A program made the translations under genes and the position numbers. The notes beneath the pieces were generated by a model, which did not search any database, had not been told where the DNA came from, and worked only from the letters and a program-made list of their open reading frames with translations. From Deltaproteobacteria bacterium (GTDB lineage: Bacteria > Myxococcota > Kuafuiibacteriia > Kuafuiibacteriales > Kuafuiibacteriaceae): a DNA stretch of 64,000 bases. Of the stretch, positions 1-64,000 are shown one piece after another (the stretch's first letter is position 1; the number at the start of each line of letters is the position of its first letter). The stretch spans positions 1 to 64,000 of the forward strand of contig JAVJQW010000018.1 of the NCBI GenBank assembly GCA_040218735.1, given 5' to 3'.

Positions 1-900
1 CACTACGCCGGGATGGGCGGCGTGCCTCTGTTGTCCGTCTTCGATCGCCCCAAGACGGTCGCGATCGAGTGGAAGAAGGACGGCACCGTCACCAAGTACA
101 ACCAGACGTTCATCGAGGTCATGGGGCAGCTCGGCGTTGGCGTCGAGGTGTGCTGGCCCTACCGACCGCAACAGAAGGGCTCGGTCGAGAATCTCGTTGG
201 CTGGGTGAAGGGCTCGTTCTTCAAGCAGCGACGCTTCGTCGACCTCGACGATCTCGATCGCCAACTCGCGGCGTGGCTCGAGGAGGTGAACTGCAAGCGA
301 CCTTGCAGAGCGACCGGAGTCCCGCCCATCGAGCGGATGCCAGAGGAGCACGCGCGCATGCGGCCGCTACGCATTCAGCCGGAAGACCTGTACCTGCCGA
401 TCCCCATCCAAGTCGGCCCCACCGGCTACGTCGTCCACGACACGCACCGTTACTCGATGCCGCCCGCTGCGATCGGTCTGCCGGGGACGCTCTACCTCGG
501 CCGCGACAAGGTGCTGATCCGCGCCGGGAGGTGGGCCTGTGAGCACGACCGACTCCACGGCTCCAACGCGATCTCGACGCGCGGCGAGCATCGCACGGCA
601 CTCGTCGCCGACGTGTCCGGGCGACGCGGCAAGCGGTATCTGAAGCGGCAGCAACTGCTCGACCTCGGCGAGGTCTCCTACGACTACTTCACCGAGCTCG
701 TGCACCGAAGACCCAGGACGTGGGCGAGCGACGTCGACGAGCTTCACGATCTCCTCATCACCTTTGGCGACGCGACACTTCGCGAGGCCATTCGACTTGC
801 GAACGAGCGAGGGCTCTTCGGTGCCGAGTACGTACGCCACCTGATCCCCACGGTCGCGAACACGATGCCGTCACCGCCACTCTTCGAGGAGGTCCAATGA
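1..900 (+). CDS. istA: IS21 transposase IstA (5'-truncated by window edge)
   Basis: DDE-type motifs 'FDRPKT' and 'PQQKGSVENLVGWVK', Mu-like C-terminal 'DTHRYSMP'; frame is open from base 1. Confidence 0.92.
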   Translation, partial: HYAGMGGVPLLSVFDRPKTVAIEWKKDGTVTKYNQTFIEVMGQLGVGVEVCWPYRPQQKGSVENLVGWVKGSFFKQRRFVDLDDLDRQLAAWLEEVNCKRPCRATGVPPIERMPEEHARMRPLRIQPEDLYLPIPIQVGPTGYVVHDTHRYSMPPAAIGLPGTLYLGRDKVLIRAGRWACEHDRLHGSNAISTRGEHRTALVADVSGRRGKRYLKRQQLLDLGEVSYDYFTELVHRRPRTWASDVDELHDLLITFGDATLREAIRLANERGLFGAEYVRHLIPTVANTMPSPPLFEEVQ

Positions 901-1715
901 TGAAGAGCGATATCGACATCGACGCGCTGCTGAGGCGTCTCAGCCTCGCCAACACCCGAAGGATGTGGCGCGACCTCGTCGCCAAGGCCGAGGCGGAAGA
1001 ATGGTCGTACCAGGACTTCTTCGCGATCCTTCTCGCCGAAGAGGTCGCGCATCGGCAGCAGACGAGACTGCAGAAGCTCACGCGGAAGGCGCGCTTCCCC
1101 TTCCTCAAGACGATCGACGACTTCGACTTCACCTTCCAGTCGACGCTGCGCGCATCACTGCTCGGCTCGTTCCTGTCGCCGGACTTCGTCACAGACGGTC
1201 GCGCCGTGATCCTCGCGGGCCGACCGGGCCGCGGAAAGACACACCTCGCGATCGCGATCGCCTATCGTGCGATACAGAACGGATTCGATGCACGCTTCAC
1301 GACCTGCGCCGCGCTGATCGACGAGCTGTCGAGAGCCAGCATCGATGGCTACCTCAGCGCGGCCTTGACCACGTACGTCCAACCGCACGTCCTCGTCGTC
1401 GACGAGGTGGGCTACCTCAGCTACGGCACGGACGCAGCGAACCTGCTCTTCCACGTCGTCAACGAGCGCAACCTCAAGCGACGCGCGATGATCTTCACCA
1501 CCAACAAGTCGCTCAAGCAGTGGGGACGCGTCCTCCACGACGAGGACCTCGCCGACGCCATCGTGGACCGAATCCTCGAGCGCGGACGCCTCCTTCTCCT
1601 GGACGGGCCCTCGCTGCGAACTCGACACATCGACCCCTCGGAGCTACAGGATCAACCGGCCATAGTTTCTGGAACGCCCCGGCCATCCTTTCCGGAACCC
1701 ACACCGCCCACGTGA
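897..1715 (+). CDS. istB: IS21 helper AAA+ ATPase IstB
   Basis: Walker A 'GRPGRGKT', Walker B 'LVVDEVG', 'FTTN' and 'AIVDRIL'; ATG at 897 overlaps the istA stop. Confidence 0.93.
   Translation: MMKSDIDIDALLRRLSLANTRRMWRDLVAKAEAEEWSYQDFFAILLAEEVAHRQQTRLQKLTRKARFPFLKTIDDFDFTFQSTLRASLLGSFLSPDFVTDGRAVILAGRPGRGKTHLAIAIAYRAIQNGFDARFTTCAALIDELSRASIDGYLSAALTTYVQPHVLVVDEVGYLSYGTDAANLLFHVVNERNLKRRAMIFTTNKSLKQWGRVLHDEDLADAIVDRILERGRLLLLDGPSLRTRHIDPSELQDQPAIVSGTPRPSFPEPTPPT
1656..1698 (+). repeat. IS21 right-end tandem transposase-binding repeats (2 x 20 bp, 23-bp period)
   Basis: CCGGCCAT-N2-TT-N2-GGAAC occurs twice immediately before the terminal CCACA. Confidence 0.8.
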
Positions 1716-1940
1716 TCGAATTCGAGGTTCGACCGTTCGCTGCATCGCCGGCCGTCCGGGCTCACGTACGTGCACTGCGCGCCGTCGCGTTCGACCACCG
1801 CACGGCGCGTCGCTGAAGCCGCGATCGACGTAGAGCTTGCGCCGCTCGATCTCCGCCATGAACCGGAGCGCCTCGACACCGCTCTTCAGCTCCGCTCGAA
1901 GCGCTTCACGAAGTCCACTCAGGAGGTCGTTCTGGGTCAT
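1704..1940 (-). pseudogene. HNH endonuclease remnant with an internal out-of-frame deletion, interrupted by IS21
   Basis: One frame gives an N-terminus 'MTQNDLL...AEIERRKLYVDRGFS'. A second frame gives 'TRRAVVERDGAQCTYVSPDGRRCSERSNLEFDHV', a CxxC-type/DH HNH start that is cut at the IS end. Confidence 0.7.
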
Positions 1941-2577
1941 GCAAGACAGGTTGCATGCGTTCGAACTCATGCATCGAAGGTATCATCGAGCCCTCGGGAC
2001 GCGATTCGGCAGGGCTCGAGGATGACGGCCTCAGACGTGCGAGGACGCACGCCATGGACCGTCAGCGTCCGGCGGTGAGCCGATGCTCGAAAACTTCGAA
2101 ACGGACTGCGTTCGTCGAGGAGATGGCCCGGACAGGGCCTTCGATTCCGTCAACCCCCAGACAACAAAAAGAAGGTTTCTTCTGCAACTCAACTTGCGCG
2201 ACCGGCCATCCCCGCTCACCAGCCGGCGAACCTCACCGGTCCATCGCAGCCCTCGACCGCCGCCGGCGCAATCATCCGACGCGCAATCCATCGGTCTCGT
2301 GAAACGGGTCGAAGGCGGCGTGGATTACTCGCGTGCGAGGCCGCGAAGATCCATCTCGGGGATGGCCGCGCCGCGAGCGCTACATCGGGATCGTTGCGAG
2401 TCCCGCCGACCAGCGAGCGGAGCCGACCGCCGTCCTTCCGCCAACATGGAGCGCGGGCCGCGCGGGCCGGCGGGGCACTGCCGTGTCGGGCGATGGTTCC
2501 AAGGTGAGTCGGGCGCGTCATGCCCGCGCCTACGGCCTTTCCACGCGGCGCAGATCCGCGAAGTCAATGGCATGGGG

Positions 2578-3573
2578 TTAGACGTCGATCCGCTCCGCGG
2601 CCCGAAGCGCCGTGGTCCCCTCCGTATCGAACGCGTTGCGTTGCGCGGCGATCGTGACGGCCGGGTTCTCGTCGACCAGCTCCAGCAGCAGCTCCGCGTT
2701 CGTCAGCTTCGCACCCACCGCCACCAGCCGACGAAGCCGCGGCCCCCACGGGCTGCGCACGATCGCGCGAAGTCCATCGTCGCCGATCGGGTTCCCGGAC
2801 ACGTTGAGCGTCGTCAGCGCTGGCGCCGGTACGCGCGCGAGTGAGCCCATTGCCCGTGAATCGAGGCCGTTGAGATCGACGTGGAGCGCTTCGACGGTGT
2901 CGAGCACGTCCGAGACCGCGAGGTGTTTGAAGCCGTCGTGGGTGAAGTCGTTCGCGGTGAGGACGAGCGTGCGCAGTTCGCGAAGGTGGCGCGCCTTGGC
3001 GAGCGCCTCCACACCCGCTTCGCCGAGCCCGTTGTAACTCAGCGCCAAGGACTGGAGCGCCGCGAGTCTCGGCGTGTCGAGCGCAGCCGCGCCATCGGGG
3101 CCGAGTGTGTTCTTTGTGTAGTTGCCGCCCGAGAAGGAGAGGTCCGTGAGGTGGTTGTCCGCGGCGGCGATCGCTCGCGCCGCGCGTGGCCCGAGGTTCA
3201 CGTTCCACAGGTACAGCGTCTCGAGCCGTTCGAACGCGGCGCTCGTGACGAAGCGCTCGATGTCCTCGTCGCCGAGCGTCGTGGCGAGGTAGCCGTGCAG
3301 CGTCATCGCTACGAGCGTGGCCGGCGCGCGCTCCGCGATGACGTCGAGGATCTCGGATCGACAATCCTCGTCGGACAGCGTCAACCGTTCGAGGTGCTGC
3401 GCCGCGCAGAGCAGCGTCGACATCACCGCGGGCGTCGTCTCCGTCTCGGACAGATCGATCCGCGCGGCGCGTGCGAGGTGTGGCGCGAGCGATGTGACGT
3501 CGCCGTCGACCCGGACCCAAGCGCCCGCCGGCACCTCCCCGGTGAAGTCGACGCCGACGGTCAGCCAGTCCAC
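2578..3573 (-). CDS. Leucine-rich repeat (RNI-like) protein
   Basis: Repeated LxxLxLxxNxLG motifs ('LQSLALSYNGLGEAG', 'LTTLNVSGNPIGDDG'). GTG start at 3573 chosen because it lies below the upstream gene's stop. Confidence 0.75.
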   Translation of the reverse strand: MDWLTVGVDFTGEVPAGAWVRVDGDVTSLAPHLARAARIDLSETETTPAVMSTLLCAAQHLERLTLSDEDCRSEILDVIAERAPATLVAMTLHGYLATTLGDEDIERFVTSAAFERLETLYLWNVNLGPRAARAIAAADNHLTDLSFSGGNYTKNTLGPDGAAALDTPRLAALQSLALSYNGLGEAGVEALAKARHLRELRTLVLTANDFTHDGFKHLAVSDVLDTVEALHVDLNGLDSRAMGSLARVPAPALTTLNVSGNPIGDDGLRAIVRSPWGPRLRRLVAVGAKLTNAELLLELVDENPAVTIAAQRNAFDTEGTTALRAAERIDV

Positions 3574-3583
3574 GCGCCCCAGT

Positions 3584-4531
3584 TCAACGGCGTCGGCGCA
3601 AGAACACAACCAGGCCGAGCAGGAGCCACGCTCCGCCGCCACGCGTCTCGGTGGCCGAGCAGCCGCAGCCCGAGTCGGCTTCGTCGAGGCCGCCGCCGCC
3701 GCCGGACGGCGTCGAACCGCCGTCGCGCACCGGCACACCGCCGTCGCGGTCCGGGGGCTCCGCGGGGCTGCCGCCGTCGCGTACGCCGGAGTCGATGAAC
3801 CCGGCGTCGGGCGGCGGAGGGGGCGGCGGGTCCGACGGCCACGCGTGGCAGACGGTCTCGCCGAAGCCGCTCTGCCAGTTGCCGGCGCGATCGAACGCAC
3901 GCAGCGTCAGGCAGAACTCGTCGCCGGGCTGCGGCGGGCTCTGCTCCTGCACGAAGAGGTAGAACTCGCGCATCAGCCCGGTGCTCACGTCGGGCTCCGG
4001 GACGACTCCGATCACACGCACCGCGTCGTTTGGCTGGATCTGGACGAACGCGTAACCCGCGACGCCCACGTCGTCGGTGCTCGGGAGGAACGAACCCGAG
4101 ACGCGCAGGCCGGGGCCGAAGCACTGGTCGAACGGCTCGAACTCGGCCGTCATCGAGAAGCTCGACGCGTCCGAAGGCGGGACGCCGTCGGCCCGAGCGA
4201 GGGGGCCGATCTCGAACGACTGGATCGCGCCCTCGTTGAGGAGCTCGGTCTGGACGACCCCCTCCTCGACCGCGCCGTCGAACTCGATGATGACGTGGTG
4301 TGGGCCGAACGGCCGCCACTGGAGGGGTGTCGACACGCCGGAGTCGGACAGGAAGGTCACCCGCGAGAGGGCCTCGGGGCCGGGGGAGACGAGGGCGACG
4401 AACTGGCCGTTGACGGGCATCGCCTCTCCCGCCGAGGGGACCGGGTCGAAGACGCCGAGGGCCAGTGAGCACGCGAGCGCCGAGCCGGGCACGAAGGTCG
4501 CGGCGGCGCTCAGGGCAACGAACAGACGCAT
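3584..4531 (-). CDS. Secreted MYXO-CTERM sorting-signal protein
   Basis: Signal peptide ending 'SALA'; Pro/Gly/DGG linker; C-terminal 'DSGCGCSA...AWLLLGLVVFLRRRR'. Confidence 0.85.
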   Translation of the reverse strand: MRLFVALSAAATFVPGSALACSLALGVFDPVPSAGEAMPVNGQFVALVSPGPEALSRVTFLSDSGVSTPLQWRPFGPHHVIIEFDGAVEEGVVQTELLNEGAIQSFEIGPLARADGVPPSDASSFSMTAEFEPFDQCFGPGLRVSGSFLPSTDDVGVAGYAFVQIQPNDAVRVIGVVPEPDVSTGLMREFYLFVQEQSPPQPGDEFCLTLRAFDRAGNWQSGFGETVCHAWPSDPPPPPPPDAGFIDSGVRDGGSPAEPPDRDGGVPVRDGGSTPSGGGGGLDEADSGCGCSATETRGGGAWLLLGLVVFLRRRR

Positions 4532-4697
4532 GTCGCAGGGTATGTAGCAGGGACCACGCCAGCCCGCACCAGCTCACGGGATGGCGCGCGGGTCGCAGAT
4601 CTTTGGAGGTTCACCGACATTCGTCCCCCAAAAATCTCGCGCCCCAGAATCGAACGGTCGGTCGCATCCACCCTGGGCCCGCCGATCTGATCCCTCG

Positions 4698-6167
4698 ATG
4701 ACCGCCTCCAACCTCGCCGCGGTGCACGTCGACGCCGGCACGCACACCTCCGGGGTTGCGCCGCGTCGGCTCGCGGTCATCGCCAAGAAGCGCCTCCAGG
4801 ATCTGGGGGTCCAGAGCTTCATCGTGAACGACCTCGTACGCGGCCGCGTGACCGTCGACCCCATGCGAATGTCGAGCTGGCCGGGCGCCCCCATCGCGGC
4901 GCTGCAGGAGTTCGTCGTGCAGGGCCACGACCGCTTCTGGTTCACGAAGCCGTCGCCGCTGCGTTTCATCGGGCCGGTGGTGTTCTACGAGATGCACCGC
5001 CCCGCGGACGTCCTGCGTGAGATCGAGCGACGCTGGGCCGAGCTCGTGACGCGCTCCGCGCAGTTCGTGGAGCAGGCGCGTCGCTATTTCCCGAACATCG
5101 AGCTCGACCCGACGAACTGGACGCTCGACTTCGACGTCCGCGATCCCTTCGGCGTCGTGAACTGCCGGGTTCGGCCCTATCAGGGCACCATTTGGGTCGA
5201 GGTCATCGGCACGGACGGGCAGCCGCTCGCGCCGCGCCCCGGCGGAGACCGCCTGATCATCCAGCTCCCCGACGAGCCCGCGATGTACGACGAGATGACG
5301 CTCCGCCCCGTCCTCGAGAAGGCGCGCGCGGGGGCCACGCCGGCCTCGCGGCAGGAAGAGGCGATGGTCCTCGAGCTCGACATCGAGCACACCTCGGAGC
5401 TGTCCGTCGACGCGCCGCCCAACCACCGGAGCGCGTCCCTGTCGCTCGATCTCGAGCTCGGCGCCGAGTACGGCGACCCGCCCCTCGACCTCGAGCTCCC
5501 CGAGCTCGACGAAGACGACCTCCAGCTGGACGACCAACCGGAGATCAACAAACGCGCGCCGCGCCTGAAGACACGCGCCATCGAGGTGAACGTCTCCACG
5601 ATGCAGCGCCTCGTCCGCGGCATCGTGCGCGACGTCAATCACGGCGGCTACTTCGTCGAGGTCGACGAGCCGGAGGGCTTCGGCCTCGGCACGACCGTGG
5701 TCGTCTCGGGCCTCGGCCCGTTCGCCGTGCGCGGCACCATCGCGCACCGACGCATGACGGACGAAGGCGTGCTCCTTGGCACCGGCGCGGGCATCGGGAT
5801 CTCGCTCAGCGAGATGGCGGTCCCCCGCATCGAGCGGGGCCCCGCACCGGTCGTCGTCCTCACGGACACGGACACCAACACGCAGCGTCGCGCGCGCTTC
5901 GCCGCCATCGTCGCTGCGGGGGCGTGCACGCCGTTGATCGTCACCGACCTCGCGCAGGCGCTCGCCGCCGTGCGTGCGCTCCCCGTGCGTGCGGTGGTGC
6001 TCGACCAGACCTTCGGTGAGTACGGCTGGCGCGAGCTCGCGGACGCGCTGCGCTTCGCGGAGGTGGGGGCCGAGCTTTTGGTCGTCACGTCGGAGGCGTT
6101 CGAACGCTTCCCGAACGGCGTCCGCGCGGTCGCGCCGGAGCGCCTCGCTTCACACCTGCATCGCTGA
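4698..6167 (+). CDS. Multidomain protein with a PilZ-like domain and a degenerate receiver-like C-terminus
   Basis: 'KRAPR...VRDVNHGGYFVE' resembles the PilZ RxxxR and DxSxxG motifs; C-terminal beta/alpha 'AVVLDQTF' segment; acidic linker. Start codon uncertain. Confidence 0.55.
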   Translation: MTASNLAAVHVDAGTHTSGVAPRRLAVIAKKRLQDLGVQSFIVNDLVRGRVTVDPMRMSSWPGAPIAALQEFVVQGHDRFWFTKPSPLRFIGPVVFYEMHRPADVLREIERRWAELVTRSAQFVEQARRYFPNIELDPTNWTLDFDVRDPFGVVNCRVRPYQGTIWVEVIGTDGQPLAPRPGGDRLIIQLPDEPAMYDEMTLRPVLEKARAGATPASRQEEAMVLELDIEHTSELSVDAPPNHRSASLSLDLELGAEYGDPPLDLELPELDEDDLQLDDQPEINKRAPRLKTRAIEVNVSTMQRLVRGIVRDVNHGGYFVEVDEPEGFGLGTTVVVSGLGPFAVRGTIAHRRMTDEGVLLGTGAGIGISLSEMAVPRIERGPAPVVVLTDTDTNTQRRARFAAIVAAGACTPLIVTDLAQALAAVRALPVRAVVLDQTFGEYGWRELADALRFAEVGAELLVVTSEAFERFPNGVRAVAPERLASHLHR

Positions 6168-6190
6168 AGGCTCAGCGGGCGACGCGAGAC

Positions 6191-6209
6191 GGGCGGCGTC
6201 GCGCCGCCC
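6191..6209. terminator. GC hairpin between convergent genes (possible terminator)
   Basis: GGGCGGCG-TCG-CGCCGCCC perfect 8-bp stem; no U-tract. Confidence 0.35.
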
Positions 6210-6237
6210 ACCTCGGTGCGTTCGGTCTTCGAGGAAG

Positions 6238-9200
6238 CTAGCTGCCGCTCTGCGGCTGCGGCGGGACGATGATGATGACGTCGCGTGTGTCGACGACGGT
6301 GACGTCGTCGGCGACGACGTCGATGAAGGCGCGGAAGAGCTGCGGCTCCGTCGTCGCGGCGACGCACGGTTGGCTCGTCCCGGCGACGCGGTTCTCCGCG
6401 GTGACGTCGAACGTGAGGTTCGTTCCCGGCACCACGTTCGTGAAGCTGTCCGGCCCCGCGGGCGGGAACAGGTCGTCGATCGTCGGCGCCGGCGCGCAGC
6501 TGTTCGGCGGCGTGCCCGCGACCGGGACGAGGTCCTGGATGAAGCAGCGCGTGTCGAGGCCGCTCGCGGTGAGCTCCGCCGGGTCCGCGCGTAGGCGCGT
6601 CGTGATCGTGAAGCGCGCGAACCGGACCATCGATTCGATGCCCGTGACCACCGCCTGGCCGATGCCGCTGCCGTTGCTCGCGATCTCGAACGCGAGGGGG
6701 CACTGGCCCGACGCGTCCGCAGGCGTCCCGGCGCCGCCGATGCCCGTGCAGCACTCGTTCGCCGCACACCCGCCGGGGCGTCCGCTGCCGAACTGGTCCC
6801 ACGTGCACGTCGGGACCACGGCGCCGGTCAGGCTCGCGATGCCGTAGGGGAGGCGCATCGGGTCGTCCGCGACCATCGCGGAGCAGGTCGCGACACACTC
6901 CGACACCGACATGGGCTGCGACGCGTTCGAGTCGAGGACGAGGGTCGTCGCGTTGCCCTGCGTGTCGCCGGCGTCGCTGTCGGAGCAGACGACGTTGGGC
7001 GTCGTGTACACGCCGGGGCCCGAGTTGACCTCCAGCAGATAGAAGCCCGCGGTGATGCCGCCGCCCGAGTTGAAGTTGGTGTCGTTGTACGACGAGACCG
7101 CCACGTAGAACGGCCCGGGTCCGGTCAGCGCGACGTTGACGCGCGGGTCCGTGTGCAGCCCGGGGGCCATGTCGTTGTTCACCGCGAGCTGCGCGCCGGC
7201 GCCGTTGTAGACGCCGAGGATCGCGTCGAGCGGGGAGCCCACGCGCGAGGCCGTGACCTCCGCGGTGAGCATCTGCCCCGGCAGCGCGCCGTTGAGCAGG
7301 TACCAGTCGACGTCCGAGCCGGTCGGCGCCTCGATGCGACCGTAGAAGCGCGTGACGTTGCGCCGGCAGATGTCCTCGAAGATGCCTTCCATCGTCACCG
7401 GGTCGGCGGGACGTGGCAGCGTCGTCGACGCGATCGTCATGACACGCGCGCCGATCGACTTCAGCGCGTCCCGCGTCGTGTCGACGCCTGCGCTCGAGAC
7501 CTGCGGGGCGTCGGCGGAGTAGTCCTCGGCGAAGTGCGTCGGGGCGTCGGTGACGTGCACGACGATCGGGAGCGCGTCGTCGCGGAACCCCACGCCGCCG
7601 ATCGGTCCGTCGGCGACACCGACGATGCGGTTCGCGCTCGCATCGAACGCATCGACGCGGTCCTGCGCGGCGGGGCCCCAGACCGTCCCGGCGCCGGTGG
7701 CGATCTGGAAGAGGGCCTCGATGCCGGACTCCGGCAGGTCGCGCCCGTTGTGCGTCGACAGGAGGTTCACGGCCGACTGCGCCGCGGCGCTGTCGGTGGT
7801 CACTCGCGAGCGGAGCACGAACGGCATGTCGTTCGCCGCCACGACCCCGAACGGTTCGAATGGGAAGTCCTGGAACGATGACACCGAGAAGCCGGGGTTC
7901 GGCACCAGCGCCTGTGCACCGGGGATGATCAGCGACGACAACGAGTTGCGGAGGTTCGTGATCTCACCGCCCATCGAGCCGGTGGTGTCCATGTTGAACG
8001 CGAAGTCCGCGCGGTCGATCGCGGTGTTCGTGAAGTCGAGCGGCGCCGCCTGCGGCCCGTTCGTCGGAGGCAGCGTGAAGTAGAAGTCGTCGATGCCGCT
8101 CACCGCGGAGCACGGGTCACTTCCGAACGCGAGCTCCGCCGAGTCCGGGTAGGTGTCGAGGTCGGAGTCCGCCGCGATACGGTTGGTGGACAGGGGGCAC
8201 CCGGTCTCCACGCCGTCGGCGAGCCCGTCGCCGTCGGAGTCGATGTCGCGGAAGTCGTGGGCACCGTTGCCGTCGGTGTCCGGGGGCGGCGTCGCGGGAT
8301 CGCTGTCGCCCGCTTCCACGGAGTCCGGGACGCCGTCGTCGTCGCTGTCGAGATCGATGCGGTCCACGGCGCCGTCGCCGTCAGTGTCCACGTTGCCTTC
8401 GTTCAGATCCCAGATGGTGTCGTCGTCGCTGTCGAGGTCGAGGTAGTCCGGCGTGCTGTCGCCGTCCGAGTCGATGGGCGCGGTGAGCACGTCGGCGTCG
8501 CCCGCTTCGTCGATGTCGAGGACGAAGTCGCCGTCGCTGTCGATGTCCGCGGCGTTGTGCCGGCCGTCGCCGTCCGCGTCGCCGGCGCCTTCGACGGCGT
8601 CCGGGATGTTGTCGCTGTCGCTGTCGAGGTCGAGGTAGTCCGGCGTCCCGTCGAAGTCGGTGTCCGCGGGCGGCGTGCCCACGTGGGTGTCGCCGGCTTC
8701 GATCGCGTCGGGTACGCCGTCGCCGTCGCTGTCGAGGTCGAGGTAGTCCGGGGTGCCGTCGTTGTCGCTGTCGGCGAGGCCTTCCGTGGCGTCGGCGATC
8801 GTGTCGCCGTCGGAGTCGGCGTCGAGGAAGTTGCCGACGCCGTCGCCGTCCGCGTCGTTCGTGCCTTCGATCCAGTCGTCGATCAGGTCGCCGTCGCTGT
8901 CGGTGTCGAGGAAGGCGGGGATCGCATCCGTGTCCGGATCCGCGAGGCCCTCCAGTTGGTCGAGGATCCCGTCACCGTCGCTGTCCGTGTCGATGTACGC
9001 GCCGAGGCCGTCGCCGTCCGGGTCGAAGAGGAGCTCGGTGCGATCCGGGATCGTGTCGCCGTCGCTGTCCGTGTCGATGTAGTTCCCGAGGCCGTCGCCG
9101 TCGGTGTCGATCGCGGTCTCGATGCGGTCGAAGAGGAAGTCACCGTCGCTGTCGCGGTCGCGGAAGTTTGCGATGCCGTCGCCGTCCACGTCCTGCGCGG

Positions 9201-9741
9201 TCTCGACGCTGTCGGGGATGCCGTCGTTGTCGCTGTCGAGGTCGCGGAAGTCGGGGGTGCCGTCCCGGTCGGTGTCCACGGGCGGCGTGAAGCGGTCGAA
9301 GTCCCCCGCTTCGAGGCGGTCCGGGATGCCGTCGTCGTCGCTGTCCTGATCGCGGTCGTCGGGGATGCCGTCGCCGTCGGTGTCGATCGCGCCGAAGCCC
9401 TCGTCGGCGTCGGCGATGAAGTCGTTGTCGTTGTCCTCGAGGACCACGCCCGTGTCGCGCGGCGTGCTGTGTCCGGCGTCGCGGACGCCGGAGTCGATCT
9501 CACCGCCGTCGGGCGTCACGCCCACGTCGGGGAAGCCGCCGTCGCGGAAGCCGCCGTCGATGAAGCCGGCGTCACGCTCCGGATCCGCGGGTCCGCCGTC
9601 GCGGTCCGCGGGGAACCCGACGTCGATCCCGTCGCGGCCCGAGTTGCCGGGGAGCTGCGGAGGTGGCGCATCACTGCACCCTCCGCACCCGGTCAGGAAC
9701 AGGGTGGCGGTGACGACCGCAGCATGGACGAAACGCTCCAC
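6238..9741 (-). CDS. CglD-like lipoprotein: thrombospondin type-3-like Ca-binding repeats + VWA domain + PPC-like insert
   Basis: Lipobox 'LTGC'; numerous 'DSDGDGIPD/DTDGDG' repeats; MIDAS-like 'DTTGSM'; 'PESGIEAL' and 'VTDAP'. Confidence 0.75.
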   Translation of the reverse strand: MERFVHAAVVTATLFLTGCGGCSDAPPPQLPGNSGRDGIDVGFPADRDGGPADPERDAGFIDGGFRDGGFPDVGVTPDGGEIDSGVRDAGHSTPRDTGVVLEDNDNDFIADADEGFGAIDTDGDGIPDDRDQDSDDDGIPDRLEAGDFDRFTPPVDTDRDGTPDFRDLDSDNDGIPDSVETAQDVDGDGIANFRDRDSDGDFLFDRIETAIDTDGDGLGNYIDTDSDGDTIPDRTELLFDPDGDGLGAYIDTDSDGDGILDQLEGLADPDTDAIPAFLDTDSDGDLIDDWIEGTNDADGDGVGNFLDADSDGDTIADATEGLADSDNDGTPDYLDLDSDGDGVPDAIEAGDTHVGTPPADTDFDGTPDYLDLDSDSDNIPDAVEGAGDADGDGRHNAADIDSDGDFVLDIDEAGDADVLTAPIDSDGDSTPDYLDLDSDDDTIWDLNEGNVDTDGDGAVDRIDLDSDDDGVPDSVEAGDSDPATPPPDTDGNGAHDFRDIDSDGDGLADGVETGCPLSTNRIAADSDLDTYPDSAELAFGSDPCSAVSGIDDFYFTLPPTNGPQAAPLDFTNTAIDRADFAFNMDTTGSMGGEITNLRNSLSSLIIPGAQALVPNPGFSVSSFQDFPFEPFGVVAANDMPFVLRSRVTTDSAAAQSAVNLLSTHNGRDLPESGIEALFQIATGAGTVWGPAAQDRVDAFDASANRIVGVADGPIGGVGFRDDALPIVVHVTDAPTHFAEDYSADAPQVSSAGVDTTRDALKSIGARVMTIASTTLPRPADPVTMEGIFEDICRRNVTRFYGRIEAPTGSDVDWYLLNGALPGQMLTAEVTASRVGSPLDAILGVYNGAGAQLAVNNDMAPGLHTDPRVNVALTGPGPFYVAVSSYNDTNFNSGGGITAGFYLLEVNSGPGVYTTPNVVCSDSDAGDTQGNATTLVLDSNASQPMSVSECVATCSAMVADDPMRLPYGIASLTGAVVPTCTWDQFGSGRPGGCAANECCTGIGGAGTPADASGQCPLAFEIASNGSGIGQAVVTGIESMVRFARFTITTRLRADPAELTASGLDTRCFIQDLVPVAGTPPNSCAPAPTIDDLFPPAGPDSFTNVVPGTNLTFDVTAENRVAGTSQPCVAATTEPQLFRAFIDVVADDVTVVDTRDVIIIVPPQPQSGS

Positions 9742-9844
9742 ATGGAGTCGTCATCGACCCCGCGCGGCGCGTATTGAACGGATGGTGCGCGATGTCTCGC
9801 GCTGAGGCGCTTCCTGAGCCGGCGCCTCGAAGTGGATCAGTCGA

Positions 9845-10150
9845 CTAGAAGAAGCGCGGCGCGCCGGCCACCGGGGCCGTAGCGGTGTCGAGCGTCTCGC
9901 GCTTCGGCTCGCCGTACATCGCCTTCAGCTCGGCGGGGCTGCTGCTCATGATCTCGTGCAGATCCTTGTCGAACCGCACGCGGTCGGCCGCGATCTCACG
10001 CAGCGCCAGCACCGGGGCCTTGTTCTTGGCGTTGTCGACCAGCGGGGTCGCGCCCTTCAGGAGCTGACGGGTACGCTTGGTGGCGAGGAGGACCAGCGCG
10101 AACCGGTTCTCCACGTTCTCCAGGCAATCTTCGACGGTAACTCGCGCCAT
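9845..10150 (-). CDS. rpoZ: RNA polymerase omega subunit
   Basis: '[30 protein letters not shown]...ALREIA'. Confidence 0.97.
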
Positions 10151-10212
10151 GGGGGGGCAGCGCTACCACGGCGCGTCACCCGCCGCCAACTCGAAAGATC
10201 GGTGGATCGGAA

Positions 10213-11658
10213 TCACCCAATCTCGTGCAATCGCACGGAGTTGGTGTGTCCCAGCTCGCCCACCGGGGCCCCGAACACGATCGCGACCCGGTCGCCTCGG
10301 CCGACCAGGTTCCGGCTCGTCAGGCGCTCCTCGACGAGCCGCACCATCTGCTCCACGTCGTCCACGATGTCGAGGCGGTCCGACCGGACGCCCCAGTTGA
10401 TCGCCAGGCGTCGCCGCGTCCGATCCTGCGAGCAGAACGCGATGATCGGCACCGTCGGCCGGTACTTCGCGACCAGCCGCGCCGTCCGCCCCGACTCGGT
10501 GAAACACGCGATGAGCTTCGCTCGGGTCTGCTCGGCAGCGTGGCACGCCATGCTCGCCGTCGTGTCCGCGAAGGGGGAGGGGTAGGACTCGGTCTGCGTC
10601 GGCGTCGCGCGCTCGAACCGCTCGCGCTCCGTCTCGCGGACGATCCGCGCCATCATGTGCGCGGACTCGCCGGGGTACTTCCCGATCGCCGTCTCCGCGG
10701 AGAGCAGCACGCCGTCCGCGCCGTCCGCGACGGCGTTGGAGACGTCCGACGCCTCGGCGCGCGTCGGCGCAGGCGCGTCGATCATCGAGCCGAGCATCTG
10801 CGTCGCGATGATGACCGGCACGCCGGCCTGGTTGGCGAGGCGGAGGATCTCCTTCTGCACGAGCGGGACGCGCGTGACCTCGATCTGCGCGCCCAGGTCG
10901 CCACGGCGGATCATCACGGCGTCGGCGCGGCGCAGGATACCGTCGAGGCGCGCGAACGCTTCCGACAGCTCGATCTTCGCGATGAGCGCGATGTTGGAGC
11001 CCATCTCTTGGAGCTTCTCGCGCACGGTGAGGATGTCGTGCTGGTCGACCACGTGCGACAGTGCGATGTAGTCGACCTCCTTCTCGACGCACATCTTCAG
11101 GTACGGGAGGTCCTCGTCGGTGAGGGGGCCGCCGCTGATCGGCATCCCGGGGGCGTGGACGCCGGTGCGCTCGGAGACGTCGCCGCCGTAGACGACCTTC
11201 GCTTCGATCGCGTCCGCGCCGATCTTCGTGACCGACAGCTCCACGACGCCGTCCGAGAGCAGGACGATGTCCTCGCGGGTCATGTTGTCGTGGAAGAACG
11301 CGTCGTCCACGGGGAGCTGCTGCGCGTTGCCCTCCTGCCCGCTGTCGCGCACGAAGGTCACCGTCTCGCCGGTGCGGAGGTGGACCTCGTCCCCCTCCAG
11401 CGCGCCGAGCCGGACCTTGCGGCCGGGGAGGTCGGCGATGACCGCGACGGGCCGCCGGGTCGGCCCCATCAGCGACCGGATGCGGTCGATGCGCGCCGCG
11501 TGCTCCTCGATCTCACCGAAGCTGAGGTTCAGCCGCGCCGCGTCCATTCCGCGCGAGAGGAGGTCCTCCATGACCCCGGGCGGATCCGTCGCCGGCCCGA
11601 GCGTACAGATGATCTTCGTGCGCCGCCCGGCCGTGAGATCGCGTCGCGAACCCGCCAT
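10213..11658 (-). CDS. pyk: Pyruvate kinase (divergent at several motifs)
   Basis: 'RRTKIICTLGPAT', 'AKIE', 'RGDLG', 'ATQML', 'PTRAEASDV', 'LSAETA'. Confidence 0.92.
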   Translation of the reverse strand: MAGSRRDLTAGRRTKIICTLGPATDPPGVMEDLLSRGMDAARLNLSFGEIEEHAARIDRIRSLMGPTRRPVAVIADLPGRKVRLGALEGDEVHLRTGETVTFVRDSGQEGNAQQLPVDDAFFHDNMTREDIVLLSDGVVELSVTKIGADAIEAKVVYGGDVSERTGVHAPGMPISGGPLTDEDLPYLKMCVEKEVDYIALSHVVDQHDILTVREKLQEMGSNIALIAKIELSEAFARLDGILRRADAVMIRRGDLGAQIEVTRVPLVQKEILRLANQAGVPVIIATQMLGSMIDAPAPTRAEASDVSNAVADGADGVLLSAETAIGKYPGESAHMMARIVRETERERFERATPTQTESYPSPFADTTASMACHAAEQTRAKLIACFTESGRTARLVAKYRPTVPIIAFCSQDRTRRRLAINWGVRSDRLDIVDDVEQMVRLVEERLTSRNLVGRGDRVAIVFGAPVGELGHTNSVRLHEIG

Positions 11659-11706
11659 GACGAGGACGCTGCCACACTCTTCACGACACGTCGATCGGGG
11701 CCGGGA

Positions 11707-12945
11707 TCAGCACCCAGCTTCCTGGATGACGACGTGCAGCCTTCGCACCGCGCTCGCCTCGATGACGTCGAGGAAGACCGAGCTCGTCGCCGAGCCGGAC
11801 TCGGGCGCGGGGACGTCGAAGCGCGCCTCGAGCATCACGTGCTCGGTCGTCACGCCGATCACGCGATCCTTCGTTCCCCAGAGCGGGCGTAACCAGGTGC
11901 GGTAGGCACGGCTGTTGTCGATGGCGATCGGCTCCGGCGCGCCGGATGTGGAGAGCGGCTCCCCCTCGGCGTTGGTGATCGCTCGGAAGGCGGTCTTGTC
12001 GTTCGAGGCTCGCTCCAGATCCGTGCGCACGTCGAAGTATTTTGTGTCGCCGATGCGACGGACGACGGCGCCGACGGCGTGCCAGCCCTCCGCGCGGTAG
12101 TCGTGGGGGATCAGCGCGCCGAAGGGGAAGGGCACGCCGCGCTCCGTCATCAAGCCCCGCGTGGTGTCGAGCCGCTCGAAGGGGGTGGTGGTGTACACGC
12201 GCGAGGCGGCGCCGCTGTCGTCTGCGCAGAGCCCGAGCTGCAGGACCTGCTCGCCGTCCTCTTCGATCTCGGCGACCGGCACGACCCTCGGTGCGCGGAA
12301 AGGCGTGCCGACCAACGGGCGTACGCCGCCGATCCAGCTGCCGAACCACGTCGCCGCACCGAGTGACGAAGCGAGCGCGCTGAGCGTCGCCCGGTTCTTC
12401 GTCAGCAGTGACACGGGCGTCCCGTCCGCGAGGAGCTTGGCGACCAGGAGGACGCGCTGTCCGGAGCACACCGCGACGAACGTCTCGGCGCGCCCTGCGA
12501 CGCGGTCCCGGATCACCTTCGCCTCGACCTCCCGCCCGTTCGCCGCGTAGAGGGCCGCGAGCTTCTCGAGGTGATCGGCGCGCCCCGGATCGATCGCGGT
12601 GGCGCGCTCCCACCAGCGGATCGCTTCGGCGACGTTGCCCTTCGCCTCCGTCGCGCGGCGGACGGCGTCTTCGTGGCTGGTCTTCGTGGGCGCGAGGACA
12701 CTCTCGGCGACCCATAACGTGCGCCCGCTCGGCGCCGGGTCCCGCAGTCGCGCGAAGCCGTCCTTGCGCTCCGCGACGAACACGTGGGTGTTGATGCGGA
12801 GGCGCAGCTCGATTTCGGCGTTGGCCTCGGGCGCCACGCGCAGGTTGGCGACGTCCGCCGCGATCCACGCGTGTTCCTTCTTCGCGGCCTGCGCGCCCGA
12901 AGACAGGAGCAAGGTCGTGAGCAAGAAGGCGATCGCGACGCGCAT
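11707..12945 (-). CDS. Secreted SH3b-domain / TPR-like protein
   Basis: Signal peptide 'MRVAIAFLL...AQA'; SH3b-like 'ANLRVAP...LWV'; TPR-like helix pair. Confidence 0.65.
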   Translation of the reverse strand: MRVAIAFLLTTLLLSSGAQAAKKEHAWIAADVANLRVAPEANAEIELRLRINTHVFVAERKDGFARLRDPAPSGRTLWVAESVLAPTKTSHEDAVRRATEAKGNVAEAIRWWERATAIDPGRADHLEKLAALYAANGREVEAKVIRDRVAGRAETFVAVCSGQRVLLVAKLLADGTPVSLLTKNRATLSALASSLGAATWFGSWIGGVRPLVGTPFRAPRVVPVAEIEEDGEQVLQLGLCADDSGAASRVYTTTPFERLDTTRGLMTERGVPFPFGALIPHDYRAEGWHAVGAVVRRIGDTKYFDVRTDLERASNDKTAFRAITNAEGEPLSTSGAPEPIAIDNSRAYRTWLRPLWGTKDRVIGVTTEHVMLEARFDVPAPESGSATSSVFLDVIEASAVRRLHVVIQEAGC

Positions 12946-12967
12946 GTTCACTGCTCTGCCACGCCCG

Positions 12968-13993
12968 TCACGAGACGTCGATACGCCCCGGCATCGGGAG
13001 CGCGCGTTGCAGCTCCTCCTCCGTCTCGACGTACTCCGCCGTGAACAGCGCACCGTCCTCCTTCAGCTCCAGCTCCACCACGCCCGGCTCGCACCGCAGG
13101 ATCAGCCGGTCCCCCGTGAGCACGAACTCGAAGTCACACCGCGCGTCCTCGTCGTAGGACACGGCGCGCTGGATGAAGAACCGATCGCCGCCGCACTCGG
13201 CGAACAGCGAGTACCGGTCCGCGAGCGCCGCCACGAACGTGTACACCGCCCGCGCGCTCTTCGTCGGATCCAGCCGCCCGTCGCGGAAGTGCGGACGGTA
13301 GCGACGTAGCGCGGTCGTGGTGGGTTGCGGGTGCCGGACGAGGTCACCGGCGAGGAGCCCGCGCACGGCGCGGAGCACGTGCGGCGTCGCCGCGTTCGCG
13401 AGGTGGAGGAGGAGCTCGTGCCCGGTCACGCCGGGCTCGATCGGGACCTCGGTCGTCGACACCACGTCGCCGGAGTCCTCACCGGCGTCGAGCACGTGCA
13501 CCGTCACGGTGATCTCCGACTGACCCTCCGCGAGCGCCCAGAACAGCGGCGCCGGGCCGCGCTCCTCGGGGAGCTTGCCGGGGTGGACGTTCACGCCCCC
13601 GAGCCGCGCCGCGGACAACAGGGGGGCGGAGATCAGGTGCGGGAACCCGGCGACTACGTACGCGTCCGGCTTCGCGTCCCGGATCGCGGCGGCCGCCTTG
13701 CCTTCGTTGGCCGAGTTCGTGTCGACCACGTCGATGCCGAACGCGTGCGCGACCGCGACGAGGTCACTCACCTCGTCGCCCTGGCTCGTCAACTTGGCTT
13801 GCAGCCGGTCGAGCACGCCGGGGCGCGCCGGGCGAATCCGCGTCGACCCCCGTAGGTTGCGCCGTTCGCGCTCACGTCCCACCACGACGAGCGAGGGGAC
13901 GAGCCCGCTTTTCACGAGCGCCTTCAACGGCGTCGTCGCGTAGACGCCGTCCATGCCGAAGAACACGATGCGGTGCATCTGGGGCGCCCTCAC
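12968..13993 (-). CDS. Formyltransferase family protein (Fmt/ArnA-like)
   Basis: 'RIVFFG', 'NVHPGKLPEERGPAP', 'DAGEDSGDV'; GTGA overlap with the kinase stop. Confidence 0.85.
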   Translation of the reverse strand: MRAPQMHRIVFFGMDGVYATTPLKALVKSGLVPSLVVVGRERERRNLRGSTRIRPARPGVLDRLQAKLTSQGDEVSDLVAVAHAFGIDVVDTNSANEGKAAAAIRDAKPDAYVVAGFPHLISAPLLSAARLGGVNVHPGKLPEERGPAPLFWALAEGQSEITVTVHVLDAGEDSGDVVSTTEVPIEPGVTGHELLLHLANAATPHVLRAVRGLLAGDLVRHPQPTTTALRRYRPHFRDGRLDPTKSARAVYTFVAALADRYSLFAECGGDRFFIQRAVSYDEDARCDFEFVLTGDRLILRCEPGVVELELKEDGALFTAEYVETEEELQRALPMPGRIDVS

Positions 13994-16900
13994 GGGCAGC
14001 GGATGTCGAGCGTCTTCCCGGCCATCACCTGCAGGGAGCTACGCATCCGCTTTCCGTCGCGAATGAACGTCACGCGGTAGTCCCCGGGCGGCACGCTCTT
14101 CGTCAGCTTCGTCTGCGCGTTGAACTTGCCGATCTTCGGGATGTAGATGTCCGTCGGCTCGTCACACTTGAAGGCGAGGGCGGCTTCCTTCGAGGAAGGC
14201 GCGCGCGCGCGGCGGCGACGTACACGTTTCTTCCGCTTCGGCGGTGGCGCTTTGCGCACGGTGCGCTTCGGTGCGGGCGGCGGCGCCTCGCGCACGACGC
14301 GCTTCGGCGGCGGCTTCGTAGCAGGCGGAGGCGGCAGCGCCGAGGTCGGGGTCTCGTCGGCCTTCTCCTCCGCGGGCGGATCCTTCGCCGCCATCGCGTC
14401 CTTTGTCGCCTCCGTCTCTTCGGGGGCCTTCGGGGCCGCGTCGTCCTTTGGTGTGTCGTCCTTCGCCGCGTCGTCGAGCGCCTTCGTCTCGTCCTTCGCC
14501 GGCGTGTCGGGCGCCTCGCCCGGGGCGTTCGCGAGCTCGGTCGGCGGCGCACCGCTGGTCTGTTCGTTCGGCTGCAGCGGCGCGATCGGCACCGCGTTGC
14601 GCTTCTTCAACAGGATCGAGGAAACGGCCGCCGCCACCGCGAGCACCACCGCGATGCCGACCATGAAGTACATGACCGTCGTCCACACCGACGTCCGCCG
14701 CACTTGCACCTGCGCGATCGGCGGGTACGCGTCGCCGACGCTCCCGCGTGCCGCTTGCATCGGCACCGACGGCGTCGCGCGAACGCCCGGCGTCCCTACC
14801 GCCCGGACCGGCGACCCCATGGGCGAACGTGGTCCGGTCGGCGACGCGCGCACGATCTCTTGCGAAGGCTGCGGCGACGCGCGGTTCTTCTCGCGCACCG
14901 GCCGCTTGTTGCGCTCGACCACCGCGCGCAGCGCGCTCACGTTGTTCGGGCGCTGACTCCGGATGGGCGCTTCTTCACTCCCGGCGCCGGTCTCGACGCC
15001 ACCGGGGGCTTGGACCATCGACACCGGACGCACCGGCGGCGGCGGCGCGGTCGGCGACGGGCGCCGTTGGGCGGCGCTGCGCAAGCTGGCTTGCTCTTCG
15101 ACACCGAAGTCGAAGCTCTCCGAGACGAGGAGGCCGCCCTGGTCGTCCGTCGGCAGATCCGACATCGGCTCCAGCCCGGCGAAGTCGCCGGAGTGACCGT
15201 CGACCGTGGCCTCGTTTGCGATGAGCGAGTCGGCGCGCAGGCTCTGGATCTGATCGTAGTGCTCGCCTTCCTCTTCGTTGACCGTCGTGAACTCGTCGGG
15301 CTCCTCGACGGCGTCGTCGATCCCCGCGACGGACACGGACATCGAGCCAAAGCTGATCGACACACTCGACGGGTTCGGAGCGTCGAGGGAGTCGTGCCCC
15401 CCGAGCTCGATGACGTCGGGCTCCTGCGGGCCGCTCTGCGCCGAGATGAGCTGCGAGATCGAGATGACCTGACCGTCCTCGACCGGCGCGGTCTCCTCAC
15501 CGTTGGCGTCGAACGAAACGTCGACGCCGCTCGGCTCGTCGTAGGAGAGGTCGAGCTCGTCGTCGTCTTCGGGGAGCGGGCCGCGCGTCGTCGCGGGCCC
15601 CCCCGACGTGAACTCTTCGGCGTCGACCATCGAGACCCCGCGCGACACGACCGGGTTCGGCTGTGTCGGGGGCACCGGTATCGCCTGGCGCTCGTCGAGG
15701 CTGACGCTCGGGCGGGCCTCGGCCTTCGACATCGTCTCGAACGACACGTCGTCGTCGCCGAAGCCGAGGCCGTCGTCGACCTCGTCCAGCACGGAGAGCG
15801 CACCGAACAGATCGGAGGCCTCCGGGTCCTCGAGCTGGCCCGCGCTGGTGATCGCCGGCGCGCTCAGATCCGAGCCTTCGAATGGAGCCCCGAAGGGCGC
15901 GTTCATCTCGTCCTGGATCGGGCTGCCGTCCTCGCTGTACAGGACGACGCTGCGGGTCACCATGCGCTTGCGGCTCTGGCGCCGCATGATCGCGTCGCGG
16001 AGGTGGGAGCTGTCCTGCGTCGGCTCCTCCGGGTCGAAGTCGATCTCCGGCTCCGGGAGCTGCGCGTGCCCGTCCAGCGCGTCCGCGAGCATCCCCAGCG
16101 CGGTGGGCTCGTGCGTCGCGATCGACGACGAGCGCCGCATCATCTCGATCTCGTCGTCGATGCGCGCCGCCTCGTCGAGCGCCGCGGTGACCCCCGAGCT
16201 CGCGCGGCGGTTCGGGAGCGCCTCCACGACCGGTTCGGGGTGGGTCTGCTCCGCGAGCTTCCCGTTGACCGTCGACTCGCGAACGAGCGCGCCGCGCCCG
16301 GTCTCGTCGCGGTCCGCCGGGGACTGCACGCCGCTCTTGGTGACGGAGTCCTCGCGCGGGTTCACCACCGACAGCGACGCACGTGTGGCGATGCGGCGCC
16401 GCGGGGACTGCCGACGAGGCAGCACCGAGCGTGTGCTCGGACGACGCGCGAGGTTGTCGCGCCCCGTGTCGCTCGGGAGCAGCACCGGCCGCGGTCGGCG
16501 ACCGCTGATCGGGCGGCGCCGCGAGGGCTTCTTGCGGCGCTCGGGGGGCGGCGCGGGGGCGTCGTCGTCCTCGTCGGGATCGGGGATGGTCTCCGTGTCG
16601 ATCACCGCGACGAAGTCACGATCGCGCGCGAGGGCGAGGCGCACCTCTTCTTCGAGCTCCGCCGTCAGCTCGGTCTCGTCCATCTCGACGTTGTCGGTCG
16701 TGTCATCGACCTCGAGGTGACCGCTGTCCGTCGCGTCCTCGACCTCGATGTCGCTGTCGACGTTGAGCGTCTCGTCCTCGACGTCGAGCGACGAGGGCTC
16801 ACGGCCGAGCGCCGTCACCAGGACGTCTTCGTTCTGCGTCTCGTCCTCGACGTCCAGCTCCGTCGCGGTGCCCTCCTCGGTCAGCGCCGGCATGTCGTCG

Positions 16901-18945
16901 CTGTCGACGGGCTGAACGATCGGGTCCGGCGCGTCCGTCGAGTCCGTGAGGATCGGCGCCGCCTGGTCGGTGTTCGTGCGCTCCTCGTCTTCGAGCAGCT
17001 CGAGCGCCTTGCCGTCGAACTGCGAGGTCGCGATCTCCGCCGGGAGGTCGTCGATCGACCTGAACTCGTCCTCGCTCAGCTCCGGGTACTCGTCGGTGAG
17101 CGGCGGCGCCGCGGAGTCGAGCGGCTGCGGCATCGGCACGCGCGTCGAGTCGGTGCGCGCCGCCGGGAGGATCGAGGAGTCGAAGCGCACCGTCGGCTCG
17201 ACCTCGCTCGTCAGGTCCTCTTCGGCTTGCAGCGACGACACGGTGCGCTCGACGATCTCCGCCGGGCTGAAGCTCCGTCCGCTGGAGGGCCCGGTGGGAT
17301 CGAGCTCGGACCGTACGAGGTCACCCTCTTCGAGCGCCGTGTCGATGGCGGACGCCGCGCGGGATGTGTTGCGCGCGCGAGAGACCCTGCGCGAAGTCGG
17401 TCGTTTGAAGCGCGGCTGTTTGTCGAGCTCGTAGTCGGTGTCGTGGTTCTCTTCTCGGGCGGCGCGCAGCGCGCGGGCCTCGTCGACCGCCGACAGCTCG
17501 GCGTCGGTACGATCCGGGTCGAGCTCGACGTCGACGAGGGAGTCGATCGCGTCGATGTCCTCGTCCGCGACCTGCACCGAAGGATCCGACACGTCCGTAC
17601 GTGCGGTGCGGGAGAGGTCGCGGCGCTTCGTATCCGCCGTCCCCTGCGGGTCCAGGGCCTGCGGCGACACCTCCGGATCGTTCTGCGTCGGCGAGGAAGG
17701 CTCGCGCGGGATCGCGACGGACGAAAAACCGGAGACCTCCTCGTAGTCGCGCTCGAAGGAGGACGCGTCCTCGATGATCGCGACCTGCGACGAGAGCTCC
17801 GACGAGTCGTCGAGGAAGCTCGGATCCGCGAGCGGCGTCTTCTCGTCGAAGTCGCCCTCGAGGCTGTTGACGTCCGAGAACGTGCGCCCGCGGTCGTCCT
17901 CCGTGGCCTCGGGGCCGAACGGCATCATGCGCGCGTCCGACGGCGCGGGGGCCTCCGGGACCTCCATCCCGAACAGCGGCAGCGCGATGCGGTTGCGTTT
18001 CAGGAGCTCCTCCGGATCCGAGAGGAAGAGCGACTGCATGAAGCGTCCGAGGTGCGCCGGTCCGATCAGCGCGCGCGAGCGATAGACGTAGTCGTGCAGG
18101 GCGTCGTGGAGCTGAGTCGACGACTCGAAGCGCTCCCGCGGGTCCCGCGAGAGGGCGCGCAGCACGATCTGCTCGAGCTCGGGATCCAGATCCTCGCGAT
18201 AGAAGCGCGGCGGCGGATCGATCACCGCGTCGCGGACACGTTCGAGGACGGCGAGGTCGTTCTTGCCGGCGAAGAGGCGGTGCCCGGTCAGCAGCTCGTA
18301 CAGGACGATGCCGACCGCGAAGATGTCCGCCTTGTGGTCGATCGGGGCGCCCGTGACCTGCTCCGGCGCCATGTACCCGAACTTGCCCTTCAGGATGCCC
18401 GTCGCGGTCTTCTCGCGCGTGCTGGCCTTGGCGATGCCGAAGTCGCCGATCTTGACCTCACCCTCGAAGGAGAGGAGCACGTTGGACGGGGAGACGTCGC
18501 GGTGAATGATCCCGAGCGGTTGGCCATCCGGGCCGGAGAGCTTGTGCGCGTAGTCGAGCCCCTTGAGGACCTCCATCACGATGTACAGCGCGATGTCCGT
18601 CGGGAAGCCGATCTTCTTCTTGCCGCAGGCGGCGAGGGTCTTCAGGAGATCTCGACCGTCGACGTACTCCATCGCGATGAAGTACTGGAGGTCGATCTCG
18701 CCGAGGTCGTAGACCTGGACGATGTTGGGATGACGAAGCGCCACACACAGCTTGGCTTCTTCGATGAACATGCGGACGAACTGTTCGTCGTCCGACAGCG
18801 TCGGGAGGATGCGCTTGATGACGAGCCGCTTCTCGAAGCCTTCGATCCCGCGCGCGGTGGCCAAAAAGATCTCGGCCATCCCACCCGCACCGATCCGGTC
18901 GTGCAGGACGTAGTCGCCGAAGGTCTGCGGCTCGAACGTATGCAT
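13990..18945 (-). CDS. Membrane-anchored Hanks-type Ser/Thr protein kinase (~1651 aa)
   Basis: 'GAGGMAEIF', 'VIKR', 'HRDVSPSN', 'DFG' and 'APE'; long acidic linker; TM 'VMYFMVGIAVVLAVAAAV'. Start re-assigned to MHTFEP at 18945. Confidence 0.92.
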   Translation of the reverse strand: MHTFEPQTFGDYVLHDRIGAGGMAEIFLATARGIEGFEKRLVIKRILPTLSDDEQFVRMFIEEAKLCVALRHPNIVQVYDLGEIDLQYFIAMEYVDGRDLLKTLAACGKKKIGFPTDIALYIVMEVLKGLDYAHKLSGPDGQPLGIIHRDVSPSNVLLSFEGEVKIGDFGIAKASTREKTATGILKGKFGYMAPEQVTGAPIDHKADIFAVGIVLYELLTGHRLFAGKNDLAVLERVRDAVIDPPPRFYREDLDPELEQIVLRALSRDPRERFESSTQLHDALHDYVYRSRALIGPAHLGRFMQSLFLSDPEELLKRNRIALPLFGMEVPEAPAPSDARMMPFGPEATEDDRGRTFSDVNSLEGDFDEKTPLADPSFLDDSSELSSQVAIIEDASSFERDYEEVSGFSSVAIPREPSSPTQNDPEVSPQALDPQGTADTKRRDLSRTARTDVSDPSVQVADEDIDAIDSLVDVELDPDRTDAELSAVDEARALRAAREENHDTDYELDKQPRFKRPTSRRVSRARNTSRAASAIDTALEEGDLVRSELDPTGPSSGRSFSPAEIVERTVSSLQAEEDLTSEVEPTVRFDSSILPAARTDSTRVPMPQPLDSAAPPLTDEYPELSEDEFRSIDDLPAEIATSQFDGKALELLEDEERTNTDQAAPILTDSTDAPDPIVQPVDSDDMPALTEEGTATELDVEDETQNEDVLVTALGREPSSLDVEDETLNVDSDIEVEDATDSGHLEVDDTTDNVEMDETELTAELEEEVRLALARDRDFVAVIDTETIPDPDEDDDAPAPPPERRKKPSRRRPISGRRPRPVLLPSDTGRDNLARRPSTRSVLPRRQSPRRRIATRASLSVVNPREDSVTKSGVQSPADRDETGRGALVRESTVNGKLAEQTHPEPVVEALPNRRASSGVTAALDEAARIDDEIEMMRRSSSIATHEPTALGMLADALDGHAQLPEPEIDFDPEEPTQDSSHLRDAIMRRQSRKRMVTRSVVLYSEDGSPIQDEMNAPFGAPFEGSDLSAPAITSAGQLEDPEASDLFGALSVLDEVDDGLGFGDDDVSFETMSKAEARPSVSLDERQAIPVPPTQPNPVVSRGVSMVDAEEFTSGGPATTRGPLPEDDDELDLSYDEPSGVDVSFDANGEETAPVEDGQVISISQLISAQSGPQEPDVIELGGHDSLDAPNPSSVSISFGSMSVSVAGIDDAVEEPDEFTTVNEEEGEHYDQIQSLRADSLIANEATVDGHSGDFAGLEPMSDLPTDDQGGLLVSESFDFGVEEQASLRSAAQRRPSPTAPPPPVRPVSMVQAPGGVETGAGSEEAPIRSQRPNNVSALRAVVERNKRPVREKNRASPQPSQEIVRASPTGPRSPMGSPVRAVGTPGVRATPSVPMQAARGSVGDAYPPIAQVQVRRTSVWTTVMYFMVGIAVVLAVAAAVSSILLKKRNAVPIAPLQPNEQTSGAPPTELANAPGEAPDTPAKDETKALDDAAKDDTPKDDAAPKAPEETEATKDAMAAKDPPAEEKADETPTSALPPPPATKPPPKRVVREAPPPAPKRTVRKAPPPKRKKRVRRRRARAPSSKEAALAFKCDEPTDIYIPKIGKFNAQTKLTKSVPPGDYRVTFIRDGKRMRSSLQVMAGKTLDIRCP

Positions 18946-19011
18946 TCGCTCGCGGGACACACCGCCACGAACGACGCCGACCTGGCGCCGCTCCAAGCGA
19001 GCCCATCCACC

Positions 19012-20385
19012 TTGGATGCTAACATCCCGTCGGGTCGCCCGGACACTTCGTGGACGGGTCGGCGCACCGCGGCACGCACATGGTGGGCGCTGTGCGTCCT
19101 GGTGATCGTGGGGACTCCCTGGGTCGCCTACGGAAAGCCCGAGGTCTGCGAGCAGGTGCGGTCCCGCATCGAGGACACCGCGCCCACGATCGGGGACACC
19201 GCGCGCCTGCTGGTGCTCGCCCCCTATTTGACGGAAGCGACGGCGCCGAAGCTCCTCGCCCGCGCGAAGACGTCGAGCAGCGCGCGTACGGCGGTGGATC
19301 TGTACCTCGCGATCGGTCTGTCGCGTCACGCGTCGAACCTCAAGCGGCTCCGCGACGAGCCGCGCGCGACGCGGTCCGAGCTTCGTCTCGGGCAGGCGAT
19401 CGCGCGCTTCGCGCTGGGCGACGGGACGCTCACGGGGACGATCGCGAAGGCGCTCTACGAAGGATCGTTGGACGAGCGCCGCGCCACCGCGCACGCGCTG
19501 GCGCTCATGCGACAGAAGCGCCCGCAGATCATGTTGTACGACGCGCTCCAGGATCCGGACCCCGAGGTGCGCCTCGCGGCGGGGCGCGTTCACTACCCGC
19601 GTCGAAGCCGCCGCGCGCGGCGTGTGTTGTTGGAGCTGTTGGAGCGGGGTGAGCCCGCGATCCGCGACGACGTCGCGGGCCTCCTCGTCGAGCACCACCA
19701 CCGTTTCTCGAGCGCCGCACCCCTGCCGGATCGGCTCCGCGGGCGGGTGCTGGTCGACACCGCGGTGCGTTCGCGGAGCGGCGCGCGGACGGCGCGGGTG
19801 CAGTTGATGTCGCGCGACGCGGTGGAGCGCCGCGCGGCGTTTGCCACGCTCGCGGGGCTCGGGACGTACTCGGTGAAGACACTCGGGCGCCTCGCCGCGA
19901 AGCCGAAGGCGCGCTACGGCGACGTCGTCGACGCCGAGCTCACGATGGCGCTGGCGTTGATGGGCGACACCGCGTCGATCCACGCGCTCGCGAAGCTCGA
20001 GAAGGTTCAGGCCGAGGCGGCGGCGGAGGTGTTGTTCTCGTTCTCCGGTGCGAAGGCGCCGTACTCGCAACTGGACTTCGACCACGCGGCTTCGTTGGCG
20101 CGGGCGATCGAGCCCTGGGTCGTGCGGGGCGTGGTCAGTCAGATCACCCAGCGCCGGATCTACGATGCGTTGGATCGCGCCGAGTCGAACGCGGCGGCGG
20201 CGCTCGCGCGGTCGCGGCTCGCGGGACCGAGCGGCGCGGGGCTCGCGGCGGCGATCCGCGTGCTGTCGGAGGCGGGGACCACGCGCGACGTACCGATCCT
20301 CATCGCGGTGGCGGATCGGAAGGTCTCCGTGCGCGTCGAGGGCTACGCAGCCGCCGCGGCGATCTGCGCTGCGTCACGTCAGTGA
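19012..20385 (+). CDS. Exported HEAT-repeat protein (start uncertain)
   Basis: C-terminal part of the 14704 ORF: hydrophobic 'WWALCVLVIVG' and HEAT-like 'DALQDPDPEVRLAA'. Confidence 0.6.
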   Translation: MDANIPSGRPDTSWTGRRTAARTWWALCVLVIVGTPWVAYGKPEVCEQVRSRIEDTAPTIGDTARLLVLAPYLTEATAPKLLARAKTSSSARTAVDLYLAIGLSRHASNLKRLRDEPRATRSELRLGQAIARFALGDGTLTGTIAKALYEGSLDERRATAHALALMRQKRPQIMLYDALQDPDPEVRLAAGRVHYPRRSRRARRVLLELLERGEPAIRDDVAGLLVEHHHRFSSAAPLPDRLRGRVLVDTAVRSRSGARTARVQLMSRDAVERRAAFATLAGLGTYSVKTLGRLAAKPKARYGDVVDAELTMALALMGDTASIHALAKLEKVQAEAAAEVLFSFSGAKAPYSQLDFDHAASLARAIEPWVVRGVVSQITQRRIYDALDRAESNAAAALARSRLAGPSGAGLAAAIRVLSEAGTTRDVPILIAVADRKVSVRVEGYAAAAAICAASRQ

Positions 20386-21314
20386 TGGTCCGGCGGTCTT
20401 CGAGCGTCCGAGTAGGTAGAGGGATTTTGGTGGATGCGGTGGGTGACACGACGGCGAGGCGGAGGTTTCATGTCGCCGTGCGGTGGTCGGTCGGGCTGAG
20501 CGCGCTGCTCTTGGTGGCGTGCGCGACGACGAAGAGGTCGGAGGATCCGCTGAAGGCGACGTGCCGCGAGGACATGGACGCCGACGCCCGCTGCGTCGAG
20601 CTCCTCACCGGATCCGGCGAGCGCGAAGCCGAAGAGGAGGTCCTCCGCGCGGAGGAGGATCGTGAGCGTGACGCGTTCCGCGCGCGCCTCGAGCGGCTGC
20701 GTGCCGCGGAGGAGAAGCGCCAGGCGCGGCGTGTGAAGAGCTCGACCGTCGCGCAGATGGAGGTCTGGGAGGAAGAGGACAACGAGGCGTGGCTCGAGCT
20801 CCTCTCCGCGCGCAGCTCGGACGAGGACGAGGACAGCGGCTCGAGCGTGCGTGCGCTGAAGGCCGCGCCCGCGGCGCCTCCGCCGCGGCCCGAGGCGCCG
20901 AGCATCCAGATCGTGACGCCCCCGTCGAAGCTGGAGGCCGAGGACGCCGGTCCTGACGCGGCGACGTACCTCGCGGGGTCGTGGTGTCTGCTGCGCACGG
21001 ACCTCGTCTTGATGCGCCAAACGCTCGAAACCGCTAAGAAAAACACCTCGAAGGGCGACCTCGCCGGGTCGCAGGCGCTGGTGATCCTCGACGCCGAGGG
21101 GCTGCTCGCGCGCGTCGAGCGGGCCCGGAAGGCGAACAAACTCGAGGCGACGCCGCTTTGCTCCAGCGGTGACACTCGATCCATGGTGAACCTGCTGCGT
21201 GAGCTGGTCGGGCCGCGTCCGAAGGCCACCGAAGCGGGGGATGCCTACGGTCGCGGGCTGGTGCGGCTGGCGGCGGAGCTCGAGAAACGGGCCCGATTGG
21301 CCGGATCGCAGTAG
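20382..21314 (+). CDS. Hypothetical lipoprotein with coiled coil
   Basis: Lipobox 'LLLVAC'; E/R-rich helix; true start probably further downstream. Confidence 0.6.
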   Translation: MMVRRSSSVRVGRGILVDAVGDTTARRRFHVAVRWSVGLSALLLVACATTKRSEDPLKATCREDMDADARCVELLTGSGEREAEEEVLRAEEDRERDAFRARLERLRAAEEKRQARRVKSSTVAQMEVWEEEDNEAWLELLSARSSDEDEDSGSSVRALKAAPAAPPPRPEAPSIQIVTPPSKLEAEDAGPDAATYLAGSWCLLRTDLVLMRQTLETAKKNTSKGDLAGSQALVILDAEGLLARVERARKANKLEATPLCSSGDTRSMVNLLRELVGPRPKATEAGDAYGRGLVRLAAELEKRARLAGSQ

Positions 21315-21359
21315 ACAAGTAGGGGCGCCTTTCGCGATGGGGAGGGCGCCGGACGAAGG

Positions 21360-22412
21360 ATGAGCGACGACCGCGGACAACTAGTGTCGATGGACCGCAG
21401 CGTGGAAGCACGCGAGGCGGGGCCGCACGTCTCCCTCGTCATCCCCTGTTACAACGAGGAGGAGAGCGTCCACGAGCTCTTGTCCGAGGCGTTCGGGGTC
21501 CTCGACAACAACGGCCTGGACGGGGAGATCGTCATCGTCGACGACGGCTCCCGGGATCGCACTTGGGAGCTGCTCGCCAAGTACGCCGAGAACGAGCCGC
21601 GCCTGAAGCTGGTGCGGTTCCGTCGCAACTACGGCCAGACGGCGGCGATGGTCGCGGGCCTCGACCACGCGACGGGTGAGATCATCATCCCGCTCGACGC
21701 GGACCTGCAGAACGACCCCGCGTCCATCCCGGATCTGCTCGCGAAGATCGACGAGGGTTACGACGTGGTGTCGGGGTGGCGGAAGAACCGGCAGGACACG
21801 TTTGTGTCGCGCAAGCTCCCTTCGATGATCGCCAACGCGATCATCTCCTGGGTGAGCGGCGTGAAGCTGCACGACTACGGCTGCACGTTGAAGGCGTACC
21901 GACGCGAGGTGTTGGACCCGGTGCAGCTGTACGGTGAGATGCACCGCTTCATCCCGATCTACGCGTCCTGGTCCGGTGCGCAGGTGACCGAGGTGGTGGT
22001 GAACCACCGCGCGCGTAAGTACGGCGTTTCGAAGTACGGGATCATGCGCACCTTCAAGGTCATCCTGGACCTGTTGGTGGTGAAGTTCCTCGGGACGTAC
22101 GGGACGAAGCCGATCTACTTCTTCGGCGGCCTCGCGTTCTTCTTCTTCGGCGCGAGCGGTGTCTCCGCGGCCTATACGCTCTACGAGAAGTACGTCCACA
22201 ACGTTTGGGCGCACCGAAACCCGTTCCTGATCATTGCGGTCTTCATGGCGCTCATCGGCGTGCAGAGCCTGTTCTTCGGGTTGCTGGCGGAGATCGCGAT
22301 CCGCACCTATCACGAGAGCCAGTCGCGCCCGATCTACTGGGTGCGCGAGCGGAAGAACGTGAAGGGGCTGCGCCGGCGCGTCGAGGACGCGCTCGGGGCG
22401 ATGTCGGGCTGA
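21360..22412 (+). CDS. GT2 polyprenyl-phosphate glycosyltransferase (ArnC/DPM1-like)
   Basis: 'IPCYNEE', 'VDDGSRD', 'RNYGQTAA', 'DADLQNDP'; two C-terminal TM helices. Confidence 0.92.
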   Translation: MSDDRGQLVSMDRSVEAREAGPHVSLVIPCYNEEESVHELLSEAFGVLDNNGLDGEIVIVDDGSRDRTWELLAKYAENEPRLKLVRFRRNYGQTAAMVAGLDHATGEIIIPLDADLQNDPASIPDLLAKIDEGYDVVSGWRKNRQDTFVSRKLPSMIANAIISWVSGVKLHDYGCTLKAYRREVLDPVQLYGEMHRFIPIYASWSGAQVTEVVVNHRARKYGVSKYGIMRTFKVILDLLVVKFLGTYGTKPIYFFGGLAFFFFGASGVSAAYTLYEKYVHNVWAHRNPFLIIAVFMALIGVQSLFFGLLAEIAIRTYHESQSRPIYWVRERKNVKGLRRRVEDALGAMSG

Positions 22413-22415
22413 GCG

Positions 22416-24419
22416 ATGTGCGGGATCAGTGGGATCGTCGTCCCGGAGGGTGAGCGGCTCCCGCGCGAGATCTTGCGCGCGATGAACACGACGCTCGCGC
22501 GCCGTGGGCCCGACGACGAAGGGTACTTCTTCGACGAAGAGGGCGGCTGCGGGCTCGGGCACCGGCGCCTCTCGATCATCGATCTCGGCGGCGGCCACCA
22601 GCCGCTGTACGGCGCGGACGGTGCGGTGCAGATCGTCGCGAACGGCGAGATCTACAACTTCGTGGAGCTGCGCGAGCGGCTGCTCGCGAAGGGGCACGTG
22701 TTCGTCACCAACTCCGACTGCGAGACGATCGCCCACGGGTGGGTGGAGTGGGGCGAGGCGCTCTTCGAGAAGCTGATCGGGATGTTCGCGATCGCCATCT
22801 GGGATCGACGAACGCGGCGCCTGATCCTCGCGCGCGACCGCATGGGCCAAAAGCCGCTCTACTACGGGTGGGTCGGCGAGAAGAAGGACACACTCCTGTT
22901 CGCGTCGGAGCTCAAGGCGATCGTTCGGCACCCCGGCTTTCGTCGCGACGTTCGCCCCAGCGCGCTCGCGCAGTACCTGACCTACGAGTGCCTCCCGGAG
23001 GACGAAGCGATCTACGCGGACGCGGCGAAGCTTCAGCCCGGAACGTACGCCGTCTTCGATCGCACCGCGGGGCGGATGCGACACGAGACATACTGGCAGA
23101 TGGCGTTCTCGGGCACCCCCGAGGAAGCGGCCATCGCGGGCAAGAACGAAGACGAGATCGCGACGATGCTCCAGAACCGCATCCGCGAGGGGGTGCGGCG
23201 CCGACTGATCTCGGACGTCCCGCTCGGCGTGTTGCTCTCGGGGGGGATCGACTCGTCGACGATCGTCGCGGCGATGGCGGACCTCGTGCCGCCGGACCGC
23301 ATCCAGACGTTCTCGATCAGCTTCGAGGACGCGTCGTTCGACGAGAGCTCGCACGCGCAGCGCGTCGCGGAGCACATCGGCACGGTGCATCACACCGAGC
23401 GCCTCTCGCCGCAGGTGATGATCGACATCCTGCCCGAGGTCGCCGACACGATGTGCGAGCCGCTCGGCGACGGTTCGATCATCCCCACTTATCTGTTGTC
23501 GCGCTTCGTGCGGGAGCGCGTGACGGTGGCGCTCGGTGGTGACGGCGGCGACGAGCTGTTCCTCGGCTACCCGACGTTCCAGGCGGACCGTGTGGCGCGA
23601 TACCTCGATCGTGCGCTCGACACCTCCGCGCAGAAGAACCTGGGGAGCGCTGCAAGGCAGCTTGCGGATCTGTTGCCCGTCTCGCGGAAGAACTTCTCCT
23701 TCGACTTCAAGGTGAAGAAGTTCCTGGAGGGGATCGGCTACGAACCGGACTTCAGGCACCAGGCGTGGATGGGCTCCTTCATGCCCGACCAGCTCGCGGC
23801 GGTGTTGCACGAGGATGTCCGCGAGGGTGCGCTCTTCGAGTCGCCCTACGCGACGATCGCGAAGTTCCGCGAACGCTCCGGCGCGCGCGACGCCGACGAC
23901 CAGGCGGTTTATCAGTACGCGCGGCTGTACCTGACGGGGTGTGTGCTGACGAAGGTCGACCGTGCGTCGATGGCGCACGGCCTCGAGGTGCGCGCGCCGC
24001 TGCTCGACGCGGATCTCGTGCAGCTCGCGACGGCGATCCCCGGCTCGATGAAGGTGTCGGGCATGACCACGAAGCACATCCTGAAGAAGGCGGCGCGTCC
24101 GTGGCTCCCGGACGAGATCATCGATCGTCCGAAGAAGGGCTTCGGCGTGCCGATCGGGATGTGGCTGCGCGGGCCGTTGAAGGACATGGCGGCTGGGCTC
24201 CTCGCGGCGCCGAAGATCGCGAAGGAAGGCCTCCTCGATCCCACCGAGGTCACGCGCCTGTTCGACGAGCACCAGCGTGGTGAGGCCGACCACCGCAAGC
24301 CGCTGTGGACGATCCTCGCGCTCGAGCTGTGGCACGAGCGTTACGGCCCCGGCACACGCGCGGCGCCCGTCGCGCCGCCGCGGGATTCGAGCAGCGTGGT
24401 CGCGCGGGCCGTCGGATGA
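22416..24419 (+). CDS. asnB: Asparagine synthase (glutamine-hydrolysing) family amidotransferase
   Basis: N-terminal 'MCGI', 'RGPD', 'HRRLSIID', 'NGEIYN', 'LSGGIDSS', 'GDGGDELF', 'KKGF'. Confidence 0.93.
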   Translation: MCGISGIVVPEGERLPREILRAMNTTLARRGPDDEGYFFDEEGGCGLGHRRLSIIDLGGGHQPLYGADGAVQIVANGEIYNFVELRERLLAKGHVFVTNSDCETIAHGWVEWGEALFEKLIGMFAIAIWDRRTRRLILARDRMGQKPLYYGWVGEKKDTLLFASELKAIVRHPGFRRDVRPSALAQYLTYECLPEDEAIYADAAKLQPGTYAVFDRTAGRMRHETYWQMAFSGTPEEAAIAGKNEDEIATMLQNRIREGVRRRLISDVPLGVLLSGGIDSSTIVAAMADLVPPDRIQTFSISFEDASFDESSHAQRVAEHIGTVHHTERLSPQVMIDILPEVADTMCEPLGDGSIIPTYLLSRFVRERVTVALGGDGGDELFLGYPTFQADRVARYLDRALDTSAQKNLGSAARQLADLLPVSRKNFSFDFKVKKFLEGIGYEPDFRHQAWMGSFMPDQLAAVLHEDVREGALFESPYATIAKFRERSGARDADDQAVYQYARLYLTGCVLTKVDRASMAHGLEVRAPLLDADLVQLATAIPGSMKVSGMTTKHILKKAARPWLPDEIIDRPKKGFGVPIGMWLRGPLKDMAAGLLAAPKIAKEGLLDPTEVTRLFDEHQRGEADHRKPLWTILALELWHERYGPGTRAAPVAPPRDSSSVVARAVG

Positions 24420-25306
24420 ATCGATCGGTGATCATCGCCGCGGCGGTCGTGTCGATCGCCGCGCTCGCGGATCTATGGGTGACGCTGCGCCCCGGCCTGG
24501 AGCCGATCCCCGCCGACGCGATGCAGGCGGCGCGCGCGAAGGTGCTGGAGCAACAGAAACCCGGCGACCGCGTGGTGCATTCACCGCTGTTCACGGTGCG
24601 CGAGCTGGCACCGCTCGGTGACCTGCGCGCGAAGCCCGACAAACCGCCGGCGGACGTGATGAGCTCGCGGCGCATCCTCTTGATCGATCGCGAGGACGCG
24701 CCGATGGGGGGCTTCGCGGCGCCGTCCGAGACGATCGATCTGCCGGGCGCGTTGGTGCTGAAGATCTTCGCGCCGAGCGGCGACGGCACGGCGAGCCTCT
24801 ACGCGCTCCTCACGCAGTTCGACGCCAACACGCTGCACATCGAACGCCCGCGTGGGCGTGTCGCTTCGCGCTGCACGCAGCCGCGCGCGGAGGGGGGCTA
24901 CGCCTGTCCGGGGCAGCCGGAGTGGCTGTACGTCGCGCGGCGTGATCTCACGATCGATGGCAAGTCACGCGCGTGTCTGTGGGCGCACCCCACGAACGGC
25001 GGCGCGGTGGTGTTCACAATCCCCGCGCAGCCCGCGGCGCCGCCCGGGCGCGCGCTCGCGTTGACCGTCGGGGCGGGGCTCGCGGACGACGCCGTGAACG
25101 GGACGCCCGACGGAGCGCCGGTCCAGCTCGACGTCGAGCAGAACGGACGCATCGGTGAGGTTCGCGTACCGAACCGCGTGGGGTGGTACGAGACCACCGC
25201 GACGATCGTGGGCGGCGCGCCCGCGCAGATCGTGATCACGACGGCGCGCGACGGGCGTCGTCACCTCTGCGTCGACGCGCGCATCGAAGAGGTGCGCGTG
25301 CGATGA
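24416..25306 (+). CDS. Membrane-anchored hypothetical protein
   Basis: ATGA-coupled to asnB and to the next gene; N-terminal TM; four Cys in a beta-rich region. Confidence 0.7.
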   Translation: MNRSVIIAAAVVSIAALADLWVTLRPGLEPIPADAMQAARAKVLEQQKPGDRVVHSPLFTVRELAPLGDLRAKPDKPPADVMSSRRILLIDREDAPMGGFAAPSETIDLPGALVLKIFAPSGDGTASLYALLTQFDANTLHIERPRGRVASRCTQPRAEGGYACPGQPEWLYVARRDLTIDGKSRACLWAHPTNGGAVVFTIPAQPAAPPGRALALTVGAGLADDAVNGTPDGAPVQLDVEQNGRIGEVRVPNRVGWYETTATIVGGAPAQIVITTARDGRRHLCVDARIEEVRVR

Positions 25307-26934
25307 AACGCGCGCGCCACATCGCGATGGTGATCGTCGCGCTGTACTTCGTGGTGCTCGCCGCGGGTCACACCTCGTTCGGCCTCACCGACGACGACGA
25401 CTTCTACGTGCCTGCGGGCGTCTCCTACGTCGATTGGATCGGCCGCGCGCTGACGTTCGACCGCGAGGCATGGACACGCCGCGGCGTCGACGCCGCGTTC
25501 AACCCGAACCACGAGCACCCGCCCGTCGCGAAGTACGTCTTCGGGCTGTGTCGCTACGCGTTCGGGTTCCTCGGACCGACCGACGCGTCGCGCATGGGGA
25601 CGGTGCTGTTCTCGACGCTGATCGCGGCGCTGCTGATGTGGCTCGCGATGCGGCACTTCGGTCGCCATCGTGGGCTGTTCGTGGGCGGCCTCGCGGTGTT
25701 GTTTCTGCTGACGCTGCCGCGGTTCCACTTCCACTCGCACGCCGCGACGCTCGACGTCCCCGTCGCCGCGATGTACCTCGCGACGGCTGCGCTCGCGCTC
25801 GCGGCGGAGCGTTCACGCCGCGCCGCGATCTGGTGCGGTGTGGTGTTCGGGTTGGCGAGCGCGACCAAACTCAACGCGCCGTTCCTCGTGGTGCCGTACC
25901 TGATCTTTGCGTTCGCTGTGAGGCGCGGTGCGGGGCGCGCCGAGGTCCGCGGCGGTGAGTCGGGGCGGACGCTCCCGCTGCCGAACGTCCCGCTCGCTGC
26001 GGTGACGATGGCGACGATCGGTCCGCTCGTGTTCCTCGCGTCGTGGCCGTGGCTCTGGAACGACACGGTCAAGCGCGTCGGGGAGTACGTCCAGTTCCAC
26101 CTCAACCACTACGGCATCTACTTCCTCTACTTCGGACGCGTGTACGACAAGGCGCCGTTCGCGCCGTGGCACGCGATGTTCACGATGGCGGCGATCACCG
26201 TGCCGGTCGCGATCACGGCGTTGGCGCTCGTGGGCATCTACGCGTCGAAGGGCCCCATCCTCTACCGGCTGAAACACCCCATCGCGCCGGACGACGACGA
26301 CAAACGCGCGGGCGACTTACTGCTGTTCACGATCCTCAACGCGGTCGTCTCGATCGCGGTCGTCGCGTTCTCGGGCGGCGCGAAGTACGGCGGCGCGAAG
26401 CTGTTCATGCCGTTCTTCCCGTTCTGGTGCCTGCTCGCCGGGTACGGCGGCCTGTGGCTCTACGAACGCGCCGAAGGCAAGCTGCGCCGCGTCGCGGTGG
26501 CGGTGTTGGCGCTCGCGCTGATCTCCACCGCCGCGCAGACGATTCGCTTCGGGCCCTACGCTCTGTCGCAATACAACGCAGTCGTCGGCGGTCTGCGTGG
26601 CGCGACGACGACCGGGTTCGAGCGCCAGTACTACGACATCGCGTTCCGTGACCTCGTCGACTGGCTCAACGTCCACGCACCGAAGAACGCGCGCGTGCAC
26701 TTCCTCCCGAACAACTGGGAGTACGTCCGCACGTACAAGTGGTATCGGGCCGCGGGGGACCTTCGAAAGGACATCCAGGTCGTCAACACCGAGCGCTCCG
26801 CGCAGCTCGTCATCGTCACGCATGAACGGCGCTTCTTGCGCTACGGCAGCGATCTGATGCGCTACCGCACCAAGGAGGTGCTCGAGGAGAAGGTGATCGA
26901 CGGCGTGCCGATCTGGACGGTCGTGCGGCGCTGA
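25303..26934 (+). CDS. GT-C fold (PMT/ArnT-like) membrane glycosyltransferase
   Basis: Multiple TM helices; acidic loop 'TDDDDFY'; 'EHPPVAK'; 'ASATK'. Confidence 0.82.
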   Translation: MKRARHIAMVIVALYFVVLAAGHTSFGLTDDDDFYVPAGVSYVDWIGRALTFDREAWTRRGVDAAFNPNHEHPPVAKYVFGLCRYAFGFLGPTDASRMGTVLFSTLIAALLMWLAMRHFGRHRGLFVGGLAVLFLLTLPRFHFHSHAATLDVPVAAMYLATAALALAAERSRRAAIWCGVVFGLASATKLNAPFLVVPYLIFAFAVRRGAGRAEVRGGESGRTLPLPNVPLAAVTMATIGPLVFLASWPWLWNDTVKRVGEYVQFHLNHYGIYFLYFGRVYDKAPFAPWHAMFTMAAITVPVAITALALVGIYASKGPILYRLKHPIAPDDDDKRAGDLLLFTILNAVVSIAVVAFSGGAKYGGAKLFMPFFPFWCLLAGYGGLWLYERAEGKLRRVAVAVLALALISTAAQTIRFGPYALSQYNAVVGGLRGATTTGFERQYYDIAFRDLVDWLNVHAPKNARVHFLPNNWEYVRTYKWYRAAGDLRKDIQVVNTERSAQLVIVTHERRFLRYGSDLMRYRTKEVLEEKVIDGVPIWTVVRR

Positions 26935-26957
26935 GCGAGAGGCTCTAGACTGGTGGG

Positions 26958-28298
26958 GTGTCGCGGTGGGCGCCGCTTCTGTTGGGACTCGCCGCCTGCG
27001 GCACGCCCGAACGTTTCCTCCCGCCGCCCGAGCTCGCGGACGCCAAGACCGCGGTGATCGTGTTGCACGAGCGCGTCCCGCAGCTGACCGTCGTCGACCT
27101 CACCGCGGATGCGTGGTCGTTCGACGTCGACACCACCGACGAAGCGACTGTGGATCTGCTCCTCTACGACTGCGACGTCGCGGGGCTCGCGCTCGAGCCG
27201 GGGCGCGTGGGGCTCGGAGGCGAAGAGGATCCGCTCTTGCCCGCGGCCGATCGGGTGTTCACCGCTGACCTCGGCGACGACGACGGGTGGCGATCGATCG
27301 CGGAGCCGCCGGCGCGCACGAGCGAGCTTCGCCTGGCGCTCGAAGCCGGCGAGCCGTGCGCCGACGTCGACGTGACGCGTGTCGAGCTCACGGGGGTGTA
27401 CGGCGAGCCGCGGAGCTTGATGGCCTTCGACGACGACTCCGTCGTGTTGGCGTTGCGCGACGGACGCATGTTCCGTGTGCACCGCGACGGTGCGTACACG
27501 CAGCTGTGGTCGACGCAGGACGACGCGCGCTCCTACGTCGTCGTGCAGAGGATCGAAGGGGATCGCTACTTCTTCGTGGCGTCGGGCCGCGGCTGCCTCG
27601 GTCGCGCCGATGACCTGGAGACGATTCGCTCCGACGGCTGCCTCCCCGTCACCTCCACGTCGGCGGTCGGATCGTACGTGCGCACCGACGCGCGCATCGC
27701 GAGCGATGGTCGCGAGATCCTCGACGTGATGCTGGAGAACGGAGAGATGTTCGAGGTCATCGACGGCGTCGCGTCCAACGTGAGCCTCGACGCGCCCTTG
27801 CCCGTCGGGAAGAAGGGCGACGTCCTGCGCGTCGCGGACGACGAGGTGCTCTACACTGGCCCGATCGAACACTCGGTGCTGCGGCGGTCCGGTGGTGTGT
27901 TGCGCGCGGAGGCGACCGAGCTCCCGTTCTTCGACAAGGTCGTGTCGATGTCGCCGTCGCGCGCGCACGGCGAGGTCGTGCTGACCAACACCGGACTGAT
28001 CCTCGCGTACGACGAGACGACGATGGAGTGGATGGGCGTGGGGAGCAGCGCCGCGCTGCAGCCGTTGTTCATCGCCGAGGTCCGTCGCAGCTTCTGGGTG
28101 GTCGGCGCCGGTGAGGGACAGGTGATCGAAGTGCTCCCGAACGGCGAGGGCTGCGACACGATCTTCGTCGGCGGCGACGACACACGTGCGATGACGAAGC
28201 TCGGCGACGACGGTTTTGTGTTCGCCGTGCGTCCGCGCGAGGACCCGGTCGATCTGTTCTTCGTGCGCCCGACGTTCTCGGGCCCGACGTGTCAGTGA
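26958..28298 (+). CDS. Hypothetical lipoprotein, probable beta-propeller
   Basis: Lipobox 'LAAC'; acidic beta-strand repeats. Confidence 0.65.
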   Translation: MSRWAPLLLGLAACGTPERFLPPPELADAKTAVIVLHERVPQLTVVDLTADAWSFDVDTTDEATVDLLLYDCDVAGLALEPGRVGLGGEEDPLLPAADRVFTADLGDDDGWRSIAEPPARTSELRLALEAGEPCADVDVTRVELTGVYGEPRSLMAFDDDSVVLALRDGRMFRVHRDGAYTQLWSTQDDARSYVVVQRIEGDRYFFVASGRGCLGRADDLETIRSDGCLPVTSTSAVGSYVRTDARIASDGREILDVMLENGEMFEVIDGVASNVSLDAPLPVGKKGDVLRVADDEVLYTGPIEHSVLRRSGGVLRAEATELPFFDKVVSMSPSRAHGEVVLTNTGLILAYDETTMEWMGVGSSAALQPLFIAEVRRSFWVVGAGEGQVIEVLPNGEGCDTIFVGGDDTRAMTKLGDDGFVFAVRPREDPVDLFFVRPTFSGPTCQ

Positions 28299-29782
28299 CG
28301 TTCCAGCTCGAGGACGGTGTCGACGAGCGCTTGGTGCATTTCGAGCGTGGCGTTCGACCCGGTGAGGTTGCGGACGGGTGGGGCGCCCATCATGTCCACC
28401 ATGCGATCGAGGAGCCGGGTGCGATCGGGGCCCGTGACGAGCTCGAGCTGGGCGCGGTGACCGATCTGCGGGACGACGTGAATCGTGGAGCCGACGTCCT
28501 CCGAGACGGTCGGCATCCCGCCGGTCCACGGATCCCACGCGCCGTAGATGCCGACGATCGCGGGGGCCTCGTTGCGCAGCCAGCTATCGACGCGGACCAT
28601 CGGCTCCGGATCGAAGCGCGGCGGATCCCACGAAGGGCCGCCGGGTGCGCGTGGGAGGGCGGAGAAGTCGACGTCACGCGCGAGGTCCCACAGCTCGGGG
28701 CGCCCGTACGCCGGGCTGCCGAGCTCGTTGGCGACTTGGTAGCGGTACGGCAGCGTCGGGCTGGGCTCGGGGTTCGTCAGCTCGTCGGGCGTGACCTGCA
28801 CCCAGCTCGCGAGGTCTTCGGCGGGGCCTTGGGGATCGGCGAGCGCTTCGCAGGCCATCGGCGACCCGAAGTATTGCCAGAAGCCCCACTCGAACGAGAG
28901 GGCGTCGTAGGCGACGGCGGTCTCGAGGACGTCGGGCGGCACCGCGTTGAAGCCGGGGTCGACCATACGCATCGCGGTCGCGACCTCCGCGCGGCGGGTG
29001 ATGAGCGCCGCCGACACGTCGAGGACTTGGGCGCGGCAGTCGCTGGGACCGATCCGATCCATCCACGACTGATAGCGGCGATCCTCGCCGAAGGAGATCG
29101 GCGCGACGTACGCGATGACGCCGTCGAGATCCTCGGGGTGGTGGTGATGGTGGAAGTAGGCGGTCATGCCGCCCTTGCTCACGCCGGTCGCGACCCAGTT
29201 GCCCGTGAAGTGGTCTTTGAGCTCCACGGTGAGGTCGTGACTGTCTGCGGCGCTCTGGGCGATGTTCATCTTCGTCCAGTCCGGTCGAGGCTGGACGATC
29301 GAATCGCCGAAGAAGCGGTGCTCGACGATGAGCTCGTTGGCGCCGAACAGTGACGCGGGCTCCGCGGAGCGCGCGATCCATGTCTCGGCCCCGCCGAAGA
29401 GGTGGTAGCCGGTCGTGTGCAGGACCATCGGCCGGTCGGCGCCGCGGTAGCGCAGCAAGAGGTGCTGCTCGAACCAACGATCACGATCGAGGAAGTGGTC
29501 CTCCGGCTGCATGAAGCGGAGCGCGAAGAGACGACCGCCGTCGGGGAGATCGTAGACGTCATCTACCGTGATGCGCGGGTGCGCGGCGAGCCACTGGTCG
29601 ATCGAGACGGTGGGCGTGCCGCCGTCGCGCGGCGTGACCACGGGCGGCCCGGCGTCGCGCGGCGCGGGGGCGTCGGGCCCGCCGTCGCGAATGGCCTGCG
29701 CCGGGGGCTGCAGGAGCGCGGTCGTGGGCGCTTGTCCGCAGGCGCTCGCGAGCAGGAACGCGGCGGCCATCCAGCGGGGCAT
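28292..29782 (-). CDS. S28/S37-family (tripeptidyl amino)peptidase lipoprotein
   Basis: 'FMQPEDH', 'VEHRFFGDS', nucleophile motif 'GVSKGG', 'GAWDPW'; lipobox 'ASAC'. Confidence 0.85.
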   Translation of the reverse strand: MPRWMAAAFLLASACGQAPTTALLQPPAQAIRDGGPDAPAPRDAGPPVVTPRDGGTPTVSIDQWLAAHPRITVDDVYDLPDGGRLFALRFMQPEDHFLDRDRWFEQHLLLRYRGADRPMVLHTTGYHLFGGAETWIARSAEPASLFGANELIVEHRFFGDSIVQPRPDWTKMNIAQSAADSHDLTVELKDHFTGNWVATGVSKGGMTAYFHHHHHPEDLDGVIAYVAPISFGEDRRYQSWMDRIGPSDCRAQVLDVSAALITRRAEVATAMRMVDPGFNAVPPDVLETAVAYDALSFEWGFWQYFGSPMACEALADPQGPAEDLASWVQVTPDELTNPEPSPTLPYRYQVANELGSPAYGRPELWDLARDVDFSALPRAPGGPSWDPPRFDPEPMVRVDSWLRNEAPAIVGIYGAWDPWTGGMPTVSEDVGSTIHVVPQIGHRAQLELVTGPDRTRLLDRMVDMMGAPPVRNLTGSNATLEMHQALVDTVLELERH

Positions 29783-29876
29783 CACACCGAAATCTACCAC
29801 GCAGCGTTTCATTTCGGTGCGGTCGTCTGCCGGTGGCTTTCGTAGCGACTCGCACCGGACGACCGACATCCCAAGG

Positions 29877-30662
29877 ATGCGTCTCGTCACCTCGATGGCA
29901 TGGGCGTCGTGCGTGACATTCGTCATGTCCGTAGCTAACGCGAGCCCGCTGACCGACTTCTCGGCGGAGTACGCGTTCATGCGCATCGATCGCGTGCGCG
30001 TCGCAGACGAGACGCGGACGCCGAAGTTCTATCGACACACCCTCACGCTCCAGGCGGGGATCGACGGGTTCACGTTCGGGCTGATCGGGGTCCGGACGGA
30101 TCGCGGCGCCGAGACCCCCGCCGAGCCGGAGTCGGGGCTCATGCTCTCGTTGGGTTACAGCGCCCCGATCTCGGACTGGCTGCTGTGGGAAGCGCGCGCC
30201 CGGGTGCCGCTCACGCCGCACACCAACGAGCGTTCGCCGCTTTACGCTGCCGACGCCGATCTGCTCGGCAAGGTCGTCGCGTTTGCGCCAGACGGATGGG
30301 GACCGCTGAACCTCGCCGTGTCGCCGTCGCTGTCCGCCGGTGCGATGGTGAACCGATTCGGTCGGCTCCAGCTCTTCTTCGGCGCGGGGCTGTGGTGGAA
30401 GGGCCTGGGTGTGTACGCCACCGGACTGACGTCGTTGCGCGGGATCGAGAACCCGCTGGCGCTCGGTCCCGAGGATGTCGGCGGATGGGCGGCGGTTGAG
30501 AATCGCCTCGTCACCCTGAGCGTCTCCTACGACCTCGATCTCGGGATGCAACATCGATTGCGCTTCGAGGCGCGGAAGAACATCCCGCTGAGTAACGCTG
30601 GCAACGACACCGTCGGTGTCCTGACCTACCGCTTCTTCTTCGACGCGGAGATCGCACCATGA
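29877..30662 (+). CDS. Hypothetical secreted / outer-membrane beta-barrel-like protein
   Basis: Signal peptide ending 'ANA'; alternating amphipathic strands; C-terminal 'LTYRFF'. Confidence 0.55.
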   Translation: MRLVTSMAWASCVTFVMSVANASPLTDFSAEYAFMRIDRVRVADETRTPKFYRHTLTLQAGIDGFTFGLIGVRTDRGAETPAEPESGLMLSLGYSAPISDWLLWEARARVPLTPHTNERSPLYAADADLLGKVVAFAPDGWGPLNLAVSPSLSAGAMVNRFGRLQLFFGAGLWWKGLGVYATGLTSLRGIENPLALGPEDVGGWAAVENRLVTLSVSYDLDLGMQHRLRFEARKNIPLSNAGNDTVGVLTYRFFFDAEIAP

Positions 30663-31000
30663 AGCGGGCGTGGGCGACGTTTGTCTGCGGTGTGTCGCTC
30701 CTGACGACGTTCGACGCGTTTGCGTGGGAGCGCGTCAAGGCCGAGCTGCGGCCCGGCGTACGTGTCGTCCGCGAGACCGAAGAGACGCTGATCGTCCAGG
30801 CGCCCGAGGTCGAGCGCGTCATCGTCTTGTCACGCTCGCGCGACGCGGATTGCGATATCCGCGTCGACCTTCGCTGGCGCCGGGGTGGGACGCCCTACCG
30901 AGTCTGGGAAGCGACGCCGACACTGAAGCGCGCGTTGCCCTTGCCCATATGGGGGCGGTTCTTCTCGGTGCGCTTCCTCAAAGTTCTTCGTCGCCCCTGA
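30659..31000 (+). CDS. Small secreted hypothetical protein
   Basis: ATGA-coupled to the upstream gene; signal peptide ending 'AFA'. Confidence 0.5.
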   Translation: MKRAWATFVCGVSLLTTFDAFAWERVKAELRPGVRVVRETEETLIVQAPEVERVIVLSRSRDADCDIRVDLRWRRGGTPYRVWEATPTLKRALPLPIWGRFFSVRFLKVLRRP

Positions 31001-31385
31001 CCGGGTCGATGCACACCCCCGCGGCGTCGCGGGTGACCTGCGGTCGGAGGCGGTCGACGTGTTCGAGCCAGGCGGCCTTGATGTCCGGGGCGACGCCGTG
31101 GCGGTCGATCGCCTCTTCGAGGATCTGGCGCCGACGGTCGAACTGGCCGCCCATGATCGGGTGGGGCGCGTGCGCGTCGCGGATCGGTTTGCCGACGTAC
31201 TGGACATCGGCGCCGAGGAACTTCGCGGTGAAGAGGTACTCCATCTCCTCGAGTCGCTTGGCGTCCACCTCGCGGAAAAAGAAGCCGATCATCATGTCGG
31301 TTGTCATGCGCTGCACGAAGTCCTGGATGATCGGACGCAGCGCCCATTCGCCGCCGAGGCGTTCGAAGAGGGTCGGCTCGGACAC
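30978..31385 (-). CDS. Group I truncated hemoglobin
   Basis: 'TLFERLGG', 'IGFFF', 'LGADVQYVGKPIRDAH'. Confidence 0.88.
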   Translation of the reverse strand: MSEPTLFERLGGEWALRPIIQDFVQRMTTDMMIGFFFREVDAKRLEEMEYLFTAKFLGADVQYVGKPIRDAHAPHPIMGGQFDRRRQILEEAIDRHGVAPDIKAAWLEHVDRLRPQVTRDAAGVCIDPVRGDEEL

Positions 31386-31434
31386 GTGCTCGAGCCTACA
31401 ACCGGCGCGTCACGTTCTGCTATGAGCTGTACCC

Positions 31435-31875
31435 ATGATTCGCCAGGGGACGATCGACGATCTCGACGCCATCATCGAGGGCAACCGCAGCATGGCGCAG
31501 GAGACGGAGGGGCTCGAGCTCGACGCCGACGTGCTCCGGGCGGGCGTCGCGGCGGTGCTGAACGGGGCGCAGCCGGGCCGTTACTTCGTGATCGAGGAGG
31601 CTGACGCCGTCGTGGCGCAGCTGATGATCACGTACGAGTGGAGTGACTGGCGCAACGCGATGGTGTGGTGGATCCAGTCCGTCTACGTCGCGCCCTCGTG
31701 TCGCGGCCGCGGGCTGTACCGGCGGCTCTACGCGCACGTGCAGGAAGAGGCGCGCCGCGCGAAAGCGGCGGGTGTGCGGCTCTACGTGGACGAGCGAAAC
31801 GTCGCGGCGCAGAAGGTCTACGGGGCACTCGGGATGAACGGCGAGCACTACCGCGTGTTCGAAGCGATGTTCTAG
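31435..31875 (+). CDS. GNAT N-acetyltransferase
   Basis: 'IQSVYVAPSCRGRGLY', 'LYVDERNVAAQKVY'. Confidence 0.9.
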   Translation: MIRQGTIDDLDAIIEGNRSMAQETEGLELDADVLRAGVAAVLNGAQPGRYFVIEEADAVVAQLMITYEWSDWRNAMVWWIQSVYVAPSCRGRGLYRRLYAHVQEEARRAKAAGVRLYVDERNVAAQKVYGALGMNGEHYRVFEAMF

Positions 31876-32891
31876 CGCAGGGGCGCGTCCTCTGGGCGGC
31901 AGCCGCCTCCGAAGCCCTCGGCGGAGAAGTCGATCTGCACCTGCCCGTAGCGGTCTTGGTACTCGGCTTCGATCGTGAGGGTGTGCGTTCCGGCGCGGGC
32001 CGGGGAGCAGTGGCTCACGACGTAGGTCGCTTCGGCGTGCGCGCGGAGGGTGTTGCCGACGGCCTTGAAGGCCTGGACGATCTCACTCGCTGCGCCGGCG
32101 TACACGGCGCCCGAGCGTCCGAGCTCGCCGAGGAAGGTCTCGTCGATCTCCGGGCCGACGCCGATCGCGAAGGTGGAGTGCGGCGTGTCGTCGAGCCCGC
32201 GGTCGACGGCGCCCCACGCGACGCGCGCGGCGCGGTCGTCTCCGTCGGTGAACAGTACGAGTGCGCCGTGGACGATGTCGTGTTCCGTGCGCGACGCGTC
32301 GACGGCGTTGTCGAGGACGCGGAGCGCGCTCACCACGGCGCCGTAGAGGTTGGTCGAGTCATCGACGACCTCGGCCTGACGCGCGAGCTCCAGCGCGGCA
32401 CCGATCGCGATGCGGTCGGAGGTGAATCCACTGAGGCGAACGAGGTCGGGGCGGCCGTCGAAGCCGAACACCGCGACTTCGTGGCGCCCCGGGAGCTGCG
32501 CCACGAGTTTGGCGGCGCCGTCGATCATGAAGTCGCGCAGGCCGGCGCGGACGATCGAGCCCGAGAGGTCCAGGAGGATGATCGTCTTGGCCTGCGTCTG
32601 ACGCTCCGCGAGGAACACCGCGTGCTCACCTTCGTACGAGGACAGCGCCCGGCCGTCCTCGCTCAGCGTGAAATGCTGCTGGTCGAGGCGCACGCCGATG
32701 GGGTCCCCGGCGCAGTCGGTCACCCGGACGAGGCCGGCGACGTTGGCCGGGGGCGCGATGGCGGCGTCCACGAGCGCGAGGTTCAGGCCGGAGCACGCGT
32801 TCGCGCCGATCTCGGAGGTGTCGGCACCGCCGCACGCGGGGAGGAAGTAGGTGGGGAGAATCAATGCGAGCCAGTGGTAGGGGCGCAACAT
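31872..32891 (-). CDS. VWA-domain lipoprotein
   Basis: Lipobox 'LPAC'; MIDAS 'LLDLSGS'; 'STNLYGA'; 'LFTDG'. Confidence 0.85.
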   Translation of the reverse strand: MLRPYHWLALILPTYFLPACGGADTSEIGANACSGLNLALVDAAIAPPANVAGLVRVTDCAGDPIGVRLDQQHFTLSEDGRALSSYEGEHAVFLAERQTQAKTIILLDLSGSIVRAGLRDFMIDGAAKLVAQLPGRHEVAVFGFDGRPDLVRLSGFTSDRIAIGAALELARQAEVVDDSTNLYGAVVSALRVLDNAVDASRTEHDIVHGALVLFTDGDDRAARVAWGAVDRGLDDTPHSTFAIGVGPEIDETFLGELGRSGAVYAGAASEIVQAFKAVGNTLRAHAEATYVVSHCSPARAGTHTLTIEAEYQDRYGQVQIDFSAEGFGGGCRPEDAPLR

Positions 32892-32947
32892 GCGCACATC
32901 CTCCCACCCTGTCGCCACGCCCGCCAGTTTTTGGCAGCATGACGGCG

Positions 32948-33385
32948 ATGGCGAGAGCGGACGTCCCGGAGCGGGTCCTGGCGATCTACGAGCGGCTGAT
33001 TGCGTCGGCCGGGGTGGAGAGGAAGGGCGGCAAGGTCCCGTACACCTCGATGAACGGGAACATGTTCAGCTTCATCACCCAGGAGGGGGCGATCGCCATC
33101 CGCCTCGGCGACGCGGACCGTGAAGCCTTCATGGCGAAGCACGGCACGGGGCCGGTCATCCAGTACGGCGCCGTGATGCGCGGGTACGTCGAGGTGCCCG
33201 ACGCGCTCCTCACGAAGACCACGGTGCTCCGGAGGGCCTTCGCGAAGAGCGTCGCGCACGCGGCGACGCTGAAGGCGAAGCCCACGACCAAGCCGAAGCC
33301 GGGCGCAAAGAAATCCGCGGCGAAGAAGCCGGGCGCAAAGATATCCGCGGCGAAGAAGCCGGGCGCAAAGAGATCCGCGCGCTGA
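32948..33385 (+). CDS. TfoX N-terminal-like protein with Lys/Ala-rich tail
   Basis: 'NGNMFS...IAIRL...YGAVMRGYVEVP' is TfoX-like; tail consists of KPGAKKSAAK repeats. Confidence 0.7.
   Translation: MARADVPERVLAIYERLIASAGVERKGGKVPYTSMNGNMFSFITQEGAIAIRLGDADREAFMAKHGTGPVIQYGAVMRGYVEVPDALLTKTTVLRRAFAKSVAHAATLKAKPTTKPKPGAKKSAAKKPGAKISAAKKPGAKRSAR
33295..33379 (+). repeat. 30-bp coding tandem repeat (~2.8 copies)
   Basis: Unit GAAGCCGGGCGCAAAGA(a/t/g)ATCCGCGGCGAA; copies differ at one base. Confidence 0.9.
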
Positions 33386-33391
33386 GCCCGC

Positions 33392-35116
33392 TCAGTCGTT
33401 CACGCGTCGCCGCGCCCTGCGCACGACGGCCTCCCGGAGCGCGCGCAGCGTCACCGGCTTCGCGACGACCTCCTGCATCCCGGCCGCTTCACACATCGCG
33501 ACCTCCTCCGCGAAGGCGGAGGCCGTCAGCCCGATGATCGGCGTCTGGCCCACCTCCCCTTCGAGCGCGCGGATGCGCTCGGTCGTCTCGGGCCCATCCA
33601 GCCCGGGCATGAGTCTGTCCATCAGCACGAGCGCCACGGTCTCGTTCTGCACGGTCGTGATGGCGTCCTCGCCGTTGTCGACCGTCTTCGTGCGACAGCC
33701 GAGGTGGAGCAACATCTTCTCCGCCACCTTGCGGTTCGTGGGGTTGTCGTCGACCACGAGCACGATGCCATCGAGCTGCGGGAGCGGTCCGTCGTCCGGC
33801 CCGGCGGCCGTGTCGGAGAGCGGTCGTACCGACGCCGTCTTCAGCGGAAGAACGAAGCTGAAGCGACTGCCGCGACCCAGCGTGCTCTTCACTTCGATGC
33901 GACCGCCCATCGCCCGGACGAGGTGCTGGCTGATCGCGAGCCCGAGTCCGGTGCCGCCGTACGTTCGATGCACGCTCGCGTTGGCCTGGGAGAACGGGAT
34001 GAACAACCGCTCCAGCTGCTCCGCCGCGATGCCGACGCCGGTGTCCTCGACCGCGAGCTCGATACGCCCGTCCTGCGGCTGAACGGACACACGAACATGG
34101 CCACGCTCCGTGAACTTCACCGCGTTGCCGATGAGGTTGAGGAGCACCTGCCGCAGACGCGCGCCGTCGCCGACCACGTACTTGGGCGCGCCGGCCGCGA
34201 CGTCCAACTTCAACTCCACGCCCTTGTCCTGCGCGCGCGCGCGCAGCAGCTCGACGGAGCTTTGAACGCAGTCTTGCAGCGAAAACGGCGCGCGCTCCAG
34301 ATCGACCTCGCCGGCTTCGAGCTTCGAGAAGTCGAGGATGTCGTTGAGGATGGAAAGCAGCGCCTCACCCGACGTGAACACCATCTCGGCCAGCGTGCGG
34401 TCCTCTTCGTGCAGCTCGCCGCGCCGAAGGAGATCCGCGGACGCGAGCACACCGTTCATCGGCGTACGGATCTCGTGGCTCATCGTCGCGAGGAACACCG
34501 ACTTCGCCTGGTTCGACGCCTCCGCGAGCTGGCGTGCTGCCTCGAGTCGCTCCGCGAGCTGACGGTTCTCGCGGAAGTAGAAGCCCGCGAAGATCGTCAT
34601 CACCACGAGCTGGTTCGTCGCCATGATGGCCATCTCCAGCTGTGACGTCTCGACCAGCGGGTTCGCGATCCACCCCGCGTCACGCGCGACGGCCATCGGT
34701 ATCGCGGTGAGCACCGAGACGATCGCCACACCCCAACCCGCCTTCGGGCCCAAGATGTAGACCGCTCCCGCGAGGAGCACGGTGTCCCAGGTGAACACCA
34801 CCACCATGCCGCCGAGCTCGAGTGCGTTGAAGACCAGCGCGAGGTGGCCGGCCGCGAGCACCGCCACCGCGGCGACCCACAACCGCTTCGTCAGTCTGAG
34901 CAACGTCGCGCCGACCAGGAACGTCGTGAGCGGAACGACGTGGGACACGAGGATCCGCCCGCTGTCCGCGAACCGCGCGACGCCCGCGATGATCAGCCCG
35001 AGCGACGCGAGCACGAACAGCATCTGAACCAGGCGCGCGCGCACGCGGAGGTGCGGATCGGCGAGCACCTCATCGGGGATCGTCGCGTCGAGCCAGGCGG
35101 TAGGGCGAAGCGCCAT
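33392..35116 (-). CDS. Membrane hybrid sensor histidine kinase (HisKA-HATPase-REC)
   Basis: 'FLATMSHEIRTPMNG', 'NLIGNAVKFT', 'DTGVG', 'GGTGLGL'; receiver 'VVDDN...LMD...PG...KP'. Confidence 0.95.
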   Translation of the reverse strand: MALRPTAWLDATIPDEVLADPHLRVRARLVQMLFVLASLGLIIAGVARFADSGRILVSHVVPLTTFLVGATLLRLTKRLWVAAVAVLAAGHLALVFNALELGGMVVVFTWDTVLLAGAVYILGPKAGWGVAIVSVLTAIPMAVARDAGWIANPLVETSQLEMAIMATNQLVVMTIFAGFYFRENRQLAERLEAARQLAEASNQAKSVFLATMSHEIRTPMNGVLASADLLRRGELHEEDRTLAEMVFTSGEALLSILNDILDFSKLEAGEVDLERAPFSLQDCVQSSVELLRARAQDKGVELKLDVAAGAPKYVVGDGARLRQVLLNLIGNAVKFTERGHVRVSVQPQDGRIELAVEDTGVGIAAEQLERLFIPFSQANASVHRTYGGTGLGLAISQHLVRAMGGRIEVKSTLGRGSRFSFVLPLKTASVRPLSDTAAGPDDGPLPQLDGIVLVVDDNPTNRKVAEKMLLHLGCRTKTVDNGEDAITTVQNETVALVLMDRLMPGLDGPETTERIRALEGEVGQTPIIGLTASAFAEEVAMCEAAGMQEVVAKPVTLRALREAVVRRARRRVND

Positions 35117-35183
35117 ACGTCCTCTAACGCTTCGGTGTTATTCGAGTGGGTGTAAAGGCGCCGCGCAGCATACGAACGTCGTG

Positions 35184-36482
35184 TCATCGACGACGCACGA
35201 GCTTGGCCGCGAAGAAGCCGTCTGGACGCCCTTCGTGATGCGGGCCGGTCCTGAGAACCTGTTCGATATCGAAGCGGTCTTCGAGCGCGGCGAGGTGCGC
35301 CTCGCCTTCGGCTCGCGTCACGGTACACACGGAGTACACGAGCACGCCGCCCACCCGAACGCGCTCCGCGCCGGCCGCGAGCACTTCGTCCTGGGTCTCG
35401 GTGAGTCCCGCGATGTCGGCGTCTGTCAGACGCCAACGAATTTCGGGGTGGCGGCGGAGCGTCCCGAGCCCCGAGCAGGGCGCGTCGACGAGCACACGAT
35501 CGAACGTCTCGTCCGGGAGCACCTTCTGAATCTCAATGGACTCGAGTCCGAGGCGTTTCGCGGAGGTTGCGACCCGAGCGAGGCGGTTGGGGTGCCGGTC
35601 GTGCGCGACCACGTGCCCCGTGTCGTCCATGCGCTCGGCGATGTGTGTCGTCTTTCCGCCGGGTGCGGCGCAGACGTCGAGGATGCGCTCGTTGGGCTGT
35701 GGATCGAGCAACATGACGACGCGCATCGACGCCTCGTCCTGAGGCGTGGCGCGACCCTCGCGGACACACAGGAGCTCCGCTGGCAGGACACCCCCGGCGG
35801 TCGAGTAGACGGCGCCGTCCACGACGCCGAGCTGACCGTGAATTTCGTTCGCGATCGCTTCCGCCGAGGTTCGGCGCTGATTCGCACGAAGCGTGAGCGG
35901 TGCCTCGTCCAGGGACGCGAGCGCAAAAGCGAGCGCTTCCTCGTCGCCGAGGTCCTTCACCAAACGCGAGCTGATTCCTTTCGGCAGCCCGCCGCAGACG
36001 GCCACATGTCCCACCGGGTCTCGCGATCGGTCGGGGACCTCGGGCAGGCGAGCGTCCGCCGGCGCCCGCGCGAGTTTGCGGAGCACCGCGTTCACGAAGC
36101 CACCGCCCTTGGGGCCGCGGCGTCGCTTGGCTTGATCCACCGCCGCCTGCACCACGGCGTGGTCCGGCACGCGGTCGAGGTACATCAGCTGGTACGCGCC
36201 GATCCGAAGCACGTCGATCAGCTTGGGGTCGACGTCCTTGGTCCGTTTGTCCGCGACGTGCCCGATCGCGAGGTCGAGGAACCCGCGGCGCCGGAGCACC
36301 CCGTAGACGATCTCCGTCGCGAGGCCGCGGTCCGCGGGGGACAGCGAGCGCTGCTCGAAGGCATTTCGCAGCGCCGTCGAGGCGAACGCGTTCTGCGTAA
36401 ATACGCGGAACAACACATCGAGCGCCACGTCGCGCGCGGTCCACGTCCGCGGCGTTCCGCGTTTGGGCTGAGTTTTCGACAT
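35184..36482 (-). CDS. rsmB: 16S rRNA m5C967 methyltransferase RsmB/Sun (NusB-like domain + MTase)
   Basis: 'ATEIVYGVLR', 'FVNAVLR', 'QDEAS', 'DVCAAPGGKT', 'DAPCSG', 'YSVCT'. Confidence 0.92.
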   Translation of the reverse strand: MSKTQPKRGTPRTWTARDVALDVLFRVFTQNAFASTALRNAFEQRSLSPADRGLATEIVYGVLRRRGFLDLAIGHVADKRTKDVDPKLIDVLRIGAYQLMYLDRVPDHAVVQAAVDQAKRRRGPKGGGFVNAVLRKLARAPADARLPEVPDRSRDPVGHVAVCGGLPKGISSRLVKDLGDEEALAFALASLDEAPLTLRANQRRTSAEAIANEIHGQLGVVDGAVYSTAGGVLPAELLCVREGRATPQDEASMRVVMLLDPQPNERILDVCAAPGGKTTHIAERMDDTGHVVAHDRHPNRLARVATSAKRLGLESIEIQKVLPDETFDRVLVDAPCSGLGTLRRHPEIRWRLTDADIAGLTETQDEVLAAGAERVRVGGVLVYSVCTVTRAEGEAHLAALEDRFDIEQVLRTGPHHEGRPDGFFAAKLVRRR

Positions 36483-36588
36483 CGCCAGGGAGGGTTTCGG
36501 TGCGCCCGGCGTAGGAATGGTCGAGCGGAGGGATGTCCGTCAACCCGAGTTCGGGGCGAAGGACGACCAGCCGGAAGGGAATCGACGA

Positions 36589-37137
36589 ATGGTGGCAGTG
36601 CTCGAATCGCAGGCTAGCGGGGGGGACCCGAAGGACGCACGTCGCAGCGCCGCGCAAGCGGCGGACGTGTTGGCGATGGCGCGGGCGGCGCTCGACGGTG
36701 TCGAACGCGCGCTCCGCAGCGCACCCGAGGTCCAGGCGAGCCGGGTGATGTCGCGCTGGCCGCTGTCGCTCGAAGACCTCCTGCTGGAGCTGGAACCCAC
36801 GGCCGACCAGACGACGCTTCGGGAGCTGGCGCCTCGTCTGGGGGTGTCCGTGGGGCAGGTTCGATCGACCGCGCTGCGCCTTCAGCGCATGGGGATGGTG
36901 AAGGTGACCGCGGACGGCGTCGCGATGACGTCGGCGGGGCGGTCGAAGATGGCGCGCTTGGACGCGGCGCGGTCGGCCGTCCTGCGTCGCCTGGCGGAGC
37001 GGCTCGAGCCGCTGTCGTCGGGTGATTCCGATCAGCTCCTCGCGCTGCTCGTCGACCTGGTGGGTGGGATCGACCGGTTCGTCAACGAGCAGACACGCGG
37101 GGGCCCGACGATCGAAGGGTTGCGTCTGTCGCGTTAG
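36589..37137 (+). CDS. MarR-like winged-helix regulator
   Basis: HTH '[29 protein letters not shown]' and wing 'VAMTSAGR'. Confidence 0.65.
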
Positions 37138-37154
37138 CGCGATTTGGTCCCGCG

Positions 37155-37838
37155 GTGGCCCCCGCGCGACCGATTCAGATTGCACCCTCGATCCTTTCGG
37201 CCGACTTCGGCCGCCTCGCGGAGGAGATCCGCGCGGTGGACGAGGCGGGCGCCGACCAGATCCACGTCGACGTCATGGACGGGATGTACGTCCCGAACAT
37301 CACTATCGGCCCGCTGATCGTGAAGGCCGCGCGCAAGGCCACGAAGAAGCCGCTCGACGTGCACCTCATGATCGTCGAGCCCGAGCGCTACGTCGAAGAC
37401 TTCATCGAGGCCGGCGCGGACACCGTCACGGTCCACGCTGAGGCCGCGACGCACCTGCACCGCGTCATTCAGCAGATCAAAGGGGCGGGCGCGCGCGCGG
37501 GGGTGTCGCTGAACCCGAGCACGCCGCCGGACGTCCTCGACTACGTGCTCGGCGACCTCGACCTCGTCCTCGTGATGAGCGTCAACCCAGGTTTCGGCGG
37601 GCAGTCGTTCATCCCCGCCGTCGTGCCGAAGATCGCCGCCATCCGCGAGCGCCTCGAGGCCCGCGGCCGCGCCGGTGAGGTCGACATCGAGGTCGACGGC
37701 GGCATCAAGCCCGCCACGGCCCCGGCGGTCGTCGAAGCGGGCGCCAACCTGCTCGTCGCGGGCTCCGCGGTCTTCAATCAGCCCGACTATCGCGCCGCGA
37801 TCGAGGGCATCCGCAACGCGGGGCACCAAAGGCATTGA
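37155..37838 (+). CDS. rpe: Ribulose-phosphate 3-epimerase
   Basis: '[10 protein letters not shown]', 'HVDVMDG', 'DVHLM', '[10 protein letters not shown]', 'EVDGG', 'VAGSA'. Confidence 0.97.
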
Positions 37839-37864
37839 CAGCCGGCCCCACCGAAGCATAAACG
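37835..37864 (+). promoter_or_regulatory. Possible sigma70 promoter for tRNA-Pro
   Basis: Perfect TTGACA at 37835-37840; weak -10 (TAAACG) 18 bp downstream. Confidence 0.4.
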
Positions 37865-37927
37865 CTTGCTTCCGCGACGGGAGGTCGGCCCAACGGCCAT
37901 CGCTCCGCCGCGAAAAAATCGACCTTA

Positions 37928-38002
37928 CGGGGTGTAGCTCAGCTTGGTCAGAGCGCTTGGTTCGGGATCAAGAGGTCGGAAGTTCAAATCTTCTCACCCC
38001 GA
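37928..38002 (+). tRNA. tRNA-Pro (anticodon CGG), CCA not encoded
   Basis: Acceptor stem CGGGGTG/CACCCCG, D-arm AGCTCAGCTTGGTCAGAGC, anticodon arm CTTGG-TTCGGGA-TCAAG, T-loop TTCAAAT; followed by CTA rather than CCA. Confidence 0.96.
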
Positions 38003-38006
38003 CTAG

Positions 38007-38050
38007 AAGGGCCCGAGAACACTGGTTGTTCTCGGGCCTTTCGCTTTTCT
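38007..38050. terminator. Intrinsic terminator hairpin between tRNA-Pro and the convergent retron RT
   Basis: 12-bp stem GGCCCGAGAACA-ctggt-TGTTCTCGGGCC (38010-38038) followed by TTTCGCTTTTCT; AGAA on the other flank suggests it may act on both strands. Confidence 0.82.
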
Positions 38051-38058
38051 CGGGCGCC

Positions 38059-39342
38059 CTAATCGTCGAGCTTCGCGAGCCGGTCCAGGAACGCGCGGCC
38101 CTTCTTCGGGTCCGTCATGTACACGTACGCGGCCATCCCGCGGAGCTCCGACACCGACTCCTTGGCGCCGCGCCCCAACTCCAGGTTCTTGATCGCCGCA
38201 CGGAGGTTTCGGACCGTCCGGCGGGGCACGCGCGCTTTGATCTCATGATCGTCGTTCACCACCAGGCCCGTGATCTGCTGCCGGCGCCCGCGCCGTAGCA
38301 CGCGCGTCTTCTTCCGGTTCACCCAGAAGCCCTCGTCACGCACGATGCCGCCGACCACCTTGAGGAGCGGTCCTATCGGCGCGTCGTCCTTCTTCCCGTG
38401 CCACGAGAACGTCAGGTCGTCCGCGTAGCGCGTGTAACGAAAGCCGAAGCTCTTCACCAACGCGCTGATGCGCGCGTCGAGGCGCAGGCAGATCGCGTTC
38501 GTGATCGACGGGCTCGTCGGCGCGCCCTGCGGGAGCGACCGCGCGCCCGTCGCCACGTAGTACGTCTTGCCCTTCATCTCGATCGTCTCGCGCGGTGACT
38601 CCGTCACCAACAACGCGAGGATCGTCGCGACCTGCTCGCCGTAACCCGCCTTGCGCAAGAGCCCCTTCACCCGCGGCGTGGTGATCGTCGGGTAGAAGTC
38701 CGACAGATCGATCTTCACCACGATCTCCGCCCCCGCGTGCACGCGCGCGTTGGTCACCGTGCTGCGCCCCGGCAGGAACCCGTGCGCCGCGCCGTGCACC
38801 GGGAGGTGCTCCGTGATCTTCTGCGCGATCCAGTGCTGCACGCGTTTCAGCTCCGGCTTCGGCGCGGAGATCAAACGCTGCCCACCCGTGCGCTTCGGCA
38901 CCGTCCACCGGTGGTAGTGCGTCCCGCGTTCGACCTCGCGGTGGTACGCCAACCAGCGCAGCCGCGGGATCGTCACGTCCAACGCCTTCGCCAACGCCGT
39001 CACGTCCGCGAGGTCCGGCAGGTCGTTCTCCCGGCGGCGCGCCTCGGCATCTTCGATGTCGAACTTGTCGACGTCCGCGGTGTCGTGATGGAAGACGCCG
39101 ACGCCCACGTGCACCAGGTGCGCCCCGCGGTACGCCGACCACGCGTGACGCTTCAGCGTCTTCCGCACCCGCCGCTCTTCTTCGCGCCGCGCCTTGTACT
39201 GCTTCTTCTCCGCGTCCGAGAGCGTGGACGTGTCGCGGTTGTCGATCAGGTCGCGGCGCATCAGCTCGGCGTGGACCCAGGCGTCCACGCCGCCTTCGGC
39301 CGCGATGACGTCCCAGGCGGGGAGGGCGTTCGGTTCGGTCAT
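38059..39342 (-). CDS. ret: Retron-type reverse transcriptase (myxobacterial msDNA type)
   Basis: 'KRTGGQRLISAP', 'AAHGF', region X 'NARVH' (NAxxH), 'LPQGAPTSP', catalytic 'YADD', region Y 'QITGLVVN'; charged N-terminal extension. Confidence 0.96.
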   Translation of the reverse strand: MTEPNALPAWDVIAAEGGVDAWVHAELMRRDLIDNRDTSTLSDAEKKQYKARREEERRVRKTLKRHAWSAYRGAHLVHVGVGVFHHDTADVDKFDIEDAEARRRENDLPDLADVTALAKALDVTIPRLRWLAYHREVERGTHYHRWTVPKRTGGQRLISAPKPELKRVQHWIAQKITEHLPVHGAAHGFLPGRSTVTNARVHAGAEIVVKIDLSDFYPTITTPRVKGLLRKAGYGEQVATILALLVTESPRETIEMKGKTYYVATGARSLPQGAPTSPSITNAICLRLDARISALVKSFGFRYTRYADDLTFSWHGKKDDAPIGPLLKVVGGIVRDEGFWVNRKKTRVLRRGRRQQITGLVVNDDHEIKARVPRRTVRNLRAAIKNLELGRGAKESVSELRGMAAYVYMTDPKKGRAFLDRLAKLDD

Positions 39343-39369
39343 GCCGTCGTCGGTCTTCGTCGTCGTCTC

Positions 39370-39653
39370 TTCAGAACTGTCGTCAACGAGGTGGGGAAGC
39401 CGTAACTCGCTACTTCCTTACTCGGGACACGGTAGGCTCACCGGTTTGGCCCCCGGAGGGGGTACTATCGACTGGGCCTGAACGACGGATGCGTGGTTGG
39501 CCCAGCTAGGCCCGTCGATAGTACCCCCTCCGGGGAGCCAAACCACGCATAGCCTACCTTGTGGTGAATGCCGAACGATTGAGCTCGGACGGCGCTACGC
39601 CGCCCTGAAGCTAACAAGGCCGACTTCCCCACCTCGGTGGCGACAGTTCTGAA
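39370..39653 (-). ncRNA. msr-msd: Retron msr-msd non-coding RNA
   Basis: 30-bp inverted repeats 39370-39399 / 39624-39653 with 2 mismatches; UUAGC branch site (G at 39611); two small msr hairpins; msd hairpin 39431-39558 with a perfect 22-bp core; directly upstream of the RT. Confidence 0.92.
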
Positions 39654-39687
39654 TCTCGAAACTACTTCGAAGGACCTCCCCCTTTCC

Positions 39688-41496
39688 TCACCCCGACTCC
39701 GCCGACGTCGAGTCGATGTAGCCGCGTTCCGCGAGGCCGTCGAGCCTCGCGAAGTACTCTTCTTTCGCTTCCTCGGCCGAGCCGAAGAACAACCGATGCA
39801 TCCGCATCGCGTCCAACGCTCGACCCCACCGCAAGACGACTTGCCGGTCGTCGAGCGAGATTCGGTAGGTCGTCGAGCCGTCACGTTCGCGGCGGATCAA
39901 CGTCCGCGTCTCCGCGCGGATCAACTTACGACCCTCTTCCGTGTTGCGCGCCGCTTCGAGCTCCGCGCGTTTGCGGGCGTACGCGAGGCGCAGCGCGATC
40001 ATCGGCACCGTCGGACCTTCGCGCAACCCCGCGCGACGGAACTGCGGGCTCGTGCAGGTCGCGTCGACGGTGCGCCCCTCGCGGTCCAGCGTGAACGACG
40101 TCGAGTAGACGCGGTGTGCCTTCTCGTCCGCGACCGTCCCTTCGATCCGCATCCCCTCCGCGCCGAGGTCGTGCAGCTTCGTGATCTCCACCTGGCCGGG
40201 TGTCTGTAGCAGCCGGTGCGCCTCGGCTTCGCCCGCGTCGCGGTAACGCACGTGCTCGCGGTCGATCGCATCCGAGAACAACGCCCGCGCGCGGAACACC
40301 GCGGCGGGGACGTCGTGCACCACCCGGCCCCGCTCGATCTCCGCGAGGAGCGCCTGCCGGATCGCGTTCGTGCTGCGCCCGAGCTCGGACGCGAGCGCCG
40401 TGATCGACGCCGGCCCGTGACCGAGCCGCTGCAACACCCGCGGCGCGAGCAAGTCGTCCGTCGTACCCGCCGCGAGCAGGTCGAACGTCGCGATCCCCGC
40501 CCATCCGCTGTCGACCCAGCCCGACAACGACAACGTCAGCTGCGCGTCGCCGAGATCGACCACGTAGGTCGCCGGCAGCCCTGCGCCGAGGACCCGCACT
40601 TGGACCTTCTTCGCGTGCGGCAACACCCGCGCGAGCGCCATCAACCGCTTGCGCCCCCACGTCCGCAGGATGATCGGACGGTCGCCTTCGTACGGCCCCG
40701 CGGTCCCCGTGAACACGAGGTCCCACGGCTCGAGCACCAGACGCGGCGCCTCACCCGGGACCAGCTCGTAGCGCAACGCCCGCGGCGACGTGCGCGCGCG
40801 CTGACGCTTGAGCGTGAGGAGCACGTTGTAGAGATCGACCGGCGCGAGCTCGAACGTCGACGCCGGGAGCGTCGACGCCGCCTGCACCTGACCGAACGCA
40901 CGAATCCAGCGGTACGGCACGGCGATCTCACGGTCCTCGCCGCTCGCGCCGGGCCGCACGGTCAGCGAAGTGGTGCGGTACGAACGAATGCGGGCGATCG
41001 ACTCCAGCGCCGCCGCCGTCAGGTTCAGGTTCGTGGTCCCCGATTGGAACGAAGGCGCCGAGAACGCTTCGCGCGCGAGGAACAACCGCGCGTACGAAGA
41101 CTCGTCGCGGGAGAACACTTCGAGCGCGACGCCGTCCTCCGTGACGTGCAGGATCGGATCGAGCGGCGCCGCGACCTCCTCCTGCTCGCCGTACTTCGCA
41201 TCGAGGTAGGCCTTCTGGGCGTTCCACAGCTCGTTCGACGCCGCCTTCCCCTTCGTCGCGAGGTACGCGAGATAGTCCGACCGATCCTGCGCCTTGAACC
41301 GAAGGTCGCTCGCCAACACGTCGCCCACGCCGAGCAACGCATCACGCGCAACCTCCGGCCGCACCAGCTCACCCGACACCGACGGGCCCGCGCGCATCGC
41401 GTCGGTCGAGAGCATGACGTCGAGTCGATCGCCATCGACGGTCGGTGCGACGGGCGCGTCGTAGCGAACGACGACGCGTTTGGTCTCGGCGCTCAT
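39688..41496 (-). CDS. Retron-associated protein: wHTH + degenerate SWIM + C-terminal WGR-like domain
   Basis: SWIM-like 'DATCTSPQFRRAGLREGPTVPMIALR'; WGR-like 'VVLRWGR...FGSAEEAKEEY...AERGY'; ATGA-coupled to the upstream gene. Confidence 0.75.
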   Translation of the reverse strand: MSAETKRVVVRYDAPVAPTVDGDRLDVMLSTDAMRAGPSVSGELVRPEVARDALLGVGDVLASDLRFKAQDRSDYLAYLATKGKAASNELWNAQKAYLDAKYGEQEEVAAPLDPILHVTEDGVALEVFSRDESSYARLFLAREAFSAPSFQSGTTNLNLTAAALESIARIRSYRTTSLTVRPGASGEDREIAVPYRWIRAFGQVQAASTLPASTFELAPVDLYNVLLTLKRQRARTSPRALRYELVPGEAPRLVLEPWDLVFTGTAGPYEGDRPIILRTWGRKRLMALARVLPHAKKVQVRVLGAGLPATYVVDLGDAQLTLSLSGWVDSGWAGIATFDLLAAGTTDDLLAPRVLQRLGHGPASITALASELGRSTNAIRQALLAEIERGRVVHDVPAAVFRARALFSDAIDREHVRYRDAGEAEAHRLLQTPGQVEITKLHDLGAEGMRIEGTVADEKAHRVYSTSFTLDREGRTVDATCTSPQFRRAGLREGPTVPMIALRLAYARKRAELEAARNTEEGRKLIRAETRTLIRRERDGSTTYRISLDDRQVVLRWGRALDAMRMHRLFFGSAEEAKEEYFARLDGLAERGYIDSTSAESG

Positions 41497-44400
41497 GTCC
41501 GGGCCTCCCGTTGCTGCTGCCGCTGCGCGCGGCGCAACGCCTTGAAGGTCGCGGCGCGGACGGCGTCCGGCTCACCCTCGGTGTCGAGGATCGACTGCAG
41601 CGCGTTCGCCGCCGCGTCCGTCCCGACACGACCGAGCGCGTAGATCGCGGAGAGACGCGCGGCGGACTCCCCGGACCCCGCCGCCGTCGCGACGAGCGCA
41701 TCCACGCGCCGATCCCCGACCGCGGAGAACAGCGCGATCGGCCGCTCGTCGGACGCGAGCACCGCCGTCGCGTCGGCGTCGAGCGCCGCGCTTACCATCG
41801 GGCCCACCGCGCCCGGATCCGGCACGGCGGTCTCGCGGAGAATCGCGGGCGCGGCCGCAGCGTCGAGCGCGACGATGGTCGCAGCAGCCGCCGCGCGCAC
41901 CGAAGCGTCGGACGCGGACAGCGCCGGCTTCAAACGCGCCACGTCGCCGGCGCTCCCCACCGCTGCGATGAGTCGGAGCGCCTCCACCCGCACGTCGGCC
42001 GGCGCATCCTCCGAGGTGATCGCTCGATACGCCGCCGCGCTCGCGTCGGCCTTCAGGCGCGCCGCCGCCCACATCGCGGCGTGCCACGCGCGGTGGTCCT
42101 TCTCTCGCTCCGAACGCTCCAGCGCTCCGAGGACGTCCGGGCCGAGCGCGAGGTTGCCGGCGGCGCCCGCGAGGAACGCAGCCTCGGCGCGGGCGTGGCC
42201 GTCGTCGCTCGCGAGGAGCGCACGCAGCTCTTCGGACGGCGCGAGGCCGCGCCGTGCGAGGCCGAGCCGCAAACGTCGACGCACTTCGCGATCTTCGATT
42301 GCCGCGATGCGCGAAACGAGGGTCGCGGCGTCGCCGCCCTTCGCGAGGAACGCCGCCGCCGGCGCGCTGACGTCCGAGTGTTGGCTGTCGAGCGCGTGCA
42401 GCGCGACGCGCGTCGGGTCGTCCGCGAAGGTCTTCGTGAGCGCCGCGAGGGCCTTCCGTCGCACCGCCCGATCGGGATCACCGAGTGCGTCCGCGAGCAC
42501 CAGCTCGGACGCGGCCGGTGCGAGGACGATCAGCTGATCGATCGCGAAGCGTCGCAGGTTCAGATCGTCGTAGCGGTCCGCGACGATGCGTTCGATCTGC
42601 TCGCGGCTCGCGTCGTCGCCCGCCCGTCGCAGCCCGGTGATCGTCTGGCGGCGAACGTCCGCCGTCCCCTCACGCGCGAGGCGCACCACCGTGGAACGGA
42701 TCTCTCGCCGCCGCTCTTCATCGACGATCCGCGGCACCATCGACGCGAGCGCCTCGGCCGCGAAGGGCACGAGCGCAAGGTCCGCTTCCTCGAGCTCTGC
42801 GCTCGGATCCACGAACGCGATCAGCTCATCGACGGCGCGGTCGTCTCCGAGCACGCCGAGCCCGAGCATCGCCTGCTGTCGCTCATGCGGCAGTCCGGCC
42901 TTCAGCACCAGCAGCAACGGCCGGAACGCCTCGACGCGGCCGCGCACCGCGAGGCCGACCGCCGCGGGGAGCACCAGCTCGCGTCGGCCGGCGGCGATCG
43001 CGCGCTCCAACGCGGCGATCGAAGCACCTTCGATGTGCTCGGCGCGGAACGCGATCGACTCGGCGGCGGCGACGCGCACGTCTGCGTCGCGGTCGTCGAT
43101 CAGCTTGGCGAGGGTCACCTCCGCGTCCGCGTCCTCGACCGCGTTCAACAGCGTCGCCGCGGCGATACGCAGCTCGGGGCGAATGCTCGCCGCCGCGACG
43201 CCCGCGTACCGAATCGCGAGCGCGTCGTGGTAGCGCAGGCGTGCGCCGCCGTCGGTGATCGGGACGCTGGGCCGCGACGTGTCGCGCGCGATCGCGACGA
43301 GCGCTTCCCACCCCGTGTCGCCGAGCGCGGTGTCCTCGTCCGCGAGGATCGCGAAGAGTGTGTCGGACGCCGCGTCACTCCCGATGCGGCCGAGCGCCCG
43401 GACGATAGCGCGGCGGTCCGCGGTGGCGTCGGGGTCGTCTTCGAGGCGGCCGGTGAGGGCGGTCGCCGCCGTCGCCGCATGTTCGTTTGCGGCCGACGCC
43501 AACGTCACCAGCCCGTCGATCGCGCGCGAGGCGGTGCGTTCGTCGTCGCTCCGCAGGAACCCGGCGAAGACGTCGGCGGTGCGGGGGTCGCCACGACGCG
43601 CCAGGCTGCGCGCCGCCTGCATTCGCAGATCTTCGTGGTCACTCTCCAGCGCGCGCCCGAGCGCGGCGCGGATGCGTGCCTCGTGGTCGTCGGCGTTGGG
43701 CAGCGCGGCGAGGCGGTCCACAACGAGTCGTCGCACGTCGGCGAACGGGCTCTCGAGGGCGATGAACCAAGGCTCGAGGCTACCCTCCTCGAACAATCGA
43801 GGCAGCCGCGACAGCGCGTGGGCGCGCGCATCACGGCTCTTCGCCGCAAGCGTGCGCGGCGCGAGCTCGCGCGCGGCGGCGTCGCCCTCCAGCGCTCGCT
43901 CGATCACGAGATCCACCGCCGTGCGTCCCACATCGTCCGCCGACGAATCGAGCGAAAGCAGCAGAGGTGTGATCGGGTCTTCGGGGTACAGCTCGGTCAG
44001 CGCCGTCTGCGCGCGGCGCCGCACGAGGTGGTGCGGATCCGACAACGCCCGGCGGACGATCGGCAGCACGGCGTCGCGTCCCACGGACGCCAGCGACGAC
44101 AGCGCGACGAGCCGCGCGACGCTGTCGCGGCGAACGCGGTGGGTCTCGTCGGCTTCGCCCTCGGGCGGCGCCTGACGGACGAGCCCGGCGTAGGTGCCGA
44201 ACAGCACCTCGTCGACCGGCCCCGGCTTGGCTTCGCCGCGGGCGAACAGGCGACGCAGCCAACCCTTCTTGGTTCGGGTGCGCGACTCGTCTTCCCAGTT
44301 CGTGTGCGGGCGCGCGCCACCGCCGGGTCTCGCGAGCCGACGCGCTTCACGCCAGTAGCCCTTCGGCGTCGCGCGGAGCTCCAACACACGCGCGGCGGCG

Positions 44401-47400
44401 TAGCGCTGCTCCGGGTCGTCGCTCGCGAGCGCCGCGACGACCACCGACAACAGCCGGGCCTGCTCTTCCTCCGACGGAAGGTCCTTGGGCTTCGCTCCGC
44501 GCTCCGGAGTCTTCGGCCCGACCATCGAACGCGCGACGTCTCCGATGGCCTCCTCGTCCGTGCGTGTCTCGAGCGCGCGCGCCGCCGCGAAGCGAACCTC
44601 CGGGTGCGCGCTCGAGAGCGCGAGCACGAGGAGGTCCGGTACGAGCCCCGCCCGTGCGAGCGCGATGTCACGTGCGACGACGATCGCGAGCACGAGGTCC
44701 GCGACCTCGCGATCTGGATCCTGAAGCCCGGCGAGCAACCCGCGCACGCCATCGGGGCCGAGCGCGACGAACCCGAGGATCGCGCCGACGCGTATCGGGC
44801 GGTGATCGTGCGTGAGGGTGCCGGCGAGAACGACGGCCGCGCGGTCGTCGCCGAGGCGCGCGAGGCCCTCCGCCGCCCAGCTCCGCACCGCCATGTCCGC
44901 GTGCGCGAGCGCGTCGACCAGCGGCTTCTCGCGCCCGGGTCGACACGCGGTCGCGAGGCCACGGGCGCCCATCTCGCGGACCGTGCCGTCCTCGTCGTCG
45001 AGGAGGGAGATATAGAACGGGATGACGCTCGGGTCGCCGACGTCCGCGAGCGCCCGCGCCGCGCGTGCGCGCAGGTCGTCGGTCGGGCGATCGAACGCGA
45101 TCTTCGGGATGCGCAGGAGCGCCTTAATCGGCTCCACGGCGCGTTTGTCACGACGTTTGCCGAGCAGCTCCGCCGCGCGCACCCGCAGCTCGAAGAACAC
45201 ACTCGCGAACGCACGCCGGTATGGTTCGACGTCCTGGTGGAACATCGCGTCCGCCGCTTCGATCGCCGCGAGGTGAACGTCACGGTGCTCCTCCGTGATG
45301 AGCTCGAGGAGGCGGGCGCGGAGATCCTCGGCCGGCGCGCGGCGACAGCCCTTGCACCCGGCGGCGCGGACCTCGGGCCGCGGCGAGTGGAGCGCCATCA
45401 GGAACACGTCGGACTTGGTCTCCTCCGCTTCGTCCTTCGTGATCGCTTTCAGCGCGGCGAGCCCCACGTCGGACGACGCGTCCGCGACGAGCGCGAGCAA
45501 CAGACGCCGCGCCCACTCGCCCTCCGCCTTCGCGAGGCGGTCCACGACGGAGCGCCGGACGTCGGCGTGTCTCGAACCCGCGCCCCGCCGCAAGGCAGGT
45601 TGCAAGTCTTCGCTGTGCCACGCGAGCAGCGTGCGCAGCGCCTCGGTGCGGACCTTCGAGGACTCGTCGTCGAGCGCGCGCCCGAGGAGCTCGTCGGCGC
45701 GGGACTCACCCTGCGCGGCGACGACGAGCGCGAGCGATCGGCTCCGGATGTCGTCGCGGCCCGCGTCGAGGGCGAGCGCGGCGAGGTCGAGGCGGGCGTC
45801 GGTGCCCTCTCCCGCGAGGTCGAGCAGAGCCTCGAAGGCCGCGTTGGCGATCTTCTCGCTGGTGTCGTCGAGCAGCCATGACAGGCGCGCGGTCGCGCGG
45901 TCGTCGTTTGGTATCGCGCGCGCGGCGACGAGGAGCGGCGCGACGACCATCGCGCGGACTTCGTCTCGGCTCTCGCGGCTGAGCTGCAGCAGCGCGCCCA
46001 CCGCTCTCAGATCTCCGAGCGCGGCGAGGCGCGCGGCGCCGAGCAACGCGGCGTCCGCACGACGACACGCGAGCGCGGCGAACAGCGGGACGAGGTCGGC
46101 CTCCTCGGGGGCGCCATCGGCTGCCGCCGTGCCGATCGCCTCGAGCGCCTTGGCGGCGTCGGGGTCGACGGCCGCGAGGCGGGCGGCGAGCCGAGGGCGT
46201 GCGGCGACGGCGACGTAGAACGCGGTGCGCCGGATCGCCGCGTCGTCGTCGTCGAGCGAGCGTTCGACGAGGTGCTGTCCGTCGGGGGTCGCGGAGAGGT
46301 TCGACTTCGCGAGGCGGAGGAGCGTCGCCTTGCGAACGTCCGGCGGCCCCCGTTCCAGGGCGACCTCCGCTGCGGCGAGCGGCGCGTCGCGCTCCAGCGT
46401 GAACAGCGATTCGAGCGCGGCCTTTCGGACCTCGTCGTCGCCGTCCGAGAGGCTTCGCGCGACGAGCCCGGGCACCAGCGGCGACGCCGCACGGTGCGCG
46501 GGGAGCCGCTCCACCGCGAGCTTGCGGAGGTCCGCGTGGCTCGAGCTCAGCGCTGCGGTCAGTGGTCCGACGGGGGTTCGAACGTCGATCGTCGCCAGCG
46601 CATCGAACGCTGCGCGGCGCGCACCGGCGTCGGCGTCGTTCAGAGCCGACTTCAGCGCGCCTCGCGAGCGACGCCGTTCGCCCCGCCCGATGGCGGCGGC
46701 GGCGGCCTTGCGGACCTCGGCGTCGCGGTCCTGGGTCAGCGCGCGGTCGAGTAGCTCGCGGGCTTCGTCTTCCGCGAGGCCCTCCAGCATCATCACCGCG
46801 TCGAGCCGCGCTTGGCTGCCGCGTGCGCCGAGGTCGGCCGAGAGGCGCTCGAACGCGGAGCCGTAGCGCTTCGTCTTGTGGGGTGCGCCCTTGCCGTCGA
46901 GGCCGACGATCGTCAGGCGCCGGTCTTCGCCGACCAACGCGATTCGCTCGGCGTCCAGCAGCACGCCGGACGTCAACGTACCGCCGACCTCGGTGAGCTT
47001 CGGTTTGCGACGGCTGTCGACGAACCACGACGCGAGGTTGCCGTCCTGCCCGACGGAGTGCAGCCGCCCGGGCCCCACGAACAACGCGACCACCGGACCG
47101 CGGTGGGCCTGGTCGCCGGAGCGGTCCTCTTCGTCGACGGCGCCCTCGAGGAAACACAGGCGAATCGATCCGTCCCCGCACCCCACCGCGACTCGACCGT
47201 CGCCCGTGAACGCGAGTGAACGTACGCCGCCTTCGCCGCACGGCATCCGGCGCGGCTCGCCGCTCCGCATCGCGAACACGACGCCTTCGTCGCCGCCGGT
47301 CGCAACGGTCTCACTGCTCGGGTCGAAGGTGGTCGCGCGCAGCGGCTCCTTCGACAGCACGACCGACGTCAGCTCGGTGCCGTTGGCGTCGAGCACGAGC

Positions 47401-47753
47401 ACCGACCCGTCTTCGCGCGCGGCGTAGACACGTTGGTCCGCGACCAGCGCGTTGGTCTTCGAGCCCGGGTGTGCGGCGCCGAGTGTCGGTCGGTTGCCGG
47501 AGAGGTCGTAGATGGTGAGGCCGCCGCGCTCGTCGGCGACGAAGAGGCGGTCCTCGCCCGAGAAGGCGAGCGCCGTGACCGGCGCGCCGACGTCGATGGC
47601 GTGTTTGGGCTCCAGCTTCTTGCCTTCGAAGACGTGAACGGTGGAGGCCGCGACGTTCGGCGCGTCGCGCCGCCCGCCGATCGCGACGCGCCGCCCTGAA
47701 GGCGTGCATGCGACCGCGGTGAGTCGCTCGAGGTGCGGTCGGAAGTCAGCCAC
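41493..47753 (-). CDS. Retron-associated giant WD40 + HEAT/ARM repeat protein (~2086 aa)
   Basis: N-terminal WD40-like blades ('VTALAFS', 'VATGGDEG', 'AVGCGDGSIR'), then many HEAT units ('ALxDxDxxVR'). GTG start at 47753 has a GGGAG RBS and overlaps the upstream stop. Confidence 0.85.
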   Translation of the reverse strand: MADFRPHLERLTAVACTPSGRRVAIGGRRDAPNVAASTVHVFEGKKLEPKHAIDVGAPVTALAFSGEDRLFVADERGGLTIYDLSGNRPTLGAAHPGSKTNALVADQRVYAAREDGSVLVLDANGTELTSVVLSKEPLRATTFDPSSETVATGGDEGVVFAMRSGEPRRMPCGEGGVRSLAFTGDGRVAVGCGDGSIRLCFLEGAVDEEDRSGDQAHRGPVVALFVGPGRLHSVGQDGNLASWFVDSRRKPKLTEVGGTLTSGVLLDAERIALVGEDRRLTIVGLDGKGAPHKTKRYGSAFERLSADLGARGSQARLDAVMMLEGLAEDEARELLDRALTQDRDAEVRKAAAAAIGRGERRRSRGALKSALNDADAGARRAAFDALATIDVRTPVGPLTAALSSSHADLRKLAVERLPAHRAASPLVPGLVARSLSDGDDEVRKAALESLFTLERDAPLAAAEVALERGPPDVRKATLLRLAKSNLSATPDGQHLVERSLDDDDAAIRRTAFYVAVAARPRLAARLAAVDPDAAKALEAIGTAAADGAPEEADLVPLFAALACRRADAALLGAARLAALGDLRAVGALLQLSRESRDEVRAMVVAPLLVAARAIPNDDRATARLSWLLDDTSEKIANAAFEALLDLAGEGTDARLDLAALALDAGRDDIRSRSLALVVAAQGESRADELLGRALDDESSKVRTEALRTLLAWHSEDLQPALRRGAGSRHADVRRSVVDRLAKAEGEWARRLLLALVADASSDVGLAALKAITKDEAEETKSDVFLMALHSPRPEVRAAGCKGCRRAPAEDLRARLLELITEEHRDVHLAAIEAADAMFHQDVEPYRRAFASVFFELRVRAAELLGKRRDKRAVEPIKALLRIPKIAFDRPTDDLRARAARALADVGDPSVIPFYISLLDDEDGTVREMGARGLATACRPGREKPLVDALAHADMAVRSWAAEGLARLGDDRAAVVLAGTLTHDHRPIRVGAILGFVALGPDGVRGLLAGLQDPDREVADLVLAIVVARDIALARAGLVPDLLVLALSSAHPEVRFAAARALETRTDEEAIGDVARSMVGPKTPERGAKPKDLPSEEEQARLLSVVVAALASDDPEQRYAAARVLELRATPKGYWREARRLARPGGGARPHTNWEDESRTRTKKGWLRRLFARGEAKPGPVDEVLFGTYAGLVRQAPPEGEADETHRVRRDSVARLVALSSLASVGRDAVLPIVRRALSDPHHLVRRRAQTALTELYPEDPITPLLLSLDSSADDVGRTAVDLVIERALEGDAAARELAPRTLAAKSRDARAHALSRLPRLFEEGSLEPWFIALESPFADVRRLVVDRLAALPNADDHEARIRAALGRALESDHEDLRMQAARSLARRGDPRTADVFAGFLRSDDERTASRAIDGLVTLASAANEHAATAATALTGRLEDDPDATADRRAIVRALGRIGSDAASDTLFAILADEDTALGDTGWEALVAIARDTSRPSVPITDGGARLRYHDALAIRYAGVAAASIRPELRIAAATLLNAVEDADAEVTLAKLIDDRDADVRVAAAESIAFRAEHIEGASIAALERAIAAGRRELVLPAAVGLAVRGRVEAFRPLLLVLKAGLPHERQQAMLGLGVLGDDRAVDELIAFVDPSAELEEADLALVPFAAEALASMVPRIVDEERRREIRSTVVRLAREGTADVRRQTITGLRRAGDDASREQIERIVADRYDDLNLRRFAIDQLIVLAPAASELVLADALGDPDRAVRRKALAALTKTFADDPTRVALHALDSQHSDVSAPAAAFLAKGGDAATLVSRIAAIEDREVRRRLRLGLARRGLAPSEELRALLASDDGHARAEAAFLAGAAGNLALGPDVLGALERSEREKDHRAWHAAMWAAARLKADASAAAYRAITSEDAPADVRVEALRLIAAVGSAGDVARLKPALSASDASVRAAAAATIVALDAAAAPAILRETAVPDPGAVGPMVSAALDADATAVLASDERPIALFSAVGDRRVDALVATAAGSGESAARLSAIYALGRVGTDAAANALQSILDTEGEPDAVRAATFKALRRAQRQQQREART

Positions 47754-50421
47754 GTCGCGGCTCCCCGACGGCCGGCGGCAGCTTCGTCTCGACGTCGCCG
47801 TGTGTCGCGCGGATGCGCGCGAGCGCCGCGACGCACGCCTGCCACTCCCCCTGGGCGGCCGAAGCCATGAACTCGTCGAACACCGGCACCACGACGTCGG
47901 CGAAGGCGCGGTCTTCGATCGCGAGGTCCCGCATGACCTCGACGAGCCGCCGCTTCGCGACGCTCGCCGGGAACGGACGCGCGGGTGCGAGCTCGGCGTC
48001 GAGCTCTCTTCGTTCCATACGACCCGGCGGTAGCCCGAACAAGACGGTGCGGAGGAACTGCCGGAGCGCCTCGCCAGACGCGCCTTCACGGCCGTGTTTG
48101 CGCCACAACAGGCGCACCGCGAAGAGCCGCACGTCGCGGTCGGGGCTCTCCATCAGCCACGCGAGGCGCCGTGCGCCGCCGACGCGATCGTAGTGTCGCT
48201 CGATCAACGTCAGCGCGATCTCGCGCGTGGCCTTCACGTGGCTCTCGGCGAGCGCGAACAACCGCACGTCGTCGAGCCACTCCGACGGCACCGAGATCTC
48301 CGCGTCCTCGTCACCGATACCGAACAGCGCCTCGGCGGCGAGCTGTCGCCCCTCGCGGAAGCGGCTGTCGGCGAGCTCGTACACGAGCGCCGCGTCGCCC
48401 CAGCGCACGAGCTCCTGGCGCCCGACTCGTACCGCGAGGCGGCGTACGTCGGCGCGCTCGTCGGTGAACCCGGAGCGCACGTAGGCGAGGCCGTACGCGG
48501 CGTGGTCGAGCTTCGGCGCGATGGCGAGTGAGCGACCCTCGTTGGTCGTCGGTCCGAGCACCGGGTGGTGCACCGCAAGGTAGGTTGCAGCGAACCGACG
48601 CACGGGCTCCGCCTGCTTCGGCCCCGTCGCGAGGTGCCACAGGCGCTCGATGCCGCCGAAGTCGTCCGGTGTGAAGTGCTCGAGGAGGTACTGGTGCGCG
48701 AAGCTCGCGAGCGCCTCGTCCGTGCGCCGTGTCATCGCGAGGAGCCACTCCAGCCCGACGCGCCCCGGCCGCACGAGCTTCGGGTTGGAGAGGATGCCGA
48801 TCGCCAGCGGCCGCAGGCTCGGCCGCATCACGAGGCCCTTCACCCACTCCACGTCGAGCGCGTCGCCGGACAGCATTCCGTCGAGCAGCCAGCGGGACAC
48901 CGTGGACTGCAGCGCCGGGTTCATCACGGCCTCTTTCAGCCACGCCGCGCCGATCTCCTGGCCGCTCCGGGTCGAGAGCATCTTCAGGGCGTCGCGCCGC
49001 TCCGACCAGCCGCAGCGCCGGTCCTCGAGGAGCTGCGTGAGGTACGCCGCGGGGATGGTTTGCTCCGCGTCTCGGAAGAGCTTCTCGACGAGCCCCTTCA
49101 TCTCGCGGCCGCTCGTGTAGAGCGCGATGAACTGCTCGGCGCTCAGGTCACGAGGCTGGTACCCGCGCCGCAGCATCTCGGTCGCCAGCTCGCGCGCGGC
49201 GCGTACGCGGAGAAGTCGCGTGAGGTGGTCGAGGCCGATCGTCTTCGGGTCGAGCTTGCCGAGGCGCTCGAGCGCGAAGTCACGGGCGTCGGCCGGACCT
49301 TCGACGAGCTCGACGAGGCGGTCCACCGGGAGGTTCGGCACGTGCGCGCGAACGTAGGCGAGGGCGTACCGCCGCGCGGCTTCGCTCTCGCTGTCGAGGA
49401 AGCGGACCACCATGTCGCCGAGTCCGAGTGCGGCGAGCTTCGACTGGTGCAGCTCCGGGCTCTCTTCGAGGAGGCGCACCACGAACGCGTGCACGGAGCC
49501 GAGCGGACGGCGCGCGATGCGCTCCAGCCACTTCGGATCCACCTTCTCCTTCTCGCCGGGGAAGTCCGTCTCGATGCAGCGAATCGCGAAGCGACACACG
49601 GAGTCGTTGTTCGCGTCCTCCAGGAGGCGCAAGACAGGTTGCGGCGACGCCTTCCACGCCTCGTGGGCGTAGCGCTTCTCGAGATCGTCCGGCGGCCCGT
49701 CCATCCACGACGAGCCGCTCCCCTCGTACTCCAGATCCGCGTGCGCCCAGATCTGATTCGCGACCCACGACCCCGCGAACTTGAACCGCTGCGGATAGTG
49801 GCTCAGGACCTGCGCGGCGAGCGATGGATAGACGTCCGGCAGCGCGCGGCCGAGCTCGCGGAGGTACCGCCACGCGCGCCGCCGCATGTACAGGACGGTG
49901 CCGGGGAGGATCTCGTCGGTGCGGTACGGCGTCTGCGGGAGGGCGTCGAGGCGCCACAGGAGCACGCCGAGCATCCGCACGTCGTGTTCGTCCTCCGCGC
50001 GTTTGTAGATCGCCTTGAACGCCTGCCAGGTGCCCCACCCGAGTCGGGCGCGCGCGAAGACGTCGACGAGGAGCTGCCGATGCCACGCGTCGCCGCCCTC
50101 GTAGAACGCGGTGAGCATCGGCCCGAGGTCGAGGCGCGGCGGGTGATGGGGCGCGGCGATCACCTGCTTCCACGCCTCGGCGCGTATCACCTTCTTCTCG
50201 TCGTCGGTCTTGCCGTCGAGGGTGTTCGGGTGGAGCGAAGTGCGGAGCCGCTGAAGCGTGAACGCATCCGCCGCCGCCGGGTCGGCTTCGTCGGCACCCT
50301 CCGCGCGGTCCTCGGGCGGGTCGGGTTGCTCGAGGTAACTCACGATCAGAGCGGCCGCCTCCGGGCTCCGATCGTCGAGCGCGCGCTGGACGTCTGCAAA
50401 CGTGATGGCGGCGCCGCTCAT
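47746..50421 (-). CDS. Retron-associated ARM/HEAT-like hypothetical protein (~891 aa)
   Basis: Helical L/A/R-rich protein with HEAT-like units ('FLDSESEAARRYAL', 'LMESPDRDVRLFAV'); first gene of the coupled operon; start re-assigned to MSGAA. Confidence 0.75.
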   Translation of the reverse strand: MSGAAITFADVQRALDDRSPEAAALIVSYLEQPDPPEDRAEGADEADPAAADAFTLQRLRTSLHPNTLDGKTDDEKKVIRAEAWKQVIAAPHHPPRLDLGPMLTAFYEGGDAWHRQLLVDVFARARLGWGTWQAFKAIYKRAEDEHDVRMLGVLLWRLDALPQTPYRTDEILPGTVLYMRRRAWRYLRELGRALPDVYPSLAAQVLSHYPQRFKFAGSWVANQIWAHADLEYEGSGSSWMDGPPDDLEKRYAHEAWKASPQPVLRLLEDANNDSVCRFAIRCIETDFPGEKEKVDPKWLERIARRPLGSVHAFVVRLLEESPELHQSKLAALGLGDMVVRFLDSESEAARRYALAYVRAHVPNLPVDRLVELVEGPADARDFALERLGKLDPKTIGLDHLTRLLRVRAARELATEMLRRGYQPRDLSAEQFIALYTSGREMKGLVEKLFRDAEQTIPAAYLTQLLEDRRCGWSERRDALKMLSTRSGQEIGAAWLKEAVMNPALQSTVSRWLLDGMLSGDALDVEWVKGLVMRPSLRPLAIGILSNPKLVRPGRVGLEWLLAMTRRTDEALASFAHQYLLEHFTPDDFGGIERLWHLATGPKQAEPVRRFAATYLAVHHPVLGPTTNEGRSLAIAPKLDHAAYGLAYVRSGFTDERADVRRLAVRVGRQELVRWGDAALVYELADSRFREGRQLAAEALFGIGDEDAEISVPSEWLDDVRLFALAESHVKATREIALTLIERHYDRVGGARRLAWLMESPDRDVRLFAVRLLWRKHGREGASGEALRQFLRTVLFGLPPGRMERRELDAELAPARPFPASVAKRRLVEVMRDLAIEDRAFADVVVPVFDEFMASAAQGEWQACVAALARIRATHGDVETKLPPAVGEPRRG

Positions 50422-50563
50422 CCGGGCCCCGCGATCTAGCAGCGGCCGGACTTGGGGGCAAACCGGGGAGGGGGAGGCATCGACAGGCCCCCGCGTCGGT
50501 GCCAGAACGAGCCCCGATGGCCGAGACCCGAGCGGCGAAACCGACGATCGAGGCGCGGTGACG

Positions 50564-51934
50564 ATGCCCCCGTTCCTCACCCTCGTCGCCCTGACTTCGT
50601 CGACCGCGACCGTCGCCGACGTGCCGACCGCCACCGTCGCCGCCGCGACGGTTCGCCCCGAGGACGCCAACAGCCGGATCGACACCCCCGGCCCGACCTA
50701 CACCGACGTGCTGCTGTTCATGCCCCGGCTCGTTCTGGCGCCGGTACGCTACACACTCGCGCTCGTCGCCTGGCCGCTGCGCAAGGGACTCGAGCTCGTC
50801 GAGGAGTATCGGGTCATCGAGCACACGATCGACCTGCTCTACAACGACGCGCGCACCGCGGGGTTCTTTCCCACCGTCGACTTCTTCTCCTCGCAGGGCA
50901 CGACCGTGGGGGGCCGGCTCTTTCACAACGACGTGTTCGGCAACGGCGAGACCGTCTCGCTCAGCGCCAAGCTGGGCGGCCTCTACGCTCAGGGGTACGC
51001 GCTCGACTTCGGCGCCGATCGCCTCGCCGACACCCCGTTGTGGATCGAAGGCTCCGCGCGCTGGGAGCGCCGCCCGCGCCTGTACTTCGAGGGCATCGGC
51101 AACCTCGACACGACCACCAGCTTCACCGGGCTCCAGGACCCGTACGTCGCCGCCGTCCCCACGCGCTTCGCGCAGGAGCGCGTGCTCGGTCGACTCCGAC
51201 TCGGGACCACGCACGGCCCCGCGGACGGGCGCGTGAAGATCGGGACCTCGCTGTTCTTCAACCACCGCCACTTCGGCCCGGCCGACCGCCTCGGTGACGA
51301 CGAACGCTCCATCGAGACCGTCTACGACACGTCGAGGATCGTCGGATTCGACGACGGCTTCTCACTCTTCGAAGTCACCGCAGACCTCGTCCTCGACTTC
51401 CGCAACCGCCCCGGCCAGACCTCACGCGGCTTCTTCTTCGAGGCGTTCGCGGGCGGTGTGCCGGAGCAGGACGGTCGCCGCTTCTTCCACTGGGGCGCCG
51501 ATTTAGCCGTGTTCATCGAGGTCTTCGCCGAGACCCGCGTCCTCGTCCTGCACGGCGCGGTCGAGGGTGTCGAAGGTGAACGCGAACGCATCCCGTTCAC
51601 GGAGCTGCCGCGGCTGGGCGGCGCCGGACGCCTCCGTGGCTACCAGGTCGATCACTTCCGCGGTGAGAAGGCGGCGATCACCAGCCTCGAATATCACTAC
51701 CCCATTCATCAGCTCCTGCGCGGGGTGCTGTTCGTCGACGCCGGGCGTGTCGCCGATACCTACGCCGATCTCTTCGACACTTACGCTTGGCGCTACTCGG
51801 CGGGCGGTGGGTTGAAGATCGGGACCGAGGAGAGCACGTGGCTGCAGATCGATCTCGCCTACGGCGACGGTCTCTTCCTCACGATCTCCTCCGCTCCGTT
51901 CCGATCGTTCTCGGGGAGGACGGAGCGACTATGA
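50564..51934 (+). CDS. Omp85/BamA-TamA family outer-membrane barrel protein without obvious POTRA domains
   Basis: Omp85 lid motif 'LGGAGRLRGY..DHFRG', 'LEYHYP', 'LFVDAGRV', 'SAGGGLK'. Confidence 0.82.
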   Translation: MPPFLTLVALTSSTATVADVPTATVAAATVRPEDANSRIDTPGPTYTDVLLFMPRLVLAPVRYTLALVAWPLRKGLELVEEYRVIEHTIDLLYNDARTAGFFPTVDFFSSQGTTVGGRLFHNDVFGNGETVSLSAKLGGLYAQGYALDFGADRLADTPLWIEGSARWERRPRLYFEGIGNLDTTTSFTGLQDPYVAAVPTRFAQERVLGRLRLGTTHGPADGRVKIGTSLFFNHRHFGPADRLGDDERSIETVYDTSRIVGFDDGFSLFEVTADLVLDFRNRPGQTSRGFFFEAFAGGVPEQDGRRFFHWGADLAVFIEVFAETRVLVLHGAVEGVEGERERIPFTELPRLGGAGRLRGYQVDHFRGEKAAITSLEYHYPIHQLLRGVLFVDAGRVADTYADLFDTYAWRYSAGGGLKIGTEESTWLQIDLAYGDGLFLTISSAPFRSFSGRTERL

Positions 51935-53529
51935 GAAGGCTCGCGCTCGCTCTGCTCCTCACGTCGTGCGCCACACCTCCGCGTTTCGCGGACCGGCCGA
52001 TCGTCACTCGGGTCGACGACACCCGGGACATTCCGCGCCCCGCGTCGAATGAGTTCTACGCGTTCCGCTACATGGCCGACGTCTTCGTGTTCCGCAGCGC
52101 GACGCGCGCGATGGAGCTACGAACGACGCAACCCGCCTTGTCGACGAACGCAGTCGACGAGGTCCCGGACTCGACCTGGTTCACGAACCGTGTCGGCGTG
52201 CGGGAGGTCACCCCGGAGGAGGCCGCGACGGGCCCCGGCACCGATGGTCCGCCGAAGCCGCCCTTCACGATCATCCCCGGCAAGTCCGGCGGAGGGAACG
52301 CGGGTTTCGTCGTGAAGGACACCTCGGGGCGTGCTTTCCTGATGAAGTTCGACCTGAAGGACAACCCACAGATGCAGACCGCGACCGACGCGATCGTGAG
52401 CCGTCTCTTCTGGTTGATGGGTTGGAACGTCCCCGCCGACTACGTCGTCGTCTTCGATCGCAGTGAGTTGTCGATCGGCGAAGGTGCGACCACCAAGGAC
52501 GAGCTGGGTGAGAAGCGCTCGCTCACCGACGAGGACGTCGATACGGCGTTGGGCACCGCACCCCGCCGCGCCGACGGGCGCTTCCGCGCGCTGACCAGCA
52601 CGTTCGTCCCCGGGAAGGTGCTCGGAGGCATCGTCCCCGAAGGGGTTCGCGAGGACGATGCCAACGACACCATCCCGCACGAACACCGCCGCGAGCTGCG
52701 TGGCCTCCTCGCGCCCGCGGCGTGGCTGAATCACACCGACATGAAGGAGGACAACCTCCTCGACACGTGGGTCGAAGAGGACGGCCGCCACTTCGTGCGT
52801 CACTACCTCGTCGACTTCGGTGAAGCGCTCGGCGCGCACGCCGCAGAAAAGGGTCGGCTCGAGGATGGGTATGAGTACTTCATCGACTGGTCTGCGGTCG
52901 TTCGTGGGTTGTTCTCGTTCGGGCTATGGGTTCGTGAGTGGGAGTCACTCGAGACCTCTGAGTTCCTCTCCGTCGGTGCGTTCGCGGCGGAACCGTTCGA
53001 TCCGTACACGTGGCACGAGGCGTATCCGTTCTGGGCGTTCGACGAAGCGGACGCCGCGGACCGCTACTGGGGGGCGAAGCTCGTCATGTCCGTGCGGCGC
53101 GAGCAGCTGGAAGCGATCGTGAAGGAGGGCCGACTGTCCGCGGACGCTTCGGCCTACCTCGTCGACACCTTGGTCGCGCGTCAGAAGAAGGTCGGGCGGG
53201 CGTTCTTCGGCGCCGTCTCACCGATCGATCACCTGTCGGCGCGGGAGGACGCGTGGTGCGGCGTGGACCTCGGCGTCGCCTTCGGCCTCGGAGATCACGG
53301 CGTCGTCGAGGTGCTCGACGACTACGGCGAGGACGCCGAGGACGTACGAGCCGAAATCACCGTCGACCACGAAGGGGCGTTCTGCGTCCCGCTCACGGGG
53401 GACGGGTACACGGTCTATCGCGTGCGAACGCGCCGCGGGAAAGAGCACCACCCCGTGATGCAGGTGCACGTGATGCAGGACGGGCGGCCGCGCATCCTCG
53501 GCGTCATTCGGGTCGAGCCGGCGCGCTGA
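51931..53529 (+). CDS. Lipoprotein with atypical protein-kinase-like fold
   Basis: Lipobox 'LTSC'; Gly loop 'KSGGGNAG'; 'FLMKFD'; catalytic-loop-like 'HTDMKEDN'; 'LVDFG'; ATGA-coupled to the Omp85 gene. Confidence 0.7.
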   Translation: MRRLALALLLTSCATPPRFADRPIVTRVDDTRDIPRPASNEFYAFRYMADVFVFRSATRAMELRTTQPALSTNAVDEVPDSTWFTNRVGVREVTPEEAATGPGTDGPPKPPFTIIPGKSGGGNAGFVVKDTSGRAFLMKFDLKDNPQMQTATDAIVSRLFWLMGWNVPADYVVVFDRSELSIGEGATTKDELGEKRSLTDEDVDTALGTAPRRADGRFRALTSTFVPGKVLGGIVPEGVREDDANDTIPHEHRRELRGLLAPAAWLNHTDMKEDNLLDTWVEEDGRHFVRHYLVDFGEALGAHAAEKGRLEDGYEYFIDWSAVVRGLFSFGLWVREWESLETSEFLSVGAFAAEPFDPYTWHEAYPFWAFDEADAADRYWGAKLVMSVRREQLEAIVKEGRLSADASAYLVDTLVARQKKVGRAFFGAVSPIDHLSAREDAWCGVDLGVAFGLGDHGVVEVLDDYGEDAEDVRAEITVDHEGAFCVPLTGDGYTVYRVRTRRGKEHHPVMQVHVMQDGRPRILGVIRVEPAR

Positions 53530-54139
53530 CTCCACGTACCCGCGGAGGGGACGCGCTCTCGAAGAACCCATCGGCGCGCCGCGCGTCGAAGTAACGCGCG
53601 AGCCGGGGCACGGAGCGCTCCGGCACGTCTACGCCGTACGCCAAGCCCAACGCCATGCGTGCGGTGAGCGCGGCGTCCGCCATCGAGAAGGTCCCGCCGA
53701 AGTAGGTTTCGTCACCGAGCGCGGCGTCGAGGTAGGGCAGGGCGTCGAGGTACGCCTCCGTGCCGGCGTCGATGCGCTCTCGATCCCACTCGGCTCTTGG
53801 TTTGTCGCGCTTCTCGAAGATGACTTCGCGGATCGCGCGCCCGATGACCACGTCCGCATAACGAACCAGCTCACGCACTCGCGCGCGCTCGTGGGGCGCG
53901 TCGGGGAGCAGACCTCCGCGTGTCTCTTGCAGGTACTCGAGGATCGTCGACGAGTCCGTCAGGACCACGTCCCCTTCCACCAGCACCGGCACGGTGTTCG
54001 CGAAGGTGAGCGGCCGCCAGCGCGCCTCGGCCGCGGGGTCACGGTGATCGTACCGTTCGTAGGGGACGGCGAGGTGACCGAGGCAGAGCCGCACCCGGTA
54101 GCAGTAGGGGCACTCGGCCTTGTCGAACAGCTCGATCAT
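53504..54139 (-). CDS. Glutathione S-transferase family protein
   Basis: 'CPYCYRVR', 'VPVL', 'DSSTILEYL', 'FSMADAA'. Confidence 0.9.
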   Translation of the reverse strand: MIELFDKAECPYCYRVRLCLGHLAVPYERYDHRDPAAEARWRPLTFANTVPVLVEGDVVLTDSSTILEYLQETRGGLLPDAPHERARVRELVRYADVVIGRAIREVIFEKRDKPRAEWDRERIDAGTEAYLDALPYLDAALGDETYFGGTFSMADAALTARMALGLAYGVDVPERSVPRLARYFDARRADGFFESASPPRVRGVSAPARPE

Positions 54140-54723
54140 GGCTTCGCGAGGGCGTCGAGGTGCTCTTCGACGAAGTCGATACGGTCCTGGCCCCAGAAGA
54201 TCTCGTCGCCGATTACAAACGTCGGCACGCCGAAGATCCCACGCTCCTGCGCGGCGGCCGCGTTTGCCTCGAGCTGTGCGTGCCGCTTGGGGTCGTCGAA
54301 CGCCGCGATGACCTCGTCGCGATCCAGCCCGACGGAAGTCGCGACCTTCAACAGGATCTCCGGCTGCCCGATGTCCTGCCCGTGCGCCCACTCCTCGTTC
54401 ATCACGGCGTTTGTGTACGGACGCACGAGGTCGTGATCGATCGCGACGAGCGCCGCCAGCGCGGCGTTCGTCGGATCCGTCGTCTTCGGCGGCGGCACGA
54501 ACGGCACGTTCAGCCGACGTGTCCAACGCTGCACGTCCTGACGCGCGATGGGCATCTTCACCTTCGCGCGATCCGGCGCGGACCGCCCGTTCCAACCCCC
54601 GAGGGGCTTGAAGACGAGGCGGCCCGGGTGGTCGTCCTCGATCGACCACATCTTGTGCGTGGCGATGTAGCAGTACGGGCTGCGGTAGTTGAAAAACACC
54701 CAGACGTCGGTCTTGTCGGCCAT
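54136..54723 (-). CDS. DsbA-family / HCCA isomerase (kappa-GST-like) protein
   Basis: 'FFNYRSPYCY', 'GIFGVPTF', 'FWGQDR'. Confidence 0.9.
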   Translation of the reverse strand: MADKTDVWVFFNYRSPYCYIATHKMWSIEDDHPGRLVFKPLGGWNGRSAPDRAKVKMPIARQDVQRWTRRLNVPFVPPPKTTDPTNAALAALVAIDHDLVRPYTNAVMNEEWAHGQDIGQPEILLKVATSVGLDRDEVIAAFDDPKRHAQLEANAAAAQERGIFGVPTFVIGDEIFWGQDRIDFVEEHLDALAKP

Positions 54724-54728
54724 CGAAA

Positions 54729-55654
54729 TCAGCTCGCTAGCTTCTCGCCGCGGTTGGCGGCGGCCTCGATGTGTATCTGCCTGAGCTCGTCGTTCCAAGG
54801 GCTATATCGCTGTGACCCACCCGAGAGCCAGTGCAGGGAGAACTCAGCACCCGAACCGAACTTGCTCTTCTCGAGCGGCAGATCGATCCGGTCGTGGTCT
54901 TCACGCGTGAACGACACGGTCGGGTCCTTCCCGGCCTGCACCAACGCCATGTTGTCGCGGAACATCTTCCGCACCGCGATCACCCCGCTGTCGCTCTTGG
55001 CGAGGTGTTCGTTGACGCGGTCCGCGATGCGCCCCTGCGTCACCCACGCCATCATGTCCTGGCCCTCGATGTAGTCGGTGATGTACCGGCCCTTGTCGTC
55101 CATCCAAGGGATCTCGTAGTCCACGATCCGTCCGGTCGCGTCGTGCTCGATGCCGTCCGGTGCGTGAACCGAGTAGAACGCCACCCAGGTCTCGTCGTCG
55201 TCCCGGGGGACGCGGATCTGCATCTGATAGGTGCCGTTGCCGCCGACCCACATGCAGTACGGGAACACGAGCGGGTGGCCGATCTTCCAATCGTCGTCCT
55301 CCTCGGTCTGACCCTTGAGGACGCGCCGCTTGATGATGCCGTGCTCGAAGAGATCGAAGCCGACCCGCGTGTGCTCGACGCGCGCGAACGAGTCCGGGAT
55401 CGTACCTCCGGACTGCATCGCCGCGAGCCACGCGAAGTAGCGGTTGTGAAGCCACTCGACGTGGAACGGATCCACGGAGTTCTCCATGATCTGGAGCCAG
55501 TTGCACGGGAGCACGGTGTGGCCGACGTCCCGCACGCCGTCCATCACGTAGCCGCTGTAGTGGGGGAGTTTCGGCGCCGGTTTTTTTCCGATGTACGCCC
55601 AGATCAGACCACCCATCTCGTCCGCGAGGCTTCGTTGGCCTGTTGACTGAGCAT
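54729..55654 (-). pseudogene. Rieske aromatic ring oxygenase alpha subunit lacking its Rieske domain
   Basis: Catalytic domain is intact ('CNWLQIMENSVDPFHVEWLH', 'QDMMAW', 'EHLAKSD'). The native-looking start 'MLSQQANEA' (ATG 55654, with RBS) joins out of frame to 'DEMGGLIWAY', and no CxH/CxxH motif is present. Confidence 0.75.
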
Positions 55655-55684
55655 CGTCTCTCTCCCTGTCCGTTGAAATAGAAG

Positions 55685-56347
55685 CTAGGCCTCGACGTCC
55701 CAACTCACCTTCTGTGTCGTAGGAATCTCGATTTCGAGCGCGCGCTCGCGATAGGTCACCACGGCGTGCTCGCGGTCGCCGAAGACACGCATGTGCACGT
55801 CCTCGAGGTTGTAGGGCTCACCGGGATCGTGACCCATCGCCGACGTCGCGACGGCGCGGATCGGGCCCGAGTGGGTGCACACGAACACCCGCAGGTTGTC
55901 GGGCCCCTTCGAGACCTCCTCCACGATGCCGCGCCAAAAGCGCCGCACGCAGATCGCCGACGGCTCGAAGTACTGCATCGGCATCCGGAGCCAGTGGGTG
56001 ATCGGGTCGCCGCCCGCGGCCTGGATGTTCCAGAACCGCTGCATCTCGGTGAGCCAACCCGGCCAGTCACCGCCCTTTCGCTGCTCGTAGGTCTCGACCA
56101 ACGTCGCGAACGTCATGAACGCGCTCGTCACGTCCATCTCGTTGCCGTCGCACCAGACCTTGAAGTTGCGGAAGTGCACGCTGACGTGCGGCTCCTCGAC
56201 GTTGACGTCCGCACCGTTGCCGTAACGCGCCATGCCTGTGAGCAGACCTTCGCGCAGCGCGATCGCGGTCTCGGTCGCGCGTGCGGTGTCGGCGTGCGGG
56301 AAGCGGATCGTCATGCCCGGCTTCACGCCCGCGTCCGAGAAGCGCAA
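55685..56347 (-). CDS. Histidine-phosphatase-like protein, apparently N-terminally truncated
   Basis: 'ARATETA' and 'VCTHSGPIR' resemble phosphatase motifs; no RHG motif; in-frame stop about 10 codons upstream. Confidence 0.45.
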   Translation of the reverse strand: MRFSDAGVKPGMTIRFPHADTARATETAIALREGLLTGMARYGNGADVNVEEPHVSVHFRNFKVWCDGNEMDVTSAFMTFATLVETYEQRKGGDWPGWLTEMQRFWNIQAAGGDPITHWLRMPMQYFEPSAICVRRFWRGIVEEVSKGPDNLRVFVCTHSGPIRAVATSAMGHDPGEPYNLEDVHMRVFGDREHAVVTYRERALEIEIPTTQKVSWDVEA

Positions 56348-56423
56348 GGCCGAGATCGAGGCCCGAAAGTAGACTTAGTCCGGTCTGGTCAGCCGATCGG
56401 CGCGCGTGCTGTGTATACGCCGC

Positions 56424-57875
56424 ATGAGGTCGAGGCTCGTCCTGCTGTTCCCCCTGTTCGTCGCCTGCGCGGGCGTCGACGACGACACACCCGACCGTGA
56501 TGGCGGCGTCGCCCAATACGACGGTGGAGCGGTTCGCGACGCGGGCTCGACGCCGGACGCGGGCACGCCCGACGGCGGCGACGAGACCATCGAGGCCATC
56601 ATCGAGGTCGTTCAACCGATGATCGATGAAGGTTGGTACCCGAGTGTCTCCATCGCGTGGGTCGAGGCCGGCGAGGTGCGTTATCTCGGTCTCGGCGAAA
56701 CAGGACCCGGTGGCGCCGCGCCGACGCCGGACACCCTCTACGAGATCGGCTCGGTCACGAAGACGTTCACCGGGACGTTGCTCGGAGACATGATCGCAAA
56801 TGGCGAAGTGACGGCCGACGCCACGGCGCAGAGCGTGGCGTGGCCGACGCTGACGATGCCGACTCGTGCCGGCGCCCCCGAAATCACGCTGGAGGATCTC
56901 GCGACGCACTTCTCCGCGTTGCCGCGCCTCCCGTCGAACCTCGCGCCCGCGGATCCGGCGGACCCGTACGTCGACTACACGACGAATGACCTCGAGACGT
57001 TCCTCGCTGGCTACGCGCTACCGCGCGCGCCGGGGGCTTCGTTCGAGTACAGCAACCTCGGCGTCGGGCTGCTCGGGCAGCTCCTCGCGCACACGGCGTC
57101 GACGACGTACACCTCGCTCCTCCAGACGCGGGTGCTCGCGCCGCTCGGGATGATGGATACGACGTTTGTCCTCGACGCCGAGCAGCAGACGAGGCTCGCG
57201 CCGGGTTACGACTACAACGGTGAGCCGACCTCGAACTGGGACCTCGGGATCTTCGATCCCGCGGGTGGGTTGGAGAGCTCCGCGCGGGACATGATGTTGT
57301 ACGCGCAGGGCTACCTCGATCGCACGACGCTCGCGGATGCGATCGACGAGGCGACGACGCCGCGCGGGACGTTGGACCCGTCCGTGTCGGTCGGCCTGAA
57401 CTGGTTCATCGGCGCGGAGGCCATCTTTCACGACGGCGCGACCGGTGGGTACAACGCATTGTTCGTCCTCGTCCCCGATGATGACCTCGCCGTCGTCGTA
57501 CTCACGAACGGGTCCGGCTATCAGACCGGGGCGATGGGTTTCGCGGTGGTGCAGGCCATCCGCGGTCGCGCCACGAACCCACCGGATCCCAAGCCGACCG
57601 TCCCGGTCGAATCGTCGGTCCTCGCGGCGAACGCAGGGGACTACCGGTTGGTCAACGGGAACGTGCGCGCCACGGTGACGGTCCAGGGTGAGGACCTGTG
57701 GTTCATGCTCGACCAACAGCCGCCGCTCAAGCTCTTCGCGACGAGCGACCAGGCCTACTACGTGCGCGCCGTCGAGGCGTCGGTCACGTTCGACGCGCCC
57801 GACGGCAACGGTGACGTCGATGGCTTTCAGTTCGTGCAGGGCGCCGCGATGGGGCGCTTCGAACGCACGCCCTAG
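56424..57875 (+). CDS. Serine hydrolase (class C beta-lactamase-like) lipoprotein
   Basis: SxxK 'GSVTK', YxN 'YSN', 'HDGATGG'; lipobox 'FVAC'. Confidence 0.9.
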   Translation: MRSRLVLLFPLFVACAGVDDDTPDRDGGVAQYDGGAVRDAGSTPDAGTPDGGDETIEAIIEVVQPMIDEGWYPSVSIAWVEAGEVRYLGLGETGPGGAAPTPDTLYEIGSVTKTFTGTLLGDMIANGEVTADATAQSVAWPTLTMPTRAGAPEITLEDLATHFSALPRLPSNLAPADPADPYVDYTTNDLETFLAGYALPRAPGASFEYSNLGVGLLGQLLAHTASTTYTSLLQTRVLAPLGMMDTTFVLDAEQQTRLAPGYDYNGEPTSNWDLGIFDPAGGLESSARDMMLYAQGYLDRTTLADAIDEATTPRGTLDPSVSVGLNWFIGAEAIFHDGATGGYNALFVLVPDDDLAVVVLTNGSGYQTGAMGFAVVQAIRGRATNPPDPKPTVPVESSVLAANAGDYRLVNGNVRATVTVQGEDLWFMLDQQPPLKLFATSDQAYYVRAVEASVTFDAPDGNGDVDGFQFVQGAAMGRFERTP

Positions 57876-59659
57876 CGGGCGAGGACCGCCAACACCTTGC
57901 CGAACTCGATGGCGGCGTTGATGTCGCCGTCGACCTTCAGCTTGCCCTGCATGAACGCGGCGGTGCCGTCGAGCTCGCCGCGAGCCATCATCAGGAAGTG
58001 CGGCGTGTCCATCTGCAGCGTGCAGCGGACGTCTTCGCGCTCGCCGCGGTCTATCCGAGCCGGGGTCTGGTCGAGGTCGAATACCCAGCGCTCGACGTCG
58101 TCGCCGGTGACCGTGAACTGGAAGATGCCGTGCGCGGGGAGCTCGAGGTTCGGCGTCGCCGCGACCTTCTTCTGCGCCGCGACGAAGAAGTCCGAGACCT
58201 TGCCGTCGTTCGACGGCGCCGGGACGTCCTCGGGTTCCTCCAGCGGTAGGACCGCGGCCTCCAGCTCGTTCGCCGACTCACGTAGGTAGCGCGAGAAGTC
58301 ATCGAGGTCTGGCATCACCGCGGGCGACGACAGGGAGCTGATCGCCATGACACCGTCGTAGGTCGTGACCGTGATGATCAAACCCATCCCGTCGAGGATA
58401 GGCGCCATGGCCATCTGCGCGAGGAGGCGTGAGCCGTTCAGGTAGAGCGGAACCTGCGGGCCCGGGACGTTCGTGATGACGCAGTTGAACACCGGCCGGT
58501 GAAGGTTCGACATCTTCGTGCGTGAGTAGAGCCTCGCGGCCTGACCCGCGATGCCGAACGGCACCAACTCACTCGCCTGCATGAGCGCACGCGCGTCGAT
58601 CGCACCTTGGTAGGTCTTCTGCGCGACGGTCGTCTCGTGCACGCGGCGGACGCGGTCGAGCGGGTCGGCGACGTCGGTCGCGAGCTGAACGAACATCGCC
58701 GAGACGTGATTACCCATCGTGTTCTTCTCGGCGGCGGTGCGCGTCGACACCGGGACCATCGCGACGAGCGGCTCCTTCGGCAGCGCGTCCTTCGCCGCCA
58801 GGTAGCGGCGCAACCCACCCGCGCAGATCGCGAGGACGACGTCGTTCACCGTGCAACCCATGATGCGTTTGAGTTTCTTGACCCGGTCCAGCGAGAGGAG
58901 CGCGGTGTTCCACAGGCGGTCGGCGGAGATCGGTGCGTTGATCGGTGTCGGCGGCGCGTTGAAGGGGAGCGTCGGCGAAGCCTCCTTCTGCGCACGCGCG
59001 CGCAGGGTCGCCTTCACGCCTTCGCGTACCAACCCCGGGAGGAGCCGCGGCCGCCGCGCGAGCTGCTTCGCCGCCTTCTTCACGAGGTCGCGGTTCGACG
59101 GGACCGCGTAGGGTGCGTGCGTCATCGGCGCGGGGACGTTGCGCGGTTCCTTCGACAGATCGAACAACACCCCCGCGATGTCGACGCCCGACATGCCGTC
59201 GATCGCCGCGTGGTGGATCTTGCTGATGACGCCGACGGAGCCCGGCGGGATTTGTGGGATCTCGTCGAGTGCTTCGACGAACACCATCTCCCAGAGCGGC
59301 CGGCTCCGATCCAGCGGTCGCGCGAACAGCCGCGCGCAGAGGCGACGCAGCTGCCGCCAGTCTCCGGGTTTGGGGAGCGCAGTGTGGTGGAGGTGCCAGT
59401 CGATGTTGAAGTCCGGGTCGTCCATCCAGTACGGCTTGTCGAGGCCGAGCGGGACCTCGACGAGGCGTTGCCTGAAGCTCTTCACCAGGTGCAGGCGCGA
59501 CGCGAGGTGCTCACGGAACGCGTCGAAGTCGAGTGTGCCGTCGAGGATGCAGAGGCTCCCGACGTGCATCGGGGACCGCGGCGTCTCGAGGTACAGGAAC
59601 ATCGAGTCGAGCCCGGAGAGCGGCTCGAGGTGGTCGTCTTCCGAGAAGAGCGTCGTCAC
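57872..59659 (-). CDS. Wax ester synthase/DGAT fused to a C-terminal SCP2 lipid-binding domain
   Basis: 'PMHVG', 'RPLWE', catalytic 'HHAAIDG', 'TNVPGP'; SCP2-like 'AFMQGKLKVDGD'. Confidence 0.92.
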   Translation of the reverse strand: MTTLFSEDDHLEPLSGLDSMFLYLETPRSPMHVGSLCILDGTLDFDAFREHLASRLHLVKSFRQRLVEVPLGLDKPYWMDDPDFNIDWHLHHTALPKPGDWRQLRRLCARLFARPLDRSRPLWEMVFVEALDEIPQIPPGSVGVISKIHHAAIDGMSGVDIAGVLFDLSKEPRNVPAPMTHAPYAVPSNRDLVKKAAKQLARRPRLLPGLVREGVKATLRARAQKEASPTLPFNAPPTPINAPISADRLWNTALLSLDRVKKLKRIMGCTVNDVVLAICAGGLRRYLAAKDALPKEPLVAMVPVSTRTAAEKNTMGNHVSAMFVQLATDVADPLDRVRRVHETTVAQKTYQGAIDARALMQASELVPFGIAGQAARLYSRTKMSNLHRPVFNCVITNVPGPQVPLYLNGSRLLAQMAMAPILDGMGLIITVTTYDGVMAISSLSSPAVMPDLDDFSRYLRESANELEAAVLPLEEPEDVPAPSNDGKVSDFFVAAQKKVAATPNLELPAHGIFQFTVTGDDVERWVFDLDQTPARIDRGEREDVRCTLQMDTPHFLMMARGELDGTAAFMQGKLKVDGDINAAIEFGKVLAVLAR

Positions 59660-59676
59660 GGCCGACGCAGCATAGA

Positions 59677-60147
59677 TCAGTCGAGGAGCCGGTACATCAC
59701 GAGGGCGTCCACGTAGCCGTCCGACTCGTGCAGGAACGACTGGGGCAAGGTCCCCACCACGTCGAATCCGAGCTTCTTCCAGAGGTTGATCGCGGTCTCG
59801 TTGGTGGCGACGACCAGGTTGAACTGGAGCGCACGGAAGCCACGTTCGCGGGCGGCGGTCAGGGAGTGCTCGCCGAGCGCACGACCGACCCCTTGGTTTC
59901 GCGCGGCCTCGGTCACGGCGTAGGAGGCGTTGGCGACGTGTGCGCCGCGGCCCGGCTGGTTCGCGCGGAAGAAGTAGGCGCCGAGGAGCGCATCGCCTTC
60001 GACCGCGACGAACGCATGACCGCGGAGGAACGCCGAGACGAAGTCGTTGGCGTCCTCGAAGACATACGTCGTGCCATCCTTCACGATCGTCTGCGCGAGC
60101 TCGAAGAGCTGCGGAACGTCACCGTCGCGGAGCGGCCTGATCTCCAT
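59677..60147 (-). CDS. GNAT N-acetyltransferase
   Basis: 'HVANASY', 'RNQGVGRAL', 'FNLVVATN', 'LWKKLGF'. Confidence 0.9.
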   Translation of the reverse strand: MEIRPLRDGDVPQLFELAQTIVKDGTTYVFEDANDFVSAFLRGHAFVAVEGDALLGAYFFRANQPGRGAHVANASYAVTEAARNQGVGRALGEHSLTAARERGFRALQFNLVVATNETAINLWKKLGFDVVGTLPQSFLHESDGYVDALVMYRLLD

Positions 60148-60172
60148 CGGGGCCCGATACTAATCCCAAGCC

Positions 60173-61519
60173 TCAGTCCGCGAAACTGAACGCTGCCCAG
60201 CGCCGGTCGCTTCCGTAGGGGTGCATGCGCCGGGTCTCGGGCTCGATGGCCGTGACCGCCCCGCCGTGCCGGACGACGACCCACTGTCCGTCCCAGGACC
60301 AGGTGAGCTCGCGGACCTCGCCGAGCACGTAGAGGTCGTCGCGCCCGCGCTCGTCGACGAGGCGCACCGCGTTGCCGTCGTGGACGGCGACCCACCCGCC
60401 ACGGCCGTCCATGCGGCCATGGGTGACGCGGACCCCGTCGAGTCCGTCGATGACGAGACCGTCGCGGTCGAAGACGGCGAATCCTTCGGTGCCGAACGCG
60501 AGGAAGCGATCACTCGCCGCGTGGACCTCCGAGAGCGAGGTCCCCACCGTGGCCGGGACGCGGAAGTCGGTGAGGTTTCGGGTGTCGAGCATCCACATCG
60601 AACCGGTCGTGCGGCGGATGAACGTCACGTAGCGACCGTCGGGCGAGACCGCGAAGGATTCGATCGGCCCCTGCGCGCACCACGACTGGAGCCACCGTCC
60701 CTGCTCGCGCCGGACGAGGCAGCCGTCGCCCCAGCCGATCGCGGGCGCGAGCGTGCGGTAGAAGAGGAGGCGGTCGTCGCCGGCCCACTTCACCTCGAAG
60801 ACGAGGTGTTGCGGCGCCGGCTCGATCGACTGCACGCCGTTGCTCCCCAGGATCGAGAGGCGTTGGCGACCGAAGGCGAGCTCGGTGGAGGCATGGTTCC
60901 AGAAGACGTTCGCGGCGTCGCCGCTCGCCGGGTACTCGACCTGCGAGCCGTCGGCCTGGACGAGGCGGAGCTTCGTCGGGTCGCCGCGGACGCGCGCGGC
61001 GAGCGTCGTGCCGTCCGGCGACCACGCGCCCGCGGCACGATCGACGGGCTCGGTGGGGACGAGGAGCCCGCGGTCCACGTCGTACAACGCGGAGCCCCCG
61101 TCGTGGTCGACGATGACCCGTCGGCCGCCGGGGGCGATGAGCCCGAATGTAATGCCGGCCTCTGCCGTGACCCGCCGCGTCGTGAGCGTCGGCTCGACGG
61201 ACACGAACATCGTCGCTTCTTTCGTGAACGGATCGAGGTAGCGCGCGTAGGCACCCGCCACCGATCCGCCGAAGCTCTCGTGCAGGACCGGCGCTCCAGG
61301 ATCGGCCAACGCGGTTCGGACGCCGTTGCCGTCGGCGTAGTCGACCTCACCTTCCTCGGTGAGGAGCCACAGCGGAGGAGGCGGAGCGTCGGGCGGTCGA
61401 TCGGCGATGATGATCTGTCGAGTGAGCGGGCCGCTGTCGGCGTTGCAGGCCCCGAGGAGGAAGCAGAGGACGGTCATCGAGCGACGCACGCACCGAGAAC
61501 GGCGCGTGCGTCGTGACAT
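60173..61519 (-). CDS. TolB-like/WD40 beta-propeller lipoprotein
   Basis: Lipobox 'LGAC'; repeated 'WSPDG', 'VSPDGR' and 'WSWDG' blades. Confidence 0.75.
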   Translation of the reverse strand: MSRRTRRSRCVRRSMTVLCFLLGACNADSGPLTRQIIIADRPPDAPPPPLWLLTEEGEVDYADGNGVRTALADPGAPVLHESFGGSVAGAYARYLDPFTKEATMFVSVEPTLTTRRVTAEAGITFGLIAPGGRRVIVDHDGGSALYDVDRGLLVPTEPVDRAAGAWSPDGTTLAARVRGDPTKLRLVQADGSQVEYPASGDAANVFWNHASTELAFGRQRLSILGSNGVQSIEPAPQHLVFEVKWAGDDRLLFYRTLAPAIGWGDGCLVRREQGRWLQSWCAQGPIESFAVSPDGRYVTFIRRTTGSMWMLDTRNLTDFRVPATVGTSLSEVHAASDRFLAFGTEGFAVFDRDGLVIDGLDGVRVTHGRMDGRGGWVAVHDGNAVRLVDERGRDDLYVLGEVRELTWSWDGQWVVVRHGGAVTAIEPETRRMHPYGSDRRWAAFSFAD

Positions 61520-61532
61520 ATCGCGACAAAGA

Positions 61533-62183
61533 TCAGCGGATCGCGCGAATCGGAGCGAGGGCTCGCGCGCGACGTCTGAGCCAAGGGACGTCGCGCTCCG
61601 GGGCGTCGATGCGGAGCGTGAACGGCGCGTCGACGGTTCCGGTCGGCGTGACGTCGATCGGTTCGTCGTACAGCTCGCTCAACACGTTGCGGGCGATCGG
61701 TGCGCCGCGCTCGAAGGTCTCCCGGTCGTTCGGCGCGTAGAGCGGATCGTGAACGGCGACTTCGAAGCTGTCGGTGCGCACGGTGAAGCTCGGTGGCGTG
61801 CGCGGGTCGTCGCCGATCCGGGTGACCAGCTCCAGCGTGCGGCCGATGGATTCGAAGAGGCGGAGGCGCACGGGGGCGCTCCATCGACGTCGCTGCACAC
61901 GGGTGAGGCTCGCGTGCGGGCCGTCGGTCAGCACGTAGTGCGCGTTGGTCGCGACGAGGAGGAGGCTACGCGATCCCGGGACCTGCGTGATGACGTCCAC
62001 GAGCGACTCGCCTTCCAAGCCCTCGATCACGAGATCGTGGAACACGGCGACGAGCGCCGACAGATCGGCGGCGAATGGGTTGTCGAGGTGGAAGCGCACC
62101 GCGATCTTCGGTGACGCGAAGGGCCCCGGCAGGGGGTGGAGCGGGCCGAGGCGTTCCGCCGCGGACGAGGGTCTGTGGGTCAT
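61533..62183 (-). CDS. Hypothetical protein
   Basis: Strong AAGGAG RBS upstream; GC-rich coding-like frame. Confidence 0.65.
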   Translation of the reverse strand: MTHRPSSAAERLGPLHPLPGPFASPKIAVRFHLDNPFAADLSALVAVFHDLVIEGLEGESLVDVITQVPGSRSLLLVATNAHYVLTDGPHASLTRVQRRRWSAPVRLRLFESIGRTLELVTRIGDDPRTPPSFTVRTDSFEVAVHDPLYAPNDRETFERGAPIARNVLSELYDEPIDVTPTGTVDAPFTLRIDAPERDVPWLRRRARALAPIRAIR

Positions 62184-62298
62184 GTCGGTCTCCTTCGACG
62201 ACGATGCGTCGAGTCCGGCCGCCTACCTGAAGCGGCTCACGTTCGGGGGGTGAACGAGGACGGGCCCGCGCGATCGAGGAGGTGGACGGTCCGCCTCT

Positions 62299-62352
62299 TC
62301 AGCCGCGGGGCCGAAGACAGGTGCAACAGCGGTTCGTGAAGACGCGCACCAT
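62299..62352 (-). CDS. Candidate 17-aa Cys-rich leader peptide (MVRVFTNRCCTCLRPRG)
   Basis: ATG lies 12 nt after a -10 box; three clustered Cys codons; followed by stem-loops and the RBS of the next gene. Confidence 0.45.
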   Translation of the reverse strand: MVRVFTNRCCTCLRPRG

Positions 62353-62364
62353 GGGGACGTGTCG

Positions 62365-62394
62365 AGGCTAAGGCTCTCAGCGCGGCGCGGTCAA
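62365..62394 (-). promoter_or_regulatory. Putative sigma70 promoter TTGACC-N18-TAGCCT
   Basis: -35 at 62394-62389 and -10 at 62370-62365 on the minus strand. Confidence 0.5.
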
Positions 62395-63998
62395 TCCACG
62401 TCGGCCAGCAAACGTTCGCGGCACGCGGCGGCGGCGGCGCCGGGCGCCTCGGCGTAGCGCGTGTACGGGATCTTCACGTCCACGCGTTCGAGCATGGGGT
62501 GGAAGCGCGGCGAGACGCCGGCGAGCGCGAGCTTCTGGCCCTTCTCCGCGAGGCGTCGGTCGAGATCCTCGAGCGCCTGAATCGCGCCGAGGCGCGCCTG
62601 GTGTGCGTGGCTGAGGTCGACGATGACGTACTTGGCGTCCCCCGGCACCAACGACTCGATCTTCTCGTCCAGCGCGTCGACCGCCGCGAAGAAGATCGCG
62701 CCGCTGATCTCCACGACGATGAAGGCGCTCGGCGTCGCCGGGTCGTGCGGCACCAGTCGGTCCCCGTCGAAGTCGAGGACCGTGAACCGCGGCTCGCTGC
62801 TGATCGCGAGTTGAATCGCGAGCGCGACGCCGACGCCGAGGAGGATCGCCCAGACGAAGGGGAGCGTGATCGTGCCGACCAACGTCACCGCGAACAGCAG
62901 TCGCGACGCGCGCGCGGTGCGCCAGATGCGTTTGACGCGTCGCCGCTTCACCATGCCCGCCGCGGTGATCAACAGGATCCCCGCGAGGCTCGACTGCGGC
63001 ATCATCCCCACCACACCGGCGCCGAAGAAGATCACGGGGAGCACGAACGTCGCGGAGGCGAGGGCCGCGAAGAGCGTTCGGCCGCCGGTCGTCTCGAGGA
63101 GCGCGCTGCGGGTGAGGCTCGCGCTCGCCGGAATGCCGCCGAGGAACGCGCCGGCGGCGTTGCCGATCCCCTGCGCGAGGATCTCGCGTTTCATCGAGGT
63201 CGGCTCCGCCGTGCGTCGGAGCGTGACGGTGAGCTCGAGCGTCCCGAGCATCACGATCGCGCACGCGGGGAGGAACAGCTCGCCGTACACCTGCGGGTCG
63301 AGCGAGGGCATCGCAAACGGAGGCCACCCCGACGGCATCGTCGCGGCGTCGGCGACGATCGGCAGCGCGTAACCCGCGTCGCGGATGAACGGCGCGGCGA
63401 TCGCGGCCGCGACGACCAGCACGAGCGGCGTCGGGAAGCGCGGGAACCACCGCTTGCCCGCCGCGACGCCGACGACGGTCGCGGTGGCGATCGCGATCGC
63501 GGCGACCTTCGGTTCGTCGCTCGCGTTGAGGATGGAGGCGACCTGCGTCCACAGGTTCGTGCCGCGCACGGTCTCGAGACCGAGCGCCTCGTCGAGCTGC
63601 ATCAGCCCGATGAGGATCCCCGCGCCTGCGGTGAAGCCGGTGAGCACCGACGTGGAGATGAACCGAACCAGCGCGCCGCCTCCGACGAGCGCCAGGCCGA
63701 TCCGCAGGACCGCCGCGAGGAGGACGAGGCTCGCGAGGAGCGCGAGGTGCTCCGCGGGGAGCAAACCGTTGGCGCCGAGGTAGGGCGCGATCGCGGCGAG
63801 CACCAACAGGCCGGTGGTGTTGGTCGGGCCCGTCGCGATGTTCGGCGCGGCGCCGGCGAGCGCGGCGACCATCCCCGCGACGGCGGCGGTCGTCAGGCCG
63901 TACGCGGGCGGCAGCCCGGCGATCAACGCGTACGCGAGGCACTGCGGGAGGCCGACGAGGGTGACGGTGATTCCGGCGACGAGATCGGCGCGCAGGTG
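62391..63998 (-). CDS. SulP-family anion transporter with STAS domain (5' end outside window)
   Basis: 'DLVAGITV...LPQCLAYALIAGLPP', 'TGPTN', 'GFTAGAG', 'EILAQGIGN', STAS 'ISGAIFFAA'. Confidence 0.92.
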   Translation of the reverse strand, partial: HLRADLVAGITVTLVGLPQCLAYALIAGLPPAYGLTTAAVAGMVAALAGAAPNIATGPTNTTGLLVLAAIAPYLGANGLLPAEHLALLASLVLLAAVLRIGLALVGGGALVRFISTSVLTGFTAGAGILIGLMQLDEALGLETVRGTNLWTQVASILNASDEPKVAAIAIATATVVGVAAGKRWFPRFPTPLVLVVAAAIAAPFIRDAGYALPIVADAATMPSGWPPFAMPSLDPQVYGELFLPACAIVMLGTLELTVTLRRTAEPTSMKREILAQGIGNAAGAFLGGIPASASLTRSALLETTGGRTLFAALASATFVLPVIFFGAGVVGMMPQSSLAGILLITAAGMVKRRRVKRIWRTARASRLLFAVTLVGTITLPFVWAILLGVGVALAIQLAISSEPRFTVLDFDGDRLVPHDPATPSAFIVVEISGAIFFAAVDALDEKIESLVPGDAKYVIVDLSHAHQARLGAIQALEDLDRRLAEKGQKLALAGVSPRFHPMLERVDVKIPYTRYAEAPGAAAAACRERLLADVD

Positions 63999-64000
63999 CG

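Follow-up and report, generated by a model that had tools for sequence, protein, structure and literature searches.

A type XIII retron from a Myxococcota-type genome, with partner proteins that resemble DNA-holding and scaffold parts

How might a retron work when its partner proteins do not look like enzymes? The question is raised by a minus-strand locus at positions 50421–38059 of the window, the whole 64,000-nt stretch of DNA analyzed here (Deltaproteobacteria bacterium, GCA_040218735.1, JAVJQW010000018.1:1-64000), which comes from a large (11.6 Mb), Myxococcota-type genome. In the direction of reading it carries genes for an ARM solenoid protein, a giant WD40-HEAT protein and a SWIM-family protein, then msr/msd, then a retron reverse transcriptase, RT (Table 1). 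A preliminary description made from the sequence had proposed a complete five-part retron of type XIII with translationally coupled genes, and stated that no mechanism had been described for such systems; our literature searches likewise found no published mechanism for type XIII retrons. We conclude that the locus is almost certainly a type XIII retron, complete and inherited with the chromosome, that has the long, Mx162-like architecture.

Table 1. Coordinates of the retron locus, its protein domains and its borders in the window
Feature	Location	Strand	Details
Divergent intergenic region, presumed promoter	50422..50563	.	ARM ATG at 50421 (-), Omp85-family gene ATG at 50564 (+)
ARM/HEAT-like solenoid gene	47746..50421	-	891 aa from ATG, 100 kDa; PADLOC PDLC02921
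Giant gene, WD40 + HEAT	41493..47753	-	2086 aa from GTG, 221 kDa; PADLOC PDLC02919
Giant, predicted WD40-type beta-propeller	residues ~1-420, window 46494-47753	-	ESM Atlas; Pfam below cut-off
SWIM-family gene	39688..41496	-	602 aa, 66 kDa; PADLOC SWIM_XIII
SWIM protein, predicted PCNA/sliding-clamp fold	residues 39-333, window 40498-41382	-	AF2 + Foldseek + VIA-align
SWIM protein, predicted winged helix	residues 345-410, window 40267-40464	-	VIA-align Z ~10
SWIM protein, SWIM-like domain	residues ~436-517, window 39946-40191	-	three of four zinc ligands absent
SWIM protein, WGR-like domain	residues 529-602, window 39691-39912	-	match to 2ra8_A
msr/msd ncRNA gene	39370..39653	-	inverted repeats, fold, covariation
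Retron RT gene	38059..39342	-	427 aa, 48 kDa, pI 10; PADLOC RT_XIII, Pfam RVT_1
16-bp hairpin between RT stop and convergent tRNA-Pro(CGG)	38006..38042	.	hairpin scan
tRNA-Pro(CGG)	37928-38003	+	convergent with retron operon

All four open reading frames were verified at the positions first described, and the overlaps between genes are exactly as noted there. The first three genes overlap stop to start: the ARM stop and the GTG of the giant share 8 nt (GTGGCTGA; '...CGT GGC TGA' vs. 'GTG GCT GAC'), and the giant stop and the SWIM start share a 4-nt ATGA ('ACA TGA' vs. 'ATG AGC') with GGGAGG 8 nt upstream. The probable starts of the 891-aa and 2086-aa products were placed using the points at which the PADLOC model alignments begin, together with 891-aa homologues. 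A promoter can only be presumed in the divergent intergenic region, because a sigma-70-like site was not found there. No clear terminator had been seen ahead of a hairpin near 38010, and our scan bears this out: it returned nine terminator-like matches (4.4 ± 2.0 expected), among which the hairpin at the end of the RT gene is the sole strong one; the eight others have 5–8 pairs. This hairpin is likely a two-way terminator; the retron transcript would presumably end here, a T-run being present only on the side of the plus strand.

Assignment to type XIII, which the preliminary description had suggested verifying with PADLOC and an RT phylogeny, is supported by both. The PADLOC type XIII models match all four proteins (E from 9e-156 to 0): the RT matches RT_XIII at 9.1e-156 (517 bits, vs. 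312 bits for RT_other, the next model), the SWIM-family protein SWIM_XIII at 8.4e-145 (residues 8–509, model positions 3–506 of 509), and the ARM and giant proteins the HEAT-ARM_XIII models PDLC02921 (1.6e-254) and PDLC02919 (E 0, whole model aligned). The RT also matches Pfam RVT_1 (E 8.8e-22) and has the motifs YADD (residues 306–309, window 38416–38427), NARVH (198–202) and ITG (357–359); NAxxH and VTG are retron-specific RT motifs. In the RT tree it groups with the 22 "long-variant" RTs (SH-aLRT 99), and loci with the same partners fall together.

Type XIII was already defined by Mestre et al. (2020; PMC7736814), whose account assigns its RTs to clade 10 and its primary partner to cluster 114_1 of the SWIM family, and whose Table 1 lists Mx162, Mx65, Sa163 and Ne144 in this type with SWIM, WGR-like and HEAT/ARM partners. 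The locus resembles these retrons (Retron-Mxa1/Mx162, Mxa2/Mx65, Sau1/Sa163, Nex2/Ne144) in RT clade, SWIM primary partner and RT-adjacent, long-stem msr/msd, and its HEAT/ARM accessories take the "two genes" form given in that account. It differs from them in that the clade of the window has lost three of the four SWIM zinc ligands and in the place of the WGR-like domain, here on the C-terminus of the SWIM protein and there on the N-terminus of an accessory protein.

The msr/msd had been described as intact, and its structure agrees. A 33-nt inverted repeat (a1 39621–39653, a2 39370–39402), 91% complementary, begins 34 nt from the end of the SWIM gene, and a long msd hairpin occupies ~39427–39562. 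For the 296-nt RNA the folding energy is -189 kcal/mol, vs. -111 ± 5 for shuffled sequences (z -15.1; none of 200 shuffles equals it). Across seven related loci, 95.3% of alignment cells pair, vs. 80.8% when shuffled and 34–45% when partners are slid, and 37 of 85 pairs show compensatory changes, a number that 0 of 500 shuffles reach; the msd stem alone has 26 such pairs among its 37. A search of the locus against Rfam gave no family above threshold for msr/msd. Judging by the position of a2 and the hairpin span, the msDNA is predicted to be ~160 nt long.

Classical retron descriptions name msr, msd and ret only, and on that model the retron could be msr/msd and RT alone, the three upstream genes being chance same-strand neighbours. 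Besides the stop-start overlaps, the distribution of the genes argues strongly against this. The SWIM gene adjoins the RT in 40 of the 43 RT_XIII loci examined, and the giant is present in all 18 long-variant loci whose upstream DNA extends far enough. Across the phylum, 79 of 301 genomes encode the giant and all 79 are RT_XIII-positive, whereas it occurs in none of the 199 RT-negative genomes; this confinement is newly noted here. The ARM gene gave a single match, upstream and on the same strand, in five of five genomes checked, even where insertions of 9–30 kb intervene, and the RT phylogeny tracks the partner set. Also newly noted is one relative (G077) in which msr/msd precedes the ARM gene, and thus the entire operon, while SWIM and RT genes are 12 nt apart. 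Another relative (G117) carries all five parts, with 38–52% protein identity and one extra gene inserted. The preliminary description had named RT homologues unlinked to the three genes as evidence against a single system, an objection that these counts do not bear out, and the chance-neighbour reading, very improbable in our estimate, is close to refuted.

Whether such a system serves defence is a separate matter. At least three families of the phylum contain the long variant, and the identities of its proteins fall in step among relatives (RT 51–75%, SWIM 41–72%, giant 33–58%, ARM 32–61%). RT subclades track host families, most giant-bearing genomes have one match to the giant model, and in one family (f9) 67 of the 115 genomes carry the system; inheritance of the retron looks vertical. 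The neighbours in the window are housekeeping genes (rsmB, rpe, tRNA-Pro and an Omp85-family gene), and the only defence protein that PADLOC reported in the vicinity is a giant with a kinase domain, at a distance of 18 kb. With no flanking defence genes and vertical-looking inheritance, the locus fits a classical defence island poorly. These features would suit a housekeeping complex that Myxococcota have domesticated and inherit vertically, for instance one that handles DNA ends or replication forks or acts during development, with RT-msDNA as a structural cofactor and no anti-phage role; Mestre et al. (2020; PMC7736814) note a correlation with 16S and possible domestication. However, the giant has a patchy distribution within the family of the window, where 5 of the 19 other genomes encode it, and the flanking genes are shared with none of the 43 fetched loci, except for one RsmB-like match beside a short-variant locus. 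Nor are gene order and content fixed: among the loci a JmjC gene has been inserted, the ARM gene displaced and msr/msd moved. Phage defence, moreover, is the role of every retron type with a reported function in the surveyed literature. We consider a housekeeping role unlikely.

A published proposal that the preliminary description does not mention concerns the SWIM-family partner, for which Mestre et al. (2020; PMC7736814) suggest a transposase origin; their account reports the motif Dx7[D]x4Ex30-32Dx37E (DEDE) with a winged helix and SWIM, and places type XIII among "putative nucleases." The protein could then be the toxic effector, a metal-dependent nuclease silenced by RT-msDNA, with the solenoids as accessories. 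Like MULE/IS256-type transposases that carry a C-terminal SWIM finger, it does have a SWIM-type element after a conserved acidic motif, and in the motif D113 (57 of 64 family members) and E126 (64 of 64) are conserved, as are D131 (60 of 64) and E132 (55 of 64) outside it. These four residues are invariant or nearly so down to ~25% identity, and by this conservation could form a metal site. The second and third acidic positions, in contrast, vary within the clade of the window: 9 of 26 members have D at position 121 and 6 of 26 at position 158, vs. 45 and 48 of 64 in the wider family. The window has N158, so that the motif as published for type XIII is incomplete here.

The predicted fold also differs from that of a transposase. 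In the AF2 model of the SWIM protein (pLDDT 90.9, pTM 0.90), the acidic region lies in a confidently modeled part (pLDDT > 90) in which residues 39–333 adopt a two-domain clamp fold of the PCNA/sliding-clamp type rather than an RNase H-like one, with a helical hairpin of ~30 residues (73–103) inserted. This module superposes on whole PCNA monomers (VIA-align against 3aix_A: Z 15.5, rmsd 2.6 Å, 211/245 residues), a likeness of fold only. Foldseek's best matches are all PCNA (E ~1e-7, probability 1.00), and the best 26 structural matches are all clamps, 9-1-1, viral and bacterial clamps among them; no RNase H-like or transposase chain is among the matches listed, but one domain type fills that list, so that this absence is no proof. 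By sequence, a profile search of the PDB gave no clamp chain at E ≤ 1, identity in the structural alignments is 7–16%, and Pfam, NCBIfam and the PDB gave no matches to transposases, transposase families or nucleases. Residues 39–333 are thus modeled as a clamp fold, newly noted here, and not as a nuclease of transposase type, as had been published. A new active site would be compatible with the clamp fold; on balance we regard a nuclease effector as improbable.

The remainder of the protein modifies its earlier SWIM/WGR label. Membership of the SWIM family stands, but the canonical zinc finger does not: in place of CxCx12CxH the window has C481-T-S483-x12-T496-V-P498 (C-x-S...T-x-P). Of 120 close homologues, 119 share the degenerate form, while 110 of 149 family representatives keep the motif intact. 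Loss of three of the four zinc ligands, newly noted here, marks the window's clade; the AF2 model retains the SWIM fold element despite the degenerate motif. As to WGR, the isolated C-terminus (residues 517–602) matches Pfam PF05406 weakly, at E 0.041 and 14.4 bits (cut-off 22), none of 64 SWIM-family members scores E ≤ 0.01, and hhalign gave no link between this C-terminus and the N-terminal WGR of a short-variant partner. In the model, residues 529–602 align with 2ra8_A residues 1–74 (VIA-align Z 10.8, rmsd 2.5), which we take to be a WGR domain, and point to a C-terminal WGR-like domain on the SWIM protein, also newly noted. JGI names two SWIM-protein homologues "predicted DNA-binding WGR domain protein."

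The other two partners appear to be repeat proteins. The ARM protein has no Pfam or NCBIfam family, and its AF2 model (pLDDT 89.4), helical throughout, drew only HEAT solenoids in Foldseek (CAND1, PP2A-A and condensin, TM 0.1–0.3); on this model it is an all-alpha solenoid. For the giant, the HEAT half of its WD40/HEAT label holds (Pfam HEAT_2, E 1.7e-73, 14 stretches, with repeats from propeller to end); Pfam WD40 and propeller matches fall below cut-off, yet an ESM Atlas look-up supports WD40 (cluster score 0.93 for residues 1–420, HEAT clusters 0.95 for the remainder), and its sequence matches in the PDB are alphaRep/HEAT and WD40 designs. Pfam, NCBIfam and PADLOC gave no nuclease, protease, TIR, kinase or similar domain in the partners, and these searches, with Foldseek of the ARM model, found no catalytic domain in their ~3,580 residues. 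The earlier remark that no toxin or nuclease is recognizable thus holds for a set made up of clamp fold, winged helix, SWIM-like and WGR-like domains, solenoid, and WD40 with HEAT. Residues 421–2086 of the giant, which were covered by sequence searches and the ESM Atlas, could embed a small domain that was overlooked.

The identity and linkage of the parts, the ncRNA structure and the folds are established here; for msDNA synthesis, assembly, trigger and output we infer the following. Tentatively, the likeliest working mode is a non-enzymatic complex of ~436 kDa built on msDNA, the mass being what the four proteins would add up to if each were present once. The preliminary description had likewise put forward a scaffold-type complex that may sense phage or DNA damage. 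The RT would reverse-transcribe the msd portion of the ncRNA, giving msDNA with a long DNA hairpin core. The SWIM-family protein would be a nucleic-acid adaptor, not an enzyme, whose PCNA-like module, winged helix, and SWIM-like and WGR-like domains would hold the msDNA/RNA hybrid; the ARM protein and the HEAT protein with its WD40 propeller could then assemble on the SWIM-bound msDNA. Infection or DNA damage might be sensed as a change in the msDNA, as in retrons with known mechanisms, or else a foreign protein might bind the repeat surfaces. The output would be stoichiometric and not catalysed by an operon-encoded domain; candidates are occluding DNA ends or forks, and capturing or recruiting host or phage factors. 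Type XIII identity and a non-enzymatic msDNA complex, taken together, form the best explanation as a whole, to which we give about an even chance.

Comparison with better-known systems shows where this proposal departs from precedent. Like the retrons with solved mechanisms (I-A, II-A, III-A, IX and RT-Toprim fusions), the locus combines RT, ncRNA/msDNA and partners in one operon, and in those systems the msDNA-RT complex is reported to restrain the partner until a trigger arrives (e.g., PMC12548924). Their described partners, however, are enzymes or toxins (PtuAB ATPase/nuclease, Toprim, PRTase-like), and none is recognized here; since the solved retrons, as described, use enzymatic or membrane effectors, a retron without an effector would be unusual. 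From PCNA, 9-1-1 and beta clamps the SWIM protein differs in its fusion to winged-helix, SWIM-like and WGR-like domains and in its inserted hairpin, and the operon has no clamp-loader gene; the likeness to sliding clamps lies in the fold of the monomer, and one homotrimer prediction spoke neither for nor against a closed ring.

Eukaryotic DNA-end sensors use a WGR domain in PARP, a ring in Ku and a HEAT cradle in DNA-PKcs. By analogy, and with no claim of homology, the retron would likewise combine a DNA binder of ring fold with a WGR-like domain and a giant HEAT solenoid; unlike those sensors, it has no kinase or PARP catalytic domain. The locus is a further member of a catalogued retron type, with partners that resemble DNA-holding and scaffold parts, and their non-enzyme-like character offers testable ideas for a system without a known mechanism.

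All four proteins encoded on the minus strand between 38059 and 50421 match type XIII models in PADLOC: the reverse transcriptase (RT) as RT_XIII (E 9e-156), the SWIM-family protein as SWIM_XIII (E 8e-145), and the giant and ARM proteins as the HEAT-ARM_XIII models PDLC02919 (E 0) and PDLC02921 (E 1.6e-254), which confirms the type XIII assignment made in the preliminary description. The defining paper (Mestre et al., 2020; PMC7736814) describes a clade 10 RT and a distinct ncRNA; the primary partner is characterized by a “DEDE motif, winged helix and C-terminal SWIM”, the accessory genes are of the HEAT/ARM kind (“in some cases two genes”), and Mx162, Mx65, Sa163, and Ne144 are among the members. 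A 2026 SPIRE survey (PMC13712802) treats type XIII as a known and broadly distributed type. Because every protein matches the models of a type so defined, the locus belongs to a known kind: it is almost certainly a type XIII retron, and a genuine, intact, and ordinary representative of a catalogued retron type. The genome of the window contains one SWIM_XIII gene. It also encodes a second retron-type RT (402 aa; G000:C9:464365-465162; L002; L049, 8351-9559), which is unrelated to the type XIII RT and matches the PADLOC models RT_other (E 3.7e-128) and RT_outgroup (2.5e-120); seven neighboring ORFs tested as possible partners gave no PADLOC match.

Features of the type XIII locus and other features of the window mentioned in the text.
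Feature	Position	Strand	Remarks
ARM gene	47746-50421	minus	891 aa, 100 kDa
Giant gene	41493-47753	minus	2086 aa, 221 kDa
SWIM-family gene	39688-41496	minus	602 aa, 66 kDa
SWIM-like element	39946-40191	minus	ligand-poor motif in the 602-aa protein
msr/msd	39370-39653	minus	inverted repeats a1 (39621-39653) and a2 (39370-39402)
msd stem	~39443-39544	minus	columns 221-324 of the ncRNA alignment A3
RT gene	38059-39342	minus	427 aa, 48 kDa
16-bp hairpin	38006-38042		sole strong hairpin; common to the RT gene and the convergent tRNA-Pro(CGG) gene
tRNA-Pro(CGG) gene	37928-38003		convergent with the RT gene
Intergenic region	50422-50563		142 nt, between the ARM gene and a divergent Omp85-family gene on the opposite strand
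Kinase-domain ORF	13990-20373	minus	2127 aa

The locus is filled by four large ORFs with gene-like codon composition. The ARM gene ends in “...CGT GGC TGA”, and the GTG start of the giant lies inside the same string, giving an 8-nt overlap; the giant in turn ends in “ACA TGA”, and the “ATGA” there supplies the ATG start of the SWIM-family gene, which has a GGGAGG 8 nt upstream. The msr/msd lies between the SWIM-family stop and the RT start, 28 nt from a2 to the RT start. A five-part locus with overlapping genes, as first read from the sequence, is thus borne out, and the hairpin that had been named the first clear terminator, near 38010, proved to be the only strong one. A scan of 37800-51000 found no sigma-70-like sites, a result that carries no information in an organism of this kind.

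The msr/msd is bounded by a 33-nt inverted repeat that is 91% complementary, and its fold is far more stable than that of shuffled sequences (z -15.1; 0 of 200 shuffles equal). In a consensus structure for seven related loci, 95.3% of cells are paired, compared to 80.8% when shuffled and 34-45% with partners slid, the last control being biased in favor of the structure, which was derived from the same seven sequences. Compensatory changes occur in 37 of 85 pairs, a number that none of 500 shuffles reached. Among the 37 pairs of the msd stem, 26 have double changes and none vary on one side only; variable pairs here change almost exclusively by double Watson-Crick substitutions, unlike those of the a1/a2 and msr helices, where G-U changes are tolerated. 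This pattern would be compatible with selection acting on a duplex of DNA rather than of RNA. When Rfam was searched over the window, only the tRNA scored above threshold, and no family matched the msr/msd.

RT_XIII is present in 102 of the 301 sampled genomes of the phylum. We searched 43 loci (40 RT-centered stretches and three related loci found with the RT) using the four proteins of the window. The SWIM gene adjoins the RT in 40 of them; two of the others end at contig boundaries (L005 and L020), and one is a true absence (L045). Giants were found in 79 of the 301 genomes, all of them RT_XIII-positive, and were absent from 23 RT_XIII genomes and from all 199 RT-negative ones. The linkage of RT homologs to the partner genes, on which the preliminary description had staked its reading, is evident in both counts. 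The exceptional locus L045 (G213:C1:9163683-9183100) carries an RT_XIII-like RT with 44% identity on a long branch of the RT tree, and the SWIM, giant, and ARM genes are all absent within 12.5 kb upstream and 6 kb downstream of it.

Two cleanly distinct architectures, long and short, were observed among these loci. The long variant comprises 21 loci plus the window, with RTs at least 51% identical, a SWIM protein that reaches approximately residue 600 where present (20 loci), a giant in all 18 loci with sufficient upstream DNA, and an adjacent ARM gene in 12. The short variant comprises 22 loci with RTs 39-49% identical, no giant, a SWIM protein that stops near residue 505 where present (20 loci), and a smaller accessory gene; six of these accessories were tested, and two were full matches to WGR_XIII and carried a Pfam WGR at the N-terminus, two matched PDLC02922, one was a partial match, and one was unmatched. 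The RT phylogeny that had been suggested as a check, here a quick maximum-likelihood IQ-TREE in which three truncated loci are labeled “long” by RT or SWIM similarity alone, groups all 22 RTs of the long variant together, set off by a branch with SH-aLRT 99, and its subclades track host families. Two ARM-protein homologs (P0368 and P0370, 46-48% identity) have source names of Gammaproteobacteria MAGs, one of them “Candidatus Contendobacter”; the long variant may be present outside Myxococcota, or these bins may be mixed.

Gene order within the long variant is not fixed. The ARM gene is non-adjacent at four loci, and in all five genomes concerned (those four and G117) it is kept as a single same-strand match 1-30 kb further upstream. 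Unrelated genes (e.g., histidine kinase, GH26-like) have pushed it 9-30 kb upstream in genomes G172, G182, G213, and G254, and at L036, an Mx162-type locus, a JmjC/cupin gene (16348-17235) separates the giant from the ARM gene. In genome G077, one contig (L050, G077:C130, 9845-10042) carries the msr/msd upstream of the ARM gene at a distance of 92 nt, and on another only 12 nt separate the SWIM stop from the RT start (L027, G077:C304, 2069-2084). If the two contigs abut, as we infer, approximately 11 kb of genes lie between the msr/msd and the RT. This permuted order makes the five parts hard to explain except as one unit; that the upstream genes are simply unrelated neighbors of an RT and its msr/msd seems very improbable.

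The tRNA-Pro gene beside the RT could indicate a genomic island, a reading we set aside on finding no nearby integrase, no tRNA-end repeat, and no defense neighbors. No common insertion site was detected by tblastn of eight window neighbors and blastn of the tRNA against the 43 loci, and the flank comparison returned one RsmB-like match and one weak kinase match, but nothing else. Vertical inheritance and housekeeping neighbors would suit a complex domesticated for a non-defense role, yet its presence is patchy and its gene order fluid, and we consider such a role unlikely. Elsewhere in the window, the 2127-aa ORF contains a Ser/Thr-kinase domain (~480-765) with matches to the PADLOC kinase models PD-T4-6 and mad6 (E ~1e-68), but this could be just another of the many kinases of myxobacteria.

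The SWIM-family protein was modeled with AlphaFold2 from an alignment of 64 diverse homologs, with high confidence (pLDDT 90.9, pTM 0.90). Residues 39-333 of the model have a PCNA/sliding-clamp fold: the best PDB matches in Foldseek are all PCNA (E ~1e-7), and a second structural search, run independently of Foldseek over 48,161 chains, aligned this region with an archaeal PCNA (Z 15.5, rmsd 2.6 A, 211/245 residues), its top 26 matches all being PCNA, 9-1-1, viral, or bacterial clamps. In the same model, residues 345-410 form a winged helix (Z ~10), and residues 529-602 superpose on residues 1-74 of 2ra8_A (Z 10.8), a part that we take to be a WGR domain. By sequence, a C-terminal WGR is weakly supported: none of the 64 family members has a Pfam WGR match at E <= 0.01, and when the SWIM alignment of the long variant was compared by hhalign with a WGR_XIII protein of the short variant, no WGR-to-WGR match resulted (probability 0.1). 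In the PDB, phmmer of the C-terminal 86 residues returned no matches at E <= 10. A PDB profile search with the family alignment yielded weak winged-helix matches alone (E >= 0.0066). Pfam SWIM is matched by 36 of the 64 members, the window protein not among them. The original label of SWIM/WGR protein stands as regards family membership; the SWIM motif itself is degenerate, and WGR is weak at the sequence level. The clamp fold is joined to three further domains that are likely nucleic-acid-binding.

In the clade of the window, the SWIM motif reads C-x-S...T/S-x-P with the exact CxCx12CxH spacing kept. Zinc ligands 2-4 (C, C, H) are replaced by S, T/S, and P in 119 of 120 homologs (P0005-P0124, >=57% identity), and the residues neighboring the lost ligands are preserved (REGPTVPMIALR). 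The full CxCx12CxH is intact in 110 of 149 family representatives, and a few also lack the first Cys. Within the published acidic motif, D113 and E126 are conserved, as are the neighboring D131 and E132 outside it; D121 and D158 are conserved family-wide and variable in the clade of the window, which itself has N158. A transposase/RNase H fold found no support in Foldseek or the second structural search, the best matches of both being clamps, and the transposase-like nuclease proposed in PMC7736814 is not borne out by the confident PCNA-like model. The invariant acidic cluster keeps alive the reading of this protein as a DEDE nuclease effector, but the predicted clamp fold and the relaxed motif make it improbable.

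The remaining partners look like scaffolds. The ARM protein is modeled as a pure alpha-solenoid (pLDDT 89.4) whose structural matches are generic HEAT/ARM alone, and for the giant, sequence comparisons indicate a WD40-type propeller with HEAT repeats after it, the latter predicted over residues 421-2086. None of the protein-family libraries searched yielded a catalytic family in any partner, consistent with the recognizable toxin or nuclease reported missing at the outset. These results show a conserved unit of RT, ncRNA, and three partners built of nucleic-acid-binding and repeat-scaffold folds.

We tentatively propose a stoichiometric mechanism for this unit, which as a whole we hold somewhat less probable than even. 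The RT would make an msDNA of ~160 nt, a length we infer, with a long hairpin; the protein with clamp-fold, winged-helix, SWIM-like, and WGR-like domains would bind it, and the solenoids would gather around the bound protein, one copy of each protein amounting to 436 kDa. The switch could be a change in the msDNA or a foreign protein caught by the repeat surfaces, and the output would be stoichiometric, not catalytic. A more specific version, which we offer as a long shot, is that type XIII retrons are effector-less surveillance machines resembling DNA-PK. In this version, a module derived from a sliding clamp and fused to winged-helix, SWIM-like, and WGR-like domains would ride along the msDNA hairpin, which is unusually long, or cap it; the WD40-HEAT cradle (221 kDa) and the ARM solenoid (100 kDa) would enclose it; and DNA ends, forks, or a phage factor would be physically captured or blocked, without catalysis. 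The zinc-less, DEDE-relaxed clade of the window would be the purest scaffold form.

Mx162-type retrons were the first retrons discovered. A full-text literature search, thin on subscription journals, found no study of mechanism, phenotype, or structure for type XIII, in line, as to mechanism, with the preliminary description, and nothing that mentions a clamp fold for type XIII partners. How this type works is a long-standing question that the data on folds and variants make easier to test directly: whether the SWIM-family protein binds the msDNA hairpin, whether it forms rings, and whether the solenoids assemble upon it. Natural material for comparison is provided by the zinc-less clade of SWIM proteins, a WGR-like domain that sits on differing partners, an msr/msd 11 kb from its RT, and ARM genes displaced by up to 30 kb. 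If the system is truly enzyme-free, it would represent a new mode of action for retrons or for any RT-based system.

Follow-up and report, generated by a model that had tools for sequence, protein, structure and literature searches.

Operon organization

The window (the whole 64,000-nucleotide stretch of DNA that was analysed) contains on its minus strand a 12.4 kb operon of five parts, in which an msr-msd RNA gene is the fourth, preceded by genes for a HEAT/ARM protein, a giant WD40-HEAT protein and a clamp-like protein of the SWIM family and followed by a gene for a retron reverse transcriptase (RT). The first gene (47746-50421) encodes a HEAT/ARM protein of 891 residues from an ATG at 50421; its product matches the PADLOC model HEAT-ARM_XIII PDLC02921 with an E value of 1.6e-254, and the gene and its equivalent in genome G085 are 55% identical. 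The end of this gene overlaps the likely start of the giant gene (41493-47753) by 8 nt. The giant gene is read from a GTG at 47753, with the frame open up to 48089, and encodes a protein of ~2086 residues with HEAT and WD40 repeats (Pfam HEAT_2, 1.7e-73, and WD40) that scores 1189.9 bits against HEAT-ARM_XIII PDLC02919. The stop codon of the giant gene overlaps the start codon of the SWIM-family gene (39688-41496) as ATGA, and the 602-residue product of the latter matches PADLOC SWIM_XIII over residues 8-509 (8.4e-145). The RT gene (38059-39342) encodes 427 residues and matches Pfam RVT_1 (8.8e-22) and PADLOC RT_XIII (9.1e-156, compared with 2.6e-93 for the next PADLOC model).

The stop of the SWIM-family gene (39688) and the ATG of the RT gene (39342) are separated by a gap of 345 nt, which is almost filled by a 284-base structured element (39653-39370, minus strand) with the layout of a complete retron msr-msd gene; the RT start lies 27 nt downstream of it. 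A scan for sigma-70 promoters over 37800-39900 gave none between the SWIM stop and the a1 arm of the element, and transcription of the msr-msd is therefore treated here as an assumption. On the other side of the RT gene, a tRNA-Pro(CGG) gene (37928-38002, plus strand) is convergent with it and lies 56 nt after the RT stop, and a strong terminator-like hairpin (38006-38042) follows the tRNA. The tRNA gene was considered as an integration mark and dropped, as it is found at one of 14 loci only, the 13 other loci scanned having none. Further downstream of the retron region, a hybrid histidine kinase is encoded (33392-35116, minus strand; HisKA, HATPase_c and Response_reg); nothing ties this kinase to the retron.

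The giant and SWIM-family genes lie directly upstream in all 13 relatives that were fetched with 9 kb of flanking sequence, these relatives having been picked among loci already known to have a SWIM gene nearby, and also in L003. Among the 20 Myxococcaceae loci with a full flank, a SWIM match is absent within the 1.5 kb flank in 11. Genome G085 shows a different order of parts. On one of its contigs (L051/L069, G085:C130) an RT 69% identical to that of the window starts ~10 nt after the SWIM stop, with no msr-msd between the two; on another (L023/L071, G085:C304) a complete msr-msd stands at the head of the operon, before the first HEAT/ARM gene and ~10 kb upstream. The end of the latter contig appears to abut the SWIM-RT contig and, judged from these sequences, the retron RNA gene of G085 has moved within its operon.

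Structure of the msr-msd RNA

The RNA of the element folds with a minimum free energy of -189.2 kcal/mol, compared with -110.6 ± 5.2 kcal/mol for 200 shuffled sequences (z -15.1), none of which is as good. Its two ends pair through the a1 arm (39621-39653, the 5' inverted repeat of the retron transcript) and the a2 arm (39370-39402), which form a 33 nt inverted repeat of 91% complementarity in the inverted-repeat search. The arms of 30 bp with two mismatches given in a preliminary description of this DNA correspond to the outer part of this repeat. A small internal loop separates a1/a2 from a 5 bp inner helix (39616-39612/39408-39412; U.G, G-C, U.G, U-A and A-U), which is the extension through G-U pairs to UUA|G that had been proposed. 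The helix ends just before G39611, the predicted priming (branching) nucleotide; its 5' strand and this G, within the sequence UUAGC, occupy 39611-39616, and the a2 arm together with the 3' strand occupies 39370-39412. In the available text of a review of retrons (PMC6868368), the priming G is housed in a conserved (T)AGC where the stem ends on its inner side, and the element of the window has this arrangement, with a closing stem made of inverted repeats and a candidate priming G in (T)AGC at its inner end.

The msr contains the hairpin GGGCGGCG-UAG-CGCCGUCC (39587-39605), which is part of the consensus structure. A second msr hairpin, CCGAGC-UCAAUC-GUUCGG (39571-39588), had also been proposed and is not retained: it is weak and specific to the window, forms only the 4 bp GAGC/GUUC in the window's own fold, has two C's in common with the first hairpin and has no counterpart in the RNAalifold consensus nor in most of the local folds of the relatives.

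The msd, i.e. the RNA template that would be copied into DNA, is predicted to span 39413-39575. It consists mainly of a long hairpin of 136 nt (39427-39562), delineated by inverted repeats and covariation, with a base helix (39427-38/39551-62) containing one mismatch, a long stem (39442-79/39508-45) and an apical loop of 28 nt (39480-39507) that holds a conserved mini-stem. The stem segments listed in the preliminary description all pair in the register given there, including a perfect run of 22 bp (39451-72/39514-35) and the 6 bp (39474-79/39508-13) that close the 28 nt loop; the base helix, described as 39431-38/39551-58, does pair, and its extent is greater than was described. Folded as DNA, the predicted product (39413-39574) has a free energy of -59.6 kcal/mol (z -9.7), with none of 200 shuffles as good.

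Conservation and covariation

Alignment A1 was made with MAFFT followed by pair counting and contains 26 nonredundant ncRNAs, 18 of which are Myxococcaceae rows. The full region was available at 28 loci, two of which were left out for an identity of at least 93% to another; two further loci are cut by contig ends. The RNAalifold consensus of the 26 sequences has 81 pairs, 54 of them with compensatory changes on both sides. Paired cells amount to 95.9%, compared with 76.7% in shuffles and 38.5-47.2% with slid partners, and none of 500 shuffles reaches any observed measure, although the aligned ncRNAs are kin and the shuffle statistics therefore overstate independence.

In helix 1 (the inner part of a1/a2), nine of ten pairs are changed on both sides among the 26 orthologues. 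The inner helix (helix 2) covaries at alignment columns 103/326 (AU in 18 sequences, GC in eight) and 105/324 (CG in 18, UA in five, UG in two, GC in one). The hairpin GGGCGGCG-UAG-CGCCGUCC (helix 3) is 97.7% paired, with four pairs changed on both sides. The msd base helix (helix 4) has 11 pairs and is 100% paired, the long stem (helix 5) has 37 pairs, 34 of which are changed on both sides, and the apical mini-stem (helix 6) has six pairs. The sequence of the long stem varies with the lineage while its pairing is kept. All 26 sequences have A39612 and G39611, and the C that follows shows a conservation of at least 90%.

Between the window and the 18 Myxococcaceae copies, the identity is highest in the base and 5' tail (0.72), followed by the 3' end and the apical part (0.66 each), and falls to 0.39-0.42 in the variable stem. 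The base and the tip of the hairpin are invariant, whereas the middle changes freely yet stays Watson-Crick paired, in keeping with the earlier remark that the ends and loop resemble Mx162 msDNA and that the central stem differs by covariation. The three helices that would remain RNA contain G.U pairs in 10.7-16.4% of their paired cells; the values for the three helices that would be copied are 0%, 4.2% and 0%. Since a G.U pair of the RNA would correspond to C.A, a mismatch, in the DNA copy, the low G.U content fits selection on a DNA hairpin too, and the near-absence of such pairs in the copied stem suggests, from the alignment, that the hairpin may be selected as DNA as well as RNA. In 23 of the 26 rows, a hairpin of 13-16 nt separates the priming G from the first msr hairpin; the RNA of the window lacks it.

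Predicted priming site and msDNA ends

The priming nucleotide is predicted to be G39611, the position put forward in the preliminary description, which fits both the invariant AG and the conserved helix geometry. The priming motif is TAGC in the window and most near relatives and CAGC in all 18 Myxococcaceae rows; CAGC is also the motif given for Mx162 and Sa163 in the review text available (PMC6868368). The first template base would be G39413, located 5' of the a2-side helix and opposite the priming G, and the DNA copy would hence start with C at 39413, a start that had been anticipated and that fits the same helix geometry and invariant AG. The numbers in the names Mx162 and Sa163 were taken as msDNA lengths to calibrate the 3' end. 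With the stop set at A1 column 159, the copy is 162 nt long at the loci of Myxococcus sp. and Pyxidicoccus and 163 nt long at the Stigmatella-cluster locus and at one further locus. For the window this column gives 163 nt (39413-39575), within the ~160-166 nt expected earlier. We infer from this homology that the msDNA would end at 39575, to roughly ±3 nt. The figures for Mx162 in the same review, a transcript of 241 nt and an msr of 71 nt (PMC6868368, in the portion available), were left unused because they are inconsistent with the measured a1-a2 spans (~279 nt in L011).

By analogy with retron biochemistry as summarized in the accessible part of that review (PMC6868368), the transcript would close on itself via a1/a2, the RT would bind the msr and the 2'-OH of G39611 would serve as its primer. 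The msd RNA would then be copied from G39413 leftwards on the RNA, i.e. rightwards on the plus strand, while the template is removed by host RNase H. Synthesis would stop near 39575 with a few RNA-DNA base pairs left, and the expected product is a branched RNA-DNA molecule whose DNA part, of ~163 nt, would fold into a long hairpin.

The retron may be real and its mature DNA may nevertheless differ from 39413-39575, through an earlier or later stop or through cleavage after synthesis as in some E. coli retrons. The 3' end derives from a single alignment column, the missing 13-16 nt hairpin could shift the positioning of the RT, and post-synthetic cleavage occurs in other retrons according to the review text available (PMC6868368). 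These points are countered by the spacing of the conserved blocks that flank the msd hairpin, which is 120-121 nt in the loci examined, and by the good conservation of the predicted stop region, with an identity of the window of 0.82 to near relatives and 0.66 to Myxococcaceae. We therefore consider a different mature DNA unlikely, while regarding it as the most serious of the alternatives, and retain 39413-39575 as the predicted product.

Reverse transcriptase and its relatives

The RT translation shows the motifs NARVH, RYADD (with the YADD core) and ITG. An NAxxH between motifs 2 and 3 and a YADD core are marks of retron RTs in the part of the review that was available (PMC6868368), and the RT of the window has both. 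By sequence, the closest solved RT is that of Ec86 (1.6e-37), and the PADLOC assignment to RT_XIII places the protein in RT clade 10, the clade of type XIII. In a tree of 46 RT segments, the window and nine Kofleriaceae-like relatives are sister to 24 rows from Myxococcaceae (f9) and f17, and the resulting 34-row clade has a support of 100/100; other type XIII RTs (L012-L015, L017 and L018) fall outside it. Ten of the Myxococcaceae RTs are public proteins by exact look-up, from Pyxidicoccus fallax, Myxococcus sp. RHSTA-1-4, Stigmatella, Corallococcus, Hyalangium and Citreicoccus. Sa163 was described in Stigmatella aurantiaca, whose RT Q53751 shares a 90% cluster with the RT of the Stigmatella locus L043.

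A search with the RT at E <= 1e-90 gave matches in 113 of 401 genomes of the phylum, namely in 100 of 172 genomes of Myxococcaceae (f9), six of 19 of the window's own family (f1), five of 11 of f17 and one of 18 of f3. RTs on three contigs of metagenome-assembled genomes (MAGs), labelled Kofleriaceae and 'Proteobacteria', are 62% identical to the RT of the window. In G001, the only genome of the same genus searched and 75% complete, no orthologue was present and the best RT match is 48% identical. The genome of the window encodes a second retron-type RT (L005, G000:C9:464368-465273), which is 39% identical, has RT_other as its best PADLOC model (3.7e-128) and falls in a distant clade of the RT tree.

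Accessory proteins

The SWIM-family protein is predicted to consist of a PCNA-like clamp protomer, a winged helix, a SWIM fold and a WGR-like tail. An AlphaFold2 model built with 15 orthologues has a pLDDT of 80.6 and a pTM of 0.80, and PCNA chains match model residues 39-333 with a Foldseek E value of 3e-7 and, in VIA, a Z score of 16.4 and an rmsd of 2.6 Å over 213 of 245 residues. The signals for two of the other modules are weak: the WGR-like tail has a Pfam E value of 0.059, below the cut-off, and DprA_WH is matched at E 0.004. A search of PDB sequences with the SWIM alignment found nothing below E 0.56.

In alignment A2, substitutions occupy three of the four zinc-binding positions of the SWIM finger in the window and the four relatives nearest to it (C-T-S...T-V-P, residues ~481-500), whereas the CxC...CxH ligands are kept in the other ten of the 15 aligned orthologues. 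Only the first cysteine of CxCx12CxH thus remains in the window, while homology over the full length is clear; across the subclade that has lost the ligands the SWIM-family proteins are still 52-71% identical over their full length. The lost zinc site could mean that the accessory module is changing or decaying.

As an alternative reading, the RNA gene would be a conserved relic, in an operon that is retained in the window lineage while msDNA is no longer made or used. The lost zinc ligands in the window and its four nearest relatives and the missing msr hairpin speak for this reading, but all five parts of the operon are intact, with open frames and coupled starts, and the RT keeps YADD and NAxxH. 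The near-perfect pairing of the window's own RNA, the compensatory stem changes that continue among the nearest relatives and the full-length conservation of the SWIM-family protein across the subclade also argue against a relic, which we consider very improbable.

Distribution in genomes and public sequencing runs

Of 401 genomes sampled from the phylum, 87 contain the core pattern AAGGTAGSCT-N100-115-GGTGAGSCTACC, mostly once in each; it occurs once in the window's own genome, and the reversed control gave 0. Some Myxococcaceae genomes have two msr-msd cores, with variable-stem sequences that differ between the copies. Tandem cores ~400 nt apart are located at G304:C11:510622 and 511033 (within L038), at G317:C630:16081 and 16495 and at G302:C730:204 and 584, and the two cores at G305:C6:650250 and 663981 are 13.7 kb apart. 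A scan of 36000-43000 against Rfam at E <= 1 gave a tRNA and one match at chance level, and none to a retron family.

An alternative is that the element is no retron RNA and instead regulates the RT gene as an intergenic palindrome, a terminator or an attenuator. Its intergenic position, its GC-rich and highly self-complementary sequence and the lack of an Rfam family match at E <= 1 are in keeping with this, but it is extremely unlikely in view of the invariant AG, placed where the long-range closing stem ends on its inner side, the co-occurrence with retron RTs in two families, the distribution of the pattern over the sampled genomes (mostly a single copy each), the absence of a T-run terminator at the hairpin and the G085 RNA, which keeps every feature ~10 kb from its RT at the operon head.

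DNA of the window is present in 22 public runs, all in the form of assembled DNA contigs, with no RNA run among them. Contigs of three other runs cover the ncRNA and have no letter differences inside 39370-39653. DNA near-identical to window positions 38800-40200 occurs in mixed culture, sponge, aquaculture and biofloc metagenome runs, with a share of words of 0.48-1.00 and two to six letter differences per run over 1401 bases. At the msd, the contigs of four of the 22 runs, which as contigs cannot show msDNA, have neither joints nor ends nor depth features. Breaks at 39334, beside a strain variant, are shared by two low-depth runs and are read as an assembly effect.

Interpretation

Taken together, these observations identify 39653-39370 (minus strand) as the msr-msd ncRNA gene of a type XIII retron that is intact and falls in the Mx162/Sa163 lineage, with a probability of about 0.93. 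The assignment to a retron, already made in the preliminary description, is upheld by the RT with an RVT_1 match 27 nt downstream, by its RT_XIII identity and by the end-to-end alignment of the ncRNA with loci of the Mx162/Sa163 lineage. The label 'Mx162-like' used there applies at the level of the lineage, the comparison having been made with loci of Stigmatella, Myxococcus sp., Pyxidicoccus and other Myxococcaceae; 'candidate new retron' overstates the novelty, as the locus belongs to the type XIII retrons, and the use in genome editing suggested there is hypothetical.

By analogy with other retrons, we infer that a complex of RT and msDNA together with the three accessory proteins may form a phage-sensing defence module. 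A more speculative proposal, which we consider doubtful and offer as a long shot, is that the msDNA hairpin might be the ligand of the operon's own PCNA-like clamp/winged-helix/WGR protein, with the SWIM zinc site no longer needed in the window lineage. The proposal draws on the strictly Watson-Crick stem and on the base and tip of the hairpin being invariant across families whose RTs are ~52% identical. If it were true, type XIII would be a system built on a giant HEAT scaffold, where a clamp-like protein rides along or caps a DNA hairpin of the retron's own making, and such a clamp device would differ from the toxin-sequestering logic of E. coli retrons.

The RNA of the window is fully readable and its ends are predictable, and the locus offers testable predictions on the priming G and the DNA ends, on selection of the stem at the DNA level and on the clamp-like accessory protein. 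A tractable member of type XIII has some value in itself; the finding leaves existing knowledge unchanged.

Comparison with known retrons

Mestre et al. (2020; PMC7736814), in the text available, assign Mx162, Mx65, Sa163 and Ne144 to type XIII and give SWIM and HEAT/ARM proteins as its partners. Two HEAT/ARM genes ahead of the SWIM gene are one architecture that they describe, and the SWIM protein is defined there by a zinc finger of the form CxCx12CxH together with a DEDE motif. The window has RT_XIII, SWIM_XIII and two HEAT-ARM_XIII matches, all far above noise, and the expected arrangement, with HEAT/ARM genes ahead of the SWIM gene and a linked protein with a winged helix and a SWIM fold (cluster-114). 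It differs from the class as described in that source in two respects: its SWIM protein keeps only the first Cys of CxCx12CxH, and the front half of this protein is predicted to be a PCNA-like clamp as opposed to a transposase-like fold. Our literature search found no functional test of any type XIII retron.

The nearest named RTs are those of Haliangium ochraceum, Plesiocystis pacifica, Paraliomyxa miuraensis and Kofleriaceae/Sandaracinaceae MAGs, which are 64-69% identical over the whole length and are annotated only as 'reverse transcriptase family protein'. The Kofleriaceae MAG loci have the ncRNA and operon as in the window. The literature searched held no description of an msr-msd for the RTs of H. 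ochraceum, P. pacifica, P. miuraensis or the MAGs; the supplementary tables of Mestre et al. may list them.

The closest characterized retrons are Retron-Sau1 (Sa163, S. aurantiaca) and Retron-Mxa1 (Mx162, M. xanthus), with which the window has its RT lineage in common, the 100/100 clade including the 90% cluster of S. aurantiaca and standing apart from other type XIII RTs. Loci of this lineage have ncRNAs that can be aligned with that of the window from end to end, save for the one absent msr hairpin, and have in common with it the helices, the invariant base and tip of the msd, the predicted DNA length of 162-163 nt and the giant HEAT and SWIM genes upstream. The differences lie in the RT, which has 427 residues in the window compared with 475-485 in Myxococcaceae, with a shorter N-terminal extension, at an identity of 51-54%; in the priming motif, which is TAGC in the window and CAGC in the Myxococcaceae rows; in the variable stem, which is ~40% identical; in the 13-16 nt hairpin after the priming G, which 23 of the 26 aligned ncRNAs have and the window lacks; and in the SWIM zinc ligands, which are lost in the window. 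Through this locus, the retron lineage that was discovered first (Mx162/Sa163) now reaches a Kofleriaceae-like branch of the myxobacteria.
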